Source: Candidatus Saccharimonadota bacterium (GTDB lineage Bacteria > Patescibacteriota > Microgenomatia > UBA1406 > GWC2-37-13). From it: a stretch of DNA of 32,000 bases. A program made the position numbers and the translations under genes. Positions 1 to 32,000 of this stretch are shown here, piece by piece; position 1 is the stretch's first letter, and each line of letters opens with the position of its first letter. The notes under the pieces were generated by a model. It did not search any database. It was not told the DNA's origin and saw only the letters and a list, made by a program, of their open reading frames with translations. The stretch spans positions 150,001 through 182,000 of the forward strand of contig CP065004.1 in NCBI GenBank assembly GCA_016700135.1, in the 5' to 3' direction.

Positions 1-1
1 A

Positions 2-1177
2 CTAACAAGACAGCTTGATCCGAAAGAGCATTTTTCATCTCTTGCATTCAAAATCCAACTTGATCCTCATGTCGGTAAAATTACATATACCCGCATCTAC
101 TCAGGTGTTCTGAAATCGGGTTCATATGTATACAATGTCACTACAGGTAGAAAAGAACGAGTAAGCCGTCTTCTTCTTATGCACGCAAATCAGCGCGAAG
201 AAATCGAAGAAGCATATGCAGGAGAAATCGTCGCACTTGTCGGTCCGAAAGAAACAAAGACCGGCGACACATTGGCTGACGAAGATAATCCCGTCATTCT
301 TGAATCTATTACATTCCCTGAACCGGTTATTTCCCTTGCTATCGAACCGAAAACAAAATCCGATCAGGAAAAACTTTCCTATGCATTGCAGAGACTCTCA
401 GATGAGGATCCGACATTCCAGGTAAAAGTAAACCACGAAACAAATCAGACTATTATGTCAGGAATGGGAGAACTCCATTTGGAGATCCTTGTGGATCGTA
501 TGAAGCGGGAAATGGGCCTTCAGGCAAATATCGGAAGTCCTCAAGTCGCATATAAAGAAACGATCACACAACCTGCAGATGCGGAAGGGAAATATATAAA
601 ACAGACCGGAGGACACGGTCAATACGGACACTGTTTGCTGAAGCTTGAACCTCTCGGTCGCGGTGAGGGTTTTATCTTTGAAAATAATGTTAAAGGAGGA
701 GCAATTCCGTCTGAGTTTATTCCTTCAGTTGAAAAAGGTGTCAGATCGGCTCTTGATAAAGGTGTCCTTCTCGGATTCCCGATTACTGACTTGAAAGTTT
801 CACTCTATGACGGAAGCTATCATGATGTTGACTCATCGGATATCGCCTTCCAGATCGCAGGAACTATGGCATTGCAGGACGGTGTTGAAAAAGGAGGCGC
901 AACCCTTCTTGAGCCTATTATGAGACTTGAAATCACAGTCCCTGATGAGTTTATGGGCACTGCAATCGGCGACGTCTCAAGCAGAAGAGGAAAAGTCCTC
1001 GGAACGGAAAAACGAAATCGTGTTACTGTCATCAAGGCCTATGCCCCTCTTGCTGAACTTTCAGGATATGCGACCGTCCTTCGATCGCTTACTGAAGGTC
1101 GGGGAGTATTCTATATGGAACCTTCTCACTATGAGGAAGTCCCGAAGAATATCATCGCCTCAATGCAGAATAAATAA
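2..1177 (+). CDS. fusA: Elongation factor G, C-terminal ~391 aa (5' end upstream of window)
   Basis: Frame 2 is open from nt 2 ([40 protein letters not shown]...) and continuous with tracked ORF 179..1177. Typical EF-G domain II-V sequence is present ([32 protein letters not shown]). Confidence 0.95.
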
Positions 1178-1235
1178 GCCCTGTTTCATGCGGAAAGCTG
1201 TAGAATAAATGTATTGCCGTTTTTACGGAGGGTTT

Positions 1236-1895
1236 ATGAAAACACTTGTCATCTCTGATACACATCTCGATCTTCCCTTTGATGAAAAGAAATTTGCATT
1301 GCTTAGCCGTATCATCAATGATGCTGACCGTGTCATTATAAACGGTGATTTTTGGGAAGGCTTTCTCCTGACGTTTGATGAATTCTATGCTTCTGAATGG
1401 AGAAACTTGTTTCCGCTTCTTAAAGAAAAACAAGCTGTTTATATTTTCGGAAATCATGATGCTCAAGAATATAATGATCCGGAAAAAATTAAAGAGTTTT
1501 CCATCATCCAAACAGACAGATATTCTTTTCGGGAAAATGAATTTGTCTTTATCTTTGAACACGGCCACAGAATACTTCCTCTTGAGAAGACCAAGCCTGA
1601 TGTGACGGATCCGAAGTTTCACAAAATTGTCCGTAAGGTTGATGCTCTAGAAAGATTGTTCATTCGTTATTTCGGATCTTTTTATCAGGCACTTGTTTCA
1701 GGATTTAATACAGTTGTAAAAAAACGCATACAACATGAATTAAAGGATAATGAACTCTTTTTTTGCGGCCACACTCATATTCATGAGATAAATCATAAAA
1801 AACGTTTCTACAACACGGGAATAATAAAGCACGGTTTAGCACAGTACATCTACATTGAAAACGGAGAAATTATTCCCAGAAAAGAAAGATATTAA
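1236..1895 (+). CDS. Calcineurin-like metallophosphoesterase
   Basis: Motifs ISDTHLD, GDFWEG, GNHD, GHTH. GGAGGG Shine-Dalgarno 4 nt before ATG 1236, so the tracked start at 1209 is probably too far upstream. Confidence 0.8.
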   Translation: MKTLVISDTHLDLPFDEKKFALLSRIINDADRVIINGDFWEGFLLTFDEFYASEWRNLFPLLKEKQAVYIFGNHDAQEYNDPEKIKEFSIIQTDRYSFRENEFVFIFEHGHRILPLEKTKPDVTDPKFHKIVRKVDALERLFIRYFGSFYQALVSGFNTVVKKRIQHELKDNELFFCGHTHIHEINHKKRFYNTGIIKHGLAQYIYIENGEIIPRKERY

Positions 1896-1898
1896 AAA

Positions 1899-2555
1899 CT
1901 ATTCTTGCGGATAAATACGCTCTTCACGAAGTGCGATAACCAGAGGACATTGCTCATGATCATGTTTCTTGGCTGGACAATATTTACGGCCATAATCAAT
2001 CATTCTTAAAGTAAACTCCGTCCATTCTGCTTTTGGCAGAATCGCCGTCAGATCCTTTTCAATTTTCTCCGGGTCTGACTCGTTTGTCAGTCCGTATACG
2101 TTCGACAGTCTTCGCACATGCGTGTCAACAGCTACACCCTCCACTATTCCAAAAGCATTTCCAAGAACGACATTGGCTGTCTTCCGCGCTACTCCGGGAA
2201 GCGTCATCATCTCCTCCATCGTTTGCGGGATGGAGTCATGGTATTTTTCATGCACAATTTTTGCCGTAGCCAGGACGTTTTTAGCTTTATTTTTGTAGAA
2301 ACCGGTCGATTTTATATCCTGCTCGAATTCGGTAATGTTTGCTTTTGCATAGCTTTCGATTGTCGGATATTTCTTAAATAACTTTTCAGTCACAATATTC
2401 ACCCGAGCATCCGTGCACTGAGCTGAAAGGATCACGGCTACCAAAAATTCCCAAGGGGTTGAATAGTTAAGAGCAGACTTTGTCTGAGGAAACAGTGATT
2501 TTAATGTTTTAACTATTACTGTTGCCCGTTTCCCTTTCAGTTCAAGATCATTCAT
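1899..2555 (-). CDS. nth: Endonuclease III-like HhH-GPD DNA glycosylase/lyase
   Basis: HhH motif LPGVARKTANVVL with the catalytic Lys, and VDTHV with the catalytic Asp. The C-terminus has only 2 Cys (CPAKKHDHEQCP) instead of the C-x6-C-x2-C-x5-C cluster motif. Confidence 0.85.
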   Translation of the reverse strand: MNDLELKGKRATVIVKTLKSLFPQTKSALNYSTPWEFLVAVILSAQCTDARVNIVTEKLFKKYPTIESYAKANITEFEQDIKSTGFYKNKAKNVLATAKIVHEKYHDSIPQTMEEMMTLPGVARKTANVVLGNAFGIVEGVAVDTHVRRLSNVYGLTNESDPEKIEKDLTAILPKAEWTEFTLRMIDYGRKYCPAKKHDHEQCPLVIALREERIYPQE

Positions 2556-2558
2556 ATG

Positions 2559-3380
2559 CTATGTAGTAACTTTGTATTCACCGTTTTTCTCTGCAATAAT
2601 TCCTTCAGAGGTCAACTGCTTGAGCACATTATACAATCGTGCTTTTTCAAATCCCAATCTTTTTTCAAGAAGTTCTCTTTCTGCCGACCCTTCATTCAAT
2701 AAATAACGCAATACGGCGCCGCGCACTTGCCTGTTCGAACCTTCAAACTTACTTTGCTTTGAATAATGCTTACTTTTCCAGTTCGGATTGGGAACGGTTC
2801 TTCCTAAATAGGTCCCGTAATCCATAAGTGCATAAAACCAGTCCCTCGGATTTTTTTTGTCAAGCGTTTCCCGAACAAGCGGCATAATGTCTCTATCTGA
2901 TACTTCTTTTTTGTCACTGAAGAAATGATGAATATAAACACGTCTGACATTGGTTTCTATAAACGGTTCAGCAATATTATACGAATAAACGACAATAGAC
3001 CGTGCAGTCGCAGGTCCGATACCGGGAAACTCTTCCAAAACTCCAGGATCTCTCGGTACGATAGAGTCATATTTTTCGACAATTATTTTTGCAATTTCTC
3101 TGAGATACTTTCCCCTTCTGTTGTACCCCATCCCCTGCCATTCACGAAGCACTTTTTCAAGAGGAGCCGAGGCTAGTGATTTAAAATCGGGAAACACTTC
3201 TAAAAAATGAGGGAACTTTTCTGCAACTCTCGAAACCTGAGTTTGCTGCAGCATTATTTCTGAAACAACAACCCAGTATGGATTTATATACTCACGCCAT
3301 ATGAGATCACGTTTATTTTCCCGATAAAAATCCCTGACCTTTGCTTGGAAAGATTTATTACTTCGGAGACTGTTGGACAT
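2559..3380 (-). CDS. MutY/EndoIII-family HhH-GPD glycosylase with C-terminal winged-helix-like tail
   Basis: EIMLQQTQV (MutY-type catalytic Glu region), [12 protein letters not shown] hairpin, ETNVRRV. No Cys ligands and no NUDIX-like domain. C-terminus [23 protein letters not shown] looks like a wHTH. Confidence 0.75.
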
Positions 3381-5685
3381 CTTCTTGCTGTTGCACTTTC
3401 AATAATCGTTTTTCCTTAAAAAGAAATATAGCAATATCTGCAAGTCCGACAATAACCGTCATCACAATAAACGGCAATGCACTTTCAAAACCGCGGAATA
3501 ATACGAAAAGTATTGATACTGTGACGTTCATGAGAGACCATATTCCCATAAATAATTCAAATAATTCTCTTTCAAAGTCTTTCAGTAATTGACCGAGACG
3601 CGAGTGTATTTTGTTTACCACTCCGATCCGGCCCAACCCAAAAAGCATCAGTATTGCCAGCATTAGAAGTTGTATCAGCAATCCGAAAGCAAAGAGAAGT
3701 TGAGTTGAAAAGTAGCTGCCGATATCTGAAAAAAGCGTTTGGTACACAATTGCAACCGCGAATTTCAGATATTCAATTGTGTTTGCAAATGAAAATTGTG
3801 ACTCCATCGTGATTTTCGGATAATTCTGTGTTTCTTCCCCGAGATGAAATTCCTGTGTCGTATTCGCATAGCCGATTGCACGAGTTGTAATCCGATATTT
3901 TCCGAGAGGTAAGGCAATATTCAATAACCCTTCGTGATCGGTATAGAAGGGTTGGAAAAGTCCTCTTCCGGTGTTGAGAAAGGAAAAAGCTGAGTTGAAA
4001 GGATAATACTGTTTACGGGATTCTTCATAGCGTTCGACCTGAACAAATGTCGCTTCAATCGGTTTTTCTTTTCCGTCTACAACTTTAAGCGGTTTTGATA
4101 CCAGGAATGAATAAGGAGTCACTGTTTTTGAATATTTACCGAAATTATCGGTAATTTCAAGCGTAAAGAAATAATTGTCCAGAATATCCGGCGTTGCGAT
4201 TTCGGCTGAAAAAGTATCCGGTGCTACTTCAGTGAACTGTACCTGCTGCACATTGTTCTGAGCAATTGTCGAGACACCTAAGACCGATCTGCTGACAAAT
4301 GTTCCTTTTAATGTTTTGATATTTTCCGGATTATCCATTTCGACTGCAATAACTACCGGCAAATCATTCGGAACCACCAGCCGTCTGGAAGTTTTTGCAT
4401 TGAGCTGCAAACTATTCCAAAGAGTACGGGTAGACAAAACCCGATAGCTCGTCCCTTCCTTGGCTGTCTTGAAAATAAAAATATCTGATTCTATGGTTTT
4501 ATTCAGTAACTTATTTGTTGCAAAAATTTTGAAACAATACGCTGTATCAGGTGTCAAGTTTTCAAATACAATTTCATGATATCTTGCATTTTCATCGAGT
4601 ACTAATTCCTGTGTAAACTCATCAGCTGAGCAAAGATCATATCTCACAAGGACAGTAGCATCGAGTGAGGTGGTTGATGTGAAGATCGCATTATCCTCTC
4701 CTACGTGCTCTACAGATACTTTTTCAAATTTAAACTCTTTAAATGTCGGTTTTGGAGTAGGAAGCACAGAAAGAACCGGAGTTATGGAACCTTTTGGTGT
4801 CGGTGTTGCCGAAGGCCCAGGAGTCGGAGTCGGACCGGTAGGGGTGGCAGACGGCGTTGGGGTTCTCGTAACGGTTGGAGTATTCGTAATTGTCGGTGTA
4901 TTTGTGAGGGTCGGACCTGTGGGTGAAGGAGTAATTGTGGGTTCAGTCGGTGTCGGAGTTTCAGTCGGACCGGTAGGTGTCGGGGAATGGGTAATTGTCG
5001 GTTCAGTCGGTGTCGGAGTCTCAGTCGGACCGGTAGGTGTCGGGGAATGGGTAATTGTCGGTTCAGTCGGTGTCGGACTTTCTGTCGAATCGGTCGGTGT
5101 GGGCGTCGGAGAATCAGAAGGTGTCGGAGTCAGATTCGGATCAACGTACAACAAATACTCAACCTGCGGATGCACTGCATTTTGATAGGTTGCATCCGCA
5201 TTGGTGTATACAAGAATTCTGTTTGTAGTAAGAAAAGATGACTTTACCTGCAGGTCAAAACTCACTTCATGGTAAGTACCGTTGTTGTCTACTCTGTCAA
5301 TTTCCCAGGTTATAGTTCTGTTTAGCAGATCAACAACCGGCTCTGTTCCGGAATCACTAAAAGTAGCTGAACCGATGACATAATCATAAACCTCCACGTA
5401 GTTTGATCCGCTTCCTTCAATAAGACCCTCTTCCCACGAGGCAACAAGTGTCATAGGAAACCCCGTAGTTGGAGCTACTGAGTACTGGATTGTAAAGGTA
5501 ACAACTTCTGTCGGGTAAATCTCTCCCCCTTCAGGTTTCGAGGCCGTAACAACAACACTAAAATCGTTGACGGTCGGATCTATCGCTGCGGTCACATCCA
5601 ATTCATGTTCAACCGCGGAATTCTGCCTGACAATAAACAGACTTAGAAGAGTGATGATGGTCAAAACGGAAATGAAGCGCTTCAT
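3358..5685 (-). CDS. Large secreted/surface protein with a PT-rich repeat linker, Fn3-like and carboxypeptidase-regulatory-like domains, and a C-terminal multi-TM anchor
   Basis: Signal peptide [24 protein letters not shown]. ~110-aa Pro/Thr linker with [20 protein letters not shown] x3. [16 protein letters not shown] (Fn3-like). [19 protein letters not shown] (CarboxypepD_reg-like). Hydrophobic C-terminal ~130 aa with about 4 TM helices. Confidence 0.8.
4921..5100. repeat. 60-bp tandem repeat x3, in frame, coding for the PT linker
   Basis: Lines 4921, 4981 and 5041 align at period 60. Copies 2 and 3 are identical over about the first 38 nt (cggggaatgggtaattgtcggttcagtcggtgtcgga) and diverge after that. 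Confidence 0.9.
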
Positions 5686-5707
5686 ACTTCTTCTATTGTA
5701 CTAGAAT

Positions 5708-6874
5708 TTACCGTTCAAAAATGACTAATTCCTCTTCAGCACGCGTCACTCCTGTATACAACCATCGTCGCCATTCATCATCGTTCATTTTTCCGAAACG
5801 CTCTTCAAAGAGAACAACTTTTCGTGCCTGGCTTCCCTGTGCTTTGTGGACTGTCAGAGCATAACCGAAATCAAATAAATCTCCGATCATTATTTGTGAT
5901 CGTTCTTTCGTAAAGTTCAGTGCCGAATCGTGCCCGAATTGTTTGGATGAAATGAGACCTAAATACGGCTCATCTTCACCGTCCATTGAAATTTCTGCTC
6001 TATACCAGTCACTATTTTCTTCCTGAATGTCCCGAATGGTACCGATCATTCCGTTAAATATTCCTTTTTTATGATTATTTCGAAGGCAAATAACCCTATC
6101 TCCGACAGTCGGTTTGACTGTCTCAAATCCCAGTGCCTGTCTTATATGAGAATTTAGCCGTTTTCTCGTATGATTGTAACCGCAAAGAATAAGTGTATCT
6201 TCACTGTAGTTTTGCAGTAACTCGTTCATTTCCAGATATGCATCAGGATCTTCTTCCCCGTACTTCACAACACCTCCTCCGTATTGTCCCGGACGAATAT
6301 ACCCGTGTTCCCGTGCTTGAATAGAAATTCCGATAATCGGATTTTTCTCCGCCTGCCTGTGAATGTGTTCAAGAAGAATATCTGGTTTGTCCATAAGGTT
6401 AAATGATCCACGGATAGGCGGTAACTGGCCATGATCCCCAACCGCCAGAATGGGTACTTTATAGGACAATAAATGTTTCCAGATAACACCATCTACCATT
6501 GAAGCTTCATCGACTATGATGAGCTTTCGATCAATTTCCTCTTTCTGTTGCCATCCGATGATCTCTTCTTTCTCATTAACAACTGGTGAATAAATCAGTG
6601 AATGGATTGTACCGACTGTATCCTGTTTATATTTCACATCTTCATCTAGAAGTTTGCCGTGTAGTACTCGTGCCGCTTTCCCAGTATAAGACACAAAACC
6701 TACTTTTAATTTCGGATCCAGACTATCAAGCTGACGACGGAGATGTGCAAGGAGAGTCGATTTACCGGTTCCGGCATATCCTCCAAGTGTGATAAAACTT
6801 TTTTTATTCGGATCTTTATACCATGAAAGGATTAGATCAAGTGCCTGCTTTTGATCAGAGGAAAGAGTAATCAT
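5708..6874 (-). CDS. SF1 RecD/Pif1/Dda-like ATP-dependent DNA helicase
   Basis: Walker A GGYAGTGKST, Walker B IIVDEASMV, motif III AVGDHGQLPPI, motif V/VI LTVHKAQGSQARKVVL. Confidence 0.85.
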   Translation of the reverse strand: MITLSSDQKQALDLILSWYKDPNKKSFITLGGYAGTGKSTLLAHLRRQLDSLDPKLKVGFVSYTGKAARVLHGKLLDEDVKYKQDTVGTIHSLIYSPVVNEKEEIIGWQQKEEIDRKLIIVDEASMVDGVIWKHLLSYKVPILAVGDHGQLPPIRGSFNLMDKPDILLEHIHRQAEKNPIIGISIQAREHGYIRPGQYGGGVVKYGEEDPDAYLEMNELLQNYSEDTLILCGYNHTRKRLNSHIRQALGFETVKPTVGDRVICLRNNHKKGIFNGMIGTIRDIQEENSDWYRAEISMDGEDEPYLGLISSKQFGHDSALNFTKERSQIMIGDLFDFGYALTVHKAQGSQARKVVLFEERFGKMNDDEWRRWLYTGVTRAEEELVIFER

Positions 6875-6904
6875 AGGTGATTATTGTACTCTTCTTTCCT
6901 TTGG

Positions 6905-7678
6905 TTATCCATTCAGGAACAGTATGCTTAATGCAGCTAATATCATACCGAGTGATATTCCTGCAATTGGCACATGCTTCAAATCACACTTAAAACAAAC
7001 CGGTAGCAACTCATCAAAACTAATATATACCATTACTCCAGCTACTACTGCAAATAACGCATATACCAGATCTGTTTCAAGATACGGTCTTAGGATGAAA
7101 TAGGCAAAAAGGCCACCGATTGGTTCAATAATTCCTGCCAGAAAACCGTATTTCAAAGCCGTCATTTTGCTTTTTGTAGCAGCCAGGATCGGAACGGCAA
7201 TTGCAATTCCTTCAGGAATGTTGTGCAGCGTTATCGCAAGGGCTAAAACAGCGCCGAATTCGATATTAACATATGACCCCATAAAAACAGTCACGCCTTC
7301 AGGAAAATTATGCAGAGCAAGACCGATTGCAACCATAACACCTGTTGAGTAAAGTCTATTATCACACCGTTCTTTTTGACAATTTGTATTAAAGAGCAAG
7401 GAATGAGGAAAAAAACGATCTACTATAGCCATAAATAATATTCCCGAAAAGAATAGTAGGTTTCCAAAAGCAAAACCGATATGTTGAATACTTTCCGGAA
7501 GAAGTTCAATGAATGACAAATACAGCATCACACCTGCCGAGAGCCCAAGAAAGAAATGAAGGGTGTTGTTTGATATATTCCGATACAGGAATAGGAATCC
7601 GGCGCCTGCTGTCGTAGACAGACCGGCAATAAGAGATAGAGAAAAAGGAAGAAAAAAATCCATGCATGCATTATACAA
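6905..7678 (-). CDS. zupT: ZIP-family divalent metal (zinc) transporter
   Basis: Polytopic membrane protein with the paired ZIP signatures HNFPEGV and HNIPEGIA. Confidence 0.9.
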   Translation of the reverse strand: MYNACMDFFLPFSLSLIAGLSTTAGAGFLFLYRNISNNTLHFFLGLSAGVMLYLSFIELLPESIQHIGFAFGNLLFFSGILFMAIVDRFFPHSLLFNTNCQKERCDNRLYSTGVMVAIGLALHNFPEGVTVFMGSYVNIEFGAVLALAITLHNIPEGIAIAVPILAATKSKMTALKYGFLAGIIEPIGGLFAYFILRPYLETDLVYALFAVVAGVMVYISFDELLPVCFKCDLKHVPIAGISLGMILAALSILFLNG

Positions 7679-7687
7679 TCAAATTCC

Positions 7688-7939
7688 TTATGATCCTGCT
7701 TCCTGCTCCATGTTCTTAAGCCTCGTGTAGTAGTCAGGAATTTCTTTCAAATGAGCCCAGGCAATTTTTCCTGTCATCTGGAGATCATCGTTTGTGACAT
7801 TCGTTTCTTTGTCATGCAATCCATGCTCCATCTCTACTTCAAGTCCCATTCGGAACTGTTCCAAATCATAGGTATTCCAATCCATGCCGAGTCTGTCTCC
7901 GATGTCTTTAGCCTGTATTGCCGTAAATATTTGTGTCAT
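7688..7939 (-). CDS. Small conserved hypothetical protein (83 aa)
   Basis: Acidic soluble protein (GLEVEMEHG...TNVTNDD...AWAHLKEIPDYYTRL). Its start overlaps the SDR stop in an ATGA (7936-7939), implying translational coupling. Confidence 0.6.
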   Translation of the reverse strand: MTQIFTAIQAKDIGDRLGMDWNTYDLEQFRMGLEVEMEHGLHDKETNVTNDDLQMTGKIAWAHLKEIPDYYTRLKNMEQEAGS

Positions 7940-8676
7940 TTCTGTTCACCTTCCTTTTTGCCTATAAATTTTCTTACTTCAAAGTGATCTATTACTACAT
8001 CTTCCGGCTGTTCAAGAACGAATACTACAATGTTAGCGATATCTTTGGTGTTCATTGACAGTTCTGCCGAAGACGGCATATCGATTCCGGCAGCTTTCAA
8101 AATATTGGTAGCCATTCCTCCCGGATAGAATCCCATGATTTTGATACCATTACCCGTTAATTCTTCTTTCAGCGTTTCGGTAAATCCATGAAGAGCATGT
8201 TTTGTTGCCGTATAAATAATTCCGTAAGCGTCTTTTGTCTCAACACCCGCAATTGACATAACATTCAGTATTTGTCCTGCAGATTGTTGTTTCATGACAG
8301 GGACAATCGCGCGTGTCATATAAATGGTTCCGAGAGTATTTGTTGCAAAAAGGGCACCGATTTTCTCAACTGAATAGCTTTCAATCGGGCCCGCTGCCCA
8401 GATACCGGCATTGTTGATGAGAATATCAATCCTCCCGAATTGCTGTTTCAAAGCACTGACTGTTGTCGCAACCTGTGCGGCATCACTGACATCGCAGAGA
8501 TAATACTCTGCTTCTGCACCCAGACTTTCACATTCCGTTTTAACTTCTTTTAACTTATCTTCTGATCTCGCAAGAATCGCTATTTTTGCATGCTCTTCTG
8601 CACATTTAAGAGCAATTGATTTCCCAAGTCCGTCACTTGCACCGGTAATGACGACGACTTTCCCTTCGATACTCAT
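7936..8676 (-). CDS. Short-chain dehydrogenase/reductase (SDR)
   Basis: TGASDGLGKS Rossmann motif, NNAG, and YTATKHA (YxxxK). The start is set at MSIEGKVVVITG (cat at 8674-8676), because the tracked 41-aa N-terminal extension is not SDR-like. Confidence 0.85.
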   Translation of the reverse strand: MSIEGKVVVITGASDGLGKSIALKCAEEHAKIAILARSEDKLKEVKTECESLGAEAEYYLCDVSDAAQVATTVSALKQQFGRIDILINNAGIWAAGPIESYSVEKIGALFATNTLGTIYMTRAIVPVMKQQSAGQILNVMSIAGVETKDAYGIIYTATKHALHGFTETLKEELTGNGIKIMGFYPGGMATNILKAAGIDMPSSAELSMNTKDIANIVVFVLEQPEDVVIDHFEVRKFIGKKEGEQK

Positions 8677-8759
8677 AAACTGTAAGAAATGGTAATAATT
8701 CATTGTATACCTGTTAGGACGGGAAGTAAATGAGCAGCTCATGATAATTCGTCTTGACC

Positions 8760-8768
8760 TGATAGAAT
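8760..8768 (+). promoter_or_regulatory. Extended -10 promoter (TGaTAGAAT) 7 nt upstream of ATG 8776
   Basis: tg(8760-61) a tagaat(8763-68), then aaaaact, then ATG. No Shine-Dalgarno, so the geometry fits a leaderless mRNA. Confidence 0.4.
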
Positions 8769-8775
8769 AAAAACT

Positions 8776-9468
8776 ATGAGCGAAGCAGATAATCCCCACT
8801 TACCCTTTACAAGAGGTAGGAAAGTCGGAAGCGGAGAAACGAGAGATATCTACGATCACCCTGAGGGTTCTGTTGTAACAAAAATATATAAAGAAAAAGA
8901 TGCGACGCCACAAAACTATACGGAAGTAGAACTGGATGATCTTATTCAGCAAGTCGGAGCCGATAAGGCACAAATTGAGTTTGTCCGGAATGAATTGGTA
9001 CAACGGGGAGGACATGCGGAAACGGTGCCGGAAAGCGGATTTGCTATTCATCAATCATCTCATGGCGGATTAACTTTTTCTGAAGCACAGGGAAAGGTGA
9101 CAGGCAAGACACTTCAAGAAAACAGCGGAGCTGTCTGGAATTTACCCGGAGAATCACTGGACGAGCTTATACATATATTTGAACTTAATAACAATCTTCT
9201 TCAAAAGGGCCAAGCACTGGATATTGTGGGAGGGACTGATAAACAAGGTTCAAATACTTCAAAAGCTATCGCCCGTTTGTTGCCGCTCTTTTTTTCGAGA
9301 AATATTATGATAGACGATAATCAGAACGTGAAATATGTTGATCCAAAAGTTTTTACTCGAGACTATCTTCAATCACCCGAAAGCGGTGGAGCTGTAAATA
9401 AAATTATATCCCGAATCGGCTCAGAAACCAGTGTTTTGTTTCTGAAGGCGTTGAGATTGTTTAAATGA
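8776..9468 (+). CDS. Hypothetical protein with a weak protein-kinase-like pattern
   Basis: VGSGETRDIYDHPEGSVVTKIYKE resembles a Gly-rich loop plus VxK. NIMIDDNQNVKYVDP resembles a catalytic/DFG region, but the HxD is absent (FFSRNIMID). Confidence 0.55.
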   Translation: MSEADNPHLPFTRGRKVGSGETRDIYDHPEGSVVTKIYKEKDATPQNYTEVELDDLIQQVGADKAQIEFVRNELVQRGGHAETVPESGFAIHQSSHGGLTFSEAQGKVTGKTLQENSGAVWNLPGESLDELIHIFELNNNLLQKGQALDIVGGTDKQGSNTSKAIARLLPLFFSRNIMIDDNQNVKYVDPKVFTRDYLQSPESGGAVNKIISRIGSETSVLFLKALRLFK

Positions 9469-9591
9469 ACAAATGCCGATTCTTTGGAAAGTCATACAAG
9501 CAGTAATCAGCTTTTTCACGTGGTAAGATATTACGCAGGCGAATTATCTTATTTGCCTCCATTTTTTCCCTGTTTACAATATTAAATTATT

Positions 9592-10044
9592 ATGAACATT
9601 GCGATCGCCTATGCCAGTATGTACGGAACTACCACATCCGTCGCACAGGAACTGAAACAATATCTTAAACAAAAAAACATTGCAGTTGATCTATTGGATG
9701 TCATGGAGACAAATCCTGATAACCTCACATCATATGATTTAATTTTCTTCGGAGTATCAACATACGGTGACGGGGAGTTAAATCCGGTAGCAGAAGACTT
9801 TTTTGCAAAGACCAAGGAGATTGCTCATACCTGCAATCATACGAAATTTGCAATTTTTGCACTAGGCGATAAAGCATATCCTCAATTTGCTAAAAGCGGT
9901 GAATTGACACAAGAAATTCTCGAATCTATGAATGCTCAGGTCATTACCCCTATCCTGACAATTGAAGCAAGCCCGTTTGATGAAGCTATTCGAAAGACAA
10001 AAACCTGGGCAGACGAAATAATAAGCCAAGTAACCCCAATTTGA
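9592..10044 (+). CDS. Short-chain flavodoxin
   Basis: 150 aa. N-terminal FMN phosphate loop IAYASMYGTTT, acidic alpha/beta pattern, FFGVSTYGDGE. Confidence 0.85.
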   Translation: MNIAIAYASMYGTTTSVAQELKQYLKQKNIAVDLLDVMETNPDNLTSYDLIFFGVSTYGDGELNPVAEDFFAKTKEIAHTCNHTKFAIFALGDKAYPQFAKSGELTQEILESMNAQVITPILTIEASPFDEAIRKTKTWADEIISQVTPI

Positions 10045-10148
10045 GATATCACCTAAGTGAAACTGCGGAGCATACGGGTCTGGAACCAGTGTGTCCCATA
10101 GCCACTTACACCTTTCAGAGGTAATTGTACAAGAAATGGGACAAATCG

Positions 10149-10177
10149 GACACTATAAAAAAGGAGTGTCTTGTTTT
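10149..10177 (+). terminator. Weak intrinsic terminator after flavodoxin
   Basis: gacact(10149-54)/agtgtc(10165-70) stem with a 10-nt loop, followed by ttgtttt. Confidence 0.35.
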
Positions 10178-10192
10178 GATGAAACAAAACTA

Positions 10193-10221
10193 TTGACAAT
10201 AAATTAGCAGTCTGATAATAT
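10193..10221 (+). promoter_or_regulatory. Sigma70-type promoter of hsp20
   Basis: TTGACA (10193-98), 17-nt spacer, TAATAT (10216-21), with the extended -10 TG at 10213-14. Confidence 0.65.
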
Positions 10222-10230
10222 GATTGCTAA
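10204..10230. promoter_or_regulatory. CIRCE-like inverted repeat (putative HrcA operator)
   Basis: TTAGCAGTC-N9-GATTGCTAA versus the CIRCE consensus TTAGCACTC-N9-GAGTGCTAA (8/9 + 8/9). It overlaps the -10 box. Confidence 0.65.
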
Positions 10231-10359
10231 TAAGGTGCAAAGGATGTACACATACGCTTTGACCAGCGAAGTGGTCCCAAATAAGACATCTTGTGTTGTG
10301 GTACATCAGTTTCACCTTTTGATAATTAATAAGTATTAATTAAAAGAAAGGAGAATACT

Positions 10360-10800
10360 ATGTCACTAGATTTAGTTCCAAGAAGATTACTTTCATTCCC
10401 ATCTATAATGCCTTCAATTTGGGATAATGATGACGATTGGTTTACTGCTCCATCTACCCAAACAGGTTTATCAATTTCTGAGGATGAGCAAAAAGTATAT
10501 GTAGAAGCTGCTCTCCCAGGAATTAATCCAGATAACATTGAAGTTACTTATCAAGATGGTTATGTTTGGATAAAAGGACAACAGCAAGAGGAGGAAAATG
10601 ATAAGCAAAAGAAATACTATCGTAAGGCCTCTAATGCTTTCTCCTACAGAGTTGCCGTTCCTGGTGAAGTTGATTTAAACAAAGAACCAGAAGCATTTTA
10701 TGAGCATGGAGTGATGAAAGTATCCTTCATGAAATCTGAGGCAAGTAAGCCAAAGAGAATCACTATTAAGCAGAAAAAACAGCTTGGTAGTGGAAAATAA
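10360..10800 (+). CDS. Hsp20/alpha-crystallin small heat-shock protein
   Basis: Alpha-crystallin domain (YVEAALPGINPDNIEVTYQDGYVWIKG ... FSYRVAVPGEVD ... YEHGVMKVSF). Strong SD AAAGGAGAA upstream. Confidence 0.9.
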   Translation: MSLDLVPRRLLSFPSIMPSIWDNDDDWFTAPSTQTGLSISEDEQKVYVEAALPGINPDNIEVTYQDGYVWIKGQQQEEENDKQKKYYRKASNAFSYRVAVPGEVDLNKEPEAFYEHGVMKVSFMKSEASKPKRITIKQKKQLGSGK

Positions 10801-10818
10801 TCCTGTAGCTTCTGTTTG

Positions 10819-10847
10819 TTGGGCAGAAACGAAATGTTTCTGCCCAA
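10819..10847 (+). terminator. Hairpin after hsp20
   Basis: ttgggcagaaac / gtttctgcccaa, a 12-bp perfect stem with a 5-nt loop. There is no clear U tract. Confidence 0.5.
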
Positions 10848-10909
10848 ATAAGAGGCTAACCAGTAATTTCTCTACTCAATTATGAATTTATATCAAGTAT
10901 TTTTGTGAT

Positions 10910-11446
10910 ATGAATAGAAAAATTGCTTTATACAACTATCCAATAAGAAGTAGCACTATTGTTACAGCACTAAGAATAGTTTCTGTGGTGCTAATTGGCA
11001 TTTTGTTAAGTTTTGTTAGCTATATACCACTAGTGTTGTTAAAAGCAATTTTTTCTTTTGAAGCTCCGATTATATTTATTTCAATACTAATACAGATAGC
11101 TATTCTTGTTTTAGTTAGTCTTGGTATTGTTTCACTACTGATGAAGTGGGCTGGAACCTCTTACGTTATTAAAGATAGTGAAATTATTGTTCAACAAGGA
11201 ATATTTAACATTAAACAAAAAATTTATCCCCTTGAAGGTCATGAAGAAGTTAAAATCTACAAGTCATTTTTTGGGAAAATTTTTGATTATGGAACTCTGT
11301 CTATCTATCAGCCGGTCTTACAGAAGTATATTACTCTAGAGAATATTCAAGATCCTGATTTATTTGCTGAAGTAATTAGGCAAACTAAGTCAAAAGAGTC
11401 ACTCAGTTCAGAAAGAGTAATCTTTTCAAGAAAAAAGAAAAAGTAA
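10910..11446 (+). CDS. Membrane protein with a bacterial PH (bPH_2/YdbS-like) domain
   Basis: Two N-terminal TM helices, then GTSYVIKDSEIIVQQGIFNIKQKIYPLEGHEEVKIYKSFFGKIFDYGTLSI. Confidence 0.7.
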   Translation: MNRKIALYNYPIRSSTIVTALRIVSVVLIGILLSFVSYIPLVLLKAIFSFEAPIIFISILIQIAILVLVSLGIVSLLMKWAGTSYVIKDSEIIVQQGIFNIKQKIYPLEGHEEVKIYKSFFGKIFDYGTLSIYQPVLQKYITLENIQDPDLFAEVIRQTKSKESLSSERVIFSRKKKK

Positions 11447-11500
11447 GTTTGTTTTACAAATACTTGTACTTAGATATCCCTGTAGTTCGAATCCTAGGAT

Positions 11501-11612
11501 GCGGTGTGCTTTCGAAAAAATTCGAACTGATTTCGCCCAAAATTTGTAGGGCGGGCGGAATTCCCCCCAGACCCCCCTTCCGCCCGCCCGCAGAAGCGAC
11601 CCTTTCGGATTG
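11501..11612. repeat. Inverted repeat X, left copy (112 nt)
   Basis: Reverse complement matches 14392-14503 except for two single-nt indels. GC-rich, with an internal 12-bp hairpin (ggcgggcggaa...ttccgcccgcc type). Confidence 0.9.
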
Positions 11613-11683
11613 GACGATTTCAAGTTTTTCGTTCCGCTTTTAGCGGAACTCTGGGTTTCGCCCAGTTTGGCGGCAAATTCTTT

Positions 11684-12598
11684 TTATTTAAAAATTTCTT
11701 TAAAAACTACTTCTAATTCTTTATCTATATTGCTGGGTAATTTTGTATGTGGAATTTTTAAGTTTTTTAACACTGTATCAAATCTTTCAAATCCACCAAG
11801 ACTTCTTAATTCAACCCATTCAATTTTTAAACTATTCAATTGTTTTTTGTTAATGTCAGAAAGTTTGTCAGCTACAAAAACTTTACTGTCTCGTGCTATA
11901 ACCGCATCTGCACTTTCTGGATTCCCTCTTCCCATTAATTTTACTTCGCATTTATACTGATTTGTTCCTTCAACCAAATAAAAATCAATTTCTCTTTCAA
12001 AATCATCTTTTTCAATATCTTTACCTTTTATCTTTAAAGCATAGTTTGCTTCGGGAACACCGTATAATTTACAAAGAGTTTGCATTAGTGGTTTTTCTAC
12101 TCTCTTTCCCGCAGTACTCCATAACCCACCTCTTAATTCTGCTCTTTTAACTGCCAAAGTATTTATTACGATCAAACTCTCACTAACATTTAGATCAACA
12201 CTTACGCCTTTGAATTTGATAGTTAAGGTGAGTTCAAGATCGTGTTCTGTATCAACCAAATTCTTTATAGATTCATATAGTAAATCATAATGTTCATTTG
12301 ATGCATCAATTACTATTTCCTTTGTTGAGGAATTAAACATATTGTGGATTGTCTTTTTATTCAATCCGGAGTTTATAGCAATTTCCTTAGCTGGCAAATT
12401 TGGATTTAAAAAAGCTTTTTTATACCAATCAACAGTAATGTCTTTACTTTTTAGTTTTGCATCTACGATATGTTTAAAAAAATCTATTGCGAATTGTAAA
12501 AATTCAGCGTTAATCAACGTTACAACTTCAATTCTATAATCTTCGCCTTTCAGCAATTTCTTGATTATATTTTTAGCAACTTGTTCTGTTATTGTCAT
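11684..12598 (-). CDS. Putative type II restriction endonuclease (PD-(D/E)XK)
   Basis: EREIDFYLV...YKCEVKLMG fits a D...ExK nuclease core. Its start overlaps the methyltransferase stop by 4 nt (ATGA at 12595-98). The exact family was not recognised. Confidence 0.6.
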   Translation of the reverse strand: MTITEQVAKNIIKKLLKGEDYRIEVVTLINAEFLQFAIDFFKHIVDAKLKSKDITVDWYKKAFLNPNLPAKEIAINSGLNKKTIHNMFNSSTKEIVIDASNEHYDLLYESIKNLVDTEHDLELTLTIKFKGVSVDLNVSESLIVINTLAVKRAELRGGLWSTAGKRVEKPLMQTLCKLYGVPEANYALKIKGKDIEKDDFEREIDFYLVEGTNQYKCEVKLMGRGNPESADAVIARDSKVFVADKLSDINKKQLNSLKIEWVELRSLGGFERFDTVLKNLKIPHTKLPSNIDKELEVVFKEIFK

Positions 12599-14010
12599 AT
12601 ATTTTCCTTAATTATATTTATAAAATTTTTTATGTCGATGAAGTTTGGTTGATTATTCTTTTGATTAAACAAATCATCTTTTTTAATTAAATCTTCTTTC
12701 ATCCTATTTACATATTTTGCTTCTTTTTCTGTCAGGAAGAAATTCCTGTTAAGATTGACAGCAGCTCTTCCCAATGTTCCGCTTCCAGCGAATGGATCAA
12801 AAATTAAATCATCAACAAAAGAATAATATTTTATAACTCTATTGCATAATTCCATTGGAAAAACAGCACTGTGAACCCTATCAAAAGTAGGGTCTATGTG
12901 CCAAACATTCGTGGTTTCGTATTTGTCTTGAACTTTGCTTTTCTTTACTTTATCCCAACTATATTGATGTATATTCCAGTCAATTAGTTTATCTGTCTTT
13001 TTTCTATAAACCATTAGCATTTCAGTAATTGCGTTAGGTTTATAACCTAATGGTTTTCGATGTTGTAAAAAACCCGCATTTCTATTTTTTACACTTGCTT
13101 CGGGTTTCACCCAAACTATATCGTCGATAAACTCCCAACCCATTTTAACCAATAAAGGATGAATGTCATATGGAATAGGGTATCTTTTACTTGCGTGAGC
13201 ACGACTTATTCTAGGAATTATAATTGGTGAAGTATTAAGTACAAAAAATCTACCTTCTTTTGTAACCCGATGAACCTCTTTAAAAACTTCCTCTAAAAAA
13301 TTTAAATACTCATCATAACTCTGATAAATTGAATAATCTCTAGCATTGTAATAGGGCGGTGAAGTAAAAGTTAAGTGAACAGATTCTTCAGGAACATACT
13401 TTAATACCTCTAAAACATCTCCTTGAACAATAGTATTTTTTAAATATTTAGGAAATTCATCGTGCTTGCCGCTATTTTTTGAACTATAGCTTACACCATT
13501 AATTTCCTTACCTATAACCTCCTTTATTAACTCATTCGGATGATTAAGTAATTTAGATAACTCTTTTTTAACTTGGTCATTATTTGAAAAAACAAGTAAT
13601 CCACGAATGGCCTGCATTACAACTTTCGGATCTTTATCTGATAATAATTTTATCAAGACTGGAATAGTTTTCTCGTTTCTTAATCGCCCAATAGCAGAAA
13701 CTGATTCTCTTCTAACTTCAGTACTTTCATCTTGTTTTGCGAATTTAACGAAAGTATCTAGTAAGGAAATATCACCAATTTTTGCAAGATTCTTCAAGGC
13801 AAGTGATCTTATTGTCTCATTGTTATTCTCTAATAAATTCAATAGTGGTTGTTTGCTGTATCCATTTTTCAATCTTCCTAATTTCTCTAACACATAAACA
13901 ATAGTACCGTCATTTTGATCTTGTAGAAACGATAAAAGAGCTTTTGTATCATTTTTTAAACTATCAATCTGTTCTTTGTTTATTTGTTTGCTTAAAACTG
14001 ATCTATTCAT
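12595..14010 (-). CDS. Beta-class N4/N6 DNA methyltransferase with an N-terminal HEAT-repeat domain
   Basis: Motif IV TFTSPPYYNARDY (SPPY, typical of m4C enzymes) comes before motif I FDPFAGSGTLGRAA, which is the beta order. The first ~180 aa have PBS-lyase/HEAT-like repeats (ETIRSLALKNLAKIGD, STEVRRESVSAIGRL, DPKVVMQAIRGL). Confidence 0.9.
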   Translation of the reverse strand: MNRSVLSKQINKEQIDSLKNDTKALLSFLQDQNDGTIVYVLEKLGRLKNGYSKQPLLNLLENNNETIRSLALKNLAKIGDISLLDTFVKFAKQDESTEVRRESVSAIGRLRNEKTIPVLIKLLSDKDPKVVMQAIRGLLVFSNNDQVKKELSKLLNHPNELIKEVIGKEINGVSYSSKNSGKHDEFPKYLKNTIVQGDVLEVLKYVPEESVHLTFTSPPYYNARDYSIYQSYDEYLNFLEEVFKEVHRVTKEGRFFVLNTSPIIIPRISRAHASKRYPIPYDIHPLLVKMGWEFIDDIVWVKPEASVKNRNAGFLQHRKPLGYKPNAITEMLMVYRKKTDKLIDWNIHQYSWDKVKKSKVQDKYETTNVWHIDPTFDRVHSAVFPMELCNRVIKYYSFVDDLIFDPFAGSGTLGRAAVNLNRNFFLTEKEAKYVNRMKEDLIKKDDLFNQKNNQPNFIDIKNFINIIKENI

Positions 14011-14014
14011 AATT

Positions 14015-14230
14015 TTATTTCATTAAATTATCAATAGTAATCCCTAATCCGTTAGCTATCTTCATAACTGTTTGAATAGTCGGTTTGGTTATTACATTGC
14101 TTTCAATTTTGGTTAGTGTTGTATAAGGAAGATCGGATTTTCTCGCCAATTCATCCTGTGTCAAACCTTGCTTATTTCTAAGCTGTTTTATTTTATCCCC
14201 AATGGTTTCATTATTGTTTTGACTTTTCAT
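14015..14230 (-). CDS. XRE-family HTH protein, probable R-M controller (C) protein
   Basis: 71 aa (IKQLRNKQGLTQDELARKSDLPYTTLTKIESN), ending 4 nt upstream of the methyltransferase start. Confidence 0.85.
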   Translation of the reverse strand: MKSQNNNETIGDKIKQLRNKQGLTQDELARKSDLPYTTLTKIESNVITKPTIQTVMKIANGLGITIDNLMK

Positions 14231-14284
14231 AGTTTCCTAAGTATGATAGTATTAGTATGGGTGCTTATTTAACCCTTCATAAAT

Positions 14285-14313
14285 ATGATAACAAATATAC
14301 TGGAATCAATCAA
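14285..14313 (-). promoter_or_regulatory. Candidate promoter of the C-M-R operon
   Basis: Minus strand: TTGATT (14313-08), 17 nt, TATCAT (14290-85). An AGGAAA SD precedes ATG 14230. Confidence 0.4.
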
Positions 14314-14324
14314 ATTAAAAATGA

Positions 14325-14343
14325 GGGAAGCCCGCTTTTGGCC
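14325..14343. repeat. 19-nt inverted repeat, left arm (partner 14602-14620)
   Basis: gggaagcccgcttttggcc versus ggccaaaagcgggcttccc. The flanking aaattaaaaatga (14312-24) also pairs with 14627-39. Confidence 0.9.
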
Positions 14344-14371
14344 CAAAATGAAGTTCGAGCCGATATTTTTT
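14344..14371. repeat. 28-nt inverted repeat P, left copy (partner 15987-16014)
   Basis: caaaatgaagttcgagccgatatttttt is the exact reverse complement of 15987-16014, which lies inside the recombinase 3' coding region. Confidence 0.9.
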
Positions 14372-14391
14372 CAGGTTCTTTGGCAGTTTTT

Positions 14392-14503
14392 CAATCCGAA
14401 AGGGCGCTTCTGCGGGCGGGCGGAAGGGGGGTCTGGGGGAGAATTCCGCCCGCCCTACAAATTTTGGGCGAAATCAGTTCGAATTTTTTCGAAAGCACAC
14501 CGC
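14392..14503. repeat. Inverted repeat X, right copy (112 nt)
   Basis: See 11501-11612. Internal hairpin gggcgggcggaa (14414-25) / ttccgcccgccc (14444-55) with an 18-nt G-rich loop. Confidence 0.9.
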
Positions 14504-14583
14504 CAGTTAGGAAATGTCTTTGTTGGCTCGTCGCCTCTCTCGAGGGCTCGCCAGCCGATTTTAAGCGCAAATTGGAATTTTTT
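14500..14583. repeat. Inverted repeat Q, left copy (84 nt, perfect)
   Basis: ccgccagttaggaaatgtctttgttggctcgtcgcctctctcgagggctcgccagccgattttaagcgcaaattggaatttttt is the exact reverse complement of 16021-16104. Confidence 0.95.
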
Positions 14584-14601
14584 CTTTGCCCCGAATGGGC
14601 T

Positions 14602-14620
14602 GGCCAAAAGCGGGCTTCCC
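14602..14620. repeat. 19-nt inverted repeat, right arm (partner 14325-14343)
   Basis: See 14325-14343. Confidence 0.9.
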
Positions 14621-14652
14621 TAATTTTCATTTTTAATTTTTAAGAAGGAACT

Positions 14653-16265
<1,613 letters not shown>

Positions 16266-16281
<16 letters not shown>

Positions 16282-17090
16282 GAGCCGAAGAACGGCGTTA
16301 TCCGCCAGGAATATACGAAGTCCCTCAAGTTGAGCCGGTACCTGTAGTTTTAGAAGAGTTCGGGCAACAGGTCTCACAACGGCTTCATGACGTCGCACAA
16401 AGAACAGGGACTATGCCCACGATCATCGCTCCTCTCAACGGATCTGTTATGCCTCTTTATGCCGTCTGTCGCGAATGGCAGCGGGCAGGAGGATGTGTTG
16501 AGGATATTGCCCATCAGGTACACCTGGTAAACACCCGCAAAGTAGGTGAAGCCGCCGAATGTGTCATTCTTACTGAAGAAGATCCTGGTGAACTGGCATT
16601 TGTAATTGAAGATATCATTGATGATGGCGGAACCGGCGAGATTATTGAAAAAGCCTATCCTGAAACCCATTTTGAACTTCACGCTCCTCTCAGCAAGGTC
16701 GGAAAGATAGAAACTGCACGGGCAAAACTTCCCCGGACAAAAGTCACAACAACAAGAACTGTTGACAATGTTTGGATTGTCGGCGGCGGGGGACTTGACG
16801 GAGGATCAATGAAACTGAACGGTGTCCACGATTACCAGAATGTCGAACTGGCAGTCGCTGCAAGACTTATGGATCGTTATGTATATCACAACAACGATGA
16901 GGTGCTTCCTCCGTATGAAGAGCAACTCCGGGCTTTTACTGCAGCAAGGCTCCCTTGGATCACTCCCGGATCTACAATTCACATGTGGATGCTTCGTGCT
17001 GAATGGGCAAAAATGAAAGGCAAGGTCGATGTTTTGCAGGATTTAGCCTCAATATTCCCTTACATTCTTCAAAACGAAATCGGATCATAA
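16266..17090 (+). CDS. Phosphoribosyltransferase, HGPRT-like, with a ~90-aa C-terminal extension
   Basis: PRPP-binding motif FVIEDIIDDGGTGE and VWIVGGGGLDGG (compare FVVGYGLDY of Hpt). Confidence 0.75.
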
Positions 17091-18131
17091 CCTGATAATT
17101 TCTTCGGGCATCTCCGCCAGATCCTTTACTTCTTCTTCCGTTGTTGTTGCAATAGTCTGATGTTCCTTGATCATAGCCATTACCAGCTCCCGGTTGTGTT
17201 CATCAAGTTCTGAAAAGATGTCGTCCAGCAAAAGAAGCGGCTTGGTAGAAGTGTGCTCTTCAAAATATGATAGTTCGTTGAGCTTGAGCCAAAAGACAGC
17301 CATCCTCTGCTCACTCCGCGAACCGTACAGACTGACGTTCTTCTCAGAAGGTGAGTACAAATTAAATATAAAATCATCCTTTTGCGGACCGATTAATGTC
17401 CTTCTGAGACGATATTCCCGATTCTTTACTTCATTAAGGCGCTTCTGAGAAAAAAGATCTTGTGAATACGTGATTGAAAATTTTTTCCCGTTTACAGAAG
17501 GATGATTATTCAAGTACTCAATATAAGAGGCCCTCTTTTTTGAGATATACTCCCCGTGTTCCAGAAGATAATTATCCCAGAATCGAAGCTCATCAAAAAG
17601 CCGTAACTCGTCTTCATAACGCTCAAGGATTTTATTCCTTTTTCGCAAAGCGTTTTCGAAATATCTCAATTTCTTTCTGTATTCCCGATCGACTGCTGAT
17701 ATTACATCATCAAAATATCTTCTCCGGCGGCTCGGAGAACCCGTGATAATCTGTATTTGTTCCGGAGCAAACAGGACTGCCTGAGTTTGCATGCTGCGGT
17801 ATTGATTGGAGGACTTTCCTGTTTTGTTGACATAATAGGTTTTCCGCACAGTCGTTTCAGAAGATTTCTGCATCCGTACCTGAAAAAAAGTTTTCTGATC
17901 CTGCTCCGAATAAACGGACTCAATCAAATTATCGTCGTATTCCCATCGTACCAGTTCAATTTCTCTCGTTTCGCGAAAGCCTGTACCGTAAACTGAAGAA
18001 AACACTGCTTCCAATAGACTGGTTTTCCCTCTTGCGTTTTCTCCGATAATAAGGGTCAGATACGGGCTGAATTGAAAATCAGCCTTTCCGAAATTGCGGA
18101 AGTTGGTCAAATGTATTTGTTTCAAAATCAT
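17085..18131 (-). CDS. recF: DNA replication/repair protein RecF
   Basis: MILKQIHLTNFRNF...IIGENARGKTSLLEA Walker A, LLLLDDIFSELD Walker B. The start is set at cat 18129-31, because the tracked 48-aa extension is not RecF-like. Confidence 0.9.
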   Translation of the reverse strand: MILKQIHLTNFRNFGKADFQFSPYLTLIIGENARGKTSLLEAVFSSVYGTGFRETREIELVRWEYDDNLIESVYSEQDQKTFFQVRMQKSSETTVRKTYYVNKTGKSSNQYRSMQTQAVLFAPEQIQIITGSPSRRRRYFDDVISAVDREYRKKLRYFENALRKRNKILERYEDELRLFDELRFWDNYLLEHGEYISKKRASYIEYLNNHPSVNGKKFSITYSQDLFSQKRLNEVKNREYRLRRTLIGPQKDDFIFNLYSPSEKNVSLYGSRSEQRMAVFWLKLNELSYFEEHTSTKPLLLLDDIFSELDEHNRELVMAMIKEHQTIATTTEEEVKDLAEMPEEIIRL

Positions 18132-18280
18132 GATCCAAACAATAATTCTTATTAAGTTCTGTCTTTCCTTCCGCCGGCTGGCGGATGATCCGGAATCCAG
18201 GAAGCAAACCGGATGCTGAATCTCGGCCAGAGGACGATGAGCCTTTGGCTCATTGTCCAGCAGACATTGTAACAAATATA

Positions 18281-19609
18281 TTATTTTTTCTTTAAGAGGA
18301 AGATCGACTCCATAAATGAAGGCAGTCGGAATATAGAGTTTCGCTGGAGCATAGCGTCAGGATGCTCTAAAAATTTTCTTCGCCAAAATTTTGCGGTAAA
18401 TATGGATAAGTGTGAATAATCCTTGCTGTACAGCCAGCGTATCCAAAGGTTTTCTTTTGTATAGATTTTGTGCATGATGTATTTTCTGGAAACACGTATC
18501 GTCTCATCTATAGCTTTTTTGATTTTACCCCTCTCTACATGTTCAAGCACGTCAAAGGTCAGGACTAGGTCAAACTCTTCCTTATCAAACGGCAACTTCA
18601 CAATATCCGCTTCCTTTAAAAAAGGGCGGACTGATTTGTCCGCCAGAGCGAGCGCATGCTCGGAAATTTCGACACCGTATGCATCGATGCCGAAGGTGCG
18701 AAGGGTTTTTACAAGATTGCCCGTTCCGCACCCTACATCCAGGCAATTTTTCGGTTTAAGGAACATTCGGATGAGGAGGGCCCGATAATAATTAGCTGCC
18801 CATATCATAAATTTTCCGACAGCAGATGATTTTTGCGCAAATTTATACTTTGCCTTGTCTCCCATGTAGTATTCACGGTCATAAAAGCTGGCATTAATTT
18901 TATAGGGCATGATGACCGTGCCCTTAAAGGAATCGCCTTCAATAATCCGTTCAAGATTTCTGAAGTTTTCACCGTTAGCTACAATGACCGTGAGGCGCAG
19001 TTTTCGGGCAAGCTGAGCTGCAATCGGATCGAAAGGTGCATTAATGCCCGGGGACCACTCTGTCCCTACGATCTTTTCCAGTTCACCCCAGGTCAGTTTT
19101 TCGATTGCCTTTGCGTCTTTGTGGGTACGCGGGTCCTTGTCGTATACCCAATCAATGTTTGAGAGGTTGATAATAAGATTGGCACCATAGTCACGTGCCA
19201 AAACCACTGCGTCATAATCTGTAGACCAGCCCGGTTTCCATCCGGCACCGACTACAACCGGTTCCTTCCAGTTGTTCAGTTTTTTATCATAGTTTTCGAT
19301 AATACGGGGATGAGCAATATCTTCAAAAATGGTACGAAGTAAATGCGCATTCAGTCTTGTTGCATGAATACCGATCCAGTCCAAATCTTCATCTGACATT
19401 GTTCCGATAACGGTTTTTCCGGCATCACGATAATGACGGGCAGTACGGCCTCCTCCTGCGACCAAAAAAAAGCGCTTACCGCGCTTAATATATTTTCGAA
19501 TAAAGGCATTGAGTTGTGAAAGGAATTTGGTATCAATACCGTCCCCAGTAACGAGAAGGGACCCCCCTATGGAGATAACAATTGGCGGTTCCTGGGTGTC
19601 AAAAAGCAT
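18281..19609 (-). CDS. pyrH: Fusion protein: archaeal-type UMP kinase (amino-acid-kinase fold) plus a C-terminal class I SAM-dependent methyltransferase
   Basis: N-terminal half: ISIGGSLL, AGGGRTARHY, ATRLNAHLL, GWKPGWSTD, NIDWVYDKDPR, FDPIAA. C-terminal half: LDVGCGTGNLV, FDLVLTFDVLEHV. It is one uninterrupted ORF. Confidence 0.85.
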   Translation of the reverse strand: MLFDTQEPPIVISIGGSLLVTGDGIDTKFLSQLNAFIRKYIKRGKRFFLVAGGGRTARHYRDAGKTVIGTMSDEDLDWIGIHATRLNAHLLRTIFEDIAHPRIIENYDKKLNNWKEPVVVGAGWKPGWSTDYDAVVLARDYGANLIINLSNIDWVYDKDPRTHKDAKAIEKLTWGELEKIVGTEWSPGINAPFDPIAAQLARKLRLTVIVANGENFRNLERIIEGDSFKGTVIMPYKINASFYDREYYMGDKAKYKFAQKSSAVGKFMIWAANYYRALLIRMFLKPKNCLDVGCGTGNLVKTLRTFGIDAYGVEISEHALALADKSVRPFLKEADIVKLPFDKEEFDLVLTFDVLEHVERGKIKKAIDETIRVSRKYIMHKIYTKENLWIRWLYSKDYSHLSIFTAKFWRRKFLEHPDAMLQRNSIFRLPSFMESIFLLKKK

Positions 19610-19619
19610 ATTTTTCGCT

Positions 19620-19645
19620 AAAAAAAACCGCTTATAAATAAGCGG
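19620..19645 (-). terminator. Terminator-like hairpin plus U8 in the leader of the pyrH-fusion gene (possible attenuator)
   Basis: Minus strand: ccgctta-tttA-taagcgg (7-bp stem, 4-nt loop) followed by 8 U (A-run at 19620-27). It ends 10 nt before ATG 19609. Confidence 0.4.
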
Positions 19646-19725
19646 ATATAAATAACTACTTAGTAAATGGAAATTTGAATTCGTTTATTATTCATAGAAA
19701 GTGTATTACCTATTATAAATTAGCT

Positions 19726-19754
19726 TTGACAAAAATCAACCTTTTGGCTACAAT
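19726..19754 (+). promoter_or_regulatory. Sigma70-type promoter, leaderless geometry
   Basis: TTGACA (19726-31), 17 nt, TACAAT (19749-54), 8 nt, ATG 19763. Confidence 0.6.
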
Positions 19755-19762
19755 GAGAGCAG

Positions 19763-20599
19763 ATGAGACGCTCCCGAATAACCATAACCCTTGAAACAAA
19801 CCTTCTTAAGAAAATCGATCGACTGATAGACAAGAAACAAATTCGGAATCGTTCACACGCTATTGAATATATTATTACACAGTATACTCAATCCACGGTT
19901 CATAAAGCAATCATATTGGCCGGAGGTCGCGGTACACAACTCCGTCCGTATACTTACGAAATTCCGAAACCAATGCTTCCCGTTTCCGGAAAACCAATTT
20001 TGGAGCATCTCATCAATCAGTTACGGGAGAACGGTATTACTGACATTATCATTGCCATCTCGTATCTCGGTGAACAAATAAAGAAATACTTCGGAACAGG
20101 AGAAAAATTCGGTGTTTCTATTTCCTATTCGGAAGAAGAAGAAAATTTATTGACTGGAGGCGCTTTGAACAAACTTAAAGACCTGGTGGGACAGGATACC
20201 TTTCTGGTAATACACGGCGATATCCTGACGGATTTTTCGTTTTCTGACTTTATCCAGTTCCACAAAAGACAAAATACCGTTGCAACTGTTGCCCTTACTA
20301 CCAGTTCTGAACCGACAGACTTCGGTCAAATTAAACTTCACGGAACTCATCTCACCAATTTTTATTCACATACTGAGCAGCCCGGAATGCAAAGCCACCT
20401 TATCAATACGGGAATATATGCGTTTGAACCGTCAATCTTCAATGAGTTTCCGAAGAAAGAAAAATTCGCTCTTGAAGACGTAATTACGGGTCTTATCAAT
20501 CAGCAGGAAGTCAGCGGATTCGTATTTGAGGGCAGCTGGTACGATGTAGGTAATCCCGAAAACTACGAAAAGGCAATAAAAGAGTATAAAAGAAAGTAA
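19763..20599 (+). CDS. Fusion protein: ribbon-helix-helix (CopG-like) domain plus sugar-1-phosphate nucleotidyltransferase
   Basis: N-terminus RITITLETNLLKKIDRLIDKKQIRNRSHAIEYII (RHH pattern), then AIILAGGRGTQLRPYTYEIPKPMLPVSGKPILEHLI (NTP_transferase G-loop). Confidence 0.85.
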   Translation: MRRSRITITLETNLLKKIDRLIDKKQIRNRSHAIEYIITQYTQSTVHKAIILAGGRGTQLRPYTYEIPKPMLPVSGKPILEHLINQLRENGITDIIIAISYLGEQIKKYFGTGEKFGVSISYSEEEENLLTGGALNKLKDLVGQDTFLVIHGDILTDFSFSDFIQFHKRQNTVATVALTTSSEPTDFGQIKLHGTHLTNFYSHTEQPGMQSHLINTGIYAFEPSIFNEFPKKEKFALEDVITGLINQQEVSGFVFEGSWYDVGNPENYEKAIKEYKRK

Positions 20600-20606
20600 T
20601 CCTTCT

Positions 20607-20936
20607 TTACAGTATTCCGTCTCCGACACCGAAAATAAATCCGAGAATCCGGGCGATAAGATATGACAACATCAAAAGGACAAAACCTATTATCCCTGCG
20701 GTCATCTTGGCTTTCCCGCTATTTACTTTGTCTGCATCGCCTCTTGACATCAAAAAGTCATACCCGCCCCAGATCAGTACAAGAAGAAGAATAACGGCCG
20801 CAAAAGGATAGAGAAAGTTAGTCATAACAGTTACCAGATCCGTGAGAGACGTAATTCCTTCCAGCGGACCTTTAATGGTTACGGCTTTACCGTTTTCAGG
20901 TTGTATAACCAATCCTTGGGCGAGAGTGTTTGTCAT
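20607..20936 (-). CDS. Two-TM T4SS-type (TrbC/VirB2-like) pilin candidate
   Basis: Hydrophobic helix, LIWGGYDFLMSRGDADKVNSGKAKMTAGIIGFVLLML, second helix. This is the pattern I recall for the Patescibacteria T4SS_pilin family. There is no obvious N-terminal signal peptide. ATGA overlap with the upstream gene. Confidence 0.55.
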   Translation of the reverse strand: MTNTLAQGLVIQPENGKAVTIKGPLEGITSLTDLVTVMTNFLYPFAAVILLLVLIWGGYDFLMSRGDADKVNSGKAKMTAGIIGFVLLMLSYLIARILGFIFGVGDGIL

Positions 20937-21610
20937 ATTTTCTTGGAAATCATTAACACTGTCTGCAACAAAAATAGTATAAGGGCATGTATCCCCAATG
21001 ATATCAGCAGATAGATATTAATAGCATACACAAAAGCGGAGGTAGCTTCAAGAAGCATGTCCCACTGGACAACTCGTGAAAAGTCAATCTGAAAAATGTA
21101 TATAATTCCGGCTGCAACAATAGCTACAGGAATGAGATATACAATATCAATTAAATCCTGTTTCGAGGAAAACATTGTGGTAGAAAGAATAAATACGAGC
21201 CATCCGACGGTTATTTTCAAAAAGATATTGGAAGATTCAAATATTTGCAGACTAAAAAGCCACCAAAAAAGTAGTAACCCGACAATAACAGGAGCAATTC
21301 CTACAAGGACGCTTCTGACAACATCTTTTTTTTCATAATAAACACTTCCGAGTTTGAGATACCTTCCTTCCCACTGCGGGAATACATGTATATCACGCAC
21401 TTTCAACAAAAGAATTACGGCCATCACGAAATGTGAAAGTTCGTGTATGACTGTTCCGGGAAAGAATATGAAAGCGATCAGACTGTAGACAATCTTTTCA
21501 TGATCAAAAATGAGCCGTAATACCTGAAACAATCGGGTGATACTGAGTCGGGAAACAAAAAAAAGGACTATGAGTTGAAGAATAAATAACCCGACTAAAA
21601 TAAGTTCCAT
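20933..21610 (-). CDS. Polytopic membrane protein with an HExxH zinc-protease motif (S2P/M50-like)
   Basis: PGTVIHELSHFVMA lies within a TM segment, with at least 5 further hydrophobic helices and a possible third-ligand region SSKQDLIDI. Confidence 0.65.
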   Translation of the reverse strand: MELILVGLFILQLIVLFFVSRLSITRLFQVLRLIFDHEKIVYSLIAFIFFPGTVIHELSHFVMAVILLLKVRDIHVFPQWEGRYLKLGSVYYEKKDVVRSVLVGIAPVIVGLLLFWWLFSLQIFESSNIFLKITVGWLVFILSTTMFSSKQDLIDIVYLIPVAIVAAGIIYIFQIDFSRVVQWDMLLEATSAFVYAINIYLLISLGIHALILFLLQTVLMISKKI

Positions 21611-21613
21611 GAC

Positions 21614-21766
21614 TTAAAGAATTTGCCGTGCAAGCAAATACGCAATGAGACCTAAAACAATAACGGTTAAAATACCGATAACTATAAAGAGTGTATTACT
21701 CAGTCCTTTCGTTTCAAATCGACGTTCAAATTCATCGACATTGAGAGGTGTATAGTTAGCAGTCAT
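21614..21766 (-). CDS. 50-aa single-TM peptide (below the ORF-track cutoff)
   Basis: Own translation: MTANYTPLNVDEFERRFETKGLSNTLFIVIGILTVIVLGLIAYLLARQIL*. It fills the gap between the ClpC-like stop (21778) and the protease start (21610). Confidence 0.4.
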   Translation of the reverse strand: MTANYTPLNVDEFERRFETKGLSNTLFIVIGILTVIVLGLIAYLLARQIL

Positions 21767-21777
21767 ACGGTAATCGG

Positions 21778-24700
21778 TTATGCCGTCTGCTGTTTTGCAG
21801 TACCATCAGCTGTCTGATCGGAAGCGGAACTCTGCTGCGGCGGTACCTCAGCTCCTGGCGCACTGTCAACAATTTGTGGTTTGATCGGTTCGAGCCCGTT
21901 CATTTTCCCGTTTGTCTGCTCTTTTTTGGGCGGTGCGGGAGGTACATCCATCGCCTTGTTCTCTGGTTTCTTTTCGGCAACAGCTTCAGATTTTTCCTGA
22001 GGTACTTCATCCTTCACTTCCTGGACTTCTATTGAGGCACACTTGGAACATATTGTTGTGGCAGTCGGAATGACGTCTGTTTCAAACTTATTGGCACATT
22101 TTTCACAGAAAAACTTGGCATGTCTCATCTTCTGACCGTCCTGGACATCTTCATCTTTGACTTCTTTCAGCTCAATTTTTTCAACATTGAAAATAAATTC
22201 ATCACCGTCAAAGTCTACAATAAGAGTATCACCGGCTTTCACTTTTTGAGCAATAATAAGCTCAGAAATCGGATTTTCAACCAGTTTCTGAATGGCGCGT
22301 CTTAATGGTCGTGCACCGAATACAGGATCAAATCCTTCGCGTACGATTGCTTTCTTTGCTGCATCCGTGACTGAGAAACCAATCTCCTGCTCTTCGAGGA
22401 GCTTTGCCAAAGCTTTCAGCTGAAGATCAACGATCTGAAGCATATGCTTGTATTTCAGCGGCTCAAATACGATGACTTCGTCAAAACGGTTGACAAGCTC
22501 AGGGCGGAAGAACTTCAGGAGTTCGTTCATAACCTTGTCCTTAATCACCTGATACTTCTTCACATCGGTCTGTTCTTCTACCTTTTCTTTTTCCTGTGCT
22601 TCCTTCTCAAGCGGGAAGTTCTTGCCGAAATACTCATCCAATGGTTGCATTTTCCATTCCGTTGCTTTCTGGTCACGATGCCATATATCATTACCCACGA
22701 TAACAATCTCTTTTCCTGTCGGTGTAAACGTATGGATATCCCAATGGGTTGCGGGAAAATTGTCATCTTTTACCGTCTGTCCCTCGAAATACTCTTTCAA
22801 AAGACCCGTCTGCCAGTCAGTACTCCCTGCTTTTCTTCTCCAAAAACGATCTTTGTATGACACAATTTCCATCTCATCAGGACTGAAGGCATGAGTCTTC
22901 AGACGCACCGTCGGCAACTGTTCATCCGGAGCATCAGGCAAGGCATTAATGACTACATTGTCATTGAAATAATCAATCAGATTTGTGACATTCCATACTT
23001 TCGAAGTGGTTGCGGTACGGGAATATATGATATCGCCCGTTGAGATCATTTCCACTCCTTTTGGTGAGATGGCATGAGTGTCATATCCGAATGTCGGGAA
23101 AGACGTGATTTTCGGTTTTTCTTCTGCCGGTTTTGCCTGCTCCTTTACGGGCTGCTCTTTGCCTTCAACAGTATTCTCTTCTTCAGGCTTTTCAGGCTCC
23201 GGTTGTTGCAATGCTTCAGGTTTTTGCGTCGGCATTTTGCCGTCAATTTTCTGTCCTGCAAAATACTCAGTCAATTTATGATCTGCCCAGGACATTTCGG
23301 CTTTCTGATCTTCTTTTTTTTCTTCAGGCTTCTGTTGCTGACCGTTTGTCATATCCAGACTGTTTGCGGTTGTGCCGTTGTCTCTTTCAAAATACTTATT
23401 CCCGATCGTCATAAGTTCACGACCTCTCGGCGTAAAAGCATACGTCGAAATGAGGGTCGGTTCTGCAACTTCCGACTTTCCGCTCTTCAACAGTTCCTTT
23501 TGAATGAGAGGAGTTCCGATGTTTGACGTACAGATCACGACGGTATTCTTGAACGAAATAGTTCGTCCTTTGTTGTCTGTCAAACGGGCATCATCAAGAA
23601 TCTGCAGCAGAATGTTGAAAATGTCAGGATGTGCTTTTTCAATTTCGTCAAAAAGAACGAGTGAATACGGCTTTCGGCGAACGGCCTCTGTCAGTTTTCC
23701 TCCGTCTTCAAATCCGACATAACCGGGAGGCGGCCCGAGAAGCTTTGCCACTTCATGACGCTCCATATATTCGGTCATATCAAATCGGGTTACGGCTTCT
23801 TCTTCATCAAAAAGTACTTCCGCAAGTGTCTTGGCAAGTTCCGTTTTTCCCACACCGGTCGGTCCCAAGAATACGAAACTACCGATCGGACGATTGTTCG
23901 ATTTCAAACCTGCCCGTCCGCGTCTCACGGCTTGGGCGACGGATGCCACCGCACGTTCCTGATCAATCATTCTTTTGTGAATGATGTCTTCGAGGTTTGA
24001 TAATTTGTCCTTCTCAGAAGTACCGATCTTGGATATCGGGATACCGGTTCTTGTGGCAACAATGTCTTTAATTATTTCAGGAGAAACAGCCGTGGTGGTC
24101 TGTGCTTTCTTCATATTGTATTCATCCTGTTTGACTTTCAGCTTGGCCTGTACATCATCAATTTTTGAGCGGAGAATGCGGGCCTTGACCTTTTCGCCTC
24201 TTCTTTCATCTTCCGCAAGCTCCTGATTGAGTTGAGCTACGCGGGTTTCTATTGAATGGATTTCTTCAGGAAGAGAAATGAGCGGCAGACGGACTGCTGC
24301 AGATGCTTCATCCATCAAATCAAATGCCTTGTCTGGAAGGAACCTGTCTCCGATGTACCTTTTTGAAAGTTTTACCGCCAGCTCGATAACTTCATCTGAA
24401 ATTTTTACTTTGTGGAATGCTTCATATTTACTTTTTGTAGCCTTCAGCATCTTGATGGCAGCCTCTTCTGTCGGTTCAGGAACAAGAACTGTCTGGAACC
24501 TTCTTTCAAGTGCCGGATCCTTTTCAATATATTTTCTGTATTCGGTAATTGTTGTTGCTCCGATAAACTGCACCTCACCTCTGGCCAGAGCCGGTTTTAT
24601 GAAATTGGATGCATCCAAGGCACCCTCACCGCTTCCAGCTCCCATCATTGTATGCATTTCATCTATGAACATGATAGCTTCACCTTTACTCGCTTTCAGT

Positions 24701-26211
24701 TCATCAACAACGCTTTTCATACGTTCTTCAAATTCTCCCCGATGAGATGCTCCGGCGACCACACTCGCTAAGTCAAGCTGGAGGATCTTTTTATTGAGAA
24801 GGCTTTCAGGAACCTGCTTTTCAACTATCCGTTGTGCAAGTCCTTCCACGACTGCAGTTTTTCCTACTCCCGGTTCACCGATAAGTGCCGGATTGTTTTT
24901 GATTCTGCGTGAAAGAATGTGTACCACTCTCTCAATAACAGGTGCTCTCTCGACAACAGGATCCAGCTCACCGTCAGCAGCTTTTTGTGTCAAATCAATA
25001 CAATACATCTGCAACGCAGATTTCTGCTTTTGCTTTTTATCGTCTTTTGTTGCCTCTGCTGAGAATACTCCGCCTTTCTTTCCGGTTATTCTTTTGTTGA
25101 TATCTTCTTTCGTGACTCCGAGTTTGACCAGTATACGGGCGCCTACGCCTTCACCTTCTTCATACAAAGCAAGAAGAAGATGTTCGGGGGAAATAAATTC
25201 ATAACCGAGTTTTCGCGCGACAACAAGGGATTTTTCAACTATTTGCTTCACGCGAGGAGACAGTTGCGGAGGGTTCTGACTTTCTTCTTTTTTATATATT
25301 TTCACGAGCTCCTGTTCTACAATCTGCGGCTGAATTTTCAAATCAATAAGGATTTTATAGATCTCACCGTCTGTCAAAAGTCCATGGAGGAGATGTTCAC
25401 TATCCATGTAGATATTTTTTAGTTCTTTTGCTTTTTTGTTTGCTTCGACAAACACAGCGTTTGAACGCTGAGTCAAATGGGTCATGATATCTAAATCATT
25501 TCTTTTCTTGCCGCTCAACGTGGAGTCCAAAACATTTTTCGCGGCAGACGGCTGAACGGAGCCGTCAATAGCCTTCTGACCGTCCTGATTTGCTGCGGGA
25601 TTTGATGTAGTTTCAGGTTTCTGAGTATCTGCTGAGAGTGTACTTTCAGTAGACGTTTCAGTCTTTTCCTTTGCCATATCATCAGGTTTCTGTAATGTAT
25701 TCTGTTCTTTTTTCATTTCAGCATCCATCTTTGTCTCTTCTGCAGGAACAGGTGTTCCCGTTGTATCATTCATTTTCGGCGGCGCCGGCGGCATATCAGC
25801 GGCTTTTACATCTGCCATCTCCGCTTTTTTCATTTCAGCTGCGGCTGGTACTGTGGCCGGTTCTGCCTGATTCACCGCTTTCGGTGGAGGGGTTCCGATA
25901 CCGTTATAAGACTGACCGTTAGGAGGATTACCGATTCCGTTATATGATTGACCGTGGGAAGGGTTACCTATTCCATTGTAGGAATCGCCGTGTGCAGGGT
26001 TTCCGATACCGTTATAAGACTGTCCGTTTGAGGGATTACCGATACCATTGTATGATTGCTGGCCGCTTGGCATCGGCGCATCAGTTTGTTGTGCAACAAC
26101 CTTCGGTTGATTTGATGTATTCATAGTAGGATTCGCGTCAGTAACTGACGTTGTGTCACTTGTATTTGCATTTGGGGTTTGTTTCTTTATAAAATCAAAT
26201 ATACCGGCCAT
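21778..26211 (-). CDS. clpC: Atypical ClpC-type class I AAA+ unfoldase (about 1477 aa) with N-terminal repeats, a D2 insertion and a C-terminal zinc ribbon
   Basis: Two Clp_N repeats ([30 protein letters not shown]). D1 has [15 protein letters not shown] and IMFIDEMH. Short ClpC-length M domain. D2 has [62 protein letters not shown]. Start set at M8 (26211) because a consensus promoter lies inside the longer ORF. Confidence 0.9.
25885..26064. repeat. 36-bp coding tandem repeat x5 ((G)[12 protein letters not shown])
   Basis: Units align at period 36 on the + strand (e.g. ...ttccgataccgttataagactg...). The peptide is conserved while the DNA units differ at many positions. Confidence 0.85.
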
Positions 26212-26217
26212 ATATTC

Positions 26218-26246
26218 ATTATGAGCAAGCATTTTCCAAATGTCAA
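26218..26246 (-). promoter_or_regulatory. Sigma70-type promoter of the clpC-like operon, leaderless geometry
   Basis: Minus strand: TTGACA (26246-41), 17 nt, CATAAT (26223-18), 6 nt, ATG (26211-09). Confidence 0.6.
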
Positions 26247-26256
26247 CATCAGATAT

Positions 26257-27030
26257 ATGAAGAAAATATCAATACTATTACTCTTACTTTTTTTGCTTTT
26301 TATGAGCTCGGCGACTTATTCGAGAGCCTCAAATGAGGAAAGCTCTGCAGAAAAGGTAAAAAAGCCTGCAAGGAATCTTTTTTACTTTTTTAAAGACATC
26401 GGTAATAATTCTTCTCCAGATACGGGTGCCCCTGATCCAACCTTACCACCAGACGCTTCACCTGCGCCTACTTATGGCCCTCCTCCCGCCCCGATTTATG
26501 ATACACAACTTGCTAACCTTATGGAAGCAATCAAACAGAAGGCTCACAGTAACTGTACTATGTTCGGGACCGGAATAGTAGCGACACAAAACAGTTACTG
26601 CGTCCAGCCTATCGCAAATGTCTCAGGGATCCAAAACGGTCAATCTGTTGTCAACGATATGAAATACTCTGCCGATAATTACTACTATCTGCAATGTGTA
26701 GGTTGCGCCGTCGCCATGGCAAAAGCAAACGGGAAACCGTACCTCGGATGGGGTAATGCAAAACAGCATGCGGATCAATCTGTCTTGGGATACACATATG
26801 TGCCTTACACTTCAGCTTCTTCGGCATATTCAGTCAAACCGGGCTCTTTGTTTATTCTGACAGGCGGGACATACGGACATATCGGAATGGTGTCTGAAAT
26901 TATTTATGACGAGAATAATAGACCTCATTCATTCCGAGGCTTTGAATGTAATTACCAGGCGAATGGGTATGTCAGCCACGAAAAAACCTGGGCATTTGAT
27001 CAGATAGCCGGTTTTCAGGTACCAAACTAA
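26257..27030 (+). CDS. Secreted CHAP-domain peptidoglycan hydrolase (H1)
   Basis: Signal peptide [24 protein letters not shown], leader [17 protein letters not shown], Pro-rich linker. CHAP triad context LQCVGCAV ... GHIGMVSEI ... FECNY. Confidence 0.8.
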
Positions 27031-27031
27031 C

Positions 27032-27757
27032 ATGAAACAAAAAAAATTAATTATTATTCTTGCAGTTGCCGTAATAATACTTCTAATAACTTTATTTTTT
27101 CTTAACATGAGAAGAAATGCGGGAACAGACGTCAAAGAGGAAATTGATACCCTTCCTACGGGAATTATTGTTCCTACCAACACTATAGAAAATAATGAAC
27201 TGGATATCGTATCCGTTTCACCATCAGACAGAGCACAAACTGTCAGTGTAAATACCTCAATCCGCATTACATTTTCCCGAAAACCCAAAGAAGAAGAAAT
27301 TGATTTTTTCATGGGTCCAGACGCAATCTACTCTCAGGAAATCAAAGATAATGTATTGATTATCACACCCTGGAAACCGCTCGCCGAAGGTACATTGTAC
27401 ACATATAGTATCAATTTCCCACAGGATAACCAAAAAGTCCGTCTGTATCGATTTGTAACTGAAGGGACACTGAGCGAAATTCTTCCTGATACGCGATCAA
27501 ATGACCTCATAGAAGAAGTTGAAGAAAAAGAACGGGTTAATCATCCTGACATATATATTACTAATAGAACACCTTTCGAAGACAGTACATTTTCAATCAG
27601 ATCTGATTTTGAACCCAAAACCCCTGCTCACTATTATTTTATCGTTACATCAAAAATCAATGACCGAAGTACTGTCGAGCAGGCTGTTAATGCTTGGCTG
27701 CAGCTTCAGGGCCTTACCGAACAACAAATTAACGGCCTGGATGTCCGTTATCAGTAA
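27032..27757 (+). CDS. Single-pass membrane protein with an Ig-like (SbsA_Ig/Big_5-type) ectodomain (M1)
   Basis: N-terminal TM LIIILAVAVIILLITLFFL. SVSPSDRAQTVSVNTSIRITFSRKP...VLIITPWKPLAEGTLYTYSI. Starts 2 nt after the H1 stop. Confidence 0.7.
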   Translation: MKQKKLIIILAVAVIILLITLFFLNMRRNAGTDVKEEIDTLPTGIIVPTNTIENNELDIVSVSPSDRAQTVSVNTSIRITFSRKPKEEEIDFFMGPDAIYSQEIKDNVLIITPWKPLAEGTLYTYSINFPQDNQKVRLYRFVTEGTLSEILPDTRSNDLIEEVEEKERVNHPDIYITNRTPFEDSTFSIRSDFEPKTPAHYYFIVTSKINDRSTVEQAVNAWLQLQGLTEQQINGLDVRYQ

Positions 27758-27760
27758 CAT

Positions 27761-28585
27761 ATGAAAAAAATTATTATCTTCTTCCTATCCCTGCTTGCTG
27801 TCGTTCAATCCGTTCGTGCCGAAATACCGATGATTGACCGGGGCGACGGGTATGCAGTTTATCCAACTTCTTCAAGCAAAAAAAGTGTTGAAAAAATTAA
27901 AGAAGTACCTCGTAATTTATTTAATTTTTGGGATTTTAACGAGGATAATAATCCGGATGAAATTCAACCCATCCCGACTCAGCAGCCATCCTTCATATCT
28001 GGGACACCTGTACCGTCTCCAGTACCGACAGCAGCGCAGACAAACCCCACTCTTCCTCCTGCTCAAACTACAGCCGGCTGTCCGGATGCAAATACCAGAA
28101 TTCATATTTCAGGTACGCGTTATCGACATCTCAATAGATATCTTCCCTGCGACCGGCCGCGCATGCTAGTGATCCATTGGTCTGCCGGTTGGTCATCGGC
28201 ACAGGCAACATTTGACGTGCTTAATAATCGCGACCGTTCATGTCAGTTTGCAGTTGATGACCATGAAGTGATACAAATGCTGAACCTTTATCCTAACGCC
28301 GTCGAGCGGGGATGGTGCGCTGGTGGAGATGCCAATACGGGATCTATCAACTTTGAGATCACCGGTGCATGGTTTGATGAAGTACTGCTGCAATCAGGTT
28401 CGGAAAAAAACAGACAGCTTATGATCATGACGGACAAGACCGTAGATATCGCCTGCAGAATGATACAAATGTACAGTATACCGAAAACGGCAATTTACGG
28501 ACATTATCAACTTCAATCAGGAAAATCTGACCCGGGAGTATCCTATTTACAATTTTTTAAGCAAAAAGTAAACGAGCGATGTTAA
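27761..28585 (+). CDS. Secreted N-acetylmuramoyl-L-alanine amidase (Amidase_2/PGRP fold) (H2)
   Basis: Signal peptide ...VQSVRA, leader EIPMIDRGDGYAVYPT...EKIKEVPRNLFNFWDF, Pro-rich linker. VIHWSAG (Zn His), INFEITG, YGHYQL..GKSDPG (AmpD-like His/Lys/Asp). Confidence 0.85.
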   Translation: MKKIIIFFLSLLAVVQSVRAEIPMIDRGDGYAVYPTSSSKKSVEKIKEVPRNLFNFWDFNEDNNPDEIQPIPTQQPSFISGTPVPSPVPTAAQTNPTLPPAQTTAGCPDANTRIHISGTRYRHLNRYLPCDRPRMLVIHWSAGWSSAQATFDVLNNRDRSCQFAVDDHEVIQMLNLYPNAVERGWCAGGDANTGSINFEITGAWFDEVLLQSGSEKNRQLMIMTDKTVDIACRMIQMYSIPKTAIYGHYQLQSGKSDPGVSYLQFFKQKVNERC

Positions 28586-29181
28586 ATTTCATTGATCTGC
28601 AGGAAAAAAAATATACAATCATCATTGCAGTATCTTCAGTAGTACTGATCCTTATTCTGGTGATATCGGGAATACTGGTCCGAAATCGCAGTAACCCCAC
28701 GGAAACTGTGTCGGGTACGCCAATTAATCCAACGGGCGTACAGACTGCACAGATTTCACCGACTGAAATTCCTGCTAACTATTATGTATTACCTACTCCT
28801 CTATCAGATGAAAATGTGCCGACGGCACCACCAACACCTGTTCCTCAAGAAGGAGATATCATACTAGACGGCATCGCAGTAAACGATTTTAAGGAAAATG
28901 CAGAACGAACTACTGTTGACGGCGATACCGTCCTAGCAGAAACAAGTAATTACCAGATTGTATTTTATGAAAAGACACAGGAGTTTACCATCAGCCTGAT
29001 AGGCACAGATTTTGAAAAATCCAGAATCGCAGCCGAAAATGCTTTCCTCGTAAACCTGGAGATAGATCGTGCGAATGCCTGCAGACTTTTCGTGAATGAA
29101 TATGTGCCCAACACCGTCAACAATGAACACAGCGGTGAAATATTACCCTTAAGTTTCTGCTATCATGAACATGATGAGTAA
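28579..29181 (+). CDS. Single-pass membrane protein, unknown ectodomain (M2)
   Basis: TM YTIIIAVSSVVLILILVISGILV, then a Pro/Thr linker. Overlaps the H2 stop by 7 nt. Confidence 0.7.
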   Translation: MLNFIDLQEKKYTIIIAVSSVVLILILVISGILVRNRSNPTETVSGTPINPTGVQTAQISPTEIPANYYVLPTPLSDENVPTAPPTPVPQEGDIILDGIAVNDFKENAERTTVDGDTVLAETSNYQIVFYEKTQEFTISLIGTDFEKSRIAAENAFLVNLEIDRANACRLFVNEYVPNTVNNEHSGEILPLSFCYHEHDE

Positions 29182-30079
29182 ATTTGTTACCGGAATAGTA
29201 ATTACTTTTGTATTTCTGGTCGTAACCTCTGTAATATTTGCCGAGATGCCTATGATCGATCGGGGAGACGGATATGCCGTTTATCCCACACGAAAGAAAA
29301 CTACAATAGAAAAAATAAAAGAAGTTCCGAAATCTCTTTTTGATTTGTTTGATGGTTCGGGGACCTCTGGGAATAACCAACCCACTCCTATACCAACTTC
29401 CGAAGCGGGCATCACACCGGGTCTAACGCCCGGGGTAAGTACCACACCAATCGACGCTTCAAGCCCGATCGATAATATCCTTCAGGGAAGTGAAGTTACC
29501 TATTCACCCGCAATTATTGCAAGCGTAAGGAACTGTATGACGAATGCGAATGTATATAAAATTGCAGAGCAGCGGACAGGAGTATCATGGAAAATCATCG
29601 CAGGAATTCACTATATGGAAGGGAACTGCGGGAGCAATAAATCCTGCGTCAGCGGCAGACAGCTCGGTGTCAATGAACCCGATCTGTACGGTAATTGTTC
29701 TGGAGGAGGCGGGGAAGGCCGGCCGGTTCCTCTCGGAGGGGGAGGATGCGGTTTTAGGAATCTGGTTGACAGCTGCATCTATGGAGGAAATCACCTCAAA
29801 GGAAAAATTCAGGGAAGAGTTCCTCAAACTCTGCAGGAACTCGCCTATGCGCTGGGAAGATACAACGGACTCGGAAACAGAAACTGCGGAAAAACCCCCT
29901 ATGCACACTGCCCGCCTTCGTTTGACAATGATGATCATATTTACCCGATGAGCCAATTTGATAAGAAGCATGAGACAATGTATCTTGTGTACTGTGCCGA
30001 CTATACGACATGTAATCCGCCGCGAATCTTTCAAAGAATCGGAGCTTTGAGTGTTGCAAGGATCCTGACAAACTTATGA
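29165..30079 (+). CDS. Secreted Cys/Gly-rich protein, possibly a lysozyme-like/lytic transglycosylase (H3)
   Basis: Signal peptide ...TSVIFA, leader EMPMIDRGDGYAVYPT...EKIKEVPKSLFDLFDG, Pro/Thr linker. WKIIAGIHYMEGNCG resembles an SLT-type catalytic Glu context, and there are 12 Cys. The catalytic assignment is tentative. Confidence 0.6.
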   Translation: MNMMSKFVTGIVITFVFLVVTSVIFAEMPMIDRGDGYAVYPTRKKTTIEKIKEVPKSLFDLFDGSGTSGNNQPTPIPTSEAGITPGLTPGVSTTPIDASSPIDNILQGSEVTYSPAIIASVRNCMTNANVYKIAEQRTGVSWKIIAGIHYMEGNCGSNKSCVSGRQLGVNEPDLYGNCSGGGGEGRPVPLGGGGCGFRNLVDSCIYGGNHLKGKIQGRVPQTLQELAYALGRYNGLGNRNCGKTPYAHCPPSFDNDDHIYPMSQFDKKHETMYLVYCADYTTCNPPRIFQRIGALSVARILTNL

Positions 30080-30636
30080 AACTAACTAACAAAAAAATTA
30101 TTATATTGATCTCTGCTCTGGTCGGAGTACTTGTTCTGATAATCTTAATACTGAATGTGATAACACAACGGAAAGAAACCGCTACTCCTGAGACAAATCC
30201 CGAAGTTATAAAGAAGGAAGTACAAAAGGTAATTGAAATTACGGAAGTTCCCCGGGTTCCTGATGAAAAGGGAGGAGGGATTGATACTGATTCTCCTGAA
30301 GTAAAGACCTCCGTTCAGTCATTACAAAAGCTTCAATCAGCGCTTCCCTTTTATAAAATTTTCACAACTGAAGACGGAACAGAAGTCGAAGTTTCCATTC
30401 CTCCTACATCAACAATTTCAAATGAGTGGACTTTACTCGTCCATATTTTCGGCCCGGACTATCAGATTCCCGAAGATTCGTCCGATTATGAGACTCAAAA
30501 ACAAGCATTTCTGGCCGGAGTAAGTGAAGTTATGCTTTTTCTCGAAGAACAGGAAATCAATCCTTCAGAAATAATCATCCAATGGGGCGACAGAGCAATC
30601 ATAGGTGACCGGTCTGCCAAATGGCTTTCGGAATAA
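30076..30636 (+). CDS. Single-pass membrane protein, unknown ectodomain (M3)
   Basis: TM IIILISALVGVLVLIILILNV. ATGA overlap with the H3 stop. Confidence 0.7.
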   Translation: MKLTNKKIIILISALVGVLVLIILILNVITQRKETATPETNPEVIKKEVQKVIEITEVPRVPDEKGGGIDTDSPEVKTSVQSLQKLQSALPFYKIFTTEDGTEVEVSIPPTSTISNEWTLLVHIFGPDYQIPEDSSDYETQKQAFLAGVSEVMLFLEEQEINPSEIIIQWGDRAIIGDRSAKWLSE

Positions 30637-30644
30637 ATCCGTCG

Positions 30645-30674
30645 TTGACTTTCTTTTCCGTTTTGCAGTAGAAT
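30645..30674 (+). promoter_or_regulatory. Sigma70-type promoter, leaderless geometry
   Basis: TTGACT (30645-50), 18 nt, TAGAAT (30669-74), 7 nt, ATG 30682. Confidence 0.55.
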
Positions 30675-30681
30675 GAATTGT

Positions 30682-32000
30682 ATGTTTAAGTATCTGCTTT
30701 TAATGGGTTTTGGATTCTCCAAGTATGCTTTCCATGTCGTGAAACGAATAATGATTGTTTTACTGGTTTTTACCTCAGTTATTTCTTTATTTTTCTTCTT
30801 TAGGCAAGATAAAAAAATTCAGGATAACGCTTCATATATGTCTGTTCAACGAGAAAGAATATATATGAATATCGAAGCTATGAAAAAAGATACTTCATCG
30901 GAAGGTAAAGCAAAACTGTTTGTATATCAAGGATGGATGTGTAACATCATAGGAGAAGCTTGTACCGACAATCCCGAAGATGCAAATATGAACGTCAGAA
31001 ATAGCCTTTCAGGAATCATAACCGGATGGATCACAGCACCGTATGCAAATCCTCCAGCATCCGGGATAGCCTGGCTGAAAGACGGTTTCCGTGATGCTGG
31101 TTTTGTACCGGAGACTTATGCTGCAACGGGAGTGGGCTTCGCATCTATTGCAAGTTATATGGAAATTTGGAAGCTGTTTAGGGATATTGCTTATCTTATC
31201 TTAGTGTTGGTCATGATAACGATAGGATTCATGATAATGTTTAGAGTTAATCTCGGAGGAGCCGCAGTAAGCATTGAGGCTGCCCTCCCACGAATTGTAA
31301 TCGCAATGATTATGATTACATTTTCATTCCCAATAGCAGGTTTCTTGATTGACCTTATGTATACATTAATCGCCATTAGCGTTGGTTTATTCTTTGATGT
31401 TGCGATTCAACAAGATGCTCTTACAGGCGAATATTCCTCTGCAAAGGAATATCTCAATCAGTATATGACAGCCGGTATTTGGCAAATCTGGCCAGACGGC
31501 GGTGGTACATATTTTTCCGTAGGTAACAGTTTATGGAGACTCATGCCAGCATCAGTACAAAACATGTTTCATATTGCAATGGTTGTACCGCTTGCAGTTA
31601 CTGCTGCTGATAAGTTCGGATGGATGACAGGTAAAATTGCAGACTTATTTAAGGGACTCTCCCTTGCCGGATTTAGTTCTGGAAACTTGGCAGGTATTCC
31701 GCATGTGGTCTTATTATCAGTACTCTTCGGAGCATTAGTTATATGGGGACCCGGATTAATTTTTGGGGGAATTATTATGCTCACAGTGCTACTCTTTGTA
31801 TTCCGGATATTTTTTATGCTGCTCGAGTCTTATATTAAAATTTTACTTTACATTATTTTTGCGCCAATTATTTTGCTCTTTAGCGCTATACCAGGAAACG
31901 GAAATATCGGCTGGTGGTTACGAAACCTTATAGGAGAGCTTATAACATTTCCAACAGTAATTGTCCTTACACTAGTAGGCAACGCCGTTCTCGCAGTGAA
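30682..32000 (+). CDS. Polytopic membrane protein, VirB6/TrbL-like candidate (3' end beyond the window)
   Basis: Own translation of frame 1, with no stop to nt 32000 and so absent from the ORF track: MFKYLLLMGFGFSKYAFHVVKRIMIVLLVFTSV...FRIFFMLLESYIKILLYIIFAPIILLFSAIPGNGNIGWWLRNLIGELITFPTVIVLTLVGNAVLAV. At least 6 hydrophobic helices. Confidence 0.7.
   Translation, partial: MFKYLLLMGFGFSKYAFHVVKRIMIVLLVFTSVISLFFFFRQDKKIQDNASYMSVQRERIYMNIEAMKKDTSSEGKAKLFVYQGWMCNIIGEACTDNPEDANMNVRNSLSGIITGWITAPYANPPASGIAWLKDGFRDAGFVPETYAATGVGFASIASYMEIWKLFRDIAYLILVLVMITIGFMIMFRVNLGGAAVSIEAALPRIVIAMIMITFSFPIAGFLIDLMYTLIAISVGLFFDVAIQQDALTGEYSSAKEYLNQYMTAGIWQIWPDGGGTYFSVGNSLWRLMPASVQNMFHIAMVVPLAVTAADKFGWMTGKIADLFKGLSLAGFSSGNLAGIPHVVLLSVLFGALVIWGPGLIFGGIIMLTVLLFVFRIFFMLLESYIKILLYIIFAPIILLFSAIPGNGNIGWWLRNLIGELITFPTVIVLTLVGNAVLAV

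Follow-up and report, generated by a model that had tools for sequence, protein, structure and literature searches.

Candidatus Roizmanbacteria (Microgenomatia, Patescibacteria/CPR) conserve an envelope locus on the chromosome, of which the region described here is best read as one copy, and in which a ClpP-independent ClpC may act at a pilin/envelope module. We hold the latter part of this reading tentatively, at a little under an even chance. The window, that is, the whole stretch of DNA analysed, is 32,000 nucleotides long, and its relevant features are listed in Table 1. The core of the locus, as read from about 80 relatives, has three parts. The first is an operon of the ClpC variant, a small TM protein with an NYTPL motif, an S2P-like intramembrane metalloprotease and a small VirB2-like pilin. 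The second is a divergent operon of one to three Sec-exported wall hydrolases with paralogous single-pass partners, followed by a polytopic protein of ~570 aa. The third, beyond the window end, is a pair of convergent genes, one for a cytoplasmic protein of ~1200 aa with a tail anchor and the other for a secreted Cys-rich protein with a terminal pilin domain. In most of the related loci, jag and yidC adjoin the locus; the usual position of these two genes is near the replication origin.

Table 1. Features of the locus, with their positions in the window
Feature	Position	Strand	Basis
Small T4SS-type (VirB2-like) pilin, 109 aa	20607..20936	-	Pfam PF18895
Polytopic HExxH membrane protein, 225 aa	20933..21610	-	Orthologue alignment and profile matches
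50-aa single-TM protein, N-terminal NYTPL(D/N) motif conserved	21614..21766	-	Family 14
ClpC-type double-ring AAA+ unfoldase variant, 1477 aa from M8	21778..26211	-	Pfam, PDB match
C-terminal CxxC...CxxC zinc ribbon of ClpC	22039..22107	-	Weak Zn_ribbon_8 match
~310-aa insertion at ClpP-docking-loop position	22573..23499	-	B. subtilis ClpC alignment, AF2 model
ClpC D1 pore loop (10 residues), His for canonical Tyr of KYR	24727..24756	-	Alignment
SYNGIG motif ×5, exact 12-residue spacing, ClpC N-terminal linker	25894..26052	-	Residues 61, 73, 85, 97, 109
ClpC N-terminal motif (10 residues), amphipathic	26182..26211	-	Clade alignment
Divergent intergenic region, 45 nt	26212..26256	.	Start-codon choice M8/ATG 26257
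Secreted CHAP-domain peptidoglycan hydrolase	26257..27030	+	Pfam CHAP 34.9 bits (cut-off 26), visible signal peptide
Single-pass partner 1: Ig-like Big_5 and small C-terminal domain	27032..27757	+	Big_5 36.4 bits
Secreted Amidase_2 (N-acetylmuramoyl-L-alanine amidase)	27761..28585	+	Pfam 44.1 bits (cut-off 26)
Single-pass partner 2, N-terminal TM helix	28579..29181	+	Orthologue in L004
Secreted 304-aa protein	29165..30079	+	SLT_2, sub-threshold E 0.24
Single-pass partner 3	30076..30636	+	hhalign to common ~145-aa partner, probability 95%
Polytopic membrane protein, cut by window end	30682..32000	+	Relatives' family

The ORF list gives the minus-strand order as ClpC-like protein, 50-aa TM protein, 225-aa HExxH membrane protein and PF18895 T4SS-type pilin. 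The ClpC stop is separated from the 50-aa gene by 11 nt and that gene from the 225-aa gene by 3 nt, while the 225-aa and pilin genes overlap by 4 nt (ATGA). These ORFs and spacings reproduce those of an earlier first-pass annotation of the same DNA, which also put the divergent gap at ~45 nt. With ClpC taken to start at M8 (nt 26211), like the NCBI product, and the CHAP protein at ATG 26257, this gap measures 45 nt; the first ATG of the ClpC ORF is at 26232. The sequence TTGACA-17-CATAAT on the minus strand (26246-26218; a consensus match only) ends 7 nt before the M8 ATG. The six genes of the plus-strand array are separated by successive gaps of +1, +3, -7, -17 and -4 nt. The polytopic gene is preceded by a promoter-like site of its own (30645-30674), and therefore need not be part of the six-gene unit.

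The window ClpC is 100% identical to a 1477-aa NCBI product (P0146), annotated as Candidatus Roizmanbacteria. Pfam finds two Clp_N repeats, AAA, AAA_lid_9, ClpB_D2-small, and an AAA_2 domain split at model position 135. Among PDB entries, B. subtilis ClpC matches best (E 2.6e-228) and aligns to variant residues 253-911 and 1221-1349. The top NCBIfam matches are ClpB, ClpK, ClpA and ClpG, and none of the NCBIfam Hsp100 equivalog cut-offs is reached. The Walker motifs and the GYVG pore loop of D2 are intact, so ClpC is predicted from its sequence to be an active translocase. It is the sole ATPase in the conserved locus, which we count in favour of a role at the pilin module; in the ~1200-aa family, Walker A is not conserved (present in 2 of 61 members). 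In D1, a 17-residue stretch of the variant aligns with agtkyrgefe of B. subtilis ClpC, and the pore loop reads ASH in 113 of 116 clade members. Practically all full-length ClpCs of the clade open with the N-terminal motif, FFDFIKK, which is absent from all other proteins of the 82 loci. The motif is possibly a membrane- or partner-docking peptide, and is followed by a disordered linker of ~230 aa. The C-terminal CxxC...CxxC motif is kept in nearly all clade ClpCs.

The alignment with B. subtilis ClpC is interrupted only at the VGF loop, and the insertion occupies the position of this loop. In the AF2 model it consists of four blade-like repeats, each of four β strands and a short helix (pLDDT ~85-94), with the consensus H-A-F-S-P-x-G-x-E-I...W...EYF and with K/E/P-rich disordered linkers between them. 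The repeats have 36 representatives among 1.84e9 proteins, and their weak non-Clp relatives are DUF2961, dockerin and NHL-propeller proteins. The SYNGIG motif is found in 103 of 110 ClpCs with the insertion, compared to 0 of 12 without it. The insertion in the window contains no [ILVM]G[FL] tripeptide, and the loops of the clade ClpCs contain none except for scattered single matches inside four long insertions. The β-repeat insertion is a feature of the window's subclade, while loss of the ClpP tripeptide is clade-wide, which bears out the earlier proposal that the canonical ClpP-docking loop is lost. Because the tripeptide is missing across the clade, its ClpCs are expected to work without ClpP and should be ClpP-independent.

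The first-pass annotation had asked whether ClpC, pilin, hydrolases and polytopic gene stay together in related genomes. They are linked in dozens of Roizmanbacteria/Microgenomates genomes. Upstream flank of 5 kb or more is available for 49 of 80 related loci, and in 39 of the 49 ClpC and the polytopic gene diverge; in three rearranged loci ClpC is still inside the locus. The small pilin follows ClpC in 27 of 30 loci by script count and in about 29 of 30 on reading, since two misses (L013 and L059) are gene-call artefacts. The same order, with a precomputed PF18895 match, is seen in two contexts anchored on ClpC whose genes were called independently. Linkage persists though ClpC identity drops to ~55% and that of the polytopic protein to 33%, and in those relatives that lack the insertion, the 3' end of ClpC and the pilin ORF overlap. 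The genomes sampled are all from a single clade, and the counts are therefore not independent events. The conserved block also includes RecF-like, AA-kinase/methyltransferase, Jag, YidC and tRNA synthetase genes. Since it reaches into housekeeping genes, synteny alone is no proof of a functional link, and phylogenetic inertia could explain the adjacency.

This leads to the main rival explanation, which we take seriously while leaning against it. The ClpC variant would be the general stand-alone unfoldase/disaggregase of the lineage, like ClpB, ClpL or ClpG, and its adjacency to the pilin would be the frozen order of a compact genome, implying at most co-expression and no mechanistic coupling. 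The end-to-end alignment of NTD, M-domain and both AAA+ rings with B. subtilis ClpC is consistent with this, as are the NCBIfam matches given above, the obviously unrelated genes on both sides of the conserved block, and an Hsp20 gene elsewhere in the window. CPR genomes are ~1 Mb and usually have few chaperone paralogues, which counts in the same direction. So does the presence of the pilin module without ClpC in four genomes (L008, L021, L037 and L073), where pilin, protease and NYTPL protein face the hydrolases; conversely, L001 has ClpC with no pilin downstream. However, the ClpC-pilin adjacency is better kept than that of pilin and AA-kinase, which has an NTP-transferase insertion in nine loci and is missing in about six, and in L007, L012, L014 and L017 it is kept although the adjacent block is inverted. 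The close coupling and the overlaps between ORFs point to co-translation. The lost D1 pore-loop Tyr, the membrane-helix-like N-terminus and the exit-face β-repeat module are odd traits for a general disaggregase.

The plus-strand array had been described as three secreted peptidoglycan hydrolases, each with a membrane partner. All carry Sec-type signal peptides, and Pfam confirms the CHAP and Amidase_2 enzymes. The third gives only the sub-threshold SLT_2 match and no match among PDB sequences; a member of its family in L021 matches SLT at E 3e-4, and on this basis it is possibly lysozyme/SLT-like. An explanation for the array alone, compatible with the other readings but in our view unlikely, is that the hydrolase/partner pairs are effectors and immunity proteins that target the wall of a host bacterium; the alternative is that they are VirB1-like wall-opening enzymes with membrane tethers. 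The effector/immunity pairs of the Xanthomonas X-T4SS are a precedent. The enzymes between ClpC and the polytopic gene are variable and modular (CHAP, Amidase_2, M14, C39_2, SLT, M23, NlpC/P60, α/β hydrolase), and one pair has become three in the lineage of the window. Cognate pairings are conserved: CHAP with partner 1 in L003, L004, L011, L048 and L056, and the 304-aa family with partner 3 in seven loci. Nevertheless, 50 of 61 loci have at least one pair immediately before the polytopic gene, in the manner of a core component. By hhalign (95-97%, with partner 1 related to the others at 97%), the partners form a single paralogous family and are not enzyme-specific inhibitor folds, and the signal peptides are ordinary Sec.

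The pilin assignment holds, with PF18895 at 33.1 bits against a cut-off of 26.6 and a sub-threshold NCBIfam match to the Mbov_0395 pilin-like conjugal transfer protein. An alignment of 33 orthologues shows a conserved N-terminal LAQ...GPL segment without signal peptide, a K-rich loop between two TM helices, and a C-terminal tail IFGxGxGI. In the 225-aa protein, H56, E57, H60 and D152 are invariant among 24 orthologues, of which 17 match M50 and 12 match M50B (best E 1.9e-6); the sole PDB match is to an Aquifex RseP-type protease (E 0.65). The membrane protease proposed earlier is thus, judged by its sequence, an intramembrane metalloprotease of a divergent site-2-protease-like (M50/M50B) type, and a candidate for processing the pilin. 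The NYTPL protein (orthologues of 64-135 aa with a Pro/Thr-rich tail) lies between ClpC and protease in 17 loci. A very unlikely reading is that this protease replaces ClpP and forms with ClpC a split, FtsH-like pair, in which the NYTPL protein would be an anchor or adaptor and whose task would be to process or degrade membrane proteins, the pilin precursor among them. The clade-wide loss of the ClpP loop, the close spacing of the three genes, the invariant catalytic HExxH and Asp, and the modules added to D2 on its ClpP-facing side would suit it. Against it, the protease is detected in 29 loci compared to 50 for ClpC, ClpC runs straight into the pilin in many loci (L019, L045, L059, L062, L079), the protease is kept without ClpC in four, S2P active sites are membrane-embedded, and no S2P is known to receive substrates from a Clp ring.

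The polytopic protein, ~575 aa at full length in L003/L004, belongs to a large family, all of whose members seen here come from Roizmanbacteria/Microgenomates-type genomes. There are no Pfam matches in 63 members, and no NCBIfam or PDB sequence matches. Fold searches give TrwI/VirB6 and DotA at non-significant E values (0.5-4). The VirB6/TrbL-like label of the first-pass annotation has no profile support and is no more than hinted at by fold, and the protein is a candidate but unproven VirB6 analogue. Quinonero-Coronel et al. (2025, PMC12102498) call VirB6 'scarce' in Microgenomatia, 'suggesting extreme sequence divergence', which leaves room for this family. VirB4 and VirD4 are absent within ±10 kb, both in the window and in all 80 loci. 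Contrary to the earlier suggestion, the locus is therefore no T4SS cluster of the ordinary kind. Six relatives are scored VirB4-positive in Table S1 of PMC12102498, and their VirB4 must lie outside the examined ±10 kb. The statement that Clp is an undescribed T4SS component agrees with the following publications: 'Clp' is unmentioned in the Patescibacteria T4SS paper (PMC12102498), a 2025 T4SS review, a Patescibacteria perspective and the Southlakia Tn-seq paper, and ClpC is unmentioned in the accessible part of the supplementary files of PMC12102498. Overall, the observations of the first-pass annotation stand for layout, pilin and ClpP-loop loss, and are unconfirmed for the third hydrolase and the VirB6 label; its interpretation gains from the synteny, the ClpP-loop absence and the pilin, and loses on VirB6 and the T4SS cluster.

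On the reading in which ClpC acts at the pilin module, it may feed substrates or remodel the pilin. The FFDFIKK peptide, on its long flexible linker, would hold the ClpC hexamer at the membrane or a partner, where it would act on membrane proteins of the locus. The likeliest activities would be extraction, recycling or quality control of the two-TM pilin, and/or handover to the intramembrane protease. The hydrolase/partner pairs would open the wall, and the polytopic protein would be the assembly platform. In the window subclade, the four β-blade repeats would project from the D2 ring on its ClpP-facing side, offer a new surface for docking and possibly bind the SYNGIG motifs that co-occur with them. 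ClpV, a ClpP-less Hsp100 dedicated to recycling the T6SS sheath, is a precedent, and VirB4 reportedly (Kerr and Christie, in 2010) dislocates the VirB2 pilin from the membrane. Against this reading, the pilin and hydrolases are Sec/YidC clients, for which a cytoplasmic unfoldase is not obviously needed, and the polytopic protein is not demonstrably VirB6.

Among known systems, the Gram-positive conjugative T4SS modules Tn916 Orf16-Orf15-Orf14 and pCF10 PrgH-PrgK also have a large polytopic membrane protein beside a wall hydrolase (theirs bifunctional) and small single-pass proteins. In the window locus no VirB4 is adjacent, and hhalign of the polytopic family to PrgH and Tn916 Orf15 is non-significant (probabilities 2% and 0.1%). 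The Patescibacteria T4SS of Southlakia (SEML1_0006-0019; PMC12102498) shares a chromosomal locus, PF18895 VirB2-like pilins, a monoderm envelope and jag/yidC neighbours, but the window locus lacks VirB4, VirB3/PrgI, TrsD and coupling protein within ±10 kb. The stand-alone disaggregases ClpG/ClpK and ClpL are ClpP-independent class I Hsp100s with extra domains, as the variant is predicted to be, although its extra domains are of other kinds and placed otherwise; its ClpK and ClpG scores are 723 and 711, with a cut-off of 1900. The variant is collinear with ClpC of the MecA-ClpC-ClpP system (Bacillus subtilis/Staphylococcus aureus) over the Clp_N repeats, D1, short M-domain, D2 and D2-small, and is modelled with the same D2 fold (model TM-score to target ~0.8). 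It differs in the ~310-aa β-repeat insertion replacing the VGF-type ClpP loop, SHR instead of KYR in the D1 pore loop, a ~240-aa N-terminal extension (FFDFIKK, SYNGIG), a C-terminal zinc ribbon with disordered tail, and an operon shared with a pilin. The closest functional analogy is ClpV/TssH of type VI secretion, an Hsp100 without ClpP loop whose gene lies within the locus of an envelope machine and which remodels the polymer of that machine. The variant scores 692 against TIGR03345 (cut-off 885) and falls outside that family. Unlike in type VI secretion, there are no T6SS genes here, and the presumed substrate would be a pilin in the membrane, not a sheath in the cytoplasm.

We regard it as firmly established that the window holds part of a conserved Roizmanbacteria envelope locus, in which a clade-specific ClpC lacking the ClpP loop is the only ATPase. 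Equally firm is what else the locus contains: VirB2-like pilins, a putative S2P-like protease, wall hydrolases paired with membrane partners, and two large unknown proteins. An ORF check of the window recovered every ORF of the first-pass annotation at its expected position, and the coordinates are collected in the table. Translation of ClpC most probably begins at M8 (nt 26211), given that the identical NCBI product, P0146 from Candidatus Roizmanbacteria, is 1477 aa long. The divergent plus-strand array begins 45 nt from this start and runs CHAP, partner 1, Amidase_2, partner 2, a 304-aa secreted protein and partner 3 (spacings +1, +3, -7, -17 and -4 nt), where each partner is a single-pass membrane protein. 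The CHAP, Amidase_2 and Big_5 domains of the window proteins score above their Pfam cut-offs, and the 304-aa protein, partner 3 and the polytopic protein were without any Pfam match in the window scan.

Coordinates of genes, motifs and promoter-like sites in the window
Feature	Length (aa)	Position (nt)	Strand	Remarks
Low-GC (~30%) island		11600-16300		
Sigma-70-like site		19726-19754		upstream of ATG 19763 (NTP-transferase)
NTP-transferase		19763-20599		opposite strand, between pilin and AA-kinase/MTase gene
Small pilin	109	20607-20936	minus	4-nt ATGA overlap with HExxH gene
HExxH membrane protein	225	20933-21610	minus	3-nt gap from 50-aa gene
Single-TM NYTPL protein	50	21614-21766	minus	11-nt gap from ClpC
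ClpC-like ORF	1484	21778-26232	minus	
ClpC D1 pore loop		24727-24756		
SYNGIG motifs of ClpC		25894-26052		residues 61-113
Sigma-70-like site		26246-26218	minus	upstream of ATG 26211 (ClpC M8)
Shared module, amidase		27820-27950		
Shared module, 304-aa protein		29250-29370		
Sigma-70-like site		30645-30674		upstream of ATG 30682 (polytopic protein)
Polytopic membrane protein		30682 to beyond window end	plus	45-nt gap after partner 3

The three sigma-70-like sites are among the best matches in the window and include the only two that match at 11/12 positions, the total number of such matches in the window not exceeding the shuffle expectation. Each ends 7-8 nt 5' of its ATG, which suggests that the mRNAs are leaderless or near-leaderless. 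The NTP-transferase has an N-terminal ribbon-helix-helix domain, and is found at the same position in only nine related loci. The rest of the window encodes EF-G, repair glycosylases, a RecD-like helicase, a ZIP transporter, Hsp20, a RecF-like ATPase, an AA-kinase/methyltransferase fusion, the NTP-transferase, a serine recombinase and a restriction-modification island. This low-GC island carries a CfrBI-like restriction endonuclease, an N4/N6 DNA methylase fused to HEAT repeats and an HTH controller, is adjoined by the large serine recombinase, and is probably a mobile insertion.

For comparison, 80 related loci were studied, each taken with as much as 10 kb to either side of the polytopic gene; they were searched by BLAST with the window proteins, and all ORFs were clustered into families. 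The closest relatives by ClpC identity are the loci L004 (88%) and L003 (79%). Leftward-transcribed genes make up the left side of the consensus, in the order RecF-like, AA-kinase/MTase, small pilin, HExxH protein, NYTPL TM protein and ClpC. To the right come a hydrolase, a partner of ~145 aa and the polytopic protein, transcribed rightward, and then a convergent block of a pilin-domain protein (~250 aa, up to 870), a ~1200-aa protein, Jag, YidC and a tRNA synthetase. ClpC lies upstream of the polytopic gene in 39 of the 49 loci with at least 5 kb of upstream flank, and is divergent in every one; it lies downstream in three, after inversion of the block formed by the polytopic, pilin-domain and 1200-aa genes, and in seven no ClpC is within range. 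Two contexts anchored on ClpC, with independent gene calls, have the same gene order and a precomputed PF18895 match. The linkage of ClpC to the pilin, hydrolases and polytopic gene that had been proposed from the window is therefore kept in the relatives, since contexts anchored on ClpC and on the polytopic gene show the same order. Many GTDB representative MAGs with the locus bear the title 'uncultured Gammaproteobacteria bacterium', evidently a mistaken or stand-in name.

Two further genes lie beyond the polytopic gene. The pilin-domain protein is convergent with it in 64/67 loci. It is secreted, Cys-rich and ~250-870 aa long, with a PF18895 domain at its end (12141-14222 in L003), and resembles an adhesin or tip protein anchored through a pilin. 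The ~1200-1400-aa protein is present in 58/58 loci (14285-18310 in L003), and is highly charged, α-helical and cytoplasmic, with a single C-terminal TM anchor. It was considered as a hidden VirB4 and ruled out, being tail-anchored and lacking a conserved Walker A motif or any Pfam, NCBIfam or PDB match.

By Pfam and motif positions, the window ClpC has two AAA+ rings with Walker A and B motifs, a Clp_N N-domain and a short M-domain; the AAA_2 domain is broken at model position 135, and the ClpC domain set is otherwise complete. The closest solved structure is that of B. subtilis ClpC, to which residues 253-911 and 1221-1349 align without gaps (chain residues 6-666 and 676-804). Only nine B. 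subtilis residues are left unaligned, around the VGF ClpP loop, and this is the site of the ~310-aa insertion. The loss of the ClpP-docking loop noticed in the first-pass annotation was borne out, there being no [LIVM]-G-[FL] between TSNIG and FRPELVNR. The [ILVM]G[FL] tripeptide is absent from the loop of the related ClpCs examined, except for isolated single matches within four of the long insertions, and it is missing also from insertion-less ClpCs, which have a short K/E-rich loop of 45-66 aa with no repeats.

The protein falls below every curated cut-off of the NCBIfam Hsp100 equivalogs. The ClpB/Hsp104 model TIGR03346 gives it 924 bits against a cut-off of 1232, which does not place it in ClpB, and ClpB structures align to it in two stretches split at the M-domain, whereas the ClpC structure aligns straight through. 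The D1 pore loop of ClpC, ClpB and Hsp104 is KYR, with an aromatic Tyr. Here the Tyr is replaced by His, giving SHR or ASHR, and His is found in 113 of 116 clade members; the D2 GYVG pore loop and the Walker motifs are intact. Nearly all related ClpCs have a C-terminal CxxC...CxxC, and each full-length clade member begins MAxFFDFIKK, followed by a low-complexity linker of 60-240 aa. The FFDFIKK motif is in no other protein across the related loci. We found no usable account of ClpP or ClpC in Microgenomates in the literature.

In an AlphaFold2 model covering D2 and the insertion (pLDDT 74.7 on average and ~85-94 in the repeats), the D2 module is normal, and the insertion is predicted to form four repeats, each of four β strands and a short helix, separated by K/E/P-rich disordered linkers. 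Foldseek with this model gave a match list dominated by Clp proteins, and no Pfam domain was found in the insertion by itself. The repeat is rare: a set of 1.84 billion proteins yields 36 representatives. Ten matches were scanned with Pfam, of which four were Clp fragments and one had no Pfam domain; the other five were weak matches to DUF2961 proteins, a dockerin protein and an NHL β-propeller protein, which fits a blade-like repeat.

The disordered N-terminal linker of the window ClpC contains five SYNGIG motifs with an exact spacing of 12 residues. The motif is present in 103/110 insertion-bearing ClpCs and 0/12 insertion-less ones (raw counts, uncorrected for kinship). Because its presence tracks the insertion, it is suggested that the motif and the β module may act together, and the pattern may represent motif-domain co-evolution. 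The insertion also disrupts assemblies: there is an N-run within the gene in the related locus L001 (9850-10000), and L002 and L016, two contigs of one MAG (JAOAEC01), break off inside the insertion, at the start of each locus. Such breaks produce spurious ~450-aa 'hypothetical proteins' in databases, and the N-run and contig ends rule out genuinely split ClpC genes as the source of ~450-aa proteins starting within the insertion.

The pilin assignment made on first reading was upheld, the small pilin scoring 33.1 bits with T4SS_pilin PF18895 against a cut-off of 26.6. The same model is above cut-off at the C-terminus of a 693-aa neighbour in L003, and precomputed matches exist in three further contexts (L002, L085, L086). 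An alignment of 33 orthologues shows a conserved two-TM hairpin with a K-rich loop, and a conserved N-terminus (M..LAQ...GPL) without the hydrophobic core of a signal peptide. There is also a sub-threshold NCBIfam match to a Mycoplasma ICE pilin-like conjugal transfer protein.

Orthologues of the HExxH protein all keep H56, E57, H60 and D152. The window protein reaches 13.5 bits with M50/M50B (Pfam cut-off 27.2), its relatives match M50 or M50B weakly yet consistently (best relative M50B 1.9e-6), and its sole PDB match is an RseP-type site-2 protease. Our interpretation is that it is a divergent metalloprotease of the intramembrane type and a candidate for processing the pilin. The 50-aa gene between it and ClpC is conserved and real, and its product combines a TM helix with an NYTPL(D/N) motif.

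Three secreted PG hydrolases had been proposed for the plus strand. CHAP and Amidase_2, both above cut-off, stand and, as judged by domain, provide the cell-wall hydrolase of the locus (the VirB1/PrgK/CwlT role), while the third, of 304 aa, has only a sub-threshold SLT_2 match. Across genomes the hydrolase slot is modular, and is filled by CHAP, Amidase_2, M14, C39_2, SLT, M23, NlpC/P60 or α/β hydrolase. The single-pass partners are paralogues of one family (hhalign 95-97%), and retain cognate pairing with particular hydrolase types in the related loci. After the signal peptide, the amidase and the 304-aa protein have in common an E-x-PMIDRGDGYAVYP...KE(V/A)P+(N/S)LF module, of which the CHAP protein carries the P+NLFxFF part. 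A role for the PMIDRGDGYAVYP...P+NLF motif as a general targeting signal is ruled out, as it is confined to the window, L003 and L004.

More than 574 relatives of the polytopic protein were recovered with its profile among GTDB species representatives. None of 63 members of the family matches Pfam, the family has no NCBIfam match and its profile no PDB sequence match, and hhalign against PrgH and Tn916 Orf15 was not significant. The AlphaFold2 model (pLDDT 80.9) is all-helical, with very long predicted helices, and has no Foldseek match at E ≤ 0.001. Legionella DotA is at rank 1 and R388 TrwI/VirB6 chains are at ranks 2, 3, 6, 7, 9, 16, 21 and 22; E-values are 0.5-1.1 for ranks 1-3 and 0.5-4 for these matches overall, with a TM-score of at most 0.36. 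The original 'VirB6/TrbL-like' label therefore gains no significant support from Pfam, NCBIfam, PDB sequences, hhalign or the model, and the Foldseek ranking is a hint of a VirB6-type protein, not a confirmation. Quinonero-Coronel et al. 2025 (PMC12102498) describe a scarcity of VirB6 homologues in Microgenomatia, "suggesting extreme sequence divergence", and the locus nominates this large family, of ~570 aa and without a Pfam domain, as a candidate for a VirB6 missed by profiles.

No VirB4, VirD4, VirB11 or ClpP is encoded in the 32-kb window. VirB4 is absent also from the gene families conserved across the 80 loci within ±10 kb of the polytopic gene. Six Roizmanbacteria genomes with this locus are scored VirB4-positive in Table S1 of PMC12102498, so that in these genomes VirB4 must lie outside the ±10 kb examined. 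'Clp' is not mentioned in that paper on Patescibacteria T4SS or the supplementary files searched, nor in a 2025 T4SS review, a 2024 Patescibacteria perspective (PMC11665869) or the Southlakia Tn-seq paper.

Patescibacteria rely on surface machines for life on other bacteria. Our preferred reading, held tentatively, is that ClpC acts at the membrane on proteins of the locus, most plausibly the pilin. The small pilin follows ClpC in 27/30 loci by script, and in 29/30 after correction of gene-call artefacts in L013 and L059. The main alternative, a possible one, is that ClpC is the general Hsp100 of the lineage and keeps its position by inherited gene order. All the genomes compared belong to one clade, and the conserved block also takes in plainly unrelated housekeeping genes. 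In four loci (L008, L021, L037 and L073) the pilin, protease and NYTPL protein face hydrolases without ClpC, and in L001 ClpC is present with a PAS kinase downstream in the pilin's place. If this alternative is true, the result is still useful, as it describes a clade-wide ClpC that has abandoned ClpP and the D1 pore-loop tyrosine. A split protease made up of ClpC and the S2P-like protein, which occurs without ClpC in those four loci, is very unlikely.

The boldest reading, which we consider unlikely, is that this ClpC serves from the cytoplasm as the dedicated motor for an envelope machine that is based on pilins and works from the locus without VirB4. ClpC would be tethered by its N-terminal FFDFIKK helix, and the β-blade module or zinc ribbon, in the place of ClpP, would dock on the polytopic protein, the S2P-like protease or the NYTPL protein. 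Once docked, ClpC would extract the two-TM VirB2-like pilin from the membrane or draw it back in, giving an Hsp100-driven system for pilus assembly or retraction. ClpC offers several interaction candidates, in its FFDFIKK and SYNGIG motifs, β-blade insert and zinc ribbon. T4SS-like pilin systems of Patescibacteria are essential in the one species tested, and their function is "completely unknown" (PMC11665869). If ClpC proves to be tied to the VirB2-like pilin, it would be the first Hsp100 linked to a T4SS-type pilin, in parallel to ClpV in T6SS. ClpV would be the analogous Hsp100 motor, with the difference that the proposed client of ClpC is a membrane pilin.

Follow-up and report, generated by a model that had tools for sequence, protein, structure and literature searches.

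The minus strand (21778..26232) of the 32,000-nucleotide stretch of DNA analysed here (the window) encodes a double-ring, ClpC-type Hsp100 protein of 1484 aa, and the second ATPase module (D2) of this protein contains a 309-aa insert at the position of the ClpP-docking loop. As judged from structure prediction, the insert very probably forms one four-bladed hemopexin-like β-propeller per subunit. We read the protein, with moderate confidence, as a ClpP-independent unfoldase in which the propeller, carried by a helical stalk, would serve as a platform for binding.

The ClpC-like core and its insertion point

The ORF contains the Pfam domains Clp_N, AAA (D1), AAA_lid_9, AAA_2 (D2), and ClpB_D2-small. 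The motor looks active, with Walker A and B intact in both modules, sensor-1 and sensor-2 in place, and Tyr retained in the pore loop of D2. On the minus strand, to which all coordinates of this gene refer, the large subdomain of D2 through sensor-1 spans 23500..24030 and includes Walker A (23842-23865), the GYVGF pore loop (23698-23724), Walker B (23632-23661), and sensor-1 ICTSNIG (23515-23535); the rest of D2 and the D2-small domain occupy 22183..22506, with sensor-2 GARPLRR at 22297-22317. The D2 part of the AlphaFold2 (AF2) model superposes on ClpB NBD2 (TMt 0.84-0.92). Alignment of the D1 pore loop (24727..24756) to ClpC KYRGEFE places His where ClpC and ClpB have Tyr, and this substitution is shared by 119 of 120 relatives. 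The protein begins with a disordered N-terminal extension (aa 1-252; 25477..26232; pN 0.17 against L004) containing five 10-residue repeats of the Y(S/N)GIG type (25894-26058). Because the N-terminus of the family, MAGFFDFIKK, is conserved, the true start may be Met8 (nt 26211). The C-terminus carries a CxxC...CxxC zinc ribbon (aa 1376-1398; 22039..22107; weak Zn_ribbon_8 match), which is present in 111 of 117 relatives.

The core aligns end to end with Bacillus subtilis ClpC (E 2.6e-228). In phmmer alignments against the PDB, aa 253-911 correspond to ClpC residues 6-666 and aa 1221-1349 to residues 676-804, while an exact-match query returned ClpC 657-676 as TSNVGASELKRNKYVGFNVQ, with VGF at residues 671-673. 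From these alignment ends and the position of VGF, it follows that the insert (aa 912-1220; nt 22573-23499) replaces exactly residues 667-675 of B. subtilis ClpC (RNKYVGFNV). A previous examination of the letters without database searches (the sequence-only reading) had proposed an insertion at the ClpP-loop position of D2; alignment and query bear this out, and its two landmarks, sensor-1 and the FRPEF side (nt 22477-22542), were located correctly.

ClpC, ClpA, and ClpX carry the ClpP-docking tripeptide on this surface loop, and the tripeptide is the accepted marker separating ClpP-coupled from stand-alone Hsp100 proteins. No VGF- or IGF-like loop had been evident in the sequence-only reading, and a pattern search of the protein agrees, since [LIVM]G[FLIMYW] is absent from the whole insert. 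Elsewhere in the protein the pattern occurs only three times: in the N-domain (LGY, aa 342), in the GYVGF pore loop of D2 (VGF, aa 839), and in D2-small (IGF, aa 1284-1286; 22369-22386). The IGF was rejected as a concealed ClpP motif, because its counterpart in B. subtilis ClpC is 'LSI' and it forms a confidently predicted β-strand of D2-small (pLDDT >90) rather than a loop. Likewise rejected, as a relic of the ClpP loop, was an xGF/xGY element just ahead of the second repeat, which reads VGFP in six close relatives and is represented in the window by TSFP and FGY. In the alignment it coincides with the opening 'G-hydrophobic-P ... IDAA' of hemopexin-type repeats, and the residue preceding Gly varies (F, L, Q, H, Y or none); we tentatively read VGFP in the six relatives as this repeat element.

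Across the family, [LIVM]G[FLM] occurs in this region in only 19 of 120 relatives, at non-conserved positions. The tripeptide is also missing from all 18 orthologues that occupy the same locus and have no insert. Loss of the loop thus belongs to the whole clade, and the propeller is not its cause. Given that the orthologous clade has no docking tripeptide, with or without a propeller, the enzyme is probably a threading machine that works without ClpP, which would make it comparable in this respect to ClpB, ClpL, ClpG, ClpV, and ClpIb. No clpP gene was found in the window or in 86 related sequences, which at 1.28 Mb in total cover only about 2% of each genome.

Architecture and predicted fold of the insert

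The insert is built from four repeats of about 40 aa, as the sequence-only reading had recognised. Pairwise comparison of the four repeat positions by hhalign gave probabilities of 97.0-98.4% (E 1e-10 to 4e-15), and an alignment to the repeats of 14 relatives keeps them in register. With a 15-sequence alignment, AF2 predicted four strands and a short helix per repeat (pLDDT 88-94), and a model of D2 with the insert, based on 106 sequences, reached pLDDT 87 and pTM 0.82 overall and pLDDT 92-97 in the blades. In the sequence-only reading the repeats were counted as separate modules, 24 per hexamer. This count has to be revised: the four repeats are the blades of one predicted propeller, so that a hexamer would display six propellers.

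Between sensor-1 and blade 1 lies a partly helical linker (aa 907-928; 23449..23514; model helix H173-182, pLDDT 77-94). Blade 1 comprises strands A-C (aa 929-951; 23380..23448), a disordered low-complexity spacer of variable length (aa 952-979; 23296..23379; pLDDT <50, pN 0.14), and strand D with a short helix, which carries the W....L.EYF motif (aa 980-998; 23239..23295). A second disordered spacer, rich in Glu, Lys, and Pro (aa 999-1043; 23104..23238), leads to blade 2 (aa 1044-1092; 22957..23103). It is followed by a near-invariant linker of 16 residues (aa 1093-1108; 22909..22956), one of the best-conserved parts of the insert, by blade 3 (aa 1109-1157; 22762..22908), the most conserved blade (KDRFWRRK...DWxTG), and by blade 4 (aa 1158-1205; 22618..22761). 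Spacers rich in Glu, Lys, and Pro had been described between all repeats; they are present only within blade 1 and between blades 1 and 2, whereas the 2-3 and 3-4 linkers are short. From blade 4, a helix some 34 residues long (aa 1206-1242; 22507..22617; H474-507, pLDDT 88-92) leads back into D2 and ends at FFRPE; from aa 1221 onwards it aligns to ClpC 676-698.

The best PDB matches of the model in Foldseek are four-bladed propellers of the hemopexin fold (E 5e-7 to 1e-5, TMt 0.65-0.72), including CP4 (3oyo, E 5e-7), LS24 (TMt 0.70), and the domains of matrix metalloproteinases (MMPs), vitronectin, and haemopexin. At the sequence level, the insert of the window has no Pfam match at E up to 10, and the repeat profile (A2) has none among PDB sequences. 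Searched against 1.84 billion representatives, the profile matches P0042 (E 1e-9) and P0056 (E 3.7e-5), secreted glycosidase-like proteins of the Candidate Phyla Radiation (CPR), which in turn score 24.0 and 25.4 bits on PF00045 (threshold 21.3 bits); the link of the insert to Pfam Hemopexin is therefore transitive only. A PD40/TolB-type repeat, suggested by an 'FSPDG'-like motif, was discarded, because Pfam gave no match of this kind at E up to 10 and the predicted propeller is closed by four blades. The sequence-only reading had also raised the possibility of a known domain that is common in ordinary ClpC proteins. The fold and superfamily are indeed known, but ordinary ClpC proteins do not have the repeat, whose profile matches only 48 of the 1.84 billion representatives.

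Like the PEX propellers of haemopexin, MMP C-terminal domains, vitronectin, and the legume PA2 albumins CP4 and LS24, the insert has four tandem repeats of about 45 aa and is predicted to be four-bladed. It differs from them in showing only 8-10% sequence identity and no direct Pfam match, in its location within an ATPase domain, and in the long disordered spacers that interrupt and follow blade 1. Compared with animal PEX domains it contains no Cys and hence no disulfide between blades 1 and 4. Outside ClpC, the nearest sequence relatives of the repeat are secreted glycoside-hydrolase-like proteins of the CPR, which also have four repeats, reading IDAAYF..G.YTVIKGDRYWYR......WYTNTL.SAY. These proteins are of the DUF2961 type (P0030/32/34/43) or resemble GH39/42 (P0038/46/53/55/57/59), and they differ as extracellular enzymes with signal peptides, in which the module is C-terminal or inserted in the hydrolase. 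No signal peptide was seen in the ClpC-like protein, and its propeller is therefore presumably cytoplasmic.

Distribution, selection, and gene neighbourhood

Genomes were scanned with the near-invariant blade 2-3 linker as the search pattern, which located the insert in at least 96 GTDB species genomes, mostly of Ca. Roizmanbacteria (Microgenomates, CPR). Complete or near-complete genomes with the insert include CAWJTN010000001.1 (1.23 Mb), MGBH01000001.1 (1.22 Mb), OZ246401.1, and DCTC01000001.1, while CP066689.1 has none. Among the 120 closest relatives 99 carry the insert, and the 18 insert-less orthologues fall at five or more places in a rough neighbour-joining tree. The propeller is thus dispensable in some lineages, and the tree suggests that it was gained once and lost several times. 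Compared with L004, pN is 0.027 in the blades, 0.018 in the ATPase core, 0.143 in the spacers, and 0.17-0.23 in the tails, with dN/dS of about 0.014 for the blades and 0.011 for the core. Purifying selection on the blades is almost as strong as on the ATPase core, while the spacers drift. The first homologue matches were C-terminal fragments, and several database entries resembled split genes. A split gene, an intein, or a programmed event was nonetheless rejected: the reading frame of L002 is broken by one frameshift, located at Walker B, L001 contains an assembly gap of Ns, and the ORF is intact in about 70 genomes.

Downstream of the ClpC-like gene and co-directional with it lies a gene for a 225-aa membrane protein with HExxH and a conserved SxxD (20933..21610, minus strand), which gene context makes a candidate partner. 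HExxH is present in all 47 members of this family, and the match to Peptidase_M50 is weak (E 0.045) and far under the Pfam threshold. A member follows the ClpC-like gene co-directionally in 47 of 80 loci, at gaps of 3-570 nt, and a T4SS-pilin-like gene follows in 70 of the 80. Envelope genes for cell-wall hydrolases are also found around the locus, and an HSP20 gene lies within the window. The insert-less orthologues have the same synteny and the same following neighbours, including the HExxH protein, and comparison of loci with and without the insert revealed no conserved neighbour specific to the insert. Linkage to these genes therefore does not depend on the insert, and it may be no more than the preservation of gene order that small genomes show.

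Possible roles of the propeller and relation to known Hsp100 proteins

In the model that we favour, the predicted propeller, spliced into D2 at the surface loop that bears the ClpP tripeptide in ClpC, ClpA, and ClpX, sits on the helical stalk of about 34 residues. By analogy with the loop in ClpC hexamers, six propellers would ring the substrate-exit face of D2, where each could offer a binding surface, maintained by selection, to a partner protein, to substrate or the exiting chain, or to a small ligand. Relatives of the fold bind molecules such as haem, polyamines, and sugars. That the propeller is a binding platform at this face is plausible, although we propose it tentatively.

More specific roles can be envisaged, each of which we consider unlikely to a different degree. 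The propeller might serve a disaggregase that works alone by binding its substrates or aggregates, recognising misfolded or aggregated clients or holding the emerging chain, a role comparable to that of the additional N-terminal domains in ClpG and ClpL. Hemopexin-like domains of MMPs and vitronectin are known protein-binding modules, and the match to their fold, the absence of the tripeptide across the clade, the HSP20 gene, and best partial NCBIfam matches to ClpB, ClpK, and ClpG all suit this role, which nevertheless seems to us rather unlikely. Hsp100 substrate recognition normally takes place at the N-terminal/D1 entry face and not at D2, the ClpK and ClpG scores (723 and 711) are far under the cut-off of 1900, and the insert-less orthologues apparently cope without a propeller. 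Alternatively, the six propellers could constitute a third ring, through which the exit pore of D2 would be connected with a protease or translocon other than ClpP, such as the co-operonic protein resembling HExxH intramembrane metalloproteases, or the T4SS-pilin-like and cell-wall-hydrolase envelope genes nearby. The insertion at the protease-docking position, the frequency with which the HExxH and pilin-like genes follow, and a pTM of 0.82, which fits a propeller fixed in place and not loosely tethered, speak for such a dock. Given that the same neighbours follow propeller-less orthologues and that the M50 match is so far below threshold, we regard it as unlikely. The stronger claim, that a ring of propellers beneath D2 replaces ClpP as the receiving interface, for instance for the HExxH protein or a pilin-like/cell-wall envelope apparatus, we regard as decidedly unlikely.

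A role in self-regulation or assembly is equally improbable. Here, the propeller would bind the Y(S/N)GIG tail repeats or the MAGFFDFIKK peptide of the same protein, resulting in an inactive storage state or in linked hexamers, much as M-domains do in ClpC resting states, of which assemblies are known (PDB 9qqr, 9qcl, 9qrw). A Y[SNG]G[IV]G motif is found in 82 of 99 insert-bearing and only 4 of 18 insert-less orthologues; this association is, however, confounded by phylogeny, and two of about five insert-less clades keep the motif (P0137; the P0140/P0145/P0153 group). A non-canonical contact with ClpP, made by the G-hydrophobic-P element ahead of blade 2, the D2-small IGF, or the zinc ribbon and tail at the C-terminus, is conceivable because ClpP is reported to be common in Patescibacteria single-cell genomes (PMC12361377). 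VGFP in the six relatives and the retention of IGF as [ILM]G[FL] in many others would fit such a contact. We nonetheless judge it very unlikely, since the residue before Gly is variable, the window has TSFP and FGY but no hydrophobic-Gly-hydrophobic loop on a flexible arm, and the IGF is part of a β-strand; moreover, six propellers of 22 kDa at the loop sites would be expected to hinder the ClpP ring. Finally, the insert could be a functionless passenger tolerated in a permissive loop, or an artefact of assembly or annotation, as the insert-less orthologues and the seemingly split database entries might indicate. The apparent splits come down to one frameshift and one run of Ns, the insert recurs in the many species genomes noted above, and the pattern of constrained blades and drifting spacers largely refutes this view, leaving it extremely improbable.

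A ClpP-independent unfoldase with a propeller at its exit face would be relevant beyond this locus. Few molecular machines have been studied as thoroughly as the Hsp100 unfoldases, and we found no prior description in the literature of hemopexin with ClpC or with Patescibacteria; the propeller-bearing protein thus appears to be an undescribed variant. In a lineage of host-dependent, small-genome bacteria, a ClpC orthologue has lost the ClpP marker and most members carry a strongly conserved, putatively ligand-binding propeller in its position, a natural experiment on the attachments that an AAA+ motor tolerates at the ClpP-loop site. The propeller, with its near-invariant 13-residue loop and a basic patch on blade 3, offers a concrete and testable way into the envelope biology or protein quality control of CPR bacteria. 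The hemopexin fold would also gain two settings, one inside the cell as a domain inserted in another, the other in secreted glycosidase-like proteins of the CPR. If the third-ring model were true, it would represent a new means by which these organisms connect an AAA+ unfoldase with downstream machinery.

Among known systems, the protein is most readily compared with ClpC of B. subtilis, the MecA/ClpC/ClpP system of Staphylococcus aureus, and ClpC1 of Mycobacterium tuberculosis, with which it shares Clp_N, two AAA+ modules, an M-domain of ClpC length, and D2-small. It differs from ClpC in the absence of the VGF/LGF tripeptide, in the predicted 309-aa propeller in its place, in the exchange of Tyr for His in the D1 pore loop, and in the disordered N-terminal extension of about 250 aa and the C-terminal zinc ribbon. 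ClpB/Hsp104, ClpG, ClpK, ClpL, and ClpV (TssH) are double-ring Hsp100 proteins that have no ClpP loop and thread alone; we know of no domain inserted in D2 in any of them. While the M-domain of ClpB is long, the one found here is short and ClpC-like, as the ClpC alignment is unbroken over aa 253-911 and ClpB alignments split at about aa 676-713. The NCBIfam scores lie below the respective cut-offs for ClpB (TIGR03346, 924 of 1232 bits), ClpK and ClpG (722.8 and 711.1 of 1900), and ClpV (692 of 885). ClpIb of Actinomycetota is ClpC-like, has a short M-domain and no LGF, and was inferred to work alone (PMC10149685). The protein described here resembles ClpIb in these two features, its short M-domain and missing LGF motif. 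In ClpIb, which belongs to another phylum, the loop region is only about 5 aa long and has no inserted domain, whereas most of the Roizmanbacteria orthologues carry the predicted propeller at this site.

Insertion site and predicted fold

The ClpC-like Hsp100 is encoded by a single long ORF (21778..26232, minus strand; 1484 aa), in which Pfam recognises Clp_N, AAA (D1), AAA_lid_9, AAA_2 (D2, aa 781-915) and ClpB_D2-small (aa 1259-1339), and no domain between aa 915 and 1259. A phmmer search against the PDB (E 2.6e-228) aligned aa 253-911 with residues 6-666 of B. subtilis ClpC and aa 1221-1349 with residues 676-804. Given that ClpC 657-676 reads TSNVGASELKRNKYVGFNVQ (exact-match query), this alignment break places the 309-residue insert (aa 912-1220; nt 22573-23499) precisely at RNKYVGFNV, which contains the VGF tripeptide (residues 671-673). 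The sequence-only reading had located an insertion at the ClpP-loop position of D2, in a gap of ~320 aa between ICTSNIG and KDKVM, and both the site and the landmarks proved correct. It had also seen no VGF/IGF-like loop in the insert; indeed, the pattern [LIVM]G[FLIMYW] has no match there, its sole matches in the protein being in the N-domain, the D2 pore loop (GYVGF) and D2-small (IGF).

The four repeats (consensus ..THaFSP.G.EII..G...W.R......W....L.DYF) align in register with one another and with those of 14 relatives, and profile-profile comparison among the four positions supports their homology (probability 97.0-98.4%, E 1e-10 to 4e-15). In a first AlphaFold2 model (aa 897-1258; 15-sequence alignment), each repeat forms four strands and a short helix (blade pLDDT 88-94), while the spacers are disordered. 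A second model (aa 735-1360; 106 family sequences; mean pLDDT 87, pTM 0.82, blades 92-97) connects blade 4 back to D2 by a ~34-residue helix, and its AAA+ portion superposes on ClpB NBD2 (TM 0.84-0.92). Structure prediction, proposed earlier as a check, returned a four-bladed propeller on D2. The existence of the four repeats is confirmed, whereas that of 24 separate modules per hexamer is not: as blades of one predicted propeller per subunit, they would give the hexamer six propellers.

Probable kinship with hemopexin repeats

Nearly all top Foldseek matches of the propeller model in the PDB are hemopexin-fold four-bladed propellers, including cow-pea CP4 (3oyo; E 5.4e-7, target-normalised TM 0.67), LS24 (TM 0.70), MMP PEX domains, vitronectin and haemopexin. 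No Pfam family matches the insert at E up to 10, nor does the insert's profile match any PDB sequence. Searching 1.84 billion representatives with a profile of blades 2-4 retrieved only 48 proteins: ~20 are ClpC-like proteins with the insert, and most others have signal peptides together with DUF2961 or GH39/42-like domains, their four repeats each taking the form IDAAYF..G.YTVIKGDRYWYR......WYTNTL.SAY. Pfam Hemopexin (PF00045) is the best match for four of five of these secreted-protein modules; P0056 (25.4 bits) and P0042 (24.0 bits) pass its threshold of 21.3 bits and match the ClpC repeat profile with E 3.7e-5 and 1e-9, respectively. Because the fold evidence and this transitive sequence evidence concur, we consider the insert a predicted, divergent hemopexin-like propeller.

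In the secreted CPR-type carriers outside the window (P0030, P0032, P0034, P0043, P0038, P0046, P0053, P0055, P0056, P0057, P0059 and P0042), Pfam Hemopexin barely detects the four-repeat module, an indication of a hemopexin-like family in bacteria that still lacks annotation. Separately, the disordered C-terminal tails of five divergent relatives (P0015, P0018, P0019, P0023 and P0045) terminate in NPLE(T/S)(Y/F)F(G/A), a motif similar to the blade-closing L.EYFG of the propeller and absent from the window protein.

Relatives, constraint and gene neighbourhood

Using the core with the insert deleted as query, we listed the 120 closest relatives (69-86% identity; named Roizmanbacteria, Woesebacteria and Microgenomates). 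An insert of 257-346 aa is present in 99, a charged linker alone (41-60 aa) in 18, and three are unclassifiable. With each GTDB species represented by a single genome, at least 96 loci were found to encode the insert, chiefly in Ca. Roizmanbacteria; contig L003 matches the window at 98% identity. The repeat HMM counts four blades in 47 proteins, five in 19, where blade 1 is probably split by its spacer, and 8-10 in eight with a duplicated module. Tandem duplication (inserts of 529-564 aa) was seen in eight species genomes (L045, L059, L064, L068, L073, L076, L079 and L081) and a metagenome contig (L001), and would imply two propellers per subunit. Apparent split genes were artefacts of one frameshift (L002) or a run of Ns (L001).

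Relative to locus L004, synonymous sites are almost saturated (pS 0.53-0.70), and pN is 0.018 in the ATPase core, 0.027 in the blades, 0.143 in the spacers and 0.17-0.23 in the N- and C-terminal tails; the blades are thus almost as constrained as the motor.

The 18 insert-less relatives, whose region is exemplified by TSNIGTQVIQDELLKEKDLEIKEETEEEIKRDKEKYEGIKGKVM, share a common locus with the window gene (ClpC, sometimes a small ORF, a 224-aa HExxH membrane protein, T4SS-pilin-like, then amino-acid-kinase/methyltransferase and RecF-like) and are therefore its orthologues. None (0/18) has an [LIVM]G[FLM] tripeptide in this region, and the ClpP loop is absent from the entire clade, with or without the propeller. 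Some such tripeptide occurs in the region in 19 of the 120 listed relatives, at variable positions; in six close relatives, VGFP immediately precedes blade 2, aligning with the hemopexin-type repeat opening 'G-hydrophobic-P ... IDAA', where the consensus is EFP. Insert-less orthologues fall in at least five places within the insert-bearing radiation of a rough midpoint-rooted NJ tree without support values, which suggests, as an indication only, one propeller gain and several losses. No clpP was found in the window or in 1.28 Mb of related loci, a result uninformative as to whole genomes; ClpP is reported in one paper to be frequent in Patescibacteria single-cell genomes (PMC12361377).

Elsewhere in the protein, the D1 pore loop (24727-24756, minus strand; aa 493-502) carries His, whereas the corresponding residue in ClpC and ClpB is Tyr (KYRGEFE); this His is shared by 119/120 listed relatives. 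The disordered 250-aa N-terminal extension (25477-26232, minus strand) contains five repeats (25894-26058), and the conserved family N-terminus MAGFFDFIKK suggests Met8 (nt 26211) as the true start. A C-terminal CxxC...CxxC zinc ribbon (22039-22107, minus strand; aa 1376-1398; weak Pfam Zn_ribbon_8), followed by a disordered tail, is found in 111/117 relatives irrespective of the propeller.

Downstream and co-directional in 47/80 loci lies the gene for a polytopic 225-aa membrane protein with PGTxxHExxH and a conserved SxxD (20933-21610, minus strand; weak Peptidase_M50, E 0.045). In the window, this gene shares 4 nt with one for a T4SS-pilin-like protein (Mbov_0395-type; 20607-20936, minus strand; E 5e-5) present in 70/80 loci. 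Divergently upstream is a run of envelope genes (26179-30636, plus strand) encoding a CHAP domain, Big_5, an Amidase_2 peptidoglycan hydrolase and several family-less ORFs; the family-less ORF at 29165-30079 (plus strand) is conserved in 55/80 loci, often as two copies. An HSP20/alpha-crystallin small heat-shock gene (10360-10800, plus strand) is separated from that of the unfoldase by 11 kb. The low-GC block at 11600-16300 (0.30-0.34) encodes a CfrBI-like restriction enzyme and an N4/N6 methylase with fused HEAT repeats; the adjoining large serine recombinase gene (14653-16281) overlaps tRNA-Ser(CGA) (16099-16186). The arrangement probably represents an integrated mobile element.

Proposed mode of action and known Hsp100 systems

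Both rings retain Walker A and B, and sensor-1, sensor-2 and the Tyr of the D2 pore loop are likewise preserved, from which substrate threading would be expected. The tripeptide is the established marker dividing ClpC/A/X from ClpB-type enzymes (PMC10149685). Canonical ClpP docking would not be expected without it, and we read the window protein as a putative ClpP-independent unfoldase. The propeller is conserved, sits on a modelled helical stalk and occupies a site that faces ClpP in ClpC; by analogy, its simplest reading is as a binding platform that would surround the exit face.

Several ligands are candidates for such a platform. The propeller might bind a partner other than ClpP, for example the co-operonic membrane protein, which retains HExxH in 47/47 copies; however, its M50 match is weak and it is also encoded downstream of insert-less orthologues. 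Alternatively, the propeller could capture misfolded clients, or the Y(S/N)GIG motifs in the protein's own tail: Y[SNG]G[IV]G occurs in 82/99 insert-bearing vs 4/18 insert-less orthologues, although this association is confounded by phylogeny.

We found no report in the literature of a hemopexin-like or other propeller inserted in Hsp100 D2, and a propeller-bearing Hsp100 should interest both AAA+ and CPR specialists. The window protein is nearest to ClpC by sequence but lacks the tripeptide that defines ClpC, and it scores below every NCBIfam cut-off compared: 924 vs 1232 for ClpB, ~715 vs 1900 for ClpK and ClpG, and 692 vs 885 for ClpV. Its mode of action is read as resembling that of stand-alone Hsp100 proteins of the ClpB/ClpL/ClpG/ClpIb type.

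Follow-up and report, generated by a model that had tools for sequence, protein, structure and literature searches.

In an uncultured, ultra-small, Roizmanbacteria-like bacterium, six co-directional genes at positions 26257-30636 of the window (the whole 32,000-nt stretch of DNA that was analysed) make up three pairs, each of a cell-wall hydrolase and a membrane partner (Table 1). The question raised by this locus is whether the partners are immunity proteins of a polymorphic toxin array, one of the systems that the original prediction had named, or parts of a machine that remodels the wall.

Table 1. Features of the hydrolase array and its surroundings (positions in the window)
Feature	Coordinates	Strand	Description	Basis
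VirB2-like T4SS pilin	20607..20936	-	109 aa, 2 TM	Pfam T4SS_pilin (PF18895) 6.1e-8; position conserved in relatives
Giant ClpB-like AAA+ protein	21778..26232	-	1484 aa	ORF; Pfam annotations of orthologues; locus maps
H1	26257..27030	+	secreted CHAP-domain peptidoglycan amidase/endopeptidase, 257 aa	ORF list, Pfam, leader alignment
H1 half leader	26329-26397		residues ~25-47	
M1	27032..27757	+	single-pass membrane partner of CHAP enzyme, 241 aa	ORF, Pfam, hhalign
H2	27761..28585	+	secreted Amidase_2 (N-acetylmuramoyl-L-alanine amidase family), 274 aa	ORF, Pfam, leader alignment
H2 full leader	27821-27937		residues 21-59	
M2	28579..29181	+	single-pass membrane partner of Amidase_2 enzyme, 200 aa	ORF, family searches
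H3	29171..30079	+	secreted Cys-rich lysozyme-like enzyme (predicted), 302 aa	ORF, family alignment, model, fold matches
H3 full leader	29243-29356		residues 25-62	
M3	30076..30636	+	single-pass membrane partner of H3, 186 aa	family search, model
Multipass membrane protein B6L, 5' part	30673..32000	+	~570 aa, 9-12 predicted TM helices; runs off the window	

Three hydrolases and three membrane partners

The open reading frames bear out the predicted layout of three pairs, with a 1-nt gap between H1 and M1 and overlaps of 7 nt between H2 and M2 and 4 nt between H3 and M3. As read from the sequence, the N-termini of H1, H2 and H3 are a hydrophobic stretch up to an AxA-type site (SRA/S, VRA/E and IFA/E), and those of M1, M2 and M3 are a hydrophobic helix of 20-25 residues without such a site; the N-terminal helix of the M3 model (residues 5-30) is consistent with an anchor. 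In H1, a signal peptide (residues 1-24), the half leader and a Pro-rich linker precede a CHAP domain (residues 139-218; Pfam 2.2e-8, 34.9 bits) with QCVGC and GHIGMV motifs, and in H2 a signal peptide (residues 1-20), the full leader and a Pro/Thr linker precede an Amidase_2 domain (residues 132-259; Pfam 3.3e-11, 44.1 bits), both assignments standing above the cut-off of 26. A longer H1 reading frame from a TTG start at 26179 is an artefact, as it runs antisense to the divergent ClpB-like gene, where that gene encodes its conserved N-terminus.

H3 starts at 29165 or at 29171, where the database protein P0001, 100% identical to H3, begins, and consists of a signal peptide (residues 1-24), the full leader, a Pro/Thr/Gly linker and a catalytic domain at about residues 100-302. 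The H3 family had no match in Pfam, NCBIfam or the PDB by sequence, and H3 itself reached only SLT_2 in Pfam, below threshold (0.24). The family alignment contains nine invariant Cys and, among other invariant residues, H147, E150, C153, S158, R163, EPD169-171 and YNG231-233. The catalytic part of the AlphaFold model (pLDDT >90) found lysozyme-like folds only, namely g-type lysozyme, MltE and MltF (best E 0.04, prob 0.92), together with a phage peptidoglycan-binding-like protein (5e-4). H3 is thus predicted from its model to be a divergent lysozyme-like enzyme and glycosidase, in line with the original description of it as Cys-rich and lysozyme-like.

The three partners have different ectodomains. 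M1 begins with a TM helix, which is followed by a Big_5 Ig-like domain (residues 54-128, 9.4e-9) and a small C-terminal alpha/beta domain that appears distantly like the Mc domain of relatives (hhalign 55%, E 1.2e-4). In M2 a TM helix at about residues 13-35 and a Pro/Thr linker precede a C-terminal domain that contains two Cys, and no match among known families was found for the protein. In M3 the TM helix (residues 5-30) is followed by a linker, in which an EKGGGID..SPEV motif is conserved, and by an ectodomain (residues 74-185) modelled as alpha-beta-beta-beta-alpha-beta-alpha (pLDDT 87). The M3 family comprises at least 197 proteins without annotation; M3 had no PDB match, either by sequence or by the fold of its predicted model. 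Neither its fold nor its sequence is VirB8/NTF2-like. The weak C-terminal pattern that had been seen in all three partners had no statistical support (hhalign probability 0.2% for M1-M2, 1.3% for M1-M3 and 0.4% for M2-M3), the match of M1 to Mc being the only one of substance.

A common leader and enzyme-specific partners

The leader shared by H2 and H3 is real and non-random, as BLASTP aligned their N-terminal 92 residues at 2e-20, whereas their catalytic parts are unrelated by sequence comparison; H1 retains only the second half, the helix (2e-7). It is about 40 aa long, lies directly after the signal peptide, and in the H3 model is low-confidence or disordered with one helix. At least five enzyme types carry it (CHAP, Amidase_2, H3, C39_2 and M14+C39_2), and among 698 locus proteins it was present on H-type enzymes only. 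Among 1.84e9 representatives the leader had nine true matches, all N-terminal on CHAP, C39_2, M14 or H3 enzymes. Some H3 proteins are without the leader, e.g., L023/P0034. Leaders of paralogues in one genome are 63-89% identical, as against 28-36% with the leaders of orthologues, whose catalytic parts are 41-55% identical. Codons are identical at 19/35 and 17/38 positions of paralogous leaders, and because many codons differ synonymously, the comparison points to purifying selection towards a common partner rather than recent gene conversion.

One non-catalytic targeting module on different hydrolase domains within a genome is also found in Gram-positive autolysin families (choline-binding, GW, SLH, CWB2 and LysM modules). 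Those modules, however, are folded repeats of 20-70 aa, usually in several copies, that bind wall polymers, whereas the leader is present once, is mostly disordered, forms the N-terminus of the mature protein ahead of a leash, and is restricted to enzymes of this one locus.

Pairing was counted over distinct loci in a set of 75 related loci. A CHAP gene was followed by an M1-family gene in 9/9 loci, an Amidase_2 gene by an M2-family gene in 7/7 and a C39_2 gene by an Mc gene in 10/10, so that M type matched enzyme type in 26/26. An M3-family gene stood directly downstream of the H3-domain gene in 47 of 54 loci. The M3 start overlaps the H3 stop by 4 nt at 23 of 38 junctions. Close relatives differ in the number and type of enzymes (two or three pairs, plus a slot swap): in a sister species, an M14+C39_2 enzyme with Mc replaces Amidase_2/M2 in slot 2 and the same leader is kept. 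Extra unclassified single-TM genes occur downstream in five loci (L034, L037, L060, L065 and L073).

The predicted logic, in which the N-terminal module stays constant while the enzymes vary and each has its cognate small protein downstream, is supported by these comparative data. It suits an effector/immunity array, a rather unlikely reading in our estimate. The hydrolases would then be weapons or feeding tools that degrade the wall of a host or neighbour, released or passed to a T4SS-like pilus by the common leader, and each cognate M would be a membrane-tethered immunity protein shielding the producer's own peptidoglycan. The strict cognate pairing and the slot swap fit such a system equally well, start/stop overlaps are typical of effector-immunity pairs, and among the structures that Foldseek matched to H3 are a lysozyme-inhibitor complex (4g9s) and the complex of a T6SS glycosidase effector (4kt3). 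Patescibacteria are moreover epibionts that cannot grow on their hosts without the T4SS (PMC10633639, PMC12857230). Peptidoglycan hydrolase payloads are known from T6SS Tae-Tai and Tge-Tgi, the Xanthomonas/Stenotrophomonas T4SS X-Tfe/X-Tfi and T7SS TelC-TipC, and the array resembles such systems in its variable payloads on a constant targeting module, in a small protein immediately downstream that faces the compartment of the enzyme's substrate, and in the joint exchange of payload and partner. It differs from polymorphic toxins in that its constant module, a short peptide at the N-terminus, follows a Sec signal and is not a C-terminal XVIPCD, PAAR/Rhs or LXG domain; being behind a Sec signal, the leader is also not a classical cytoplasmic T4SS signal.

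A T4SS-like setting

The T4SS-like context that had been predicted is also real. Genes for VirB2-like pilins (PF18895) flank the array, the locus is syntenic in all Microgenomatia relatives, and the divergent ClpB-like gene, about 24 nt away, is a neighbour of the array in all Microgenomatia-type loci seen. Elsewhere among Patescibacteria, 800-975-aa proteins carry the H3 domain as their C-terminus and are followed by M3 and a multipass protein, and this triad lies directly after arrays of 6-9 PF18895 pilins. At distances of up to about 10 kb from the array, none of the Microgenomatia loci showed a VirB4, VirD4 or VirB3 gene, so the T4SS label rests on the pilin domains and the synteny with pilin arrays. 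Neither a P-loop nor a Pfam match was found in the 1341-aa protein nearby. B6L had no match in Pfam or NCBIfam and, from its position, may stand in place of a VirB6-like channel subunit.

The M proteins might instead be independent structural subunits of the T4SS-like machine, replacing missing VirB8-like or other bitopic subunits and sharing only operons with hydrolases that they do not specifically bind. Small bitopic proteins do abound in Gram-positive T4SS operons, M3 immediately precedes the multipass gene in 13 of the 24 loci that could be assessed, and its ectodomain is about as divergent as the multipass protein (31-39% versus 39% identity, where H3 has 45-70%). We nevertheless regard this reading as improbable. 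The 26/26 co-variation is hard to explain without a specific relationship, enzyme and partner were replaced jointly in slot 2, H3 and M3 remain a pair even in the 11 of the 24 loci in which a large gene other than the multipass gene comes next, and M3 does not have an NTF2-like fold.

Ordinary housekeeping autolysins for growth or division, with membrane-bound regulators and only coincidentally beside pilin genes near the replication origin, would account for the standard autolysin toolkit of CHAP, Amidase_2 and lysozyme-like enzymes and for the conserved chromosomal neighbourhood near jag, yidC and rpmH. Genomes of ~0.9 Mb may also have few other hydrolases. This explanation is very improbable, however, as the linkage of H3-M3 with VirB2-like pilin arrays and with the multipass protein recurs in distant classes of Patescibacteria whose neighbourhoods otherwise differ, and enzymes varying in number and type between close relatives are unusual for core division functions.

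The T4SS locus of Southlakia epibionticum ML1 (Saccharibacteria) likewise lies near the origin region and has PF18895 pilin arrays and a VirB6-like protein (PMC10633639, PMC12102498). Its lysozyme-like/cysteine-protease and DD-peptidase-like proteins beside virB4 are essential for epibiotic growth (PMC10633639 Table S2). Unlike in the window, where VirB4 is not nearby, the ML1 hydrolase domains are fused in large proteins adjoining VirB4 (SEML1_0006, lysozyme-like x2 plus cysteine protease; SEML1_0007, DD-peptidase-like), and an NTF2-like VirB8 homologue is present (SEML1_0012). Neither a leader module nor a bitopic partner specific to an enzyme has been described for the ML1 cluster.

Proposed split hydrolases of a secretion machine

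The nearest experimental precedent is PrgK, which forms a 1:1 complex with the bitopic PrgL that is thought to target the enzyme to the T4SS, and whose muramidase is down-regulated by its other domains (PMC11323569). PrgK of pCF10 (LytM+SLT+CHAP) and TraG of pIP501 (SLT+CHAP) are the VirB1-like hydrolases of Gram-positive MPF_FATA T4SSs. Like PrgK-PrgL and TraG with TraH/TraM, the array would combine glycosidase and cysteine-peptidase activities for a monoderm T4SS, and, as with PrgK-PrgL, the hydrolase gene is followed immediately by that of a single-pass membrane protein with an N-terminal anchor and a length of about 180-210 aa. The window differs in distributing these activities over two or three separate Sec-secreted proteins, which have cleavable signal peptides and a partner type each, in a common leader that PrgK and TraG lack, in including an Amidase_2 (or M14) enzyme, and in an H3 whose sequence does not detectably place it in the SLT family. 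Since M3, unlike PrgL, is not VirB8/NTF2-like by fold or sequence, the analogy of M3 to PrgL would be positional and functional only.

Fused, membrane-anchored versions, as in PrgK and TraG, do exist in relatives of the window: TM+Mc-domain+H3 (L014-L019, L026, L027-L031), TM+Mc+C39 (L026, L031), and H3+C39 in one 616-aa protein (L060). As Rosetta-stone fusions that recreate the PrgK/TraG architecture, they show parts that work together while membrane-anchored. They also weigh against toxin and immunity functions, as the supposed Mc immunity domain is joined with an anchor to enzymes, even to a different one, H3. Further, the H3-M3 pair belongs to the core of the locus, deeply conserved beside a channel-like protein across Patescibacteria, and is not a variable cassette; no enzyme-less M1, M2, M3 or Mc-family gene was catalogued in the loci examined, and the fold search of the M3 model recognised no immunity or inhibitor fold. 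The PrgK:PrgL precedent likewise weighs against a toxin/immunity function.

The likeliest reading, with chances that we judge about even, is that the array is the cell-wall-remodelling module of a T4SS-like pilus or secretion locus of Patescibacteria (Microgenomatia), with split PrgK/TraG-type hydrolases tethered or regulated by their partners as PrgK is by PrgL. Gene order, domains, strict pairing, the distribution and selection pattern of the leader, the fusions and the locus context are its direct basis, and the similar rates of divergence of M3 and the multipass protein, with the breadth of the M3 family, are typical of a machine component; the signal peptides, predicted as cleavable and not as anchors, count against it and favour truly secreted effectors. 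In this remodelling module, H1-H3 would be the split equivalent of the multi-domain, membrane-anchored VirB1-like hydrolases, together cutting stem-peptide and glycan bonds as CHAP enzyme, MurNAc-L-Ala amidase and lysozyme-like glycosidase. Each would be co-expressed with the bitopic protein specific to its type, the ectodomain of which may bind the catalytic domain, keep the enzyme membrane-bound next to the machine and hold it in check or regulate it in the manner of PrgL. The leader, a disordered ID-x-G-x-G motif and an amphipathic helix before the extended Pro/Thr leash, would be a docking peptide, and its receptor a single component of the apparatus or envelope that all the enzymes share and that evolves fast. 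The enzymes, leashed round the same site, would thereby open a local hole in the wall, which may be that of the cell itself, of its host, or both.

Composition of the array and identity of its enzymes

All six ORFs of the three tandem pairs, in which the secreted enzymes H1, H2 and H3 are each followed by a single-pass membrane partner (M1, M2 and M3), were recovered as the original prediction had described them, and the spacings claimed for the H1-M1, H2-M2 and H3-M3 junctions (+1, -7 and -4 nt, respectively) agreed with the ORF coordinates. Of the two H3 starts the later is probably the true one, as it agrees with P0001, a database protein of 302 aa with 100% identity to H3. As read from the sequence, the H proteins begin with a signal peptide that has an AxA-type end (SRA↓S, VRA↓E and IFA↓E); in the window these are of the cleavable type, and not the N-terminal membrane anchor of VirB1-like hydrolases. 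The M proteins carry a longer, uncleaved hydrophobic helix at the N-terminus, which is also seen in the M3 model.

Coordinates of the hydrolase and partner genes in the window
Feature	Position (nt)	Strand	Basis
H1	26257-27030	+	ORF
M1	27032-27757	+	ORF
H2	27761-28585	+	ORF
M2	28579-29181	+	ORF
H3	29165-30079, likely true start 29171	+	ORF
M3	30076-30636	+	ORF

The proposed identities of the first two enzymes were confirmed by Pfam, H1 as CHAP (PF05257; 34.9 bits against a gathering cut-off of 26, E 2.2e-8, residues 139-218) and H2 as Amidase_2 (PF01510; 44.1 bits against 26, E 3.3e-11, profile positions 4-130 of 131). Inspection of the sequences gave 'LQCVGCAV' and 'GTYGHIGMV' as candidate CHAP Cys/His motifs of H1, conserved in its orthologues, and IHWSAG, YGHY and KSDPG as candidate zinc ligands of H2, conserved in the related locus L007. 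M1 contains a Big_5 Ig-like domain (9.4e-9, Pfam), M2 and M3 had zero Pfam matches, and the NCBIfam and PADLOC searches returned nothing beyond the Pfam results for the array proteins.

The description of H3 as lysozyme-like stood at the level of superfamily, but not as membership of a named family. By sequence it does not fall in the GH23/SLT families: the best Pfam profile, SLT_2, scored 11 bits where 24.3 are required (E 0.24), and a profile of 25 family sequences found no relatives in the PDB. The first search gave at least 45 homologues, among which the best annotation was 'lysozyme family protein'. In the family alignment the core H..E..C...S.VSGR..G..EPD and nine cysteines are invariant, and there is a YNG.GN.NC motif whose invariant YNG is reminiscent of the 'AYNAG' motif of SLT. 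The catalytic part of the AlphaFold model has pLDDT >90, and the invariant E150 ends the helix 140-151. Nearly all top PDB matches of the model in Foldseek were lysozyme-like peptidoglycan/chitin glycosidases, the matches including g-type lysozyme, MltE, MltF, SltB, FlgJ and a chitinase, and these matches were weak (best E 0.04, prob 0.92, TM 0.44); in BFVD the top match was a phage peptidoglycan-binding-like protein (E 5e-4, prob 1.0), with glucosaminidase, SLT and tail-lysin proteins below it. H3 is accepted here as a predicted divergent lysozyme-like glycosidase, at the superfamily level only.

The M3 family comprises at least 197 members in a profile search, all of them without annotation. 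Its model (mean pLDDT 87, ectodomain >93) shows a transmembrane (TM) helix at residues 5-30, a linker and an alpha-beta-beta-beta-alpha-beta-alpha domain. The N-terminal TM helix and a gene that adjoins the hydrolase gene give M3 the placement of the VirB8-like bitopic T4SS subunits (VirB8, PrgL, TraM, TraH, TcpC). A VirB8/NTF2-like identity was rejected on the PDB profile search, which found no relatives of M3, and on Foldseek of the confident model, in which the best PDB match had E 0.066 and TM <0.25 and the listed top 50 matches held no NTF2 or VirB8 structure. These searches thus lend no support to M3 being a homologue of VirB8 that fills the place of the missing subunit.

Pairing of enzymes and partners across loci

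A metagenome scan with the H3 family added 66 loci, and 75 loci were mapped in all; an iterated HMM was made for each enzyme and partner family, all ORFs of the loci were searched with these HMMs, and the pairing counts cover distinct loci with enough downstream DNA. CHAP was followed by M1 in 9/9 loci and Amidase_2 by M2 in 7/7. A fourth partner family, Mc, directly follows Peptidase_C39_2-type enzymes in 10/10 loci, and M3 directly follows an H3-domain gene in 47/54, with an exact 4-nt overlap at 23 of 38 H3-M3 junctions. UBA1450 and two related assemblies have in slot 2 not Amidase_2 and M2 but a 557-aa Peptidase_M14 + C39_2-like enzyme, which bears the leader too and has an Mc-type partner after it, and other relatives have just two pairs, C39_2/Mc and H3/M3. 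The type-specific pairing of enzyme and partner is real. The suggestion that the M proteins form one family with a common C-terminal pattern found no support in hhalign, where only the M1 C-terminus and Mc were weakly linked (55%, E 1.2e-4); beyond that, no homology among the M families was detectable. Extra unclassified single-TM genes lie downstream in L034, L037, L060, L065 and L073.

Several relatives encode fusions, namely TM + Mc domain + H3 catalytic domain (P0022-P0024; L014-L019, L026 and L027-L031), TM + Mc domain + C39_2 (L026 and L031), and H3 + C39_2 in a 616-aa protein that is followed by Mc (L060). As these fusions show, the enzymes and the partner domains act together at the membrane. 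The array resembles polymorphic toxins in having a constant targeting module on alternative enzymes, here the leader on five enzyme types, and a co-varying partner downstream, the enzyme and partner of slot 2 being swapped jointly. Polymorphic toxin systems also have orphan immunity genes and displaced cassettes, whereas neither truncated payload cassettes nor enzyme-less genes of the M1, M2, M3 or Mc families were catalogued in the 75 mapped loci. An effector/immunity array, which fits the modular logic, the slot swap and the epibiotic lifestyle, is rather doubtful in view of these missing cassettes, of the partner domains fused to enzymes and of the deep conservation of H3-M3 beside a channel-like protein. 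That the M proteins are independent structural subunits would leave the perfect co-variation of enzyme and partner unexplained, and we consider it distinctly unlikely.

The leader module

The leader is a module of about 40 aa that follows the signal peptide of the H proteins. As predicted, the N-termini of H2 and H3 are alike (BLASTP E 2e-20 over 92 residues) and the remainder of the two proteins is unrelated, and H1 keeps only the helix half. The module occurs on CHAP, Amidase_2, H3, C39_2 and M14+C39_2 enzymes, and in distant relatives it consists of (I/M/F)D-x-G-x-G, 15-25 variable residues, an amphipathic helix and a Pro/Thr/Gly-rich leash; in the H3 model it has low confidence apart from one helix. 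Among the 698 proteins of all loci the leader HMM matched H-type proteins only, and a profile search of 1.84 billion representative proteins gave 11 matches, nine of which were true and covered residues ~24-73 of CHAP, C39_2, M14 or H3 enzymes. The two extra matches, P0172 and P0176, are repetitive low-complexity proteins matched at several internal places and not at the N-terminus, and these searches found no leader on non-hydrolase cargo. A known domain was rejected, as Pfam, NCBIfam and PADLOC had zero matches to the leader stretch in the H proteins. A strict-leader scan of GTDB genomes found the exact PMIDRGDGYAVYP form in three loci only, and this form is therefore confined to a small Roizmanbacteria-like clade; the broader forms were recovered only via the H3 family. 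Some H3 proteins lack the leader: in L023 a C39_2 enzyme (gene 3683-4552) has a clear leader, GPLIDRGDGYAVG, and in the H3 enzyme (gene 5013-5753; 246 aa, P0034) both leader and linker are missing behind the signal peptide, so that H3 does not require the leader.

Within one genome, the leaders of different enzymes are far closer to each other than to the leaders of orthologous enzymes elsewhere. The CHAP, Amidase_2 and H3 leaders of L007 are mutually 63-89% identical, as compared to 28-36% against the window leaders, and its catalytic parts are 41-52% identical to those of the window; the CHAP and H3 leaders of L020 are ~88% identical, and L036 shows the same pattern. In the leader DNA, 19/35 and 17/38 codons are identical, and about half of the identical residues are encoded by different codons, which rules out recent gene conversion behind the likeness within a genome; the likeness is therefore kept by selection on the peptide. 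A leader that is uniform within a genome and diverges fast between genomes is the signature expected of co-evolution with a shared receptor, and the best explanation of the module is a putative docking peptide whose co-evolving receptor is common to the enzymes and changes rapidly.

The M3 linker (window 30230-30300, residues ~52-75; also in L014, L015 and L017) contains P..P.E(K)GGG(I/V/L)D..(S/A)PEV followed by a helix, and this resembles the P.ID.G.G + helix of the enzyme leader. The leader HMM on M3 proteins gave E~1.5 only, and the likeness may be due to chance or to a shared docking site.

Genomic setting and possible role in a secretion machine

The DNA comes from a Roizmanbacteria-like member of Microgenomatia (CPR/Patescibacteria), and the genome contigs nearest to the window are CAZDDM010000004.1 and Ca. 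Roizmanbacteria UBA1450. Synteny of the locus holds in all relatives retrieved: the minus strand encodes a VirB2-like type IV secretion system (T4SS) pilin (in the window PF18895, 6e-8, Pfam), a 7-TM HExxH protein, a 50-aa TM protein and a giant ClpB-like AAA+ protein, the plus strand encodes two or three H-M pairs and then a multipass protein of ~570 aa, and converging on the minus strand are a Cys-rich protein with a C-terminal pilin domain, a ~1340-aa protein, jag, yidC and rpmH. The conserved trio at window 20607-21766 (-) consists of the pilin (109 aa), the 7-TM protein (225 aa) and the single-TM protein (50 aa); the 7-TM protein has a membrane-embedded HELSH motif and weak similarity to Peptidase_M50 (0.045), and could be a pilin- or leader-processing protease. 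In the ClpB-like protein (window 21778-26232, -; 1484 aa) 'SYNGIGNP' occurs as five N-terminal repeats, a large insertion between the AAA domains is made up of repeated 'F(T/S)P.G.E...' modules, and the C-terminus holds a CxxC...CxxC zinc ribbon. All Microgenomatia-type loci seen have an orthologue (1187-1514 aa) that adjoins the hydrolase array divergently, and a dedicated unfoldase of this machine is conceivable. The Cys-rich secreted protein (L001 13655-15736, -; orthologues 480-693 aa; T4SS_pilin domain 3.8e-7) differs in length among orthologues and is encoded convergently with the multipass gene; a pilus-tip or adhesin-pilin fusion is conceivable, and the protein is a candidate for the fast-evolving leader receptor.

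At window 26179-26257 and 26211-26232, what seemed to be a conserved N-terminal extension of H1 proved to be antisense to the conserved N-terminal part of the ClpB-like protein. Only ~24 nt separate the starts of H1 and the ClpB-like gene, which are on opposite strands, and each promoter must therefore sit within the coding sequence of the other gene; a near-consensus TTGACA-17-CATAAT lies at window 26246-26218 (-). At window 30645-30674 (+), where 36-45 nt separate M3 from the multipass gene, a promoter-like TTGACT-18-TAGAAT may serve the multipass gene as its own promoter; overall, shuffled sequence did as well as the real one in the promoter and terminator scans. Farther upstream, a 30% GC island contains a CfrBI-like restriction endonuclease (window 11684-12598) and a fusion of an N4/N6 DNA methylase with HEAT repeats (12595-14010); beside these two is a large serine recombinase (14653-16281), and the region 11684-16281 is probably an integrated mobile restriction-modification element.

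In other CPR classes, proteins of 800-975 aa end in the H3 domain and are encoded directly 3' of six to nine small 2-TM genes, and M3 and the multipass protein follow; the 10 small 2-TM proteins tested are PF18895 T4SS pilins, and pilin arrays are a hallmark of Patescibacteria T4SSs (PMC12102498, PMC10633639). Neither these large H3-containing proteins nor the multipass protein had Pfam matches. Loci of this kind are L040, L043, L047, L050-L054, L057, L061, L063, L064 and L071 (H3 gene at ~6001), in which the first ~600 residues of the large protein are Pfam-negative and the preceding pilin genes are divergent. As H3-M3 thus travels with pilin arrays in unrelated neighbourhoods, and as the number of enzymes varies between close relatives, housekeeping autolysins are a very improbable explanation. 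In Southlakia epibionticum, virB4 is adjoined by two essential proteins, one that is lysozyme-like x2 + cysteine protease and one that is DD-peptidase-like (PMC10633639).

Beside the observed anatomy, synteny, selection pattern and fusions, we give an even chance to the array being a Sec-dependent form of the monoderm T4SS hydrolase, split into separate enzymes. Each of these would be bound by its own bitopic partner as a tether and probably a restraint, all of them would also be docked via the leader they share, acting on a Pro/Thr leash, and the docked enzymes would open the wall locally at the machine, be it the cell's own wall or another. The TM + Mc + enzyme and H3 + C39_2 fusions of relatives recreate the architecture of PrgK (pCF10) and TraG (pIP501), hydrolases of Gram-positive T4SSs, and the PrgK muramidase is down-regulated by its accessory domains (PMC11323569). 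PrgK, TraG, CwlT and TcpG are anchored hydrolases, whereas anchored fusions occur here only in relatives and H1-H3 of the window have no anchor. VirB1-like hydrolases of monoderms combine peptidoglycan glycosidase and cysteine-peptidase activities within a T4SS gene cluster. The present locus encodes hydrolase domains, a multipass protein and VirB2-like pilins, but within ~10 kb of the array the Microgenomatia loci compared showed no VirB4, VirB3 or T4CP. A neighbour of 881-1359 aa was rejected as VirB4 or another ATPase, having no convincing Walker A motif and zero Pfam matches. The ~1340-aa protein lacks a P-loop and is Pfam-negative. MPF profiles for TrsG, CD419 and VirB1 have few matches in Patescibacteria, rarely near virB4 (PMC12102498).

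It is unlikely that the leader is a new type of extracytoplasmic two-step targeting signal for Sec-exported hydrolases of any fold, by which a fast-evolving component of the T4SS-like pilus of Patescibacteria would capture the enzymes and present or deliver them to the host wall, the four unrelated M families being membrane-tethered cognate inhibitors that shield the epibiont's own wall. If so, the array would be a modular, swappable 'wall-breaching kit' by which ultra-small bacteria attach to hosts and feed, and which might also shape their host range.

Already known are peptidoglycan hydrolases encoded in T4SS loci, also in Patescibacteria, and the hydrolase/bitopic-partner complex (PrgK/PrgL). 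In the literature searched we found no description of a split secreted-enzyme array with four enzyme-specific partner families, of a shared co-evolving leader, or of the H3 and M3 families. The 2025 survey of Patescibacteria T4SSs reported that VirB1, VirB6 and VirB8 homologues are scarce, and such parts largely missing, in Microgenomatia, asked after substitutes, and considered that the VirB8 role is perhaps filled by 'a completely different protein' (PMC12102498). The locus offers candidates for the missing parts, namely the new lysozyme-like H3 family, the widely conserved bitopic M3 family with its unmatched predicted fold, and M1, M2 and Mc, with the multipass protein in the VirB6 position as a further candidate. 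The leader pattern is a handle on how uncultured epibionts localise wall cutting at a secretion/pilus machine, which is essential in the single genetically tractable relative, and on whether their own wall or that of the host is the target.
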